Translations under genes and position numbers: made by a program
DNA from: Macrostomum hystrix
Lineage: Eukaryota > Animalia > Platyhelminthes
NCBI GenBank assembly: GCA_950097015.1
Contig: CATNEN010000031.1
Span: forward strand, 310,001-374,000
DNA: 64,000 nucleotides
Direction of reading: 5' to 3'
Shown: one piece after another, positions 1 through 64,000 of the stretch
How positions within the stretch are numbered: position 1 is the stretch's first letter
Layout: the number at the start of each line of letters is the position of its first letter
The notes under the pieces: model-generated
What the model saw: the letters and a program-made list of their open reading frames with translations, nothing else
What the model was told of the DNA's origin: nothing
Database searches by the model: none

Positions 1-174
1 CTGAGGAAATGATGGGCTAGGGATTCCTGAACAATTGGTGGGGATCTGAGGAAATGATGGACTAGGGATTCCTGAACAATTGGTGGGGATCTGAGGAAAT
101 GATGGACTAGGGATTCCTGAACAATTGGTGGGGATCTGAGGAAATGATGGACTAGGGATTCCTGAACAATTGGT
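1..174. repeat. 45-bp tandem repeat, ~3.9 copies, cut by the window start
   Basis: Unit ctgaggaaatgatggactagggattcctgaacaattggtggggat recurs at 1, 46, 91 and 136. Confidence 0.9.
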
Positions 175-700
175 TTGAGCTATTAATTGTTTGTTTTTTT
201 CCATGTTAGCTAACTAGAAGTTTTTTTCTTTAGTTTTCTGTACATTTTATTTAGCAATCTTATTTGCATACTGTTTAGATATTTTCTACTTTCATTTTTA
301 CTCACAGCCTTTCGCCTTGATTAGGCTAGGCCTCTCATTCTATGGCCAACAATTGTTGCTATCCTTCATGCCAGCAAATTATGTCTGTTGTTTTTCTTCT
401 ATTAGCTCGTATTTCAGTTTCTTTTTACTTCTAAAAGCAGCAAAGTCAACCGTTGGCCTTTTGAAAAAATATATGCTTTAAGTTCAAGTTCATTCAGAAG
501 ACGCTTGCGAGTGTGAGCTTTTGCTGTTGCAACAGACTAATTTTTTCAATTGTTCCTGTTTTACTTCATCCTTAGTGGCAGGGCGGCTGTACTTAGGCTA
601 GACAAGTAAGTAGATTTTCATAAGTCTACTTCTGCCAGTACCTGTGCATCTGTATTCTGTGTGGTTCTGTTTGCATTTGTTTCTCCGCTTTATTCTATAT

Positions 701-1445
701 TACCTGTCTCTTTGTCTGCCCGTATCTTTACCTGTCACTTTGTCTGCCCGTATCTTTACCTGTCACTTTGTCTGCCCGTATCTTTACCTGTCTCTTTGTC
801 TGCCCGTATCTTTACCTGTCACTTTGTCTGCCCGTATCTTTACCTGTCTCATTGTCTGCCCGTATCTTTACCTGTCTCTTTGTCTGCCCGTATCTTTACC
901 TGTCTCTTTGTCTGCCCGTATCTTTACCTGTCTCTTTGTCTGCCCGTATCTTTACCTGTCTCATTGTCTGCCCGTATCTTTACCTGTCTCTTTGTCTGCC
1001 CGTATCTTTACCTGTCTCTTTGTCTGCCCGTATCTTTACCTGTCTCTTTGTCTGCCCGTATCTTTACCTGTCTCTTTGTCTGCCCGTATCTTTACCTGTC
1101 ACTTTGTCTGCCCGTATCTTTACCTGTCACTTTGTCTGCCCGTATCTTTACCTGTCACTTTGTCTGCCCGTATCTTTACCTGTCTCTTTGTCTGCCCGTA
1201 TCTTTACCTGTCTCTTTGTCTGCCCGTATCTTTACCTGTCTCATTGTCTGCCCGTATCTTTACCTGTCTCTTTGTCTGCCCGTATCTTTACCTGTCTCTT
1301 TGTCTGCCCGTATCTTTACCTGTCTCTTTGTCTGCCCGTATCTTTACCTGTCACTTTGTCTGCCCGTATCTTTACCTGTCTCTTTGTCTGCCCGGATCTT
1401 TACCTGTCTCTTTGTCTGCCCGTATCTTTACCTGTCACTTTGTCT
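701..1445. repeat. 28-bp minisatellite, ~26 copies
   Basis: Unit tgtctgcccgtatctttacctgtctctt with cact/tcat variants; explains ORFs 644..2104, 661..1602 and 768..1931. Confidence 0.95.
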
Positions 1446-1467
1446 CAGTTTCAAGTCATCCTTCCGT

Positions 1468-2085
1468 CTGTCTCCTACCTGTCTGTCCGTCTCCCAACTG
1501 TCCGTATCTTACCTGTCCGTCTCCTACCTGTCCGTCTCCTACAAGTCCGTCTCCTACCTGTCCGTCTCCTACCTGTCCGTCTCCTACCTGTCCGTCTCCT
1601 AGCTGTCCGTCTCCTAGCTGTCCATCTCCTAGCTATCCGTCTCCTACCTGTATGCCTCCTAGCTGTCCGTCTCCTACCTGTCTGTCTCCTAGCTGTCTGT
1701 CTCCTACCTGTATGCCTCCGAGCTGTCCGTCTCCTACCTGTATGCCTCCTAGCTGTCCGTCTCCTACCTGTCCGTATCTTACCTGTCCGTCTCCTACCTG
1801 TATGCCTCCTAGCTGTCCGTCTCCTACCTGTCCGTATCTTACCTGTCCGTCTCCTACCTGTATGCCTCCTAGCTGTCCGTCTCCTACCTGTCCGTATCTT
1901 ACCTGTCCGTCTCCTACCTGTCCGCATCTAACCTGTCCGTCTCCTACCTGTCCGTCTCCTACCTGCCCATCTCCTGCCAGTCCTTATCTTACCTGTCCGC
2001 ATCTAACCTGTCCGTCTCCTACCTGCCCATCTCCTGCCAGTCCGTATCTTACTTGTCCGCATCCAAACTGTCTGTCTTCGATCCT
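1468..2085. repeat. 15-bp minisatellite, ~40 copies
   Basis: Unit cctgtccgtctccta with variants; directly abuts the 28-bp array. Confidence 0.9.
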
Positions 2086-2284
2086 TCTGTCTTCCTGTTT
2101 GTAAATCTGTCAATCCCTACAGCCTATTTAACCTACTCGCAATCGAGGTATTGCTATCATAGGCAGTACGTGAAAATTTAAATAATGAACAAATTTTTCG
2201 CCATTTCAGACTAGTCAAAGTACAAGCCGCGGCGGCGGCAGTGGCGGCAAAGCATCACTTGGCGACCGCCTAATCGGCATTCTG

Positions 2285-5210
2285 ATGCGCATTTTCCTGG
2301 GCACAATGCGCCCTCTAGCCGGCTTCTGCTTCGAACTGGCCAACCGGCTCTTTATCACTCGTCGCCGGGTGCCTCCGCTTGAGAACGATCTGCTGAGAAA
2401 GTCGGCGGTTGAGCTGGCCGACGCCATCAGGCGGCGCGATATCACCAGCGAGGCGGCCGTCCGGGCCTGCATCGACCGGATGCGGCTAGTGCATCCCATT
2501 ATTAACGCTGTGGTCTGGGAGAGGTTGGCTGCTGACTTTTGCATTCGCTTGTTTTATTTTCTCTGTAAACTTTGCTACCCTTTGCTTTCTGGAGCTTAAG
2601 GGAGCTTGCTCGAGACGTTAGGAGTTCGAATCTTCACCCTCGGGAAGCAGTTTGTATCCTTTTAACTTTGTGTCTGTGGGCATCATGATTGCTCATAATC
2701 TGTGGTCATTATAATTGATCATATTAGACAATCAGCTATAGAGGGGTCAGTGGCAGAGCGGTTACGCGTTTGCTTCTCGCACCACGGTCCCTGAGCTCGA
2801 TTCCGCAGTGAGGCCACATTAAATCGGAGTGCAGCTGCGGAGAGAAGGCTTTGGGGCTTGTCGTGCAATTTACGTCCTTGAGGGCCAACCTCTAAAGTCA
2901 GGGCAGATGTACACACCTGTGTGAGCGTATGCCTGCGTACGGTATCTGTGTGCGTGTGTGCTCAGGAGTCAGTCAGGGCAGAATTGCCTCTGCTGGCTGC
3001 AGGTCTAGTGTCACCAAACGAATTGCTATTGCCCGCAGCCCTCCTGCAATTATTATTATTATCATCAGCTGTAGGACCATATTCAGTGATGATTTACATC
3101 TTCAGCCCACCCTGTCCTGTGAGCCAGGTACGAAGCGGCCCTGGAAGATGCCAAGCAGGTGGACGCCAAGCTGGACTCTGATCCCAACAATCCCGAATGG
3201 AGCCGCGAGGCCAAGCCATTCTTCGGTGTGCCAGTCAGCGTTAAGGAGGCCTTCGGCTTAGTCGGCGGCACCCAGTCTGTCGGCCTGTGGCTGCGGGCCA
3301 GCGTGCGCTCCGAGCACGACGCTCTGTGCGTCCAGCGAATGAAGGCGGCCGGCTGCATACCGCTTGGCCTCACTAACGTCAGCGAACTGTGCATGTGGTG
3401 GGAGTCGCATAATAGGGTCAACGGTGTCACCAAGAATCCCTACGATAATCGGCACATCGCGGGCGGCAGCAGCGGCGGTGAAGGCTCAGTGGTGGCAGCC
3501 GGTGCCGCCCCAGTCGGCCTTGGCTCGGACATCGGCGGCAGCATTCGAATGCCGGCATTCTTCAACGGCGTGTTTGGTCACAAGGCCACCGCCTACATGA
3601 TCCCGAACGATGGCCAGTACCCGGATGCTATCGCCGAGGGCCGCTACTTCATGCTCAGCGGACCCATTGTGAGCCACGCCGAGGATCTGCTACCAATGGT
3701 CCGCCTGATGGCCGGGCCTGAGAACTCAGCCAAGCTGCTCATCCGGCCGTCTGACCCGAAGCCAGATCTGAAGAGCCTTAAGTTCTACTATATGGAAGGT
3801 GAGCGCCATGGCGACAGGAGAGAGAGAGAGAGGTAGATGTGGTGGTGGAGAGGGAGAGAGAGATGCGGTGGTGGAGAGGGAGAGAGATGCGGTGGTGGAG
3901 AGGGAGAGAGAGATGCGGTGGTGGAGAGGGAGAGAGAGATGCGATGGTGGAGAGGGAGAGAGAGATGCGGTGGTGGAGAGGGAGAGAGAGATGCGGTGGT
4001 GGAGAGGGAGAGAGATGCGGTGGTGGAGAGAGAGATGCGGTGGTGGAGAGAGAGATGCGGTGGTAGAGAGATGCGGTGGTGTAGAGAGAGATGCGGTGGT
4101 AGAGAGATTCGGTGGTGGAGAGGGAGAGAGATGCGGTGGTAGGAGAGTGAGATGCGGTGGTGGAGAGAGATGCGGTGGTGGAGAGAGATGCGGTGGTGGA
4201 GAGAGATGCGGTGGTGGAGATAGATGCGGTGGTGGAGAGAGATGCGGTGGTGGAGATAGATGCGGTGGTGGAGATAGATGCGGTGGTGGAGATAGATGCG
4301 GTGGTGGAGAGAGATGCGGTGGTGGAGATAGATGCGGTGGTGGAGAGAGATGCGGTGGTGGAGAGAGATGCGGTGGTGGAGAGAGATGCGGTGGTGGAGA
4401 TAGATGCGGTGGTGGAGAGAGATGCGGTGGTGGAGATAGATGCGGTGGTGGAGAGAGATGCGGTGGTGAAAGTTCTGAATGCTATGCTTTTTATAATTGG
4501 AAGAACTTTTAACTCTGAGTTTGAAGCTATCAGTTGCTAAAAGTCGCTGCCCGCAATGCCATTCCTTATGCTCGGCAGACAGCGGCGACACCATCTGGTG
4601 CTCGGCCGTGGAGCCCAGCATTCGGCAGTGCATCCGGGACGCCGCCAATTACCTAAGCGCCGACCTTGGCCTGTCTGTGCAGCAGGTGCAAATCCGGAAG
4701 CTACGCCTGTCGCCTCACCTCTGGTCCAGCAAGATGAAGCTGTCAGGAGAGGAGAGCTTCGCTGTGCAGATGGGCGGCGGTGTGAAGCTCAACTGCTACC
4801 TGGAGCTGCTCAAATGGTTCCTGCTGTGCTCCAAGCACACCCTGCCAGCCATTGGCCTGGGCCTATTTGAACAGTTCGGCTCACCTGCTCTGGACAGGCG
4901 ACTGGCTGCCATCTGCGACCAGCTGAAGGCCGAGATGGAGGAGCTGCTGGGCGATGACGGAGTGTTCCTGTACCCGGCCCACCCCACCTCCGCGCCCTAT
5001 CATCACCAGCCGCTGTTCCTGTTGTTCAACTTTGCCTACACTGGCATCTTCAATGTGCTGGGCCTGCCAGCCACCAGCATTCCAATGGGACTGGATGGCA
5101 AAGGCCTGCCAATTGGACTGCAGGCGGTGGCCAATATGCACAATGACCGCTACACCCTGCTGGTGGCCGAGGTGCTCGAGAAACGATTCGGCGGTTGGGT
5201 TCGGCCGTGA
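2285..5210 (+). CDS. FAAH2: Fatty-acid amide hydrolase 2-like amidase-signature enzyme, 3 exons, ~513 aa
   Basis: Exons 2285-2523, 3128-3798 and 4579-5210 join in frame via GT-AG introns (1542 nt). Amidase signature: GVPVSVKEAF (catalytic Lys), GGSSGGEG and GSDIGGSIRMPAFFNGVFGHK. C-terminal GLPATSIPMGLDGKGLPIGLQ. The frame stays open upstream to an acceptor at 2208-2209. Confidence 0.93.
3820..4468. repeat. ~18-bp purine-rich minisatellite in FAAH2 intron 2
   Basis: Unit gagagatgcggtggtgga with variable (GA)n spacer; lies between donor 3799 and acceptor 4578. Confidence 0.92.
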
Positions 5211-6429
5211 ATACTCTGGTATACTGGAATACTTTGGTGAATACTCTGCTGAATCAGAAGAAACCAAGGCTCGTTTGTTACATTTGTTTTATCAATTAAG
5301 GAGCTTGTGGCCGAATTACTTCGGAGGTCTGAAGTTCGAATCTCACAGGGGAAAGACATTGTGGCCTAGAAAAAAACTTGAAAACATTTTTTCCATGCTA
5401 TAAAACTAGCCCAACAGAACTAGGTGTCGTTTTTAATTTGAAAATTCTATTCATTAGAAATCAAAGCAAACTAACAATTTTCTATCAAAGCTAGTACTCT
5501 AGGACCCGCATTGTTTCCCCTCGTCGGAGATTCGAACCCCTGACGTCTGATTAGTAGTGCAAACCAAGTGACAATAGACAATAGACAAGAATTTATAAAT
5601 AATTTGCGTCGGTCACTCTGTGAGAGTTTGTTTTTATTTCATCATTTGTTTAATTCCTGCAGACTTTAAACGTTAGTGTTTTTATCGCAAAGAAATAACA
5701 CGAATATGTGTCTATTCTATTCCTTCCTTTTTAAAGTTTTTAATCCTGCTCTCTATGCCCTGGCCATACTACTACTTAAGAAGAATTTATTTTTTTCATA
5801 CTTCTTTCTCCTAGCTTTAGCTCTGTGGACCACAACTGATGTTGATATATATTTATACCTATTTAAAAGCATAGATTTCAGTCTTTTTGATCGTTTCATT
5901 TTCATTGCTCTATTCTCAATGCAGTTTTTTAATTTGGTTCCCGGCTCGGGTTAGACGGCAATTGTAATTATTTAGCTAACTATTCAATTACATTGCGTAA
6001 TATTATTCAATGCCTGCAATTCTTGAAGGTAGGCTTTCTTTTTAAAGTGCTGATAAAGAAGATACTTTGATCGTCTAAATTGAATCGTTTAAGAAACTCG
6101 ACTAGCAAATGTACTATTAAGTAAGGTCGCCTTTCTAACAATACAGAGCGCTAACTTTGCTCTAATTTCTGTCAATCTAGCCGATTTTATTCTAATTAAT
6201 TTATGTTAAGCTTCAGCAGTCATTAATATAAGCTTTCACTACAGGTTCCTTGCTAATTAAAATGACAAGCATAACTCCTGCTTAGAAACGTTCTGGCCTT
6301 ACCGTTCTGATCTTCCTTCATTTTCCTTTGTCTTCAGATCTATTTCGGAAAACTTAAAGCTGTGTCTGTGCTCCCTCCCGATCGATTCCCAAATCCATAA
6401 GACTCAGTTAACGAGACTCTGTTTTAAAC

Positions 6430-6890
6430 AGATCCTTGTGTCCACTACACATCGATCCTTGTGTCCACTACACATCGATCCTTGTGTCCACTACACATCG
6501 ATCCTTGTGTCCACTACAGATCCTAGTGTCCACTGCAGATGTTTGTGTCCACTGCAGATGCTTGTGTCCACTGCAGATGCTTGTGTCCACAACAGATCCT
6601 TGTGTCCACTGCAGATCCTTGTGTCCACTACACATCGATCCTTGTGTCCACTACAGATCCTTGTGCCCACTGCAGATGTTTGTGTCCACTGCAGATGCTT
6701 GTGTCCACTGCAGATGCTTGTGTCCACTGCAGATGTTTGTGTCCACTGCAGATGCTTGTGTCCACTGCAGATGCTTGTGTCCACTGCAGATGCTTGTGTC
6801 CACTGCAGATGTTTGTGTCCATTGCAGATGCTTGTCTCCACAACAGATCCTTGTGTCTAACTGCAATCCAAATTCTTGTGTCCACTGTAC
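6430..6890. repeat. Mixed 19/23-bp minisatellite
   Basis: Units ttgtgtccactgcagatgc (19 bp) and atccttgtgtccactacacatcg (23 bp) share the core ttgtgtccact. Confidence 0.9.
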
Positions 6891-6978
6891 GCTAAGATTG
6901 TCTGAATAAATTATACAATCGCTACTAGCTAGTAATATGCAAAGAGCATTAACTCTGCACTGTTACAGTTGGTCGCTG

Positions 6979-8847
6979 ATGTTGCATGTAGTCCAGAGTG
7001 CCGGATCAGAAGTTGCTTTCGATGGGAGGCTGAAAGAACTATCGACTTATAAATTGTCTTCGGTGAGTGTTCACAGAATTTTAACAAATCGATTATATAT
7101 TTATTTACGACAAGATAAAGCAAGTTTTGATTTGAAAAATTTCAACTCGCCAGGCACCGGACAGCCTGTACTACCTACCGAACTTTGTCACCAAGGAGCA
7201 AGAGTCCGATCTGCTCAATCGAGTCTACTCAGCGCCTAAGCCGCGCTGGACTTGCCTGAGCAATCGGCGACTGCAGAACTGGGGCGGCCTGCCGCACCCG
7301 CGCGGCATGGTGGCCGAGCCCTTGCCCGACTGGCTGAACCGTCTCATCGACCGCGTGATCGAGACTGGCGCCTTCACGGGCCGACCGAATCACGTGCTGG
7401 TCAATGAGTACCTAGCTGGTCAGGTGAGCACTGCTGATTTGTGTGGAATCTTGTTTTCCCCACAAAAATTGGGGATCTTGTGTTAGGATAAATGTGTGAT
7501 GCTCTGAGTTGGGATCTTTAAATGTGTGATGCTCTGAGTTGGGATCTTTAAATGTGTGATGCTCTGAGTTGGGATCTTTAAATGTGTGATGCTCTGAGTT
7601 GGGATCTTTAAATGTGTGATGCTCTGAGTTGGGATCTAAAAAATTTGTGATGCTCTGAGTTGGGATCTTTAAATGTGTGATGCTCTGAGTTGGGATCTTT
7701 AAATGTGTGATGCTCTGAGTTGGGATCTTTAAATGTGTGATGCTCTGAGTTGGGATCTAAAAAATTTGTGATGCTCTGAGTTGGGATCTTTAAATGTGTG
7801 ATGCTCTGAGTTGGGATCTTTAAATGTGTGATGCTCTGAGTTGGGATCTTTAAATGTGTGATGCTCTGATTTGGTATCTTTAAATGTGTGATGCTCTGAG
7901 TTGGGATCTAAAAAATTTGTGATGCTCTGAGTTGGGATCTTTAAATGTGTGATGCTCTGTGTTGGGATCTAAAAAATGTGTGATGTTCTGAGTTTGGATT
8001 TTTGAAGTTATGAACCTGTGAGTTGGAATCTTAGAATTTTTAGAACTTTTGAGTTAAGATCTTGGGATGTGTGAACATATTATATTTTTCTCATGTTTCT
8101 CTAAGATATAGCCTCTGGCATGTTTGAATCCTCTGATTTGGGATCTGTTAATCCTCATTCGTATTTGGGATTTGATTTACCAGAAAGCGGTCTGTGCTCC
8201 GGATCCCCCACCCGCCCCTCAGGGCATCATGCCGCATCACGACGGCTCACTCTACGAGCCGACGGTGGCCACCGTGTCTCTGGGCAGCCACACCCTGCTG
8301 GATTTCTACTCGCCTGTACCGCCAGACAGCGAGGCCGGCGGCGCCAGTATGGCCAGCCGCTACTTGGGCTCCACTTTGCTGGAGCCGCGCAGTCTGGTGC
8401 TGTTGACCGGCCTGATGTACACCAGGTACACTGAACACCGGTGATTCGCTTCTGACTTTGTCAGATTAGGTTTGGGCTCACATAGTGAGAATCAGGTTTG
8501 AGTTCAGATTGTAAAGATCAGGTTTGAGTTCAGATTGTGAGAATCAGGTTTGAGTTCGGAGAATACTCTAAAAATAATACAGATAATTTTAGTACAGGTA
8601 GATTATAATAAACCGCAGGTACCTGCACGGCATTGCTGAGCGCCAATCCGATTTGATTGCGGCTGGCGATGTGTACCAACAAGCGGATGGCGGCGATGGC
8701 CAAATGGCCCGACTGTTCAATCCGCCAGCCTCAGCGGATTGTGAGGCCGGCGGGGCAGCGCTGCAGCGGGGCACTCGGGTGTCTCTCACCATCCGCCGGG
8801 TGCCGAAGGTGGCCGTCGGTATTAGCAAGCTCTTGGTGAAGCGGTAA
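6979..8847 (+). CDS. ALKBH6: AlkB homolog 6, Fe(II)/2-oxoglutarate dioxygenase, 4 exons, ~261 aa
   Basis: Exons 6979-7062, 7154-7423, 8223-8425 and 8619-8847 (786 nt). Exon 2 is absent from the ORF track and reads APDSLYYLPNFVTKEQE...RRLQNWGGLPHPRGMVAEPLPDWL...NHVLVNEY. HxD (PHHD), distal His (YLHGI) and RGTRVSLTIRRVPK match ALKBH6 as recalled. Start codon uncertain. Confidence 0.93.
7490..7995. repeat. 30-bp minisatellite in ALKBH6 intron 2, ~16 copies
   Basis: Unit aatgtgtgatgctctgagttgggatcttta. Confidence 0.93.
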
Positions 8848-8874
8848 AAGTCGACGGAACCCACTCCCTCCCTA

Positions 8875-9995
8875 TGGTGCCCATCCCCTCGTCCTGCCTA
8901 CTGGACCCTTCCTTCGTCCTGCCTACTGGTCCCCTCCCTTCGTCCTGACCACTGGTACCCTCCCTTCGTCCTGACCACTGGCACCCTCCCTTCGTCCTGA
9001 CCACTGGTACCCTCCCTTCGTCCTGACCACTGGCACCCTCCCTTCGTCCTGACCACTGGTAGTGGTACCCTCCCTTCGTCCTGACCACTGGACCCTCCCT
9101 TCGTCCTGCCTACTGGTCCCCTCCCTTCGTCCTGACCACTGGTCCCCTCCCTTCGTCCTGACCACTGGTCCCCTCCCTTCGTCCTGACCACTGGTAGTGG
9201 TACCCTCCCTTCGTCCTGACCACTGGTCCCCTCCCTTCGTCCTGCCTACTGGTCCCCTCCCTTCGTCCTGACCACTGGTCCTCTCCCTTCGTCCTGACCA
9301 CTGGACCCTCCCTTCGTCCTGCCTACTGGTCGCCTCCCTTCGTCCTGACCACTGGTCCCCTCCCTTCGTCCTGACCACTGGTCCCCTCCCTTCGTCCTGA
9401 CCACTGGTCCCCTCCCTTCGTCCTGACCACTGGACCCTCCCTTCGTCCTGCCTACTGGTCCCCTCCCTTCGTCCTGCCTACTGGTCCCCTCCCTTCGTCC
9501 TGACCACTGGTCCCCTCCCTTCGTCCTGACCACTGGTAGTGGTACCCTCCCTTCGTCCTGACCACTGGTCCCCTCCCTTCGTCCTGCCTACTGGTCCCCT
9601 CCCTTCGTCCTGACCACTGGTCCTCTCCCTTCGTCCTGACCACTGGACCCTCCCTTCGTCCTGCCTACTGGTCGCCTCCCTTCGTCCTGACCACTGGTCC
9701 CCTCCCTTCGTCCTGACCACTGGTCCCCTCTCTTCGTCCTGACCACTGGTCCCCTCTCTTCGTCCTGCCTACTGGTCCCCTCCCTTCGTCCTGACCACTG
9801 GTCCCCTCCCTTCGTCCTGACCACTGGTAGTGGTACCGTCCCTTCGTCCTGACCACTGGTCCCCTCCCTTCGTCCTGACCACTGGTAGTGGTACCCTCCC
9901 TTCGTCCTGACCACTGGTCCCCTCCCTTCGTCCTGACCACTGGTAGTGGTACCCTCCCTTCGTCCTGCCTACTGGACCCTCCCTTCGTCCTGCCC
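8875..9995. repeat. 26-bp minisatellite with a 342-bp higher-order duplication
   Basis: Unit actggtcccctcccttcgtcctgacc; begins ~30 bp after the ALKBH6 stop. Confidence 0.93.
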
Positions 9996-10668
9996 TGATG
10001 ACCGCCACGACATCGCTCGCAACTACAAAAGCGATGTACAAAACTACAAAATTACAGCATCAATTTTTTCCTAATTCTTAATACAAAGCCAAATTTAAGA
10101 AACTGCATTTAGCTAGTATGCTAAGCATATTTGTTCTATTTGTTCTATTTTTTTTCATCCTAAATAGACCAGTGCCATAGCAAATGAATATAAAAAAGTG
10201 CCTATTGCTCTTCTGACCGTCTTCATGCCGCAAAATATCAGAAATGTTTTACTAATCGCCAAATAAGTTATTTTTATGTAAAAAGTCGGGGATAAAAATT
10301 TCAGTTTTAAGTCAAGTATATAAAATATCCAGAGTTTACCGTATATTTATTTATTCAGCTCAGAAAGTGTTTCCCTGTTATCGGAAAAGAAGCATGACAA
10401 AAATAGAATATGAAAGAGTGTTATACATAAGATGAGAATACCAACAGTGCATGTATATAAAAACCAGAAGAATAGCCACATTGTTAATATTTCATTGTTT
10501 ACTTTTCACGGCAAACAATTCATATTCTGTACAAGTGGCTAGGTCAAATAGAATTAACTGAATATACGCTACACTCAGGAGTACGATAGCGATTCACAGT
10601 GGCACTACACAGTGTACTTCTAAACAGGTATGAGGCACAGATTGCTTTACACATTACCGTAACCTGTC

Positions 10669-10985
10669 GGTCATAAACAAGTTCACGGAGTCATGCAGTC
10701 TGTCATTAACAAGCTCCCAGAGTCATGCCCTCGGTCATTAAGAAGTTCTGAGAGTCATGCCCTCGTCATTAACAAGCTCCCAGAGTCATGCCCTCGTCAT
10801 TAACAAGTTCACGGAGTCATGCCCTCGGTCATTAACAAGTTCACGGAGTCTTGCAGTCTGTCATTAACAAGTTCACGGAGTCATGCAGTGGGTCATTAAC
10901 AAGCTCCTAGAGTCATGCCCTCGGTCATTAAAAAGCTCCCAAAGTCATGCCCTCGGTCATTAACAAGCTCCTAGAGTCATGTCCT
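10669..10985. repeat. 31-32-bp minisatellite, ~10 copies
   Basis: Unit cattaacaagctcccagagtcatgccctcggt with variants. Confidence 0.85.
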
Positions 10986-11193
10986 CGATGACCGATAACA
11001 AGACCGTGTATGAATCGGTCTTCGACACACATCAAAGTCTTCTGTGTGTGCAGAATTTCATAGCTCCTTGCTTGCTTGTTAGTATGACAGTCACAATCAC
11101 GGTTTTCTATCAAAGTCAAGTGGCCCAAAAACTCGCTTTAAAGCTAGGCGAATGACGACATGGAATCATCGCACTGTGTATTGACTGACGCAA

Positions 11194-14107
11194 TCAGCGA
11201 TAACCGTGATAATCCAGGTAGCGATAATTATCAGCGGTCATTAGCGCGTTCGCCAGCGCCTGGGATTTTCGCGACCTCCGCAGGGCCAGCCGGGTGATGC
11301 GCGCCCGCTGCCGCTCGAGCTTCTCTTCCTGACGGCGCTGCTCCTCCTTCTTGCGCAGCCATCTGTGGGCCGCGGAATTTTCGGATTTGTGGTGCCGGGT
11401 CAACTTCTGTTCGGTGCATTGCTGTGCATGCGACTTTTGATATAAAGAAATAAGATACCTAGCACCTGTTCGAAATGAAGTAACAGGACACATAGCACCT
11501 GTTTGACATGAAGTAACAGGACACCTAGCACCTATTTGACATCAAGTAACAAGACGCCTAGCACCTGTTCGACATGAAGTAACAGGACACCTAGCACCTG
11601 TTCGACATGAAACAACAGGACACCTAGCACCTGTTTGACATCAAGTAACAGGACACCTAGCACCTGTTTGACATCAAGTAACAGGACACCTAGCACCTGT
11701 TTGACATCAAGTAACAGGACACCTAGCACCTGTTTGACATGAAGTAACAGGACACCTAGCACCTGTTCAACATGAAGTAACAAGACACCTAGCATCTGTG
11801 CAACATTAAGTAACAGGACATTTAGCATCTCTTTGAAATAAAACAGCGGGGCACTAAGTTCTTGCTAGATATGAAACAACGGCATTGTAAAGCTTCACAG
11901 GTAATGAGGCAAGCCCTTAATTAATTTTAGCCTCGCAACTCACTGCCTAAATGCTCGCCTGCAGTCCTCCTGCGAATGCTGGTCCGAGCCGGCGCCGCTC
12001 TTCCCGTCAGCCTCCTGTTCCTCGCCTCGCCGCCGCTGGTCCCGCTTTGACGCCAGCCACTGCTCGAAGCTGATGCGGTCCCGCTCCCCGTCCCGGCTGC
12101 GCCGCCGCTCCTCCTCGTCGCGCTCCGCCTGCTCCCGCTGGCGCCGCTGGTCCTCGGTCTTCTGCCGCTTCCGCGCCAGCCAAGACTGATAAGCCGCCTC
12201 GTTGTCCTCCGTTGACCGATCATCGGCCGACTTAGCCGAAGCCTGGCGCTGCTGACGCTGCCGCTCGGCCTCGGCGCGTTGCTGCTCGCGCTTCTTTCTT
12301 AGCCAGGCGTCGAATGCGGCGGAGTTCTCGCGCCGGCGCTCCTCGTCCTGCTCGTCCCGACGGCGCTGCTCCTCGGGCCGGGCGGCCTTGGCGCTGCCGG
12401 CCCGGTTGGGTTGACGGCCTCCGCCTTGCCGATGCACCGTTGTTGACGCCTTTCAATGGTGTGAAGTTTCAGGCTGGGTGTCAAATATTTTGTGCCAGGC
12501 CACGGATTCGAACCCAAGAACTTAAGTGCGAGAGCCGGGGGCGTCACCAGTGTGCCACATTGCACCCTCAGGCGTGGCGCATCAAAGGCTGCAGGATACA
12601 GGATACAGGCCTGGTCCCATATATCCCCCAGGGTACTATGGGAAGGACTGGGGTGAGATGTCTCGGTGTGTCTAGTCTAATGGATCGACCAGCTACTGAT
12701 AATAGTTGGTTCGGTTCGACCAACCGAATTGACCTCGGGCTCCATTTTAGAGCCTTAAGTAGACATCCCCTTTTTCTATTGGCTGACGTTCAAACTTCGT
12801 ACATGATTTCGAAGCTCTAAATCACTGTCACTCATCATGAGTGCATGAACTCCCAGCTCTCACCGACTTCGGTCGGCCGTGCCCATCGTCCCTGCTCCGG
12901 CTGCCGCTTTTTCCTCCGGCAGTCTCATTGTCGTCGTCTTCATCGTCGCTGACATTGAAAGCTTCGTCGGCTTCAACGTCGCTCTTGTCAACGTAGCGAA
13001 TGCGACCGTCGTTGACCACTACGACCTTCTTGGAGCGAGGCGACTCATCCTGCGACTTCTCGTTCGAAGTCGGGCCAGCCGCATCGCCAGCCGCCTCGGA
13101 ATCTGACTCGGCTGGCTCCGACGGTGGAGCCTCGTCCTCCGGCGTTGTGGGGGCCACCTGGTGGATGACAGCAAATGATTTCCCCCTTGCCTTTTCTATT
13201 CTTTCACAGTTTTCATGCTTAGCCCCGAAATCTGCTGAAACACCTGTTTGACATAGTATACAGGTAGTGAAAACACCTGTTGGACAGGAGAATCAGCAAC
13301 GGGTAGTGCGAACACCTGTTAGACAGGAGAATCAGCAACGGGTAGTGCGAACACCTGTTAGACAGGAGAATTAGCAACAGGTTGTGCAAAGACAAAAGAA
13401 TCACTTAAGCTGCACCACTATAGGTTGTGAGAACACCTGTTAAGAACAGTTCAAATGGTATTAGCTACAGGCAGTGAGAACACCTAGAACAGGGATATAA
13501 GCTAACAAGAGTGAGAACAACTTTTGAGAACAGGGATATAATTTTCAGAGAGTGAGTCCATTATCAGTTAACGATGAGAAGAATGCTATCTGTCCCAATC
13601 GCACCTGGACAAGGTTCTCGCTGAAGCGAATGCGCGGTTTTCGACCCTTGCCGCTGCCCTCACCATCACCGGTGCCCCTGCCGCCATTTTCGTCTGGCAG
13701 CGGCTCGCTTTCTAATCGGGCATTGAGCTGGTCCAGGCGGGCGCGAGTCTCCTCATAGTCTGGCGCCGGATCTTTGAGGGGTGAAGGCCATATTCAGTTT
13801 TTTCACAAACAGGAATTTCAATTGTTGCAACATGCATATTATCAAGCCAGAATTTCTATGTGTAAAATATACCATTTTTAAACTTACCCATTAAAAGCTG
13901 ATAAAACTCTGCATCCTTTTCTTCTGCAAAAGAAAAAAAGCAGAAATAAATTTGCCTAAAATAAAATAAAAAATAAGCCAATGCACATGTTTATTGGGAT
14001 TTAAGCCCACCATTCCAATCCTCTGGCTTAGTTTGCTGCAGTCGCTCTATCTCAGCTGATGTAGACTTTGAGTTGACTCCGCCATTGAGATCTTCTGAAT
14101 CTGACAT
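11194..14107 (-). CDS. CCDC181: Coiled-coil domain-containing protein 181-like, 6 exons, ~422 aa
   Basis: Exons 14107-14011, 13923-13888, 13771-13605, 13157-12864, 12449-11944 and 11362-11194 are phase-compatible (1269 nt). Motifs resemble CCDC181 as recalled: RKPRIRFSENLVQV, KKVVVVNDGRI, repeated AFxxWLxxK helices (RENSAAFDAWLRKKREQ; RAFRQWLRKK) and C-terminal YRYLDYHGYR. Confidence 0.75.
11457..11830. repeat. 33-bp minisatellite in CCDC181 last intron, ~11 copies
   Basis: Unit acacctagcacctgtttgacatgaagtaacagg. Confidence 0.92.
12495..12565 (-). mobile_element. tRNA-derived SINE head remnant in a CCDC181 intron
   Basis: Minus strand carries A-box-like TGGCACACTGG and B-box GGTTCGAATCC at tRNA-like spacing; no intact cloverleaf. 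Confidence 0.45.
13240..13400. repeat. 39-bp tandem repeat, ~4 copies, decaying rightwards, in a CCDC181 intron
   Basis: Unit acacctgttagacaggagaatcagcaacgggtagtgcga. Confidence 0.8.
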
Positions 14108-15084
14108 ACTAAGATGGCTGCTGGAAATGCATACAAAAAACTTACAGATTATTTTCTATGTAATCTACTTTTAATTGTGTCAATTTGCTAAATTAAAAGC
14201 TTTGAAACAAGTATGTTTAGCATAAATTCGAGGCATGTTGCTTAATGTTTTATTAGTAACATAATACCTAAATAACATGTGTATATTAAATATATTTATA
14301 TATAGTTAATATATATATATATATTATCTTGGCATTGCTTAAGTAAAATATATTCTAAAGACAAGTTACTTTGATTCTACTTTAAGAAAATGAAATCTAG
14401 TCATATTCAATAACCACATATATAATATCTTAAGCTTTATAAGCATTTTTTAATTGGCTAATATTTATAACCCTAACCAACTCTATTTAAAAAAGTGTGT
14501 GTTTGAAGATCAAGACTTGATAATAAATGTTTATATATCTAGGAAATCTACCATCTATATGCAGATTTTATATGCATGTTTAATATATTATATATTGTAA
14601 TATTTTCTTGTATAGGCCTAGATTAAATCATCCTAAAAACTAACAGTTCTCTGTATCATATTAACTGGTTCAATCATGTAATGAAATATGCTGTTTACTG
14701 TCTAGTGAGCCATTGTTTACAAGGCAATTCTATATGACAGCAAATACAAATAGAAGTTTGCAAATAACCTTAAAAATAAAAGTTCTGAATGGATGAGACC
14801 AAGACCATGTACTATATCTGTGGGTAACTTTTATAGTTTTTGGTGTAGGACCAAGATTGGCATAGCTGGGGAGGGGCCAGGGGAATGACTGATGGTCTAC
14901 TAGACTACTAGTTATAGCTTAGTGTGGGTAGATGCTGAGGTGTGACGTGTGACATTGGCCCGGGTTTTTGGACAAGTGGGGGTTTTATGACAGCCATGTA
15001 ATTCCATAGGCCTATAAAATTTGAATTTAAAACAAAATTTGTTTCTTAGCTTTTCAAATCCTTAATGTTATGCTACTTATACAT

Positions 15085-15393
15085 TATAATAATTAATTGA
15101 TTACACCTGCCCCAATCGGGCCAGATGTGCAGCCGACAGCACAGCCGCAGCTATTGCGCGGCGCATCTGAAGGCTACGTACAGCTGCTCAGTCCATGGAC
15201 TGGGGGCGGGGGGACGCCACACCCACCTTCAATTATCCCAGCTAATACTGGTACCCATTTAACAGCTGGGTGAGCTGAAGCAATGCAGAGTTAAGTGTCT
15301 TGCTAAAGGACACAATTTGTTTCAGTGGAGTCAGGAATCGAACCCCCGACCTTCAAGTCGTTAGTCCAACGCCCTAACCACTAGGCTACAACC
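15085..15393 (-). mobile_element. tRNA-headed SINE with a CORE-like central domain, ~300 bp
   Basis: Minus strand: A box TAGCCTAGTGG and B box GGTTCGATTCC, then tgtgtcctttagcaagacacttaactctgcattgcttcagctcacccagctgttaaatgggtacc resembling the CORE-SINE central domain as recalled, then a GC-rich 3' part and an AAT-rich tail. (CATA)n lies at 15396-15450. Confidence 0.7.
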
Positions 15394-16047
15394 TCTTATA
15401 CATACTTATACATACATACATACTTATACATACATACATACTTATACATAATTTAATTAATAGCCTGTGAGTTATACCCTTGCTTGTTCTCTGGAATGCT
15501 AGAGCACATACCCATACCCACGCCAATCATGGCCCATTGCTGAATTAGAAGTGAAGAAAGGTGGTGACCTCCCATCATCCTTGGAGCTAGGCAAAGCTGC
15601 GGCGGTCTTGCAAAAAATCTCTTAGCGACAGCTGCGATGGCGTAAACATGCTGCGCAAATTTTAGCACATTTTCGCAGAGTTTAAATTGGACAATCGTAA
15701 AAGTCACCTAGTTGCTATGGTTGCACAAAACCATCGTTAATAACGTCTTCACATGTCTTGATTTCAGTTTACCTTGATGCCGCGAGCCTCGTGAGTATGA
15801 GGTCAGTATATTTTATTAAAAGGTTGTTAAATTTTTTAAAGCACTCGGCCTTTCAACGATCTGCTTGCGCACTGCTTGTTTACTGAATTAATCGAAAGAA
15901 TCGTTTTAAAAAACGCAACCAATAAGCGCTCTTTTCAAAGAATATGGATTGCTTCGTTTTTTACATTCGTATAATTTTCTAGATTTAAAGAATTATGGAG
16001 TCATTTTATGAGTCAATCGCAAAAACTGCATGAAATTTTCTTATAGT

Positions 16048-16461
16048 CTACAGCAATCCCTTCCCACGAATAAGCCAATTCTTCACGTCCAGCTTGCTGA
16101 GATCCATCGGCTTAATATCAAGATCCTTGTTGCTTCCAATATCGGCTCGTCTGCTTCGGTTCGCTACTGCTAGTTCAGGTTGCGAGAGGTTCTCCTCCCA
16201 GAGCGCAATCTCCCACAGGATATGGCATATGTTAGGAAAACCGTGAAAATCGCGACGCCGAAAAATGCAGTCCTTGTTGATAAAAATATCAAAAGTGCTA
16301 AAGTCATCAGTCTCACGTCCGTGAATACTGACTTCCCAGAAGTTTTTCATCACGGCGCTGCGAATTGCGTAGAAAGCTATGATATTGGGCTGGATTCCAA
16401 AGAAGTGAATGTCAATATGAAGTCGTTCTTTCTTCAACGGATTTTTTGCTGTGTGTGTCAT
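16048..16461 (-). CDS. Hypothetical 137-aa orphan protein, single exon
   Basis: ATG-to-stop ORF of non-repetitive, globular-like composition inside AT-rich DNA; no recognisable domain. Confidence 0.3.
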   Translation of the reverse strand: MTHTAKNPLKKERLHIDIHFFGIQPNIIAFYAIRSAVMKNFWEVSIHGRETDDFSTFDIFINKDCIFRRRDFHGFPNICHILWEIALWEENLSQPELAVANRSRRADIGSNKDLDIKPMDLSKLDVKNWLIRGKGLL

Positions 16462-17126
16462 TGCTTTTTATTGCCTCTGAATGAATTTATGGGAGAGTTG
16501 TATAAAATGTTAGAGTCGAATAGCGCATGTGAAAAGAACTACTTTGGTGTAGCTTTGTAGCTTTGCAACTTTATTTTTTGCCACAGATATATTCAATGAG
16601 ACTGCGATATCTGTATCTCAGCGTACATGGTGCTATAGTACAAAGAAAACTATTTCACGTACATCATCTTGAGCTAATATAATTAATTGGCTTTACAATC
16701 AACCGAAGCCATTTAAATTAATTTCTTTATTTACTTGCAGCATTGATTACTTTTAAAGCTGTAGGCTTCAGCAGCCCAAATATATAATTACTTACATTTC
16801 TGTAGTGGGTCTTATAATGCATGAGAACTTTCTTTCGGATCAATAACCTACTGGAAAGATATTTCATTTTTTAATTGTTTTTTATACACACAGTGACAAA
16901 TCCGAAAATTGCACTAAAAGGACGGAGGGGACTATAGTAGGACTGAATGACTGATTCACTGAAGGAACAGAATGGAATTTCGGCTCAGTGAGCAATAATG
17001 CACTGAAGGTCCTGGGTATCAGGGCTCGAGATCACGGACAGAGTTGGAGCAGTTGACAGATTCTAACAAAGGATTCGAAATTCATTCGACACATGCGCAG
17101 GATTCGCTAAGGCAGTCACGTGACAG

Positions 17127-17702
17127 TCACATGATCCGGCACCGCCGGCCGCTCTTCCCAGTGCCCTTCCGGTTCACCAGCCCACGTCCCAGCCTTGCCG
17201 CCTCATCGAACACGGCGCAGACTCCGTCCTGGTTGAGGGCGGAGCATTCCAGGTAGCGCGACGCACCGATTTCCTTGGCCAGCGCCATGCCTTGCAGCCG
17301 GCTGATGACGCGGGTTGTGGCGCCGGAGCTGGCACTTTCGGTTCGCAGGTCCAGCTTCGTACCGACGAGCAGCAGCGGCGCCAGAGGGCAGTAGTGCCGC
17401 ACCTCCGGCACCCAGCGACTCCGCACATTGGCGTAACTGGCCTGCTCCACCAGCGAGAAGCAGACGATGATGACGTCGGTCATGGGGTAGACAACCGGCC
17501 GCAGACGGTCGTACTCACTCTGGCCGGCCGTGTCCCACAGGCTGAGCACACAGATTGCACCGTCCAGACTGACTATGGTTGAGTAGTTGTCGAAGACTGT
17601 GGGAATGTGATCCGCAGGGAAGGCATTGCTCACGTAGCAGATCATCAGGCTGGTTTTGCCAACCTCGCCATCGCCGACAACCACCGCCTTGACGGTGTCC
17701 AT
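17127..17702 (-). CDS. Rho-family small GTPase (Rac/Cdc42-like), intronless, 191 aa
   Basis: G1 GDGEVGKT, effector loop IPTVFDNY, G3 LWDTAGQ, G4 TKLD, G5 ECSAL, basic tail and CaaX box CRIM. Confidence 0.95.
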
Positions 17703-18186
17703 CGGTGTCGTTGCTGCGACTTCTGAATCCGTCTTTCCTGGATGCTTGCAGTGTTATTTTATTTTATCTGGCAGTAAATGCGCCAGTTTGCTATTCTAAA
17801 TTTCTGTCTTCTGTGCGTGTCTGTCTTTTGCAGCTATTTAGTGTTTAAAAGTGAAACACTACCGGCCGCTCTAAGCCAATGCAATCTGCACAAAGAGCCC
17901 CTGACGCACCAATGATGTACTTGTTGCTGTCGCGTTGTGCACAGCGAGAAGTTCTACCAGCGCATGTGCCGGACTGCGACAAAAATTCACACGGCTGTGC
18001 GAGAGCTTGCCACAAGTCACTGCTAAATATGGCCAAAATTGTGAGGATGGCGAAACGCAAGTGCTGTTCAAGCGCTTTATAGTTGAAGCATTTTAGCCTG
18101 AATTCATAATGCGAACGGTCAGTTAATTCTGCGCAAAAATCTGCAAGACTTTGAGGTTGTAAAAATTGACGGCTTTCTAATGAAGA

Positions 18187-19866
18187 TGGATATTGGCCTG
18201 AAAGTAGATATTGGCCTGAAAGTAGATATTGGCCATGAAAGTAGATATTGGCCATGAAAGTAGATGTTGGCATTGGTAGATATTGGCCATGAAAGTAGAT
18301 ATTGGCCATGAAAGTAGATATTGGCCTGAAAGTAGATATTGGCCATGAAAGTAGATATTGGCCATGAAAGTAGATGTTGGCATTGGTAGATATTGGCCAT
18401 GAAAGTAGATATTGGCCATGAAAGTAGATATTTGCAATGGTAGATATTGGCCATGAAGGTAGATATTGGCAATGGTAGATATTGGCAATGGTAGATATTG
18501 GTCATGAAGGTAGATATTGGCAATGGTAGATACTGGCAATGGTAGATATTGGCAATGGTAGATATTGGCAATGGTAGATATTGGCAATGGTAGATATTGG
18601 CCATGGTAGATATTGGCCATGGTAGATATTGGCAATGGTAGATATTGGCAATGGTAGATATTGGCCATGGTAGATATTGGCAATGGTAGATATTGGCAAT
18701 GGTAGATACTGGCAATGGTAGATATTGGCCATGAAGGTAGATATTGGCCATGAAGGTAGATATTGGCAATGGTAGATATTGGCAATGGTAGATATTGGCA
18801 ATGGTAGATATTGGCAATGGTAGATATTGGCAATGGTAGATACTGGCAATGGTAGATATTGGCAATGGTAGATACTGGCAATGGTAGATATTGGCCATGA
18901 AGGTAGATATTGGCAATGGTAGATATTGGCAATGGTAGATATTGGCAATGGTAGATATTGGCAATGGTAGATATTGGCCATGGTAGATATTGGCAATGGT
19001 AGATATTGGCCATGGTAGATATTGGCCATGGTAGATATTGGCAATGGTAGATATTGGCCATGAAGGTAGATATTGGCCATGAAGGTAGATATTGGCAATG
19101 GTAGATATTGGCCATGAAGGTAGATATTGGCAATGGTAGATATTGGCAATGGTAGATATTGGCAATGGTAGATATTGGCCATGGTAGATATTGGCCATGG
19201 TAGATATTGGCAATGGTAGATATTGGCAATGGTAGATATTGGCAATGGTAGATATTGGCAATGGTAGATATTGGCCATGGTAGATATTGGCAATGGTAGA
19301 TATTGGCCATGGTAGATATTGGCCATGGTAGATATTGGCAATGGTAGATATTGGCCGTGGTAGATATTGGCAATGGTAGATATTGGCCATGAAGGTAGAT
19401 ATTGGCCATGAAGGTAGATATTGGCAATGGTAGATATTGGCAATGGTAGATATTGGCAATGGTAGATATTGGCAATGGTAGATATTGGCAATGGTAGATA
19501 TTGGCCATGGTAGATATTGGCCATGGTAGATATTGGCAATGGTAGATATTGGCAATGGTAGATATTGGCAATGGTAGATATTGGCAATGGTAGATATTGG
19601 CCATGGTAGATATTGGCCATGGTAGATATTGGCAATGGTAGATATTGGCAATGGTAGATATTGGCCATGGTAGATATTGGCAATGGTAGATATTGGCAAT
19701 GGTAGATATTGGCAATGGTAGATATTGGCAATGGTAGATATTGGCAATGGTAGATATTGGCAATGGTAGATATTGGCAATGGTAGATATTGGCCATGGTA
19801 GATATTGGCAATGGTAGATATTGGCAATGGTAGATATTGGCAATGGTAGATATTGGCCATGGTAGA
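18187..19866. repeat. 16-bp minisatellite with 19-bp variants, ~100 copies
   Basis: Units atattggcaatggtag and atattggccatgaaggtag; source of three 460-585 aa spurious ORFs. Confidence 0.95.
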
Positions 19867-20124
19867 TAGTGTCCAACCTGAAGAGAAGTCAATCAATGAT
19901 TAAGCTGACATGCTCACTTTATTTAGTTAAAGTTTCTGCTGCTTCCAATTAGCTCTAACATGAGCACAAAATACAAGCTGCTGTACTTGAGTGCTATATA
20001 ATTTTCAATACATACAGACATAAATATAGGAGACTATGCACAGAAGTGAGTTCCTATGCTTGCATTATTTTTTCATCACTATTCGCTGAGTTAGCAGTCG
20101 CTCTGTTTGAAGCCGAATGAACTC

Positions 20125-20984
20125 TCAGTGGCAGCCCTCGATGTGCATCTGCATGTGCTTCAGGTAGACTCGGGGCACAAAGCCCGGCTCCGTCAGCTTG
20201 CGCAGCTGATTAACCAGACACTTGGGACAGTACGGACTCACCGGAGGGCGTTCGCGCGGGCAGTCGTCGCTGTCGCACACGTGACGCTGCAGCTGCTGCT
20301 CCCTCATAGCCTGGCTAGTCTGGCGCTTCCACTTGGTCCTGCGGCGGCAGGGTGAGGGGCGAGGTAAGGATTCGGGCTAGGATTTCGTGAGGATTCGTGA
20401 CGCAGTGTCCTGAAGGATTTGAGGCTGGAGTGACGCAGTGTCCTGAAGGATTTGAGGCTGGAGTGACGCAGTGTCCTGAAGGAATTGAGGCTGGAGTGAC
20501 GCAGTGTCCTGAAGGATTTGAGGCTGGAATGAGGCAGTGTCCTGAAGGATTTGAGGCTGGAATGAGGCAGTGCCCTTCAGGATTTCAGGCCAAAGCTGAA
20601 TGCGCGAGCTCACCTGCGGTTTTGGTACCAGGTCTTCACCTGAGTCTCAGTCAGCTCAAGCTGCTCGGCGATGTCAGCGCGGTCCGCCACGCTCAGGTAT
20701 TTCTGGCAGTGAAATCTGCGCTCAAGAAACTGCAGCTGCGAGTGCGTGAAGGCCGTCCGCCTGCGCCTCTTGCCACCGCTGCCACTTCCGCCGCCGCTGG
20801 CCACATCAATATTGTCGTCCTCGTCTCCGTCTTCCTCGATGAAGTCATCACTGGCCTGGATCTCGTTGGTGTTGTCGTCCCGCTCCGTCTTGAGAAGGTT
20901 GCGCACGAGGAAGGACTGACCGCCCGAGCTACTGGGCACCCCAGGTTTGAGCTCGAGGTTCTTCAAAGTTGTCTGCTCGGCCAT
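20125..20984 (-). CDS. Bari: ANTP-class NK-like homeobox protein, Bari family (BarH-related), 2 exons, ~194 aa
   Basis: Exons 20984-20614 and 20338-20125 (585 nt), intron splits an Arg codon (AG|G). Homeodomain [58 protein letters not shown] has WYQNRR and [10 protein letters not shown]; N-terminal eh1-like SFLVRNLL. Confidence 0.8.
20398..20585. repeat. 33-bp repeat, ~6 copies, filling most of the homeobox intron
   Basis: Unit gcagtgtcctgaaggatttgaggctggagtgac. Confidence 0.88.
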
Positions 20985-21032
20985 TTTCACTAGAGGTTTA
21001 GATTTACGATCACCAACTGCTCAAATCCGCAG

Positions 21033-21040
21033 TATTTATA
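21033..21040 (-). promoter_or_regulatory. Candidate TATA box of the homeobox gene
   Basis: TATAAATA on the minus strand ~50 bp upstream of the ATG at 20984, with a CCAAT at 21052-21056. Confidence 0.45.
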
Positions 21041-21654
21041 AGACGCGCAAGCCAATTTTCTTCGTTTAATAATTTCTCTCCGCTGGCTAAAGAGCCGCAG
21101 GGGGCCGCATCTCGGCTGTAAACAAGATCACACGGCGCATCACTCGACTGGGACCGCCTTAACCCCTGGGGGCGCGTTGAAAGGAAAATGATTGAGGCCC
21201 GCCTAGCCGAAATTGCGACAATGAATGAATGAGCGCGTCACTATATAGCCTGGCTTTTCAGCTCCGTTTCCCCTATTTGCGAGAGCCCGGCCGGCGTTCC
21301 GGCCAAGAAATTGACGGTCAAGCAGATATAAAATGTCCAGCCAAGTGGAATTTTGAGACAAACGGTGGCGCCGGTGCTGCTGGCCTGTCAGCGGAGTCCC
21401 CATAAGTGGGGATCGGTTGCTCGTGCTCGTCGAGGCCTCATTTCTGATGCGAGGCGGCCGGCCGGACAAACTGATTTAGCAGAACGCTTTCGAACCGGTT
21501 TGGGCGCTGTACGGCCCCCAGCGACATTTGGGCCGCCCCATCCGCAGCGTTTGTTAGACCAATTTGTGCTGCATTAGCTGGGCCGCTTCAGTTGGCGAGT
21601 TTGCAAGTGATGCGGCACAAATTGTGCGCGAGTGGTATGTGTGAGCTGCGAGCT

Positions 21655-22635
21655 CTGAGTAGCTCAATGGGAACTTTGAGTAGCTCTATGGGAACTGTGA
21701 GTAGCTCAATGGGAACTGTGAGTAGCTCAATGGGAACTGTGAGTAGCTCAATGGGAACTTTGAGTAGCTCAATGGGAACTTTGAGTAGCTCAATGGGAAC
21801 TTTGAGTAGCTCAATGGGAACTTTGAGTAGCTCAATGGGAACTGTGAGTAGCTCAATGGGAACTTTGAGTAGCTCAATGGGAACTGTGAGTAGCTCAATG
21901 GGAACTTTGAGTAGCTCAATGGGAACTGTGAGTAGCTCAATGGGAACTTTGAGTAGCTCAATGGGAACTTTGAGTAGCTCAATGGGAACTGTGAGTAGCT
22001 CAATGGGAACTGTGAGTAGCTCAATGGGAACTGTGAGTAGCTCAATGGGAACTGTGAGTAGCTCAATGGGAACTGTGAGTAGCTCAATGGGAACTTTGAG
22101 TAGCTCAATGGGAACTTTGAGTAGCTCAATGGGAACTGTGAGTAGCTCTATGGGAACTGTGAGTAGCTCAATGGGAACTTTGAGTAGCTCAATGGGAACT
22201 GTGAGTAGCTCAATGGGAACTTTGAGTAGCTCAATGGGAACTGTGAGTAGCTCAATGGGAACTTTGAGTAGCTCAGTGAGAACTGTGATTAGCTCAGTAG
22301 GAACTGTGAGTAGCTCAGTAGGAACTGTGATTAGCTCAGTAGGAACTGTGATTAGCTCAGTAGGAACTGTGATTAGCTCATTAGGAACTGTGAGTAGCTC
22401 AGTAGGAACTGTGAGTAGCTCAATGGGAACTGTGAGTAGCTCAATGGGAACTTTGAGTAGCTCAGTGAGAACTGTGATTAGCTCAGTAGGAACTGTGAGT
22501 AGCTCAGTAGGAACTGTGATTAGCTCAGTAGGAACTGTGATTAGCTCATTAGGAACTGTGATTAGCTCAGTAGGAACTGTGAGTAGCTCAGTAGGAACTG
22601 TGAGTAGCTCAATGGGAACTGTGAGTAGCTCAGTA
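21655..22635. repeat. 21-bp minisatellite, ~47 copies
   Basis: Unit gagtagctcaatgggaactgt/ttt. Confidence 0.95.
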
Positions 22636-22858
22636 GTCAATAAGCTGCGTAGCACAGAATTGTAACATTGAATAGCTCAGTGGATTTAAGTACCATAGAA
22701 GGTCACGTCATTTGCTCGTTCTCCGACATATTGTATTTCATATTAGATCTTATTAGTGGCATGGAGACTCGAAACTCAGGGATTTAAAATGATATTGTGG
22801 AATATTATCTAGATTTTTACAGTTCGGAACTGCGGCACTGATGCTGCTGCTGTTGCTG

Positions 22859-23560
22859 CTAATCCAACCGCAACCGTTGACGTCTTTGACGCCTGAAATC
22901 AACGGAAGCTGACGGCAATGAAGATCTTCGATGCTTTGTCAGCAGGGTCGCTGGTGTCTGCGTCGGCGCTCCCGTATGATCTGGGAGTGCCTCTAGGCCG
23001 TTGTCAGTCGGCGGCGGCTCCCAGCAGCCGCACCTGTTGATGCGGCACCAGAGCGCCGCGCCCCAGACTGAGCCACCTACAATGGCCGCTGTGCCGACAG
23101 CGAGCAGCCAGGCGCCAGCCAGGCCCAGCCGAGCCACCACCGCGGCGGTTCTCGACGCGTCTGGCAGGTGCCGGTCGCTGTCCCTCTGGCCCAACAGAGC
23201 CGCCCTGTACAGACAGCTGATACCGGCGATGATTAGCGCGGCGCCAAGCAGGGCGCAGGTGGCGCACTTCAGGTAGGCCCGCCGCTCCGCCCTGGGATGC
23301 CGCTCCCTGCCAGCCGAAGGAATCTCGCCGCAGGCTGCGTAGTGCGATGAGGCGTAGAGGCTGCACGTCGACGATCGGTCCAGAGCGGACGTCGACGAGA
23401 TGCGCCGACCCAGTAGACCGCCGGACTCGGCCGCGGCACTAGGCGAGGCGGCCGGGCTGTATGCGGGCGCAGGCAGGTGGCGAATGATGTCGCATGTCGG
23501 AGCCTGGACGGAGCGCATTTCGATGGAGCAGCCCTGGGGAAACGCTGATCTGTGAAGCAT
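22859..23560 (-). CDS. Hypothetical two-transmembrane protein, single exon, 233 aa
   Basis: GC-rich ATG-to-stop ORF with codon style like neighbouring genes; two hydrophobic segments (CATCALLGAALIIAGISCLY and LGLAGAWLLAVGTAAIVGGSVWGAALW) flanked by S/P/R-rich tails. Confidence 0.6.
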   Translation of the reverse strand: MLHRSAFPQGCSIEMRSVQAPTCDIIRHLPAPAYSPAASPSAAAESGGLLGRRISSTSALDRSSTCSLYASSHYAACGEIPSAGRERHPRAERRAYLKCATCALLGAALIIAGISCLYRAALLGQRDSDRHLPDASRTAAVVARLGLAGAWLLAVGTAAIVGGSVWGAALWCRINRCGCWEPPPTDNGLEALPDHTGAPTQTPATLLTKHRRSSLPSASVDFRRQRRQRLRLD

Positions 23561-24472
23561 CTACAAGCGAGAGGACGCTGGGTCCACTTCAGCTCATCAT
23601 ATAGTGATGGAGGGCGACGATGCGGTGGACTTGATCGATCGGCTCCACTCAGGACTGCGTGCGTCACTAGGCACACAAGGCTCACTTCTAGCCAAGCACA
23701 TGAGACCTCGAGTTGAATCGCTAAGTGCTCGAGTCGAACGCATTAGTCTAATTTGTACTTCAATCGAGGATCATGGTAGAGAAGTTCTTCAGATCAGATG
23801 GGAAGAAAGGAAAATTGTAGATCGCGTACCTAAATCTTTAATGACTAGTGCATTGCAAGCATTCCACCAGGTCAGAGGTTTTATAACCAACTATCCATCA
23901 GTAGCCAGATTACCCCAATTAGTGCCTACAGTTATCTACTGACCCATGCGTCTCACTGAACACTGTGTGAATAGGGTTCGGCCATAGACGAAGATGCATA
24001 GGAGTGGTAGGGTAGCTCCCACTTTGCTCCTTAGCAGTAGAAAGATCACGCTATATTTCCCCCTGTGAAAAGATTACGGGGGTATTTTAAAATGCCCACT
24101 GCCTACTTCACGATTTACTGGCTGGCAAGTTGGCTTCCGATGGGCTTCCAAGGACTTAGATAGGCGTTTCAATTCATCTCCAAGTGCACCGCGGTCTCTG
24201 CTGGTCTCGCATCACATTCACCTGGTCGTTCCTGACCTCAACTCCGATTCCGGTAAGTCAAACGCATTTTTTTGCGAACAAACAATGCTCCTAGAGCTAA
24301 TGTTAGATTCGGGGCGTTGGTCTCTGAGTTGATTCCACACAATGATCCAGGCCGATACCTGCGGTGTCATTATGTGTGAATTTGGTCACTCAGGAATCAC
24401 TGCATTTTGAATTTCAAGGTTTACAAATTCAAACCAATCCTTTAATTAGTTCCCACGTATACCTATTTGTTT

Positions 24473-25685
24473 ATCAGATTGAGTTTATCAGTTTAAATTG
24501 AGTTTATCAGTTTAAATTGAGTTGATCAGATTCTGAATTGAGTTTATCAGATTCTGAATTGAGTTTTTCAGATTCTGAATTGAGTTGATCAGATTCTGAA
24601 TTGAGTTGATCAGATTCTGAATTGAGTTTATCAGATTCTGAATTGAGTTTATCAGATTCTGAATTGAGTTTATCAGATTCTGAATTGAGTTGATCAGATT
24701 CTGAATTGAGTTCATCAGATTCTGAATTGAGTTGATCAGATTCTGAATTGAGTTTATCAGATTCTGAATTGAGTTTATCAGATTCTGAATTGAGTTTATC
24801 AGATTCTGAATTGAGTTGATCAGATTCTGAATTGAGTTTATCAGATTCTGAATTGAGTTTATCAGATTCTGAATTGAGTTTATCAGATTCTGAATTGAGT
24901 TTATCAGATTCTGAATTGAGTTTATCAGATTCTGAATTGAGTTGATCAGATTCTGAATTGAGTTTATCAGATTCTGAATTGAGTTGATCAGATTCTGAAT
25001 TGAGTTTATCAGATTCTGAATTGAGTTTATCAGATTCTGAATTGAGTTTATCAGATTCTGAATTGAGTTGATCAGATTCTGAATTGAGTTTATCAGATTC
25101 TGAATTAAGTTTATCAGATTCTGAATTGAGTTTATCAGATTCTGAATTGAGTTGATCAGATTCTGAATTGAGTTTTTCAGATTCTGAATTGAGTTTATCA
25201 GATTCTGAATTGAGTTTATCAGATTCTGAATTGAGTTTTTCAGATTCTGAATTAGGTTTATCAGATTCTGAATTGAGTTTATCAGATTCTGAATTAAGTT
25301 TATCAGATTCTGAATTGAGTTGATCAGATTCTGAATTGAGTTGATCAGATTCTGAATTGAGTTGATCAGATTCTGAATTGAGTTTATCAGATTCTGAATT
25401 GAGTTTTTCAGATTCTGAATTGAGTTTATCAGATTCTGAATTGAGTTGATCAGATTCTGAATTGAGTTTATCAGATTCTGAATTGAGTTGATCAGATTCT
25501 GAATTGAGTTGATCAGATTCTGAATTGAGCTTATCAGATTCTGAATTGAGTTTTTCAGATTCTGAATTGAGTTTATCAGATTCTGAATTGAGTTTATCAG
25601 ATTCTGAATTGAGTTTATCAGATTTAGAATTGAGTTTATCAGATTCTGAATTGAGTTTATCAGATTTAGAATTCAGTTTATCAGT
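24473..25685. repeat. 21-bp AT-rich minisatellite, ~57 copies
   Basis: Unit tcagattctgaattgagttta. Confidence 0.95.
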
Positions 25686-28433
25686 TTATGTTGGAATGCC
25701 AAGGATATGGAAGACAAATTCTGCTTATAGATATCCACCTGTAAAATAGAGATCTATCTGTTAGACAGGAAATTCACTATTTGACAGGATAATCCGCATG
25801 TAAGACACGATAATCCATCTCTTTAACACGTTAATCCAGCTGTTAGACACAATAATCCACCTGTTAAACAGAATAGTCCACCCGTAGGACACGATAATCC
25901 CTCTGTCATATACGATAATCAATCAATAGATAGTTTATAAAGATTTATAGGTTGCAGTTGCTGCACTAACAATTAATTCAAAGAATAGTGGAGCTGTTGC
26001 TTTGCGTTTATAGGGCTTCTACTTATTCTCTTTCGTGGAATGTGCTCTGGTGGCATTCTTCACTGTATATTCTTAGTTCACTTTGTAAAATGTTGCTTAA
26101 AAGAAATACAGTTTTCTGAGCCAACTTTCTAGCAAACAATTTTTCTTCTTCAAAGTTTCTGATCTGTTGCATAGAAATACTAGTCCTGGGTCTACTGATT
26201 CGCGAAACACGATTAAAAAAGAGAAAGTAGAAAAAATAAGCATTTTGACTATCGAAACGCATGTGCTCAATGAATAGACAAATAGGAATACGTGGGACAT
26301 ATCGGATAGTTTAAAACACGGAAACAATGGTTCTTCTCTCATGCTTTCACGCCATGCTCAAATAGATGCATTAGTAAACTGCAGAATTTTTTATAAGACA
26401 AGCCGAATAAAATTAAATTAGCAATTTTCCTGGCGCAGCTGTAAATTGAGGGTCGATCAAAGCGCTTTTAGTCAGAAACTAAGAACAGTTTTTCGCTTGC
26501 ACGGGGCTTCGTGGCCCAGCTCAACGCAGCCAGTCGTCAGTGCTCACTGTTCCAGTACATCAACGTGTGCCACCTCATTGATGGACTAGCTAACGATGGG
26601 ATCAGCTTACCATCGCATGGCTGTGACGCATATGCCAATCCGACCGTCAGGTTCATGTCCAACAGCAGGCTGCTCACGAGTGCTGCAGGCTCCAAGCCTG
26701 GAAGATGAGCGAAGACGTTGAGTCCAGCCGGAACAACTTGGTGTGCGGCCAGACACAGCAGTGGAAGTCTGAGGCTGTGGAATTCAGGTTCTATCTATCT
26801 ATCTATTCAGGTTTGAGGCAGAATCGACAGGCCGGTAAAAGTCTGTGTTAGAGAGTTGCCTGAAAGCTTCAATAATGTACGCAGCCCTATATCAATAACG
26901 ACCATGCTGTTATATATCAATAACAGCATTTTTCCGCTGGTTTGATGACAATGCTGCGGCTGTTTTTGGAGATTCTGCAGCGCTTGTTTATCGGCTGGTT
27001 GCAGGTTGGTTCTATTGAAGGATAGCGGCTGTGGAAGGCGGAGATTGCTGGCAATGGGTTCAGCTTTTGCACGTGGGGATCTCTGGTATTCTATGGCAAA
27101 TCCATATTGGTTCAAAAAATGGAAAAAATGCAATTTAATCAACATACAATAATTAACAATGATAGTCGACATGGTTAGATGACGAAATTTTGTGAGATTC
27201 CAATATTGCTGCTTTTTGCCACCAGACACCCCGAATATCTCCACGATGCCGATGTTTTGTGATTCTGGAAGTTGTTTAATCGGATTTCAGCCCGAGTTCA
27301 GCATTTTCACAGCGATTGGTTGAATATTTTTAAAGGTACAGGAAAAAGAAAAATGTGGGTATTTGAAGCGCACCCGTGGTATTTCTATTGTTAATAGCTC
27401 GCACTAAAGGATCCACCATCCTCTGATTATAATCCAAGAATTCAGTCCCCAAACCTGACTGTCCAGTTGTTCAACGATACTGCTGAATCCAGATTGTCCA
27501 AAGTGTAGTTTGGGTGCGTTTGGATGAAGGCTATGAAAGAGTAAGGCTGCATGCCATTTTCCTGACAGCACATTTATTATTATTTAATAAGGCCGCGCCT
27601 ACAAATGCAAATAATGTCAGTCCGAGTGACCGATTTTCCTCGCTGATTGATTGTGTCGCATTGCATTCTATTAATACCTTTGATACCTTGGCTAGCCAAG
27701 ACAACCAGAGCAGTCTATAACACGGAGATTAGCCTATTTCTATATTAGCTACTCCATAAAGACAATAAAACAGGTGAGGATGTGTTTGCCGACTGCCGAT
27801 TGGAATGTGACACAGAGAATATTCATTGCAATGGCATTGGAAGCGTTGGCGTAGGCGTGCTCATTATATTTCTGGCACCTCAAAGAACAGAAAAACAGTT
27901 AGGGCACTGAAAAGATTGCACAGATTAAGCGACTTTTACTTTAATAAATAAATAAAATATCACACTAACCGCTAAACCATTAAAATGTTAAATAAATTAA
28001 ACATGCAAATCAATCAAAATCTAAAATACCTTTACTGTAACAGAGTAGAGAAACAAAAAGTAACACAAAAATCTTCCTTTTATCAATGCTTACCAGGTAG
28101 AATGTTGGCCGTATTGTGCGAAAGTATAGACAATTTGTAATATAAAATAAAACTGAACTTTTCCTGCACCTCTTCAGTCTGCTTGTGGCTTGTGAGATTG
28201 TAGAAGAGTCTTCCAGGCCAGATCCTGGAAGCGGAGACCGGCGTCACGGAGTGGTGACACAATGACAGGCGGGAAGGACTAGAGAGAGAATGTGACGGAG
28301 AGATGCAAAAGTCCTATGGTCCATTTATGGTAGATTTGTAAAATTACGTAAAATCTGCAAATATCTAGGAGACAGAGTGCCTAGCTGCCCTCACTTCAGG
28401 ACAGGGCAAATCCCTGACTGCACAGCAGAGGCC

Positions 28434-29502
28434 TCAGTCGCCCGAGTCACCTTCGAAATTGGTGATGCACTGCAGGCTGTTCTGGCTGAACCAGTCGGCC
28501 CATTGCGCAGACATCAGCTGATGATAGAAGGGCGTCAACGGCAGCTGTACAGCCAGGCAGCCGTGAAACGGTGGCTCCGACGGCAGCAGGGCGGCCGGCA
28601 CACTGGCATGGAGGGCGGCAACATCGTCGCCGTGATTGTGCACCCGGTCAGCCAGCTTGTTGGGCAGCAAGGCGGAGGCCACGCGGCAGGTGGTGTTAAA
28701 GAACCGGCCGCCTCGAACTACGTTGAGCGCGCAGACTCGCACTGGCAGGGCTTTGTGTACGACGGCGCGGAAGCGGCGAAAGTAGCGCATATCCAAGCGG
28801 CGGATGTGACGCAGGGCCAGGCCGGACATGTCCAGGACCACAGACACTCCGCACACCTTGGTAAGTGCGGAGATTTTTCATATCAAAGCATTGGGTTCTG
28901 GATTTTGATAGTTTCTACATTTCCTGGGCAAATCTGTAGTTTTTTCACTCCCATTTCTCCCTCACCTGCGTGTCCTCCTCCTCCAGGAGGGCCTCCATAA
29001 CAACGCAGGTAGCCCGCACCAGCTCGGTGCTGGAGTATTTGGCGCAGTCCCATTGTCCCAGTCGGTAAAGAACAATACGTCTGCCTTCAGCGTCGCGATG
29101 CGGCAGCACCACCAGCACGCCATCCTCCAGCACCAGCCGCACGCCTGCCGGCCCGTAATCATTGAAGACGTCAGGAAATTTGCGTCGAACGCGCAGGTAG
29201 GACCGAATGCGTTGAAGGGCGCCATCGACGTGGAATTTTCGATGACGCAAGAATTTTAGTAGGAAAGCGTCATCAGTGCGGCAACGCATCGATGTGTCAG
29301 CCAACACTGCAGCGCGCAGAGCTGCTAGAGTGGCCACTCGGGTCTCAGGCGTCTCACCTAGCTCCTCTTCGGCACGACGACGAGCTGCATCTGACAGGCT
29401 GCATGAATACTGCTGCTGCTGTTGCCGAGCGCCAGGCGCCGATAGCTGAGTGGCTGTGGCTGTTTCAGACTGCAAAAAAGTGTTAAAAATCAATTGGCTC
29501 AT
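28434..29502 (-). CDS. CRAL-TRIO lipid-binding protein (alpha-tocopherol transfer protein-like/clavesin family), 2 exons, ~319 aa
   Basis: Exons 29502-28966 and 28856-28434. CRAL-TRIO_N motif AEEELGETPE...RTDDAFLLKFLRHRKFHV; lipid pocket RDAEGRRI, ETQV-type EEEDTQVCGVSVVLDMSG, PVRVCALNVV, RVHNHG and LLPSE. The real 5' end may be the acceptor at 29470. Confidence 0.9.
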
Positions 29503-30873
29503 ATCAGTTAAATAATACTATTAAAAAACAAGAACATAAAAGTAAATTGCTTCGACTAAATTAAAAACATCCCATATTTCCCATTGAATAATTGCATGCA
29601 AGCATATCCTATAGTAAAATATAAGGAAGTTGATAAAGCAGCTATATTTGTGTGGTTTACCAACATGAATATAAAAGTTTATATTTTAATTTTTTTACTG
29701 TATAAGTAAAAATAAGTATAAGTAATAACTGTTACTTTTTTAGTTAGAAAGGAAACAACTAAAGGCACAACCGAACTTTTAAATTGATATTCATAAAACT
29801 TTAACTAGATTATAAGCTATCAACAAAAACTCAAGTTATATATGATAGATTAACAGATATATGATTATAAGTGAACATGTAGTATGTTGTATGTGTGTAA
29901 AAATACTTAGCAAAGCTAATAGTAACATGTAAAGTATAACATGCGTTTTATTACATATTATATTATATAAATGTATATGCTGTTGCATTCTAATAGTTTA
30001 TTTTAAATATTAAATTTTATTTACATATGACATAATGAAACATTCTGCATGGTATACATAATTAATTCTAAATTCTTAAAATTGTTTTCATCTTAAACAT
30101 CGTTAAAGAGACAATAAGTATGTCTATTTTTATGTTATATTTATTTATAAATTACATACAAAGCATACTTGTAGTGTTTTACATGCTAAATGGTTTAGTA
30201 AAGGCTCTATAGCTGGCTGACAAGGATTTTATTTTATTCATTAAAATAATGTTTCCAATCTTTGTTGTTTAAAGACACTATAAATGAATATTCAAAAACA
30301 TAGCGACTGCAAAATGAAATCATCAAATTCTTATTCATTTTTACAATACTGTAGATTATTTTATTTTTATAGCCATTTCAAAAGACGTGTGTAACGATGC
30401 AAAAAAGTTGGATAAGCATTTGATAAAATGTCGCTTAAGCAGCATTGAATTATTAATTTACCAGAAGTAAAGTGTAATATAAAATCGCTGATTATTGACT
30501 AGTTAAGTTGACTTTAGCTTAATTTACTTCCTTAAGTCCTTACTCGTTTGCTAAAATGCTCTGGCGGCTCTAGTGACAAAATTATTGGAAACATTTAATA
30601 AAACCGATAACTTTAAAAACTTTTAGCGATTGCAATACACTATTATAACAAACAAGAAAACGTTTACACTTTGTTTTCGTAAGTTGAATATAATTTAGCA
30701 AAAAAAATGTTTTGTTATCTAGAATATCTTATTTTTGTGTACAGGATTGTCATTTAAATCTAAATACTTTCGCGTTATTGACTATAGAATGATTTCAAAT
30801 TTCTCGTACTCGTAAAAAAGCTCACAAAACTCTATACATTTTTACAAAGCGACCAATTCAAAAGAAGAATGAT

Positions 30874-33800
30874 ATGGCTTTCGAAAGCCAAACGTCTTAT
30901 AATACCAATCTGAGGCGAATTGGTGGCATGGATGATTCGAAAATTTCAAGGTAGTTGAAAATAGTTTATGTACTATCTAATAGTAATATATGTACAGTAA
31001 TATGAAATTATAGATTTGAGCTAAATTATCAATATTCAAGTAAAAATATATTTTTTATGAAAACAAAGCAGACACTAAAAAAGAGACATCCTTCATTGCC
31101 ATCATTTTTGTTATTTTACATTGATTAGAAAACGCCGAATTGTTTTTTTCACTTGAGGGATATTTGGCACTGTCAACCAGTGAAAAAGTTGCTTGTCTAC
31201 TCGTACTTCCAGGGTGACTTTTACACGTCCGAGCCACCTGCATAGCATTGAGGACGCAAATGCACTCCGGCTGCGAATTAACCGCGTTAGCCTCGTTCAG
31301 CAGCTGAACGTCGATCCGGTCATTGAGTATCTGAAGAAGGAGAAAATACTTAACGATGCCGATTTAAAACTGATTAAACGAGGGAGCTCAAAGGCTGATC
31401 AAACAAGAGTATTGCTTGATATCTTACCAACAAAAGATCAGCATACACAATGGTATATGAAGTTTCGGTGAGTGCATGCAAGCGCGTAACGAGTGCGTAA
31501 TAGTAAAAAAGCTGAATACAATGATAATTGTGGCAACGTCTGAATTAAAACTTTGATTTTCGAACAATTTCAGCGAGGCTCTACAGCTGACGGGTGAGCT
31601 TGACTCAGCCACACAACGGATGCACGCAATGCTCGTGGCATTCTTGGATAACACAATCGTTCAGCGACCACTTCAGATGCCAACAGCCGCTTCAAAGCAG
31701 CGGCAGAAGCAGCACCTGGCAAGCGGTAAGCGTCAGCTGGTGCAGGTTCTGCCCGGAATTCCGGCATCGGATGAATCGTCAGCTGACACTGTGGAGTCGG
31801 CTTCGCACAAAGTCCTGTGGAAGGAGCTGAAGGTGGCGTCTAATTTGTCACCGGTTTCAACTGATCTGCCGGCGGCGTGTCGAGACCGGCTGGCCGAGCT
31901 GCCATCCGAGCTGGTTGCGGCGTACAGGCAAGCAGCTGGACAAATTGGGCTTTTTAACTACTGATACTGGCGGGAGTTTGAATTTTAGCCCTGTCATTCG
32001 AGCTTAGGTCAGTTCAAGGGAAGGTGTGGTTAACGGGAGGGATGTGTGGCGGCCCGCCCCAGTCCATGGACTAAACCCAGCCTTTGGAAGACAATCAAGC
32101 TCGACAAGGCTGTCAGACATCAATTTCCAAAGTCGTTAACCCACTGACGCCATGCAGGGCATGGCACACAGACAAGGCCAACTCCATGCTGCGCCGGGAA
32201 CAGGAAGTCCTGAAGCGAGTTCGAGCTGCAGATCAATTTCTCGCCCGCCTGACATCGTCGGGCAGCTCGGCTTCTGGCAAGTCGACGACCTGTCCGCAGC
32301 TCTTATGCCTTCACTCGCCGGTGAAGCGGCTGCTGAAGGACGCGCGCCACTCGCACATGGCCAACAAGCATTTCCACCTGCTGTCCAGCCGCTACCTGGT
32401 CTCACTGGCGCCGGCCCTCGCCACGTCCTACATCGTCCTGGTTGGCCGGTTCTCCGGCTGGTCCCCGTTCGCCGCTCGCAAGCTGGCCAGGCACGGCTTT
32501 CGCCTATTCGACTTCCTCGAAGGCCTGTGCGAATTTAGACTATGCGAGCTGGTGGCAGCCGCGCTCGCTGAATTCGCAGCCAGAGGCGCCGGACTCGCCG
32601 CTCTGGTGCCCGGCTTCAAGGCCAGCGTCCGTCTGATGGAGGCGCGGCTCAACAATGCCCAACTGGCGCTGGCTGATGCCGCCAGACTGGCTGCTAGCGA
32701 AGCCGCCGGACGAATCACTCGACTGTCCTTCGGCCGGGAGCTGCTGAACCAGTCGGAGCTGATGGCGCTGACTGGCCGGCTGCTGCTGGAGCAGGGCAGC
32801 CTCCTGCCGGCGCAGACCTGCTTTGCCACGGCTGTCAATGCAAGTGCTGACAATTTCATGGGCTGAATCGGTGGTTCTGAGTTCGGTTCGTTAAAAAAGA
32901 CTTACGAATCATTTCATTACAATGGACCCAATTACAGAAGGTGGATCTGACAGATATGAACACGGTGTTCAAAGTGCTGTACTATTCTCTAGACGTGTAC
33001 CTGGTGAGATACGAAGAGATCAAAGCGGAAAAGCTGGCAGTTGCCTGCGTTCAGCACGCTATGTAAGCCTTCTTTTGTATTCTGTGATTCCGATATAAAT
33101 CATTTGGTTGCCATGGCTACAACGAAACGACCATTTACGTCCTTTTCAGCAAGTTTTTCAAGCCCCACTCGCCGCAGTACGTTAAGGCTCTGCTGAACTA
33201 CGTGAAATTCTCAAACACCTTCAAAAGGGACGCATTCGGCGTGGAAGTGGCCACGGTAATATGCTCCACAAAGGCTCTTGAATTATCGACAAAATGATCC
33301 CAAATCCTTTCAATAAGTAGATAAACAGAATCCCTCATTCTCCCAGCATGTCGATTAATAGAATCCCTAATTCTCCCATCATGTCGATCAACAGAATCCC
33401 CAATTCTCGCAACATGTCGATCAACAGAATCCCCAATTCTACCAACATGTCGATCAACAGAATCCCCAATTCTACCAACATGTCGATCAACAGAATCCCC
33501 AATTCTACCAACATGTCGATCAACAGAATCCCCAATTCTACCAACATGTCGATCAACAGAATCCCCAATTCTACCAACATGTCGATCAACAGAATCCTCA
33601 ATTCTACCAACATTTCGATCAACAGAATCCCCAATTCTACCAACATTTCGATCAACAGAATCCCCAATTCTCCCAACATTTCGATCAACAGAATCCCAAA
33701 TTCTCCCAGCAATTCAATCCCCCACCGCCACCAGAACGCCGCCCTGTTCGCCCACACGGTGATGGGCTACGAGCACCCGCTGCTGGCCGAGGCCCAGTCC

Positions 33801-36225
33801 CAGCTGGCACTGGCTCGCCTGCTAGCTTCGACAGCCGATGACTCGTCAGCGTCTGGCGCCAGACCGTCCGACATGGCCCTGACCGCCCTGCAGACCGGAC
33901 AGAACGCCTACCCGGCAGGGCATCCCCTATTGGCCGGCTTGATGGTCAACTTCGGCCAGGCGGTGCTGCTGGAAGCCGCCGGGCAGTCCCGGCATCCGAT
34001 GGGCCAGTCGGCTCTCGCCCACTGCCAGCTGGCGACGGCCGCGCTGGCCGACGCTCTGGGAGAGCGAAGCCCGGCGACGGCGCGAGCTCGCCTGATACTC
34101 GGCCAGCTGCTGGCCATGCTGGGTGATGTCAAGCAGGCCGGGGAGCAGATGCGCCGGGCGCACGCGGCTCTGGCGAGAGCCAGCGGACAGCAGACAATGC
34201 AGCAGCCGCTCCAGCAGCAACAACAGGCGCAGAGTCGCAGTCACGTGCTCATGAGATTCCTGCTTGAGTATGCCAAATTTTTCAGGTTTGTACATCTCGA
34301 CCGTATTTGTGAGTACTTTGAGAAACGCTTCTCTGAATGAAGTCCGACTCGTTGTAGTCGGCTGGCAGCCTCATTGATAGCTGGTAGCCTCTCACTGATA
34401 GCTGGTAGCCTCACTGATAGCTGGTAGCCTCACTGATAGCTGGTAGCCTCACTGATAGCTGGTAGCCTCTCACTGATAGCTGGTAGCCTCACTGATAGCT
34501 GGTAGCCTCTAACTGATAGCTGGTAGCCTCTCACTGATAGCTGGTAGCCTCACTGATAGCTGGTAGCCTCTCACTGATAGCTGGTAGCCTCTCACTGATA
34601 GCTGGTAGCCTCTCACTGATAGCTGGTAGCCTCTCACTGATAGCTGGTAGCCTCTCACTGATAGCTGGTAGCCTCACTGATAGCTGGTAGCCTCTCACTG
34701 ATAGCTGGTAGCCTCACTGATAACTGGTCGCCTCTCACTGATAGCTGGTAGCCTCTCACTGATAGCTGGTAGCCTCTCACTGATAGCTGGTAGCCTCTCA
34801 CTGATAGCTGGTAGCCTCTCACTGATAGCTGGTAGCCTCTCACTGATAGCTGGTTGCTTTACATCAGTTCATCCGCTCATTCCACATCCCTCCACGTCTG
34901 CAGGCAAACCGGGCAGCCGCAGCAGGCCCTGCGCCTAGCCAAGCAGGTGGCAGAGAGCACCGAGTGCTACGGCGCCTACATCAACTGGGTGGACGAAGCG
35001 CTGGCCCTGACTGCCAATCTGCTGGCTGAGACTGGTGACACGGCTGGCAGCGAAGAGGCCGCCAAGCGCCGCAGCGAGTGGCTGGCGGAGCACCCGGTGT
35101 ACAAGTCCAGGCTGGACTGGCAGTCACTCAACGCCGGGCCGGACAAGGCCTTCTTCAAGAAGTTCAACTTGTGGACGGAGCGGCGCACTCGAATCATGGG
35201 CCAGTTGAAGGAGCAGAAGCAGCAGCAGCAGCAGAAAGCTGGGGAGGCCGAGGCAGACAGCGGGGAGGCGTCCAAGAGGTTGCGCAAGGCCCTGAAAGAC
35301 TTCGCCGACGACTCGGACGCGCGCTTCCGTTCAACGACTTCTTCGTCCTCATCAGACGAGACTGCGGATGACGCGGCTGCCAAAAAGGCTAAAAAGGAGA
35401 AGAAAAAGGCGCTAAAGAAGCGCAAAGATTTGGAAAGGCTCAAGAGCTCTTCCGGGACCTCCGCTGACTCCCCTGCCGCCTTGAAAGACAAGACTGGCAA
35501 GAACAAGGTGACAGCAAAGAAGGATTCCAGCAGCAGCAGCAGCAGCAGCTCCGACGATGAAGCTGCAAAAGCGAAAGCGAAACAGAAGCCGAAAGCAGAC
35601 AAGGAGAAGACACACAAAGACAAGAGAGGAAAGCAGCCTGCCCATAGTAGCAGCTCTGCGGATGAACTTCTCAGGGTCGCGAAGGACAAGAAGCCGGAAG
35701 TACAACGGGAAAAGGCAAAGAAGGACGAAGAGTCTTCTGAGAGCAGCAGCTCCGCGGATGAAGGCGTCAAGAAGAAAAAGCCCAAAAAAATCAAGAAAGT
35801 GAAGGCAACAAAAGAGAAGGTGAAGGATAAGGCAAAGACGGGACAAAAGGACAAAAAGGACAAGAAAAAGGATAGGAAAAAGGACAAGAAAAAATCATCA
35901 AGCAGCAGCAGCAGCAGCTCCTCGTCAAGCAGCAACTCTGACGACGATAAAAAAGAGAAGCACAAGAAGATAGACTGCTCGGCGCAACAAGGCGATAAAA
36001 AAGCCGACAAAGAAAAAAGCTTGGACAAGCAATTGAAACCGAGCAAAAACGGCAGGGCCTCATCAAGTTCTAGCGCCAGCGATCTGGAGAAAAGCGACCC
36101 AAAAAAAGCCGTCGATTGCTCAGTAACCTCTGCAAGTAGCTCGGACGACAACGGGACATCGAAGAGATTCAAGACTGTTAAAACGGCGAAAAACGGACAG
36201 GACAATGAGATGATTAGGCTCAAGA
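30874..36225 (+). CDS. CARD-domain protein with TPR-like helical repeats and a Lys/Ser-rich region (exons 1-8 of a probable larger gene)
   Basis: Exons 30874-30950, 31213-31467, 31574-31927, 32158-32839, 32938-33062, 33150-33255, 33735-34285 and 34904-36225 chain in frame (two donors are GC or weak GT). Exon 2 has a CARD pattern (LRINRVSLVQQLNVDPVIEYLKKEKIL...TRVLLDILPTK). Exons 4-8 have KLC/NPHP3-type TPR motifs (MGYEHPLLAEAQSQLA; YPAGHPLLAGLMVNFG; LGERSPATARARLILG). Confidence 0.72.
33340..33712. repeat. 33-bp minisatellite in CARD-gene intron 6, ~11 copies
   Basis: Unit tcgatcaacagaatccccaattctaccaacatg; ends ~20 bp before acceptor 33734. Confidence 0.92.
34372..34853. repeat. 21/19-bp minisatellite in CARD-gene intron 7
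   Basis: Unit cactgatagctggtagcct(ct). Confidence 0.93.
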
Positions 36226-36280
36226 GTAAGAAAGTTCACATTTATTCGTTTTTTAATCTTAAGCTTCGGCTGAGCCACAG

Positions 36281-37445
36281 GCTGCACATCTGGCCGAGCA
36301 GGACAGGTGTATTTCTGCCTATCTAATGAAAACTGTCTTAAACTCGCAGTTGTCCTTGTCGGCGACTCCGGAGTTGGCAAGTCCAGCCTCGTGACGCGCT
36401 TCGTTGAAGGGACCTTCAAGCAGCAGATGTTCAGCACTATCGGCGTGGACTTCTGCGCCAAGAACTGCACAGTGCATGACCGCAGCTTCAGGCTGCAGAT
36501 CTGGGACACAGCCGGGCAGGACAGGTAATCACAGGACTGGCTTGCCGGTTGACAACCTGCGATGTGCCGGAACCTTAAGAAGTGGAAAGTCTGGGACACG
36601 TGGAACACTCCAGGACCTAGGTGTCCATGGTCATCAAAGAAATCAACACCCGCACCTTACCAAACAGCAGAAGAGTCCAAAGAACAGAGAAATTTCTTCA
36701 TCTCACACCTGCCCAAAGAGCTGAGAAATCCCCATGTCACACCTGACCAAAGAGCTGAGAAATCCCCATCCCACAACTGACCAAAGAGCTGAGAAAACCC
36801 CATCTCACACCTGACCAAAGAGCTGAGAAATCCCCATCCCACAACTGACCAAAGAGCTGAGAAATCCCCATCCCACAACTGACCAAAGAGCTGAGAAATC
36901 CCCATCCCACAACTGACCAAAGAGCTGAGAAATCCCCATCCCACAACTGACCAAAGAGCTGAGAAATCCCCATCCCACAACTGACCAAAGAGCTGAGAAA
37001 TCCCCATCCTACACCTGACCAAAGAGCTGAGAAATGGCGATCATCCACTTGTTCTCCAACGCAAATCACAAACAGATTCCGATCGCTGGGCCCCAGCTAC
37101 TATCGCGGCTCGGATGCCGCCATGCTGGTGTTTGACGCTACAAATCGGTCCAGCTTTGAGCACTGCTCACGCTGGCTGGAGGAGCTCCGGATGGCCACAG
37201 AGGCCAGCCGGCTGACTGTCCTGCTAGTAGGCAACAAGGCAGACTTGCTGACTGGCGAGCATCTGGCATCGGCTGTATCCAGAGACGAAGCCGAGAGATT
37301 CGCTCGCGAACACCAACTCGATGGCTACGCTGAGGTCAGCGCGCTAGACGGCAGCGTCAGCGGCGCCTTCAAACAATTGATGAAGCTGCGCCTGCGGACT
37401 GACAGCGGCAAGGCGCAACAAGGAGATGGCATTCTGCTCGTGTAG
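36281..37445 (+). CDS. Rab-family GTPase domain, 2 exons; probably the C-terminus of the CARD-TPR protein
   Basis: Exons 36281-36524 and 37076-37445. G1 GDSGVGKS, RabF1 IGVDF, G3 WDTAGQD, RabF3 RFRSL, RabF4 YYRG, RabF5 LVFDAT, G4 NKAD, G5 EVSAL. No in-frame ATG after the stop at 36271; no C-terminal Cys. Confidence 0.88.
36710..37033. repeat. 34-bp minisatellite in the Rab-domain intron, ~9-10 copies
   Basis: Unit gagaaatccccatcccacaactgaccaaagagct. Confidence 0.92.
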
Positions 37446-37609
37446 GCTTGTCTATGATAGAAACTATTGCATGAGTAGTACTAGTACGTACAAGGTCAGT
37501 TCACACAATAGACAAACAGAACAGAAGTTTATCAAGATTCTAAGCTTAAGATTTGCAGCTATATCTGTAGATATAACTACTCGGGTAGATTCTTAGATGT
37601 CGCGACCTG

Positions 37610-38322
37610 TAGCTAGCATATAGCCACATCTGTAGCTAGGATATAGCCACATCTGTAGCTAGGATATAGCCACATCTGTAGCTAGGATATAGCCACATCT
37701 GTAGCTAGGATATAGCCACATCTGTAGCTAGGATATAGCCACATCTGTAGCTAGAATATAGCCACATCTGTAGCTAGGTTATAGCCACATCTGTAGCTAG
37801 GATATAGCCACATCTGTAGCTAGGATATAGCCACATCTGTAGCTAGGATATAGCCACATCTGTAGCTAGGATATAGCCACATCTGTAGCTAGGATATAGC
37901 CACATCTGTAGCTAGGATATAGCCACATCTGTAGCTAGGATATAGCCACATCTGTAGCTAGGATATAGCCACATCTGTAGCTAGAATATAGCCACATCTG
38001 TAGCTAGGTTATAGCCACATCTGTAGCTAGGATATAGCCACATCTGTAGCTAGGATATAGCCACATCTGTAGCTAGGTTATAGCCACATCTGTAGCTAGG
38101 ATATAGCCACATCTGTAGCTAGGATATAGCCACATCTGTAGCTAGAATATAGCCACATCTGTAGCTAGGTTATAGCCACATCTGTAGCTAGGATATAGCC
38201 ACATCTGTAGCTAGGATATAGCCACATCTGTAGCTAGGATATAGCCACATCTGTAGCTAGGATATAGCCACATCTGTAGCTAGAATATAGCCACATCTGT
38301 AGCTAGGATATAGCCATATCTC
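37610..38322. repeat. 23-bp minisatellite, ~31 copies
   Basis: Unit tagctaggatatagccacatctg; variant pair agaatat then aggttat recurs three times. Confidence 0.95.
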
Positions 38323-39383
38323 TAGCCAGAAGACAGTCATGTGTAAGGTTAATACTACCTGTGAGTTAGATCCGTAGTCAAAGAATAAACCAATTCAGTT
38401 TACAAAAACTAAGCTAAACTTATCACAAAATTAACTTTTTGTCCAACCGAAACACGTCCCTAGACTAACTTTAGATATACGAACTTTGCCTGCAAATATT
38501 TTTTAATGTATTTTAATAATAACCTGGCATTCATTAATATTATGTTACTCTACTCTCACCTTTAATGCAGATAATGTAACGCCACTTACTAATTATTCCG
38601 CAGATCTACTAAAGATATGGATTGTTTAAAATGCAGCTTAAAAACATTCTCTATATAAAATATTTATTGAACAGTTATTTGTTTGAACACTTTTATAGCA
38701 TAACTCTTAACAATATCTTCTTTTTTTCGTACAGCAAATACATGACAGCTTAACGTGTCAAATTCAGAGCACCTATTATAACTGTTACTTGAATTTAACG
38801 CTATCTGTGTTCATTTTGTTTATTGATTGAAAAAATGAAGTCAAGTAATTAAACTTATATGAATAATTGGAAATAGATAAGAAAAAGGCATTGGTTTGTC
38901 GCCATCATTCAGTTATAATTTATTATGTAAATTTGGTATCGATAAGCTTAAAACTTAATTTAACGATCAGCTGAGTAGTATAGTCAGAAAATGGCAGTAA
39001 AAGTTTGTGTCACTTCACAAACAAATAATTGTCTTGCTACGGCACATGTAGAAAAGCAGATCATTGTTAAAAATGGTTAAAGCATCTAAAAATTGACACA
39101 AAAATATTTATGTACATGCAAAAAAGCATAATTGGGTAGCAGATCATTAGATAAGCTCAGGACTTCAGGATAGGTCAAATTATAAAGCTTCGGATTAATT
39201 AGCATGCGGGCGAAAAAGCATTGAGATATTTTTTTAATAAAATAAAAAAGAAATGATTGAATAATCAATAACACGCTTGAACTGCAGGTAAAATACTGGG
39301 CTGTGTTTTAGGGTACACAATAAAACAAGTGGCCATAGCCTTTGCAATAATAATTATAGTGAACGACAATGGGAGTGTACCGT

Positions 39384-41298
39384 CTAGCTGACCAAGGCTG
39401 GTGTGCGGCACAGCACTTCGGCCACTTCCTCCTTGGTGATCCAGATGGCCCCGCTCTCTGATGATGAAATCGAACTGCTGGTGGTCACCGAGTCCGTCAG
39501 GGCTGATGACTGCTGCTGCTGCTGCTGCTGAGAGGAACTCGGCTTGCGAACAGCAGGCTTTACAGCTGATCTACCTGCCGCACCTGTGGGCTTCTGAGCG
39601 CTCGGCTTAAACTGCTCTTGCTCCTGCTTCTGCTGTCTCTGAGGCAGTTGCTTCTGCTGCTCCGGCAGTTCCTGCTTCTGCTGTCTCTGAGGCAGCTGCT
39701 TCTGCTGCTCCGGCAGCTCCTGCTTCTGCTGTCTCTGAGGCAGCTGCTTCTGCTGCTCCGGCAGGTCCTGCTTCTGCTGTCTCTGAGGCAGTTGCTTCTG
39801 CTGCTCCGGCAGGTCCTGCTTCTGCTGCCTCTGAGGCAGTTGCTTCTGCTGCTCCGGCAGGTCCTGCTTCTGCTGTCTCTGAGGCAGTTGCTTCTGCTGC
39901 TCCGGCAGTTCCTGCTTCTGCTGTCTCTGAGGCAGTTGCTTCTGCTGCTCCGGCAGGTCCTGCTTCTGCTGTCTCTGAGGCAGTTGCTTCTGCTGCTCCG
40001 GCAGGTCCTGCTTCTGCTGTCTCTGAGGCAGTTGCTTCTGCTGCTCCGGCAGTTCCTGCTTCTGCTGTCTCTGAGGCAGTTGCTTCTGCTGCTCCGGCAG
40101 GTCCTGCTTCTGCTGTCTCTGAGGCAGTTGCTTCTGCTGCTCCGGCAGGTCCTGCTTCTGCTGTCTCTGAGGCAGTTGCTTCTGCTGCTCCGGCAGGTCC
40201 TGCTTCTGCTGTCTCTGAGGCAGTTGCTTCTGCTGCTCCGGCAGTTCCTGCTTCTGCTGTCTCTGAGGCAGTTGCTTCTGCTGCTCCGGCAGGTCCTGCT
40301 TCTGCTGTCTCTGAGGCAGCTGCTTCTGCTGCTGCTGCTGTCTTCGTTGCTCATGTTTCTCTTGCCTTTGCGACAACTTTTTTTGTTTCTCCCGCTGCGT
40401 TTGTTGCTGTGAATTCTGCTGCATTGGCTGTTGCATATGAAGCTGCCGCTGCTGCTGCTGCGGTTGCTGCTGAGCAGTGCAAGGGCTGCCGTTTGTAACG
40501 CCCCCACCTAGCCTGGCAACAGCCGACTTATTTAGACGCACGCTGGTTGCGTTGGCCCGACGAATTGACAGCGGCTGGCGAACTGTGAATGCGGAAAATT
40601 CGAAAAAATTTGAACTATTTACGAGTTGAAACCTAGTTGAAATCATTACTAACGAAATACTCGTAAGCGTTCTCACCAGGCGAGCCGCCGATACTGGACA
40701 CCCGGCCTCGGCCGATGCTGCCTCCACGGCCACCGCAGCCGCCAACGAGCTTCCTCGGCGGGCCGGGCGCACTGTCAGCTGACTTCGGCCGTTTAACAAT
40801 GCGCGCCCGCCCAATGCCGGCTGCTGAGGTGGCCGAAGAATCCGTAGGCGACTCCGGCGGCGCAAAAGAGCTGCTCGCATCGTCATCGATTATGTCAACG
40901 CTGACTTCGTCAACGTCATCGTCACAGATTGTTGAGGCGGCTTCTGAGTCGCCGCCGCCACCGCTGGAGATGGTCAGATTGAAGGTGATGGGCGACTGTT
41001 GCCGACGAAGCAGAGACGAGCCAGAAGCCGAGGATGGTGACGCCGATGATGTTGTCACCTGAAGGGTGAAGCGCTGAGCCGGACTGCCGCTGTCCAGACT
41101 GCCGGCTGGCGATGAGCCCGCCGAGAATCCGGAGTCCTTAGAACGACGGCCACCTCCGACTGAGGCAGCGGCCGCGCCTGAGGCGGAGGCGCCGATAGAC
41201 AATGGCGAGAATGAAGGCGCCGGTATGGATGATCGGGCCGGAGTTGGCGCCACTATGCCCAGTGGCTTTCCACCACCGGTGAGCATTGATGAAGCACC

Positions 41299-41337
<39 letters not shown>

Positions 41338-44300
41338 TGTTGCGCTAAGAGGCGCAGGAATCCACGATCCAGCGGAGGCGGGCAGCTTGGATGGCGTAGG
41401 TGTCAGTTTGGGGGCCGGTATCACGCTTGGCTTTGCTTCACCGCCGACAGAAGGCCGCTTGGCGCCGCTAACAGTGGCGGGCGTCGGGAGCCTTGAAGCC
41501 AAAGCGGACGGACTCACGGGCACCCAGGATGTTCGGGCCACTAATGGCTTCGGAGCCGGCAGTCTGGATGCGGCGGAGCCTTCAAGACTTTGGCGCACCG
41601 ACGCAATCGGAATGGGCGGTGGCGGAGGAGGGGTCGGAGTTGATTCCGGCTTAGCCAGGCCGAACAGGATGCCAGTAGCGTCTCCGTCGTCATCTTCGTC
41701 ACTAAGGTCCAAGTCTGTGTCCGTGTCCTGCGAGGCGTCAACTAAATCAGTGCCTTTCCTGCTGTTGTAGCCGGCCAATCCGGCATTAGCAGTTGAGGCG
41801 TGCGGACTCTCGCGAATGGCCGCGGCGTCGATTTCCATGGAGGAGCCGCTCAGATCGCTGGTGTCGATATCGGATAGCTCAAGTGTCAGCTGGCCGGCCA
41901 CCGGCTCCTCGTCGCTGTGGATGCTGAAGGTGCGACTGTCAATCGGGCGTCCGGGCGCTTCAGCGCTAGTCCGGCTGCCGCCGCTGCTGCTCTGACGGTC
42001 GGCGTCACGCAGTTCAACAGGCGACGGCGAGCTGCGCTCCTCTGTCAGGGTATACAGCCGCCTGTCAGTGCCGGCGTGGAGCCTGCATGCCAGGCGGTGT
42101 TGCTGATGAACCAAGTGCAGCTTGTTGCTGCTGCTGCTGCTGCTGCTGCTGCCGGGGGCGGGTTGACGAGGCGGCGCCGGTGGCGGCAGCCGGGCCTGCT
42201 GTTGGCTGGCCGCCGAGACGGTTGGCAACGCCTGCTGAGTTCTCGGTTTCGACGGTCCCGCCTCCCTGTTGTCCAGCGCCTCCGCTAGCTGTTGCTGCTG
42301 CTGCGGTTGCTGCTTTCCTCCGTCGAAACCAATCCAGAAAAAAGACGCTTTGTTGTTGCTGCCAGCGTTGCTGCTGATGCTGCTGCTGTCGCTAGCATTG
42401 CTGCTGCTGTCTCCGATGTCGGCATTGGCGGCGATAAAGCTAGCGCTTGAGGCGGTAGGCTTTGCCCGGGCAGCAGCCGCTGCTTGCTGCTGCTGCTGCT
42501 GCTGCTTTTTGGGCATTGCGGATGAGATGCAGGCCTCCAGTAGCAGGTCCGCATTGTCACTGGAACAGCTGGACGATCGGCTGGACGTCTGCGCCGAAGT
42601 TCGATAAGAGAAATGAGCCGGCGTGTCCTCCGTCTTGTAGGTGACCTGCAGCGAAGCGATTAGAAAGGAACTCCATCATGACAAGTCCCTTATTCCCGCT
42701 GACAACACAGGCCCACACCCATATCCGAAAAATGCTTACAGTTTTCTCGTCGCTACGACTGGCAGCAGTTGGCGCGACACGAGCGGCGCCACCTTGGCTA
42801 ACGCTGGCGACATCATCGTCCTCCTCGACGATGGCATTGGCAATGGCGTCGTCCTCCTCTTCCCCGATGCCAACGTTGATGTCCATGTCCAGCACTGCTT
42901 CGTCTTCATCGTCCAGGGCCAGAGCCACATCCGGTTCCTCGACTTCATCGTCGTCATTTTCCAAGACATTGTTATCGTTTTCAATATCGTCCATATCGTC
43001 GATGTCATTATCACCGACGAGCGGCCGCGTCGATGGCAACGAAGCCTTCAAAGCCAGGTTCTGTTGTTGATGTTGCTCATCACCGCCATAGTTCAAGTCG
43101 ACGCTAGACGGAGGCGACGGAGTGTGCTCAACGTGGAAGACGGTCGGCCTATCGTCTGTGGTTGCAATCGCCTTGGCAGAAACGGCGGCAGCCGCAGCCG
43201 CTCGGGTCGTCCGCGGCTTCGCTGGCGGCATGCCGCTTCGAATGCAGTCCTGCAGAATCTGCGAGTCGAGGCCGTCATCTTCGTCCCTAGACGATGAAGA
43301 AGCCGCAGAGCTGGAAGTTTTGCTGCCGCAGCTACCGGCAACGTGTCGATGCCGCGACGCTCCTGGAATTCGCTGAGGCAGAGTTTGACGTTGAATCTGA
43401 CGCAATTGCTGAGGCTGCTGCTCCGGAGGCTGCGGCAGGGGCATCTGCTCCGAGGGGGTGTCGGGCAGGCAGCTGGGCGACAACGGCGGCCCAGCTGAGC
43501 GCCCGCCAGTGCCAGCGCTGTAGGAGCTGGCCCGAGATGACCGCAAAGAATCCAGGCCGACGCTGTCGAGCGAGTGTCCTGATGAGCCTCGGCTAAAAAC
43601 GAGCGGCGTCGGCTGCACAGAGCCGCCCTGAGCGGAGGCCGGGGCGGAGACGGCTGCAGAAGCAGCCGGTGCTCTCGGGGGAGTGGCAGCCACAGTGGTT
43701 GCAGTTCCAGCTCCGCAGTTGACAGCGCACTCCAGAATAGGTCCGCCGCTGCTGCCTTCCTCTTCCTCGTCCGGCGGTCCGCCGACCGCGCCAGCTAATC
43801 GGACGCACTGAGGCAGCGTCAGCTCCGATCTACCGGAAGAGTTGTAGTGCACGGAGGCCGACAGCGGCTGCTGATTGGCCCGGTCGTGCGTGACGTCCGA
43901 CACGGCGCTGCGCAGGCTATCCTGACTGGCCGATCGCTGCGGACTGCACAGCAGAGGCCGTGGCGAGCCGGATGATCCTGCAGCGACTGCTGATGATGCT
44001 GCTTGCGCCGCTGGCGCCGGCTTTGAGGCCGACGATGACGCAGACGGAGCCGCCGAAGACGAACGGGCGGCTGTTGTCATCTGTTGACGCCCGCCAAGCA
44101 AATTCGCCTGCTGGCTGCTGCCGCTGCTGCTGCGACTTCGGTTACCTGCGTTGCTGCTGCCGCTGCTGCCTGTGCTTCCAATGCGCGGATTGTTGTGAGT
44201 CGCATGGTGCTGCGGCGGCGGCGGCGGTAGTTCGGCCGAGTCGTGCAGCCTGGCTGAGACCAGATTCTTTAGTGCGCTGGCGCTGGCAAGGCGAATCACC

Positions 44301-46327
44301 TGAGATGCCAATAGATCAAATGCTAACGCGTCTAATACGTTTAGTAGGCAAAAGCACAGGAAAAGAAACTCAACAGGATATTTCAAATTACCTTGTGCTT
44401 TGACTGCACCAGGCAGCGAAGCATCGGCACAGCGCCAAGTCGCGTTAGCAGCCTCTGATCAGCCAGGTGATTCGAGGACAAATTCCACAGGATGCCGCAT
44501 GCGTTAGCTACCACAGTTAGTGAGGCCGAGCGCAGCTGGGTTAGCAGGACGGGAAATGCAGGCCGGACAGCAGCGCGGAGGTCCTCGCGCACGGCCACAA
44601 CGGAGCTGATGTTGCGAAGGACGCCGCCGCCAGTCTCAGCCAGGCTGTGATTGCAGGTCAGGCAGGCGCACAGCAGGCCGAGGGAGCCGGGAACTGCGCA
44701 GATGGCCTCCTTATTGGCCGTGGAGTGAGCGGACAGGTTCCACAGGGCTGACAGCAGGCTGCGGAGTGTGGACTCACGCCTCACCTGGGAATTGATTGGA
44801 GAGTCCAATAATTTGGGATCAAATTAGGAGGCAAATCTAGTGGGACATTGATCTGTTGTAAAGCGTTCTCATTCTTGATGGGTTATGGCAGTGGAATGGG
44901 AAGATTTGGAAAGGAGGAAGATACTGAGGAAGAGAAAGATTTAGAATTGAGACGGGTGCTACTAGTAGATGAGTCCAAAAAGCGGAACAGGAAGATCAGA
45001 TCAGATAGAATCAAACAAAAATTTTAATTGTTGGCCTAGGGGCTAAGTCTTGTATCCAAGGTAAACAACCGGTTGCTGTGGTAGTTAAAATAAGGCCAAG
45101 CCAGACCTGCAGCGCTGCCCTGGCCAGAACACCGGCCGCGCCAAGTCGGCCGAGCACTGCTCTGCACTCGGCATCGGCCTGCCAGCTGAGATTGCGAATC
45201 ACAGCCGCCGTGACTTGGCAGAGCTCCTCCTCGGCTGGCGGCTGTTGAACTCCCGGCGGAGATTTCAGCTGTTCTACTAGGGACCAGACGGCCGGAGCCC
45301 GTAGGCAGACCCGACGCTTGCAGGCGGCGTCGCCGTAGCTCAGGTTGGTGAGGGCGCTGGCGGCGTAGCGTCGCAGGAACTGACTACAGGGCGGCGGCCG
45401 GTACTGAGTGTGGCAGAAGTCGACAAGCAGCAAGTCTGATAGGCATTCGACTCCGCCGAGCTCGGCAATGGCCGGCCGGTCGGTGTCCGAGTAAGACAAT
45501 TCGAGCAGGACAGACAGCGAGCTGCAGCAGCGGTCGCGCAGGTCGTCCAAGACGGCGGCAGATGGTGGCGGAGAGGTCGGCGAAGTCAGCTGACCGCAGC
45601 GGCAGAGGGTGGCGCGGACAGCGTCACAGTAGACCCGCACCTGTTCCAGGTGGCACAGGATGAGCTTCTCTTTGGCGCCGGCCTCTGGACAGTCTGCGAG
45701 GTTGGCCAGGATCTGGGCCGCGCGGTCGCGAACTTGACGCGGCGGCAGATTGGCATGCGGACTGGGGCAGCGGGACTCCGGGCAGGGGTCGCGGGTCTCC
45801 GGGCCGTACAGCAGCGGCAGCACTAGGCTGTAGGGCTGGCCCTGGCGCAGGCGGCTGCAGTCGGCGGGGTTGGCGGACATCCGCAGCAGGGCTTGGCTCA
45901 ACTGATCGGGATCGTCAGCTTGAGGTTCGCCAGCGATTCCGAAGCCAGCGCCGTCTAGAGAGTCGAGATCGTCGAGATCGGTGAGGGCGCATGTTGAAGT
46001 AACAGTTGAATCGTCCAGGTGCTGCGGCTGCTGCTGCTGCTGTCTGCGACGGTGCTGCTGACCAGATCGCGAGGCGGCGCTGCCACCGCCGCCGCCGGCG
46101 ATGCTGGCAGCCGGACTGGCCGGGCTGTTCAAAGGAGGCGGCTGGCGAATGCCGACGCCAGCCGCGGCTGCAGCTACCTCGTCAGCGGCGTAGACGCTGG
46201 CCAGCCAGGCAGACAGCTGTGCGGATGCGCGCGACGCGGATGCGGCGGCCGATGTCGCCGATGATACCGACGGTCTGCCTTGATGTCGCTGCTGCTGCAG
46301 AGTCTGCGTAGCCTGAGTAACTGGCAT
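39384..46327 (-). CDS. APC: Adenomatous polyposis coli homolog, 5 coding exons, ~2110 aa
   Basis: Exons 46327-45107, 44784-44392, 44299-42740, 42645-40677 and 40582-39384 (6342 nt, phases compatible). APC N-terminal conserved block (LSQALLRMSANPADC; LEQVRVYC) and armadillo repeats (RRYAASALTNLSYGD; ESTLRSLLSALWNLSAHS; VANACGILWNLS; SKHKVI). Two 20-aa repeats (PTVFHVEHTP; TYKTEDTPAHFS) and two SAMP repeats (ILQDCIRSGMP; LLEACISSAMPKK). The last exon is less certain. Confidence 0.92.
39620..40335 (-). repeat. 48-bp coding minisatellite, 15 copies, encoding (QQKQLPQRQQKQ[D/E]LPE)n in the APC last exon
   Basis: Stop-free in the APC frame and flanked by Gln-rich non-repeat coding sequence. Confidence 0.85.
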
Positions 46328-49300
46328 TCTCTGCGCTTGAAGAACTTGCAGCCTAAGATTAGGAAATAAGAAACAAACGTTTTGTCGGTACACTGTCAAA
46401 CTATTTTAAGTAGCATGATGCGTATAGTATTTCATTTATTGAAATATCAATATTGTTTAACAAAGAAAATACTAAGAAAAACGCAGAAAAGGCCAATAAC
46501 TGATCAGTTAAATAGGCTATTACGCCAGGCAGGCGTGGCACAGCTCTAATCCATGAGATCGATCAGTTAAGAAAAAAAAGTTTAACCCTAAAGAAACGCT
46601 ATCAGAATAAGACGAAGGAGGGCGCTTGTGCTTTCAGTAATAATAAGCTATAACTAAACCCGCTGGGCTCTGCAGAGATTCGAGACAAAATTGAGTGCCG
46701 GTCAATTGAGTGCCACGCCAGCCATCGGCGGAAAGGAAATTGAGTTTTTCTTAGGGGCTGTGATGGTCAGAGGGCTACGAAAGAATTCAGTTATCCGGCA
46801 GCTAAGATGCAGGGCCTGTAGAAATCAATCGATGCTTTGTGAGCACTTGCATAACACAGTGAGTGTATCAACTTTATCTGATGATACACGTCCTGTACTG
46901 GAGCCAAAAGCACAATATTTATTTAACAATCGGGTCTAGGCTGCGAATTTGCAATTGCGACCATTCGATACTGTTGATTTGGTGAGCTGGTTTGCGAAAT
47001 TTTGCGCTCCATCAGTCAAGTGTTTGATGAAATTTAACTGGAGAAGGAACTGATGCGATGAGTCACGCTGCTTTAATCTGTCATTTTCAGCCTCTGATTG
47101 ACTTGCGAATGAAGCAATGTAGAGCATAGGAAAACTGTCGTTCATTCCTTCATTCATAAACATTTGTTTATCTGATTTCTATGGACAATTCATAGAAAAA
47201 AACTGTTCAGTTGGTCGGCGCTGGGTTTTCAGTGGCCAATTTTCTTAATGAAGAAATCTGTTAGTTAAAATAGGCACGCACCGAGGCGCGGACAAAGTAC
47301 TGGTGGGATTGATTAAGCCTTCGGTTTCTCTTGCTTTCGGTATATTTTCATGTCATGTGAAGCATTCCACTTGATGATTCGGTGGGCCGCCAATTAATCA
47401 AAACTGTCATTGTGCATCAGGTCTATTGTGCAGTGTTCAGATTGTGACCAAACAATTGGCTGGATTGTTATGAGCAATGGATGAATGCTTCCAGGCAAGC
47501 ACACAGCATCGTGAGTGGTCATAAGTGGCATCCGGTTACACACTGTAGGATTGAAGTCGGTGTTGGTTTACCAGCTGTGTGGGCTTTTCAATAGGCACTT
47601 TTTCCGTTTTTTTCGCTTTTCGAGGAAAAGTGAAAATTTGGTGTGCACTTTCATTGCATCTTTAACTTGGAATCATTTCACTAGCGATTAACATGCTGGT
47701 AGGGACGCATTTTATCCCCCTAAAATTTAACTATATATTCCCTAAAAATCGTGTTCCGAAACTTTTTTAAAAGCCCCAGACATCACTTTGCGCATCTCTG
47801 GTTGATAAAGAACTCCATTTGCTTTTGAGCATCCAATCAAAGTCCATAGTGAAAGATTTAATCGGAGATGAATCCATTGCGTACAAAAGGCTAGATTAAT
47901 AATCGGTTGCTAAGGAGGGTGATGCCATCCGGACCAGGGGCTAACAATTCGGAGCTCAATTGAGCACAACCCCGACCCCGTCCATCAGCTTCATCGGCGC
48001 AGCCCTGAATAGAATCAGCGCAATCTGCTCGCAGAATCAATTGAACCAGCAGCTGCTAGTTCGACATCGAAGCCTATTATTATTGAACTGAGCCAGCAGG
48101 ACCTGCCCGCTATTGTTCCGCTTGTGCGCACGCCTTTCTGCCAGTCCCACATCCTAGCATTCCCTGCCAGGAGGTAAGGAGGTAAAGGCAGGGGGGGAGG
48201 ATTGAATTGACAGAGATACTCAATCTGGGGTTAGCAACAGATTTTGGTTGCTAAGTCAACACCGATCATCTACGCTCGTACGAGAGAAGGCAGGCACAAT
48301 GGTTTTAAAAAAAATGTCTAAAATGAAATTGTTCGGATATTTAGTGCTTCCCAGATCAGTCATTATTCTCCCTCAGCCACATTCGGGTTGGGCGGGGAAG
48401 ATTTCTAGAAAACAATAATATATCCCAAAACAAAAATCTGAAATGTCAAACTAGACGATGGAAGTTTGTGGTTCGAACGGCCAGCCGCACCAGCTGCCGT
48501 TAGCTTTAGCAGAAAAAATACACACAGAGACATAGATCGATTCATCAGAGAGCAGCTGACTGTGATTAAGATCGCTGCTTGCCATTGTCCTAAAATGCAA
48601 TTCTTGCTGGCCTACTGGGATTTGAAAAACCCATCACAATGCTGATGTGTGTGGAGTCCCAACAGCTGATCATTTTCTCGGTTAAATACTGAAAAGTTCA
48701 TCAATCAATCAAATCTGCTGAACTGATAGCCATGGACCATAAAGTTCAATGATTTATAAACATTTGCCCAGCTAATAATAACGCAGAGCAGCTCATTTCA
48801 GTGCAGCGGCACTAGGAAATTGGAGGGGCCAGACTAAGGATTGCTAGACTCTGGAGGGGTGAGGAAAATTACAACGCACGACTGCGAACTATACAGCTAT
48901 AATACTATATTATGAAGACCTCAGGAGTGGGCGGCTTATTTCTGGGCTTTGAGCAATTGCGAGAATGGAATTGGGGTAGATGAGCAGTTAAGGCTGTTGG
49001 CTAGACCAAACTGCACCGCCGCATTTGGGCAGACTGCAGACGAGGGACTCCGGCGCGTCTGGCGTTCCCAAAATTTCCCCGGCTCACACAAACACTGCGC
49101 ACAAAAGCGGAGGCAATTCGCAATGTACTTTTCCTTCTAGCCGCAGCAGCAGCAGTAATGCAGCACTCGGGTGTACACTCGCGCATGCATAATAGCCTCA
49201 GTCAGTCAGAGGCGGCAGCAGAGGGGGTGGTTGGGCACCGATCTCTATGAGTTGCCTTATCCAGTCATCGTGTAGAAATTAGAGGAAAGGCGGATAGACA

Positions 49301-50477
49301 AAATAGGGCAGAAGCGATGATCAGTTCGTAGTCCTTCTCCCCATCCAGCTCTTTCATAGTCAGCTCCAGAGGGTCCCGCATGTCAACCAGCCCAAGCAGA
49401 AAGCTTGGACGAATTCAATTTCAGGCCAAGCGCTAATAAGCACGCGCTCACACACTAGGCCCGCCCATTATATAATAGCGCAGTATAATAGTTGTATTTA
49501 GATATTCTATACAGAAATCAACTGGCAGCCAACTGTCAGTCAGGAGTAGACAGCTATCTGTTGAGCTGATCAATGAGATCTGACATAGGAACGATAGGAA
49601 GGGGCCGCCATTGTCAGCCTGGAACTGCTCTTCAAATATACTGCCCGGGTGCAGCTGGCATATTTCTAGATTAGGTAGGCAATTTCCATCCAACTTGTTG
49701 CTAGGCAGGTGCGGCGGTCTCCTCACACACACACACAGAGAGAGAGAGAGCCACCCAGAAGCAATTTAATTTCGCGTTCTAGAAGACAACATCACAGTCA
49801 CATAGCCAGTGCGACTTTTTTCCAAATTCGCAAAAAAACAAATCCCAAAAATTCACCTGCGACTGGAAGGGATAAAGTGGCTCAGAAGAGGCACTCAGTG
49901 CACTCGTATATGTAGCGGCACACAGCATTGACTTAAAATAAGCCAATTGAAAGCAAAAATATATAGCTTATTCGCATACGGCCTCTTGTGGAGCAAGATC
50001 TTCCTCATCGAATGGGGGTACTTGAAAATGCACCTGGCTGTCTGACTAGCTGACTGCTCAAGAAGCTCGATTCCACACAGATTGCGCTATGATATGCGAC
50101 ATACGCACACAGACAGAATATACACAAAACCAACCACTGTTGACAAGCAAAACAAATGCGTAAGCAGACCAGCTAGCAGCCCAGACTAGCCCACACCCAA
50201 GATCTGGCCAAAGCTGGTCTGAATAAGAGACATGGCAAAGCGAAATTTGGAATCTAGCTCGTAACTGCCAATAGGCCATGGCCATGGAAAGTGCCGTTGT
50301 GAGATTGCATTGAGCTCGTGCCTATAAATGCCTCCACATCATACCGATACCTCAGCCAAGCAACAAAACAATGTATGGAAATAGTAAATAGAAGATGGAC
50401 GAAATAGGGGGGCCCACAGCAAGGGAGAAACTATAAGGCGAATAAGACGCAGGAAAGCTAGTAACTGCGAATGGAGG

Positions 50478-50765
50478 TTAGAAAGATCCGGTAGAAGAGG
50501 ATGAGGCAGGGGTAGAAAGATACGGTAGAAGAGGATAAGGCAGGGGTAGAAAGATACGGTAGTAGAGGATGAGGCAGGGGTAGAAAGATACGGTATGAAG
50601 AGAACAAGGCATGGGGTAGAAAGATACGGTTAGAAAAAGATAATGCAGGGTAGAAAGATACGGTAGAAAGGAAATAGGGCGGGGGTAGAAAGACAGAAAG
50701 AAACAAAGTGCATGAATAAAAGGTAGAAAGATAAATAACGGAGAAGTAGAAAGTGCAGGGTAGAA
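50478..50765. repeat. Degenerate ~31-bp purine-rich tandem repeat
   Basis: Recurring core ggggtagaaagatacggta. Confidence 0.75.
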
Positions 50766-51585
50766 AGTCACATGGATGGGAGGAAAGGCAAGGGACAGAC
50801 AGCAGAAATTATAAAAAAAGAAGAGGTAAGGTTAGTAATCAGAGAGACACAGAGCCAGAAGTACAAGTCCCGGGTGATGTAAAAGCAGCGTAAAAGCCAA
50901 ATGAAGTCAATAGGCTAGTACTAATGACAGCAGTCAGCAAGATTCAGCATGGGCTACAGTGGCGCTCTTGTAGAGAAGCGTGGAAAGTAAGAAAAGGCCA
51001 GACGGAGCAGCCACCCGATCCTACGCTTTATGACTCCGCCGCGTGGCAGCCGGTCCGGGGCCAGTCCGACCCCCACCCCACCTGGACAGCGGCGCACACA
51101 GACGTAGAAAATGTGCGCCCGCCTGTGCTAAATCCGAGAGGATAGCAAAAAAAGAATTTTAGGCGAACAAAAATTACGCGCGCTGTGGGGGTTGGGAGAA
51201 GGATCTGCGTCCCAGAATAAGCGGCGATCCGTTAAAGGAACTTACTACACTATTTACCAGCTGGGGGCATTAAACAATTACGCTTGAGAGCGGCAGAGGA
51301 AGAGGGGAGAGTGCAGCTGAACTTCTGCGACTGCGCTACTGTCAAATTACATTTTATTGCAACTTCTACGCTAGTGCCCGCCAAATAGAGCCGCGAGAAT
51401 AGAAAGTTTCTAAGAAACCGCTGCTCCGTCACCGCTGCTCCGCCGGTATTCCCCAATACATGCTCAATTTTTTTAGAAGCGTTATAGTTACTTTAGATGA
51501 AATTCTACAAAGTGAAATAGACTCCTTAGAGGTGTCTTCTAATCGTAATGAGAATACTCACGTCGTCTAGAACTAGTGACTGCTG

Positions 51586-52160
51586 CTTTTGAGTCTCTAG
51601 ACAAGCTTTTGAGTCTCTGGAGAAGCTTTTGAGTCTCTGGAGAAGCTTTTGAGTCTCTGGAGATGGTTTTGAGTCTCTGGAGATGCTTTTGAGTCTCTAG
51701 AGAAGCCTTTGAGTCTCTGGAGAAGCTTTTGAGTCTCTAGACAAGCTTTTGAGTCTCTGGAGAAGCTTTTGAGTCTCTGGAGATGGTTTTGAGTCTCTGG
51801 AGAAGCTTTTTGAGTCTCTGGAGATGGTTTTGAGTCTCTGGAGATGCTTTTGAGTCTCTGGAGAAGCTTTTGAGTCTCTGGAGATGCTTTTGAGTCTCTA
51901 GACAAGCTTTTGAGTCTCTGGAGAAGCTTTTGAGTCTCTAGAGAAGCTTTTGAGTCTCTGGAGAAGCTTTTGAGTCTCTAGAGAAGCTTTTGAGTCTCTG
52001 GAGATGCTTTTGAGTCTCAAGAGAAGCTTTTGAGTCTCTGGAGATGGTTTTGAGTCTCTGGAGATGCTTTTGAGTCTCTAGAGAAGCTTTTGAGTCTCTA
52101 GAGAAGCTTTTAAGTTTCTGGAGATGCTTTTGAGTCTCTAGAGAAGCTTTTGAGTTACTA
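51586..52160. repeat. 20/21-bp minisatellite, ~28 copies
   Basis: Unit gagtctctggagaagctttt(t). Confidence 0.93.
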
Positions 52161-54863
52161 GACATGAATATTTTGCGTGAAAAAAACAATGAGTGGGAAG
52201 GTTAAAAGCTGCGATCAGTTTGGCTTTTGAAAGATAGAATAAGAAACATGATGTCTTTTCAAGCATTTGAAAAGCATTTGAAATGAAAGTGCCATTAGTC
52301 TCTAATATCTCATAGCACCTCCCTGAAACAAAACCAGTCCGATATTATTTTATCGGCGATGTGTTTTTTTGTTGCAACATGTGCCAGTGCAGTGTTAATA
52401 ACCTACTCATCCACGAGTACAAGCTAGCAGGGAATCGAAATCCCCAACAGGCCAGTTGAGGTTTGGTTAGGCCGGATCGTGATATCGGCAATGGAACTGG
52501 TATCGGTGGGGAGAGGCGGGCGTATTGCGGCACTAGAAAATGAAAATGCTGAGGATAGGAAAATGGGCGGAGCAGATGGAACGAGTCGGGGAAATGAAAA
52601 ATTGTGAAGCCAGAAAAAAGGGAAATCGGGAGGGAGAGGCGTGGAGACGAGAAGTGGGACTAGAGAGCAAAGGAGGAAGGAAGAGAAAGGGAAGGGGAGG
52701 GTTGGGGCAGCGCAAAGGCGAGGAGGATAGAATAGGGCGAGAGGGCGAGAAACAGTGCATGGGTTGAGCCATACCGGATTAAGGATATTCTGGCTCGATG
52801 CCAAAATTTTGAGCTAAAAACTCGAAAAAATGAATCCAACAGATAAATCCACTCAGCATAATCGATACTTGAGAACAGTTATTGTTACTCACGTAGTTTC
52901 AATCTAGGAAAGTCTGGCAGATAGATAGGCAACGTATGATTAGCACAGTAGATGCCGATTTGTTTATTTCTGCATCACAAGATTCATGCTGTTCATTTTT
53001 AACTGTGCTTTTGTTAGCCGGTCGGTTCTCAATCGTCAACTCAAAAGAAATTGTTCGAAGTGAATATTTCACTAGTCTAGACTTGTTGAAAGTGAACAGC
53101 ACAGGCTGACTGGACTGGCCAAGAGTGTGGGCCAGCTGATTTCTGCTGCCAGGTGTGCGGTACAGCAGATAGTTCAATCCAATGCCTTGTGTACCAAGAC
53201 TTGGTGTTCGGTGGCGGTCTGTAAGTCTCTCTCTAGCCGTGACTAGCCGGGTAGCGCAGGGGTTTAAGCGCGGGGAGCAGCGGGTCGGCTTGTTATGCGA
53301 ATGGAAGCGCAGCGCACAAACTCCAGAGATTTGGATTGGGCAGCGGGGTGGAGGGCTTGCAGGCGATAGGGGGAATTGTGGGAGCCAAAATTAGCCGAAT
53401 GCGCGTAGAGAATCAGGGCAGAGGAGGGCGATGCTCCACAGTCCGAAGCCAATGACGACATGCGTGGGGCAGGTCTAAAAATAGCATCAGATGGGAACTC
53501 CAACCCGAGAAACGATGGGGAATCCACAGATGTGAGAACATTCTTTTTACTGCAAAAAATGGGAAGAATGAGACCTCTACAGAAGTCTAAAACGTTTTGT
53601 CGCCCTTAGTAACCGATAATACTGTAGTTAGTCCAAGCCGGAGCCTTAAAGTGACTGGCTCTAAAAACTAGCGATATGTTTCGAAATGAACGTAGCTAAT
53701 ATTATAATATTCTAGGAGCTTCGGTAGTTCTTTGAACTTTGATATGCGCAGCCAGATTATCCCATGGTAGCATTGGGGTACGCTAATATGAATTAGAATG
53801 GGAAAGTGGGAGAAAAGAAAGAGCGAAGGAAGGAGAGGATGATTAGCCACCGATAGATTGTCCAGAAGTCTTCCAGGAGAAGCAAGAAACTAAAGCGTGA
53901 CAGATGAAGCGTATAATTAATTAACTTACTGGCTAGGGACAAGGTACAGGGCGAAAGCAAGTGAAGGAGAGGCATGCACTAACCCAATTAGCATATTATT
54001 GCAGAAGCGCATAGCGCAAACAAATATTCATAGTCGCGTAGTACTCCGACTGTGCGAGTGCCCGACGCTGAGTCTACAGGGATATAGGGAGCAAAGGACA
54101 AAGGAAAAGGCGCAATAGAATAATAAAGGGCCTACTAGTTCAAGCAAGGACACGCAAGAACTAAATGCGCTGTGCTAAACTAGAAGCAATTTGCTCTGTT
54201 GCAAGCGTGAGAACAACAAATTATATTGTACACATGATTTAGTAAATACAGATGATTAGATTGTGCCGAGTCTACAGACATACATGCTAAACTATAAGAA
54301 GAGCTATATGCTCAGTACAAAAAGGCTTAAATATGCCAAGTGGGAGAGTAGTAAACAGAAGGTTCAATTCTATTCACAATTTGACAGCAGCGGGCTGAAG
54401 GGCCAGGCCCTGACAATTGGGAAGTCTTACTCACTTCTAGCTTTTCTCTTCTTTCTGTTTTCTCACCTCCGACTTGGCAGTCAGCTAGAGCCATAAATGA
54501 AGAAAATAAGTGAAAGGAAATTAGCCCTTCTCACAGCTCCAGTCAGCTACGGCATTCAAATCCCAATTTCGCCGCCTACCCCCAGACCCAGACCCTAGTT
54601 TTTTCCTAGTTTCGCCCGCGGCAAGCGATGACTCATCATCTGTCGCCTCTGATCGAAGTGACCGCATGCAATTCAGCCCCAACACTCGCTCCTAGCTGAG
54701 GTCAGCTGTACCCTAGCTGCTGCTGTAGGACTATTACTATTCTACTTATTATTAGCTAAGCTCGTGGGAACTACCTACAGCTTGTAAAGGACTTAGAAAG
54801 AGTGAACTTCAAAATGTAACTTTTACTTCGGGGACAATTTTGAAATCTATAAACTCAAGCTGC

Positions 54864-55245
54864 GATGCCTCGAATTAACCGGAAAGTCTCTGATTACCTG
54901 CTGTGTCTCAACAGAGCTGACCTCAGGGAAGATGTACATGGCCATCACAGGTCATGGCTTAAGGAAACTGCGGCGCACCACGTCACTTTCTGCCTTTCCT
55001 TCGTGAAAGAGCGGAGGCTGCACCTTGGCCACCCCCAGGGATCGACGAGCTGATCACTCCGGAGAGGATCCGAGAGCTGCATGCTTTCATTCGGCACACC
55101 GGCCCAGCGAACAGCGAACCTGCCTGCTGCTGCTGGCGCGGGGTTACCCCCAGGGCTGAGCCCCTTCTCTTTTATCCTGGGGTTGCGATAGGGCCTCGCG
55201 GCTTATTCGCGGCGTTTCGCCCCCGCCAGTAGTAAGTAGTAGCTA
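54864..55245 (+). mobile_element. Decayed 3' end of a non-LTR retrotransposon (I/Loa-like ORF2 C-terminus)
   Basis: Across frameshifts it reads SDYLLCLNRADLR / KMYMAITGHGL / KETAAHHVTFC...RRLHLG / ...ELHAFIRHTG. This matches the LLxLxRxxLR..TGH..ETxxHxxxxC..FIxxTG pattern of LINE C-termini, with the CxxC part missing. A short GC-rich UTR and a (TAG)n-like tail follow at ~55230-55243. Confidence 0.6.
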
Positions 55246-55809
55246 ACAACGGAAAGGAACCAGAGTCAACAGATTTGGTTAGGATCTGCGGTGAAAACTA
55301 ACCTAAAAATTCTTGAAAACACAGGCCGCACAACAGAACTAGCTAGCCTGACGGACAGGCCAGCGGGGAGGTCATGGATGGCATGCCACGCACGCACTCA
55401 GATGCTTCAGTCACTTCAAAGAAAGGGAATAGTTGAAGTTGAAGCAGCTTGAAAGCTACGGTGGTCGTTGAAGCGAGGAGGCCATGTCCCCCCTAGTCCC
55501 CGCCATCCAAAAAGTCCTGGTAACGAATTCCTAAAAAATCCTCTCGTATAGGCCTCCAAGCCTGCTTTATCGCCAGCATTGCCAGCACCGAGGACTAATC
55601 GAGCGTGCCACACATAGGAAGAGAAAAAGAGAGAAGAACAAGTCAGATAGGTGGCCAGTTCGGCCTTAGACTCCACAGCCAGCCAAGCAACAGGCGCACG
55701 CATAGATACGAGAGTTCCGAGTGCTCTGTGGGCATCCTATACTCTCATATGTCATCATGTATTCCACTGCATATTATACACCACCGACGAGTACTAATGC
55801 TTGCATTCT

Positions 55810-57440
55810 TAATTCAGTCTCTATCCAGATTTCAGTCTCTACTCTCAATTCAGTCTCTACTCTCAATTCAGTCTCTACTCCCAATTCAGTCTCTACTCTC
55901 AATTCAGTCTCTACTCTCAATTCAGTCCCTACTCTCAATTCAGTCTCTACTCTCAATTCAGTCTCTATCCAGATTTCAGTCTCTACTCTCAATTCAGTCT
56001 CTACTCTCAATTCAGTCTCTACTCTCAATTCAGTCTCTACTCTCAATTCAGTCTCTACTCTCAATTCAGTCTCTACTTCAGTCTCTACTCTCAATTCAGT
56101 CTCTACTTTCAATTCAGTCTCTACTCTCAATTCAGTCTCTACTCTCAATTCAGTCTCTACTCTCAATTCAGTCTCTACTCTCAATTCAGTCTCTACTCCC
56201 AATTCAGTCTCTACTCTCAATTCAGTCTCTACTCTCAATTCAGTCTCTACTCTCAATTCAGTCTCTACTCTCAATTCAGTCTCTACTCCCAATTCAGTCT
56301 CTACTCTCAATTCAGTCTCTACTCTCAATTCAGTCTCTACTCTCAATTCAGTCTCTACTCTCAATTCAGTCTCTACTCTCAATTCAGTCTCTACTCTCAA
56401 TTCAGTCTCTACTCTCAATTCAGTCTCTACTTCAGTCTCTACTCTCAATTCAGTCTCTACTTCAGTCTCTACTCTCAATTCAGTCTCTACTTTCAATTCA
56501 GTCTCTACTCTCAATTCAGTCTCTACTCTCAATTCAGTCTCTACTCTCAATTCAGTCTCTACTCTCAATTCAGTCTCTACTCCCAATTCAGTCTCTACTC
56601 TCAATTCAGTCTCTACTCTCAATTCAGTCTCTACTCTCAATTCAGTCTCTACTCTCAATTCAGTCTCTACTCCCAATTCAGTCTCGACTCTCAATTCAGT
56701 CTCTACTTTCAATTCAGTCTAGCTACTCTCAATTCAGTCTCTACTCTCAATTCAGTCTCTATCCAGATTTCAGTCTCTACTCTCAATTCAGTCTCTACTC
56801 TCAATTCAGTCTCTACTCTCAATTCAGTCTCTACTCTCAATTCAGTCTCTACTCTCAATTCAGTCTCTACTCTCAATTCAGTCTCTACTCTCAATTCAGT
56901 CTCTACTCCCAATTCAGTCTCTACTCTCAATTCAGTCTCTACTCTCAATTCAGTCTCTACTCTCAATTCAGTCTCTACTCTCAATTCAGTCTCTACTCTC
57001 AATTCAGTCTCTACTCTCAATTCAGTCTCTACTCTCAATTCAGTCCCTACTCTCAATTCAGTCTCTACTCTCAATTCAGTCTCTACTCTCAATTCAGTCT
57101 CTACTCTCAATTCAGTCTCTACTCTCAATTCAGTCTCTACTCTCAATTCAGTCTCTACTCTCAATTCAGTCTCTACTCCCAATTCAGTCTCTACTCTCAA
57201 TTCAGTCTCTACTCTCAATTCAGTCTCTACTCTCAATTCAGTCTCTACTCTCAATTCAGTCTCTACTCTCAATTCAGTCCCTACTCTCAATTCAGTCTCT
57301 ACTCTCAATTCAGTCTCTACTCTCAATTCAGTCTCTACTCTCAATTCAGTCTCTACTCTCAATTCAGTCTCTACTCTCAATTCAGTCTCTACTCTCAATT
57401 CAGTCTCTACTCTCAATTCAGTCTCTACTTCAGTCTATTC
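55810..57440. repeat. 18-bp minisatellite, ~90 copies
   Basis: Unit aattcagtctctactctc; source of ORFs 55605..57449, 55721..56722, 55774..56712 and 56709..57416. Confidence 0.95.
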
Positions 57441-58469
57441 TCATTTTAGTCCCTAGTCTCTACTTCTGTTTCAGTCTAGATACTCTCATTTCAGTCTCTA
57501 TTCTCACTTCAGTATCTACTGTCTCTCTACAATTTTAGTCAATTTTACGCACATCCCGTCTCTCCTCTTCACCCATGGACTCAATTCTCATCAGTCTTAA
57601 TTTTTATCCTCAAACTCTATTCCTTACCCCAACCTGTAATTTCACCAGCAGCAGCTACTTTCTTCATCTTAGCTTTAGTTCGCACACTTTCTACTCGCGC
57701 GCCACCCAGCCTGGATTGCGCAATCAATCTGGACACTTCTCGCCCACTGCGATTGGCAAAGAAAGCATGTTGGGAAATAGCTGCATGAAACAGCTGACAG
57801 TAAGTGGCAGTTGGTGTTTTTAGAAGCGACAAAGCTGAAAAAATCAAGGTGTCAAACCACATCTGGTTTATAATTCCAAGCACACTGGCTCATGCTTTAT
57901 CAACGCACTTCGCCTAGCTATATATACTAGGCCTAGGATAAGTTGAAGATAACAGGCATATCTAAAGACACTGGAAAACATGCAGCAGGCGCAGGTAATT
58001 AAATTAAAAAATTCCCTAATAACAATGAAAGCCGGACACGTCAGCCGTCACAAGACAAGACACGGCGCCTTGGGAATATTATCAATGAAGCTTTCATCTT
58101 TAAAATGAAAATGCTGGAAAAGATGCAGAGAACAACAAGAAATATGACTAGAAGTCACATTAAATACTTCGGTTGTTCAGTAATTGATTAAACATTTGAA
58201 GCACAAGAGACAGGCTTCTAACTAATTATCCAGTCAAAAGGCATGTAGCAGACATCTATAATAATATAGGCATCATGTATCAACAGCCAGCAGCAGCAGC
58301 AGCAGCAAAAGCAACATCATAAGTTGCAAGGACAGGATAAAATAACAACATGAAATTATTGGCAAATGTAATTCAGGGGCCGTCAAGTATACACATAAAT
58401 AAAATAGGAAATCAAATTTTCAAGTGCATCATTATTATTACCATTCGCATTTCCAATCCAGCATTCGAT

Positions 58470-59495
58470 CTACCGCTTCTGCAGCGATTCTAAATATGGC
58501 CTCTGCTGCGATTCCAGCTATGGCTTCTGCTCTGCTGCGATTCCAGCTATGGCTTCTGCTGCGATTCTAGCTATGGCTTCTGCTCTGCTGCGATTCCAGC
58601 TATGGCTTCTGCAGCGATTCTAGATATGGCTTCTGCTGCGATTCTAGATATGGCTTCTGTAGCGATTCTAGATATGGCTTCTGCTGCGATTCTAGCTATG
58701 GCTTCTGCAGCGATTCTAAATATGGCCTCTGCTGCAATTCTAGCTATGGCTTCTGCTCTGCTGCGATTCCAGCTATGGCTTCTGCAGCGATTCTAGCTAT
58801 GGCTTCTGCAGCGATTCTAGCTATGGCTTCTGTAGCGATTCTAGATATGGCTTCTGCAGCGATTCTAGATATGGCTTCTGCAGCGATTCTAGATATGGCT
58901 TCTGCTGCGATTCTAGATATGGCTTCTGTAGCGATTCTAGATATGGCTTCTGCTGCGATTCTAGCTATGGCTTCTGCAGCGATTCTAAATATGGCCTCTG
59001 CTGCAATTCTAGCTATGGCTTCTGCTCTGCTGCGATTCCAGCTATGGCTTCTGCAGCGATTCTAGCTATGGCTTCTGCTGCGATTCTAGATATGGCTTCT
59101 GCTGCGATTCTAGATATGGCTTCTGCAGCGATTCTAGCTATGGCTTCTGCTGCGATTCTAAATATGGCCTCTGCTGCAATTCTAGCTATGGCTTCTGCTC
59201 TGCTGCGATTCCAGCTATGGCTTCTGCAGCGATTCTAGCTATGGCTTCTGCAGCGATTCTAGCTATGGCTTCTGCAGCGATTCTAGCTATGGCTTCTGCA
59301 GCGATTCCAGCTATGGCTTCTGCAGCGATTCTAGCTATGGCTTCTGCAGCGATTCTAAATATGGCCTCTGCTGCAATTCTTGCTATGGCTTCTGCTCTGC
59401 TGCGATTCCAGCTATGGCTTCTGCTCTGCTGCGATTCCAGCTATGGCTTTTGCTGCGATTCTAGATATGGCTTCTGCTGCGATTCTAGATATGGT
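58470..59495. repeat. 24-bp minisatellite with higher-order blocks
   Basis: Unit atggcttctgcagcgattctagct, punctuated by a recurring 29-bp variant. Confidence 0.93.
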
Positions 59496-62134
59496 TTATT
59501 CACAGCAATTTTGCTGTGAATGCGAATCTAACCTTGACTACACATTATTCTACGATTCCTATGAGGTCAACGATTTAAATTAGCTATTCTAATTATAGCA
59601 AGCCTCCTTTGCTTCGTGGTGAGCAAATCCTTCCGAGAAATGCATTTTTTCATGAGAAATGCATAATAAACTTCATTATTGATTGCTCAGCTATTAGACG
59701 TTACTAAAGACAAAAATCACGAAATTGTGTACACTAGACAAGAGAAGATAGATAAGAAAGTATTGAAAGATACTAAATCTCTTGCATTCCGTCACCTTCC
59801 GGATAATTTTACGCTCAAGAATTATCTAGGGGCTTCTTCAACAGTGACGTGTCGTGTCCTCAGCGTGACCCACCCTTCCCTCACCCATCACCCTCGGCGC
59901 CTGGTGCCTCGCCCAAGCAAGCAATTGATTGCGCAACCAGTGTTATCGCCTGCCAGACAGACAGCGAGTCATCCGGCAGTAAGTCAGAATGCCTTCAAAT
60001 GAAGGAAGATAATCTTTCATAAGACCCTTGGGGCACTGCAGGCTGGGTGCATGGAGAGGCAGAGAATAGGAACTTCAGGTCTAGGATTAGTGCGAGGGCG
60101 CAGAGAATCCTGACTGACTGACACAATGGCAAAGACACTTGACGCCATTAAGGCAGAGAGAGAAATACTCGTGTCAAAATTATTCCAACAGAATTCCTAC
60201 TTTCATTTAGTAATTAACGAAAAAGAAACTAACAAGCTAAACACAGTATCTACACCTACAGTGTCAGCTTTGCTAGCTGTGCCCTTAAAAAAGAGAACTA
60301 TGGAATATTACGAGTTTCAATTAATGCTAATGGAGTAGGCATCTAGAGCAATCGAGAAAATTTATTACTAGCTAGCCATCTGCTAGTCTGGCCAACACTT
60401 GGCAGCAGCATTATTCCGAAGCCCAGAGCTGGCATAGCAACAGGCCAAATCTGAGCAAACAGCAGGGGAGGGTTGCAGAGTTAGTCGGCATATTTGCACC
60501 TGGATCTTCGCTACACACCGCATACGTGCATGCAGAAGGCAGCAAAGCCCAGCTCCCGATTAGTATTATAATAAAACCCAAATATGGTAGTTGGTATATC
60601 TGGCAACACGCCAAAAAGCAGGCACAAAAATAGCGTCTTTCATTATTGCCCCCCCTCCGGCTGGTTTTGATTGCCAAATCTTTCAGCTGTGCAGTCTCTT
60701 ATTTGTCTCCGTAGAATTCGAAAATAAAACAAGGCAACAGCAGAGCCTACGCCCTTTAGAAATCCTAGAATTTCCCAAACCTAATGCAGCCTGGCTTTCC
60801 GTATTTATTCCCCATTCTGTGCAGCCCCGCCCACCGGATTCAGAAAGTAGGGCGATACAGTATAGCTCATTGGTGATAAACAAATACAAACTACATGTAG
60901 GTGCCTTCCATAAATACTTGATCCATTGACTAAAAAGTGCCCGTTGGCATTATTACACTAAAGTCTTAATGCGGGCAAATTTAATTATACTGCACCATAC
61001 TAAAGTAGCCAGCAAGCAAAGGTTTTATAGGGCTAACCAAAATTAGCCATGATATAAATCTGCATTTAAGCATTATACAAGTAATAAATTTTGCAAACTG
61101 CGTCTTCAATAAATGTTCTTATGCTTTTAAATAAACTGGCCGTCTAAATTAGGACAAAGAAAGAAAAAGGATAGAGATGAGAAGAACTCCAATCGGGCCG
61201 ATGCTCTCAGTGACTCTGCGGGATTAACTCTGACTTATCGATTGTCTACATGAATTCGAATTCGTGGACGAATCCAGTCGGCAGAAGTGGGATTATTAAC
61301 AATTTCCCACACCGCACCTGCACCTGACATCGATCCATTTATCCCTATTAGAGCCGAACGAGTGAGCACAGTGGTAAAAGAGAATACACACTTTTCTCCC
61401 AGTCCCAATCCAATGACCCAAGGTGACATAAAACTACACAGTCGAGTAGGAGTTCAGGTCAACTTGGGAACCATGGCCCCTTTCAGATGTTGGCTATTTT
61501 TTGGAGAACTAGTAGTTTTTTAAGACAGATTTGTAGAGGAAAATTTTAGCTGGCCACCTTAATCCGATAAATTCCACAGGCAGGAACGGAAAGAGAAGAG
61601 AAGGAATAGCGCGGGAAGGCATTAATAAGTCAAGTGCAAGGGAGGGGGAAGCAGAGTTTGTGTGTGTTTTCATACGGAGATAAGCAAACCAGACATGGGC
61701 GCGCAGCAGGTTGCATGGGCTGCTGCACTGCAGTTACTAGCCATGAAAATATGAAAAATTAGGCTTTCATGTGTGTACGCTGACTCGATATGGGCTCTGG
61801 GTCATATAGGGTCAAATATCAAGAGGGCCGCATGCTGCAGAGGCACTGCAAGACAGAAGAAAATGATTTGGGTTCAAATTTTTATCTGATCTGGATTCGA
61901 CTCACTTTAGGGTGTGAAAACAAACAACTTTTCTTATTACAAGCGTAGGGTCATAGCTTCTAAAGTGCACAGAAAGAGGTAAAGCCAACAGCTTCAGAGA
62001 TCTCCATGGGCAGCTAGGTAAGTCTATTAGGCCTGGATAATAAGCTTACTAGGATCAGTAATTATGATCAAGCCTAAACATGTTAAATAGGGATCAGTGT
62101 TGATATTACCTGATTGGAATCTGACATGAGTTTT

Positions 62135-62886
62135 CATGTTTGGAATCAGGATTGAGCTTTCACGATTGGGATCAGGATTGAGCTCTCACGATTGGGATCA
62201 GGATTGAGCTCTCACGATTGGGATCAGGATTGAGCTCTCACGATTGGGATCAGGATTGAGCTCTCACGATTGGGATCAGGATTGAGCTCTCACGATTCGG
62301 ATCAGGATTGAGTTTTCACGATTGGGATCAGGATTGAGCTTTCACGATTGGGATCAGGATTGAGTTTTCACGATTGGGATCAGAATTGAGCTTTCACGAT
62401 TGGAATCAGAATTGAGATCTCACGATTGGGATCAGGATTGAGCTTTCACGATTGGGATCAGGATTGAGATCTCACGATTGGGATCAGAATTGAGATCTCA
62501 CGATTGGGATCAGAATTGAGCTCTCACGATTGGGATCAGGATTGAGCTCTCACGATTGGAATCAGGATTGAGCTTTCACGATTGGGACCAGGATTGAGTC
62601 TTCACGATTGGGATCAGGATTGAGCTTTCATGATTGGGATCAGGATTGAGTCTTCACGATTGGGATCAGGATTGAGCTTTCACGATTGGGATCAGGATTG
62701 AGTCTTCACGATTGGGATCAGGATTGAGCTTTCACGATTGGAATCAGGATTGAGTTTTCACGATTGGGATCAGGATTGAGCTTTCACGATTGGGATCAGG
62801 ATTGAGTTTTCACGATTGGGATCAGGATTGAGCTTTCACGATTGGGATCAGGATTGAGATCTCACGATTGGGATCAGGATTGAGCT
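62135..62886. repeat. 26-bp minisatellite, block 1, ~29 copies
   Basis: Unit gggatcaggattgagctttcacgatt. Confidence 0.93.
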
Positions 62887-62979
62887 TTTGCAACTATTTT
62901 ATAGCCGATGTATCTGATGCTTATGACAGAACGCGGAACAACAACTGACAGTCTGACAGCTGACACTTCAGCAAAACCC

Positions 62980-63170
62980 GTTTTGACACCTCAGCTGACA
63001 TTATGTTTGACACCTCAGCTGACATTATTTTTGACACCTCAGCAGATGTTTATTTTGACACCTCAGCAGATGTTTATTTTGACACCCCAGCAGGTGTTTA
63101 TTTTGACACCTCAGCAGATGTTTATTTTGACACCTCAGCAGGTGTTTATTTTGACGCCAGGGCTGACGTT
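62980..63170. repeat. 24-bp degenerate tandem repeat, ~7 copies
   Basis: Unit ttttgacacctcagcagatgttta. Confidence 0.8.
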
Positions 63171-63679
63171 CTTTTTTGCAACTGAGCTCACGCTCTTTTT
63201 TCACGCCAGAGCTGACATTTATTTGAAAATTACAGCCGTCATTCCTTTTGACACCACAGCTGTCGTTCTGTCTGGCACCTGAACTGGTGTTCGTTTTGAC
63301 ACATGAGCTGATATTCCTTTTGACACCAAAATTGCTGTTTCTTTTCTGACAACAGGTCTGACACCCAATCTGACATTCATTCTGACAGTCGAGTTGATAA
63401 TTCTATTTTTGGCATTCGAACTATCGCTCCTAGTGAAATCCTAGGGATGTTGACAACCTAGCTGAACAAATATCTGATAAACTCCTTGGAACGAGTGACA
63501 ATTCGATCACCAAACCCATTCGCCCAACTAAAAGACTATATACCCCACCGTCTGCTTAACTGAAATATCCAAGACAGCTGCGTCACCCTGTGTCCATCCT
63601 TTGGCTAGGACGTAGTAATAAGGACAAAGCACTTTGGAGAAGAAACAGAAATCTGTCAAAACTTTGCTTTGCAAAACAG

Positions 63680-64000
63680 AGCTTTCACGATTGGAATCAG
63701 AATTGAGCTTTCACGATTGGGATCAGGATTGAGCTCTCACGATTGGGATCAGGATTGAGCTCTCACGATTGGGATCAGGATTGAGATCTCACGATTGGGA
63801 TCAGGATTGAGCTCTCACGATTGGGATCAGGATTGAGATCTCACGATTGGGATCAGAATTGAGCTCTCACGATTGGGATCAGGATTGAGCTCTCACGATT
63901 GGAATCAGGATTGAGCTTTCACGATTGGGACCAGGATTGAGTCTTCACGATTGGGATCAGGATTGAGCTTTCATGATTGGGATCAGGATTGAGTCTTCAC
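63680..64000. repeat. 26-bp minisatellite, block 2, same family as 62135-62886, cut by the window end
   Basis: Same unit and same order of variant monomers as block 1. Confidence 0.93.

What the first reader, a model, noticed from the sequence alone, without database searches (positions are those of the whole stretch)
30874..37445. Candidate CARD-TPR-Rab fusion: a death-fold 'large Rab' GTPase
Seen: ten exons chain in frame (4086 nt, 1361 aa) from a CARD, through helical and TPR-like repeats and a ~320-aa Lys/Ser-rich stretch, to a complete Rab G-domain. The link is a 55-nt phase-1 intron (A|gtaaga at 36226 to ccacag|GC at 36280) that shifts the 490-aa ORF into the Rab frame. The Rab exon has no ATG of its own (in-frame stop at 36271). 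Retaining the intron stops translation at 36326, giving a Rab-less isoform. Established: known large Rabs (Rab44, RASEF/Rab45, CRACR2A) carry EF-hand and coiled-coil extensions, and CARDs nucleate caspase and innate-immune complexes. I know of no CARD+TPR+Rab architecture. Inference: a sensor (TPR), signalling (CARD) and GTP-switch protein, like an NLR/STAND receptor with a Rab in place of the NTPase, possibly linking immunity or cell death to trafficking.
Basis: partly seen in the sequence, partly recalled or inferred. Interest (0 to 1): 0.88.

Follow-up and report, generated by a model that had tools for sequence, protein, structure and literature searches.

The report
CARD–APPBP2-like–Rab fusion gene in flatworm
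This flatworm gene really does make one long messenger RNA for a protein that joins a cell-death adaptor domain (CARD), a peptide-binding helical body related to human APPBP2, and a Rab-type GTP switch, a combination I found only in Macrostomum and in no paper I searched.

Summary
Ten exons (30874-37445, + strand) chain into a 4017-nt, 1338-aa ORF. This gives ...IRLK|IVLVGDSGVGKS. Intron-less contigs from three public runs carry this joint. One 4219-nt contig fits the whole model.

Pfam confirms the CARD and a split Ras/Rab domain. The "TPR" body is a full-length homologue of APPBP2, the Cul2 substrate receptor. It belongs to an uncharacterised lophotrochozoan CARD–APPBP2-like family of about 800 aa (annelid, brachiopod, mollusc, nemertean, bryozoan) that ends without a Rab. 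Only Macrostomum members carry the Rab. M. lignano PAA53536.1 has the same architecture and the same phase-1 intron before strand β1, and its locus holds four tandem Rab cassettes.

The Rab domain keeps its G and RabF motifs but has no C-terminal cysteine. APPBP2's RxxG pocket residues are not conserved.

The STAND/NLR analogy is not supported. Function is inferred: a CARD adaptor on a peptide-binding solenoid with a soluble GTP switch.

The parts
30874..30950 (+). Exon 1, with the start codon at 30874 (25 codons + 2 nt).
   Evidence: The in-frame chain is shown. The N-terminus is colinear with homologue P0001. The 4219-nt contig leaves about 44 nt of 5' UTR before this ATG.
31213..31467 (+). 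Exon 2, which encodes the CARD (Pfam core at 31271-31441).
   Evidence: Pfam CARD E 2.8e-10, 40.5 bits against a cutoff of 23.9. The nearest solved CARDs are those of caspase-9, cIAP1, RAIDD and CARD11.
31574..31927 (+). Exon 3: a conserved post-CARD helix (WY..FR, LV.FLDNTI), a poorly conserved linker, and the start of the APPBP2-like body (from about 31854). It ends at a GC donor (31928).
   Evidence: Searches show colinearity with P0001 and P0002 across the junction. One search aligns P0002 189-803 to APPBP2 26-579.
32158..32839 (+). Exon 4: the N-terminal helices of the APPBP2-like solenoid. It ends at a GC donor (32840).
   Evidence: A search of 1.84 billion representatives with this exon returned only CARD–APPBP2-like proteins.
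32938..33062 (+). Exon 5: solenoid, continued.
33150..33255 (+). Exon 6: solenoid, carrying the family's conserved motif P.Y.KALL.Y..FSN.F..D.FGVE.A.
33735..34285 (+). Exon 7: TPR repeats of the solenoid.
   Evidence: Pfam TPR_12 at 3.6e-5, below the curated cutoff. The loose end before 34901 in three runs equals the end of this exon.
34904..36225 (+). Exon 8: the last TPRs and family C-terminus (to about 35222), then the Lys/Ser-rich disordered linker (about 35223-36203), then NEMIRLK, which leads into strand β1 of the Rab.
   Evidence: Contigs of runs X2-X4 cover it with 0-1 differences. Non-flatworm family members end where the linker begins.
36226..36349 (+). The 124-nt phase-1 GT..AG intron that links the body to the Rab exons.
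   Evidence: The joint 36225->36350 appears in one contig in each of three runs, with 175 nt on the shorter side and no depth inside. The same intron position and phase occur in M. lignano Rab cassettes 1 and 2.
36350..36524 (+). Exon 9: the N-half of the Rab domain, with the P-loop GDSGVGKS, switch I (STIGVDF) and DTAGQ.
   Evidence: Pfam Ras 5.8e-22. The best solved matches are Rab1B, Rab1A and Sec4 at about 1.6e-16.
37076..37445 (+). Exon 10: the C-half of the Rab domain (RFRSL, YYRG, GNKAD, SAL), a tail with no cysteine, and the stop at 37443-37445.
   Evidence: Pfam Ras 6.6e-20. The loose end behind 36524 equals the start of this exon. No Cys occurs in the last 30 residues.

Best explanation
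Shown. This is one gene of a Macrostomum flatworm that encodes a 1338-aa protein with four parts:
1. An apoptosome-type CARD.
2. A solenoid of about 600 aa, homologous to almost the whole of APPBP2/PAT1.
3. A disordered linker of about 330 aa in which acidic-serine clusters alternate with lysine blocks.
4. A Rab1-like G domain with intact nucleotide motifs but no prenylation cysteine.

It is the Macrostomum form of a lophotrochozoan CARD–APPBP2-like family. The Rab cassette was added through a phase-1 intron immediately before strand β1.

Inferred mechanism, with odds.
- The solenoid binds a peptide ligand that differs from APPBP2's RxxG degron (about 0.6).
- The CARD couples that binding to another CARD protein, most plausibly an initiator caspase or Apaf-1-like adaptor, by homotypic contact (about 0.5).
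- The tethered Rab domain cannot insert into membranes by itself. It acts as a GTP/GDP-dependent address or gate, docking the adaptor to Rab1-type effectors and regulators or to its own solenoid (about 0.35).
For: Gene model.
- The ORF is in frame across ten exons.
- The joint 36225->36350 appears in intron-less contigs of three runs, and their loose ends match the end of exon 7 and the start of exon 10.
- The 4219-nt contig has 2194 nt before exon 8 (2150 nt of CDS plus 44 nt) and 528 nt after exon 9 (370 nt of exon 10 plus 158 nt).
- No indels occur at any junction when aligned with P0001, P0002, P0005 and P0020.
- The flanking genes are on the minus strand: a CRAL-TRIO gene upstream and a long ORF downstream. 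The Rab exons are therefore not a downstream operon gene.

Domains.
- Pfam finds CARD and Ras.
- A profile of the non-flatworm family members matches model residues 31-823 at 392 bits.
- The family profile matches human APPBP2 residues 40-575 at E 4e-41.
- The AF2 model of P0002 (pLDDT 80-95 in the solenoid) matches 8JAL at Z 36.3, rmsd 3.8 Å, 526 residues. The next unrelated TPR proteins score Z 21.

Conservation of the fusion.
- M. lignano P0002 and P0033 carry CARD + solenoid + Ras.
- P0002 is 41% identical over the body and 47% identical over the Rab domain.
- The intron position is the same: RLIK|LLLIG and YQMK|VLLIG.
- Of 186 large proteins with a similar Rab domain, the only three among the 120 listed that carry CARD are from M. 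lignano.

G domain.
- GDSGVGKS, T in switch I, DTAGQ, NKAD and SAL are present. The RabF-like motifs IGVDF, RLQIWDTAGQD, RFRSL, YYRGS and LVFDAT are present. There is no C-terminal Cys.
Against: - No experiment or binding data exists for any family member. Every functional step is inferred from domain identity.
- The transcript evidence consists of assembled contigs from one study, not single long reads.
- Single window exons, and a Macrostomum-only profile, do not hit APPBP2 by sequence. The link rests on the wider family profile and on the predicted structure of the M. lignano relative.
- The N-half of the Rab domain in that model has low confidence.
- The linker is absent from P0002, so it may be dispensable.
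Confidence: 0.8

Rival explanations
1. The same fused protein works as APPBP2 does, as the substrate receptor of a Cullin-2-type ubiquitin ligase. The CARD would then bring CARD proteins (caspases, adaptors) to the ligase, or auto-inhibit it as in cIAP1. The Rab domain would regulate or localise the ligase.
For: The structural match to APPBP2 starts at chain residue 26, inside the N-terminal VHL-box region that the paper places at helices α1-α3 (PMC10614623). The profile match starts at residue 40. An LP.E-hydrophobic motif is conserved across the family at that place. The cIAP1 CARD, which lies in an E3 ligase, is the second-best solved CARD match.
Against: No counterpart of the first APPBP2 helix, where I would expect the Elongin-binding BC box, was aligned. 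The segment before it is disordered in the model. The degron-pocket residues Y345, R380, E387, E388 and R437 are not conserved. Zinc ligand C54 aligns to a proline in the family profile. Elongin or Cul2 binding cannot be tested with these tools.
Confidence: 0.25
2. There are two genes. A CARD–TPR gene ends in exon 8, and a separate small Rab is made from an internal start (the ATG at 36210 would give MIRLK-IVLVGDSG...) or by spliced-leader addition. On this reading the fused contigs are read-through or assembly chimeras.
For: The genome uses spliced leaders and has operon-like clusters (earlier notes). The ATG at 36210 would give a natural-looking Rab N-terminus. M. lignano has tandem Rab cassettes that could be separate genes.
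Against: The canonical in-frame GT..AG joint appears in three runs at the same depth as the flanking exons. No ATG lies between the stop at 36271 and 36350. A leader ending in AUG joined at 36350 would be out of frame and would stop after 14 codons (read; that the leader ends in AUG is recalled, not tested). No loose end at 36350 or near 36200 was seen. The fusion is annotated independently in M. lignano. Both neighbours are on the opposite strand.
Confidence: 0.04
3. One reading: a STAND/NLR-like receptor in which the Rab replaces the central NTPase and drives ligand-induced oligomerisation of the CARD.
For: The domains present are an effector (CARD), repeats (TPR) and a P-loop NTPase in one chain.
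Against: The domain order is CARD–solenoid–linker–Rab, not CARD–NTPase–repeats. No NACHT or NB-ARC was found between the CARD and the repeats. The body is an APPBP2 homologue. The family exists in other phyla without any NTPase. Rab domains are not known to ring-oligomerise as STAND modules do (established knowledge).
Confidence: 0.08
4. The fusion is real but functionally neutral or decaying. The Rab exons were captured by chance and contribute nothing beyond the ancestral CARD–APPBP2-like function.
For: The ancestral family lacks the Rab. The linker is not conserved between the two Macrostomum proteins. One M. lignano cassette has lost the switch II glutamine, reading DTAGAER.
Against: All nucleotide-binding motifs are intact in both the window's Rab and P0002's, despite only 47% identity. 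The intron position is conserved. The exons are retained in the dominant transcript.
Confidence: 0.1

Closest known systems
APPBP2 / PAT1 (human; CRL2 substrate receptor for R-x-x-G C-degrons; PDB 8JAL; PMC10614623)
   Same: The central body of about 600 aa is homologous along nearly the whole chain. The family profile matches at E 4e-41 over APPBP2 40-575. The predicted structure of the M. lignano relative matches at Z 36.3 over residues 26-579. It is a TPR superhelix able to enclose a peptide.
   Different: This protein has an N-terminal CARD and a C-terminal Rab, which APPBP2 lacks. The RxxG pocket residues are not conserved. No detectable counterpart exists for the first VHL-box helix, and zinc-dimer ligand C54 is not conserved.
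Lophotrochozoan 'amyloid protein-binding protein 2-like' CARD proteins (e.g. Lingula XP_013395164.1; Owenia CAH1775459.1; Lineus, Argopecten, Watersipora, Physella and Tubulanus entries)
   Same: They share the CARD, the conserved post-CARD helix and the APPBP2-like solenoid, and they are colinear end to end. A profile without the flatworm sequences matches window residues 31-823 at 392 bits.
   Different: These proteins are about 790-850 aa and stop 10-20 residues after the solenoid. They have no linker and no Rab domain. None is characterised.
Macrostomum lignano PAA53536.1 / A0A267DWG7 (P0002) and A0A1I8FWW3 (P0032)
   Same: Same CARD–solenoid–Rab architecture and the same intron before β1.
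   Different: Only 41% (body) and 47% (Rab) identical. The linker is short, at about 55 aa. The locus has four tandem Rab cassettes, whereas the window has one.
Large Rab GTPases (CRACR2A/Rab46, Rab44, RASEF/Rab45)
   Same: A long N-terminal extension with a Rab domain at the C-terminus of one polypeptide.
   Different: Those proteins carry EF-hands and coiled coils and, in CRACR2A at least, a prenylated C-terminus (established knowledge). Here there is no EF-hand, a CARD and an APPBP2-like solenoid instead, and no C-terminal cysteine.
DAPK1 and other ROCO proteins (death domain + Roc GTPase in one chain)
   Same: A death-fold domain and a Ras-superfamily G domain in one signalling protein. 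This is precedent for a GTP switch that regulates a death-fold adaptor in cis.
   Different: ROCO proteins have a Roc-COR tandem and usually a kinase. Here the G domain is a true Rab by its RabF-like motifs and its best matches to Rab1. There is no COR and no kinase.

Membership tests
CARD (death-fold) domain proteins | Sequence match to the CARD profile above the curated threshold | tested here: met
   PF00619 at 40.5 bits against a cutoff of 23.9, E 2.8e-10, in exon 2. The homologues also score above the cutoff.
Rab family small GTPases | Complete G1-G5 nucleotide-binding motifs | tested here: met
   GDSGVGKS, switch I Thr, DTAGQ, GNKAD and SAL are read in the translation. Pfam Ras matches both halves.
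Rab family small GTPases | Rab-specific RabF motifs (IGVDF, KLQIWDTAGQE, RFRSIT, YYRGA, LVYDIT; recalled from Pereira-Leal and Seabra 2000) | tested here: met
   IGVDF, RLQIWDTAGQD, RFRSLG, YYRGS and LVFDAT are present. The best solved relatives are Rab1, Sec4, Rab35, Rab2 and Rab11.
Rab family small GTPases | C-terminal cysteine motif for geranylgeranylation | tested here: not met
   The last 30 residues hold no Cys, and the protein ends ...GDGILLV. P0002 has a single Cys five residues from its end, which is not a CC, CXC or CAAX motif.
Large Rab GTPases (CRACR2A, Rab44, Rab45) | N-terminal EF-hand plus coiled coil preceding the Rab | tested here: not met
   Pfam finds no EF-hand in any exon. 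The extension is a CARD plus an APPBP2-like solenoid.
APPBP2 homologues (fold and descent) | Full-length similarity to the APPBP2 TPR solenoid | tested here: met
   The family profile matches 8JAL at E 4e-41. The P0002 model matches at Z 36.3 over 526 aa. The window protein matches the family profile at 392 bits. Single window exons do not hit APPBP2 directly.
APPBP2 as an R-x-x-G C-degron receptor | Pocket residues Y345, R380, E387, E388, R437 (also E469, S479, Y515) | tested here: not met
   The aligned positions in the window protein and in the family differ at nearly all of these sites (using the mappings). The residues are taken from PMC10614623.
APPBP2 as a CRL2 substrate receptor | N-terminal VHL box (BC box + Cul2 box) that binds Elongin B/C and Cul2 | tested here: inconclusive
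   The structural alignment begins at APPBP2 residue 26 and the profile alignment at residue 40. A conserved LP.E-hydrophobic motif lies there, but the first helix has no aligned counterpart. Binding is not testable here.
STAND / NLR-type receptors | Central NACHT or NB-ARC NTPase between the effector domain and the repeats | tested here: not met
   No such domain was found between the CARD and the TPRs. The only weak NACHT and nSTAND hits are P-loop noise inside the Rab exon. The P-loop domain is C-terminal.

The most novel reading that the evidence does not exclude
A Rab-addressed death-fold adaptor. The tethered, non-prenylated Rab domain would set, by its GTP state, where or whether the CARD–APPBP2-like receptor engages its CARD partner. 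In the M. lignano paralogue, the common CARD–solenoid body would be spliced to any of four tandem Rab cassettes, giving a small combinatorial set of differently addressed adaptors. This would directly wire membrane-traffic identity to caspase or innate signalling.
Probability: 0.15. Interest if true: 0.8.

Novelty: new variant of a known kind. Interest (0 to 1): 0.6.

Why it matters
Two points go beyond a domain curiosity.

First, the body of the protein reveals an unnoticed lophotrochozoan family in which a CARD is fused to a homologue of a Cullin-2 degron receptor. This suggests a link between recognition of peptide ends and death-fold signalling outside the usual Apaf-1/NLR schemes.

Second, Macrostomum has appended a soluble Rab switch to this family, and one paralogue carries four Rab cassettes in tandem. 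I found no described protein that joins a CARD to a Rab.

M. lignano has RNAi, in situ hybridisation and transgenesis, so the role of each module is directly testable. Candidate roles are stem-cell turnover, regeneration-associated cell death and immunity.

The case also shows how a phase-1 acceptor placed just before β1 of a Rab lets a small GTPase be plugged onto another gene.

Tried and rejected
Contigs join 36225 to 36350 and leave 36286-36347 uncovered.
- Direct phmmer searches of exon 4 and exon 7 against solved structures gave nothing. A Macrostomum-only profile also gave nothing. The APPBP2 link appears only with the wider family profile and with structure.
- A word-indexed search with P0002 found only M. 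lignano entries. The window's own full-length protein is not in that collection, so no protein id for it was available. Structure prediction was therefore run on P0002 as a proxy.
- The ESM Atlas look-alike search gave only weak leads, below the tool's own trust level: Asgard TPR and GTPase clusters at scores of 0.78 or less.
- Literature searches for CARD+Rab, Macrostomum CARD Rab, and APPBP2+CARD found nothing relevant.
- A BC-box-like string in the window (L...C...L just before the LP.E motif) is not conserved in P0001 or P0002. I dismissed it as chance.
- An operon reading is rejected because both neighbours are on the other strand.
- I did not lay reads on exons 1-7.
Full report
**Observation**

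I rebuilt the gene from the sequence. Ten + strand exons chain into an uninterrupted 4017-nt ORF of 1338 aa:

| Exon | Coordinates |
|---|---|
| 1 | 30874-30950 |
| 2 | 31213-31467 |
| 3 | 31574-31927 |
| 4 | 32158-32839 |
| 5 | 32938-33062 |
| 6 | 33150-33255 |
| 7 | 33735-34285 |
| 8 | 34904-36225 |
| 9 | 36350-36524 |
| 10 | 37076-37445 |

Seven introns are GT..AG and two have GC donors (31928, 32840). Exons are G+C-richer than introns. Three introns and the 3' flank hold minisatellites.

A phase-1 intron of 124 nt (36226-36349) joins ...NEMIRLK to IVLVGDSGVGKS, a natural start for strand β1 of a Rab.

**Transcript evidence**

I laid contigs of four public runs on 34860-36700, a stretch chosen to be free of long repeats.
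- Three runs of one study hold intron-less contigs with 0-1 differences. Each carries the joint 36225->36350 (GT..AG, 175 nt on the short side). Depth is zero across 36286-36347.
- Their loose ends before 34901 spell the end of exon 7. Those behind 36524 spell the start of exon 10.
- The longest contig is 4219 nt. It has 2194 nt before exon 8, where exons 1-7 sum to 2150 nt. It has 528 nt after exon 9, where exon 10 is 370 nt. It therefore fits a complete mRNA with UTRs of about 44 and 158 nt.

No joint at 36280/36281, no retained intron and no Rab-only start was seen. Contigs cannot exclude minor forms.

Every exon junction is colinear, without indels, with homologous proteins.

Both neighbouring genes lie on the minus strand: a CRAL-TRIO gene at 28434-29502 and a long ORF from 39384. 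The Rab exons are therefore not a downstream operon gene.

**Domains**

Pfam finds a CARD in exon 2 (E 2.8e-10, above the cutoff). It finds the two halves of a Ras-family domain in exons 9 and 10 (5.8e-22 and 6.6e-20). TPR_12 in exon 7 is weak.

The CARD is nearest to those of caspase-9, cIAP1, RAIDD and CARD11.

The G domain keeps the P-loop, switch I Thr, DTAGQ, NKAD and SAL, along with Rab-type RabF motifs. Its best solved relatives are Rab1 and Sec4 for the N-half and Rab2 and Rab11 for the C-half. The protein ends ...GDGILLV with no cysteine, so it cannot be geranylgeranylated like ordinary Rabs.

The linker of about 330 aa is 25% Lys and 19% Ser. Six acidic-serine clusters alternate with lysine blocks. 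It is probably disordered and resembles the acidic-serine/basic repeats of nucleolar phosphoproteins; that resemblance is from recall and was not tested.

**What the 'TPR' body is**

A search of 1.84 billion cluster representatives with exon 4 returned 24 proteins. The ten scanned with Pfam were CARD- and/or TPR-bearing, and nine of them carried a CARD. They comprise:
- a 75-82% identical partial protein (P0001);
- M. lignano PAA53536.1 (P0002, 1063 aa);
- proteins of about 800 aa from Owenia, Lingula, Physella, Bulinus and Tubulanus. A profile search later added Argopecten, Lineus and Watersipora.

NCBI names several of these 'amyloid protein-binding protein 2(-like)'.

The link to APPBP2 rests on four results:
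- The Lingula protein matches human APPBP2 at E 2.5e-20.
- The family profile matches APPBP2 residues 40-575 at E 4e-41.
- An AlphaFold2 model of P0002 (solenoid pLDDT 80-95) matches 8JAL with Foldseek E 1.5e-13. VIA-align gives Z 36.3, rmsd 3.8 Å, over 526 residues, model 189-803 against chain 26-579. Other TPR proteins reach Z 21.
- The window's protein matches a profile built without any flatworm sequence over residues 31-823 at 392 bits.

Single window exons do not reach APPBP2 directly.

The body is thus an APPBP2 homologue, not a generic TPR sensor.

APPBP2 is the Cul2 receptor for R-x-x-G C-degrons (PMC10614623). Its pocket residues are not conserved here. Its first VHL-box helix has no aligned counterpart. 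Neither degron specificity nor ligase recruitment can be assumed.

**The Rab addition**

Non-flatworm family members stop 10-20 residues after the solenoid.

P0002 and P0033 of M. lignano have the Rab. They are 41% identical to the window protein over the body and 47% over the Rab.

Among 186 large proteins with a similar Rab domain, the only three of the 120 listed that carry CARD are from M. lignano.

In the M. lignano locus (L001), four Rab cassettes follow the body on the same strand. Each is split after DTAG.xR, like the window's exon 9|10 boundary. Cassettes 1 and 2 have the same phase-1 intron before β1. A UniProt model strings several of them into one 1667-aa protein. The window has only one cassette.

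The fusion therefore predates the split of the two Macrostomum genes. It was built by exon joining at a reusable phase-1 acceptor.

**Mechanism (inferred)**

The most economical reading has three elements:
- a CARD adaptor whose APPBP2-like solenoid binds a peptide ligand;
- a CARD that recruits another CARD protein;
- a tethered, soluble Rab domain that gives GTP-dependent addressing or gating.

The main rival keeps APPBP2's role as a Cullin-2 receptor. The CARD would then act as a recruiting or auto-inhibitory module, as in cIAP1.

The STAND-like picture is disfavoured by the domain order and by the GTPase-free ancestors.

**Novelty**

I found no paper on CARD–Rab or CARD–APPBP2 proteins. 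The architecture sits unremarked in M. lignano database entries.

Earlier notes of this scan call the genome a Macrostomum and mention spliced leaders that end in AUG. This agrees with my homologue evidence. I used the spliced-leader point only for the frame argument against a trans-spliced Rab-only mRNA.

Noticed in passing
L001:16400-23200 (M. lignano NIVC01003072.1, reversed): Four tandem Rab cassettes lie downstream of the CARD–solenoid exons of the P0002 gene. Each has the same two intron positions as the window's Rab. Cassette 2 has lost the switch II Gln (DTAGAER). A 1667-aa UniProt model chains several cassettes. It is unresolved whether they are alternative 3' ends, a multi-Rab protein or separate genes.
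   Followed up: partly
window 17127-17702 (-): A single-exon 191-aa Ras-superfamily GTPase (Pfam Ras 1.5e-44) that looks Rho/Rac-like and ends in a CAAX-type CRIM. It is unrelated to the finding. A long minisatellite ORF lies next to it at 18119-19892.
   Followed up: partly
window 33320-33708, 34370-34854, 36699-37035, 37607-38326: Minisatellites with units of 33, 21, 34 and 23 nt and 10-31 copies sit inside introns 6, 7 and 9 and just past the 3' end of the gene. None enters the coding sequence.
   Followed up: partly
window 28434-29502 (-): A CRAL-TRIO (SEC14-like) gene in at least two exons is the divergent upstream neighbour. The shared region of about 1.4 kb (29503-30873) should hold both promoters.
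   Followed up: partly
window 39384-44386 (-): Long minus-strand ORFs converge on the gene's 3' end. Pfam gave no hit for the two ORFs I scanned, which lie further downstream (40633-42516 and 42557-44386).
   Followed up: no
proteins P0042-P0045, P0048, P0052 (Rotaria spp. and unnamed ENA entries): Rotifer and environmental proteins of 600-1600 aa score several-fold above a single Rab domain match. This suggests that multi-Rab tandem proteins, or merged gene models, exist outside flatworms.
   Followed up: no
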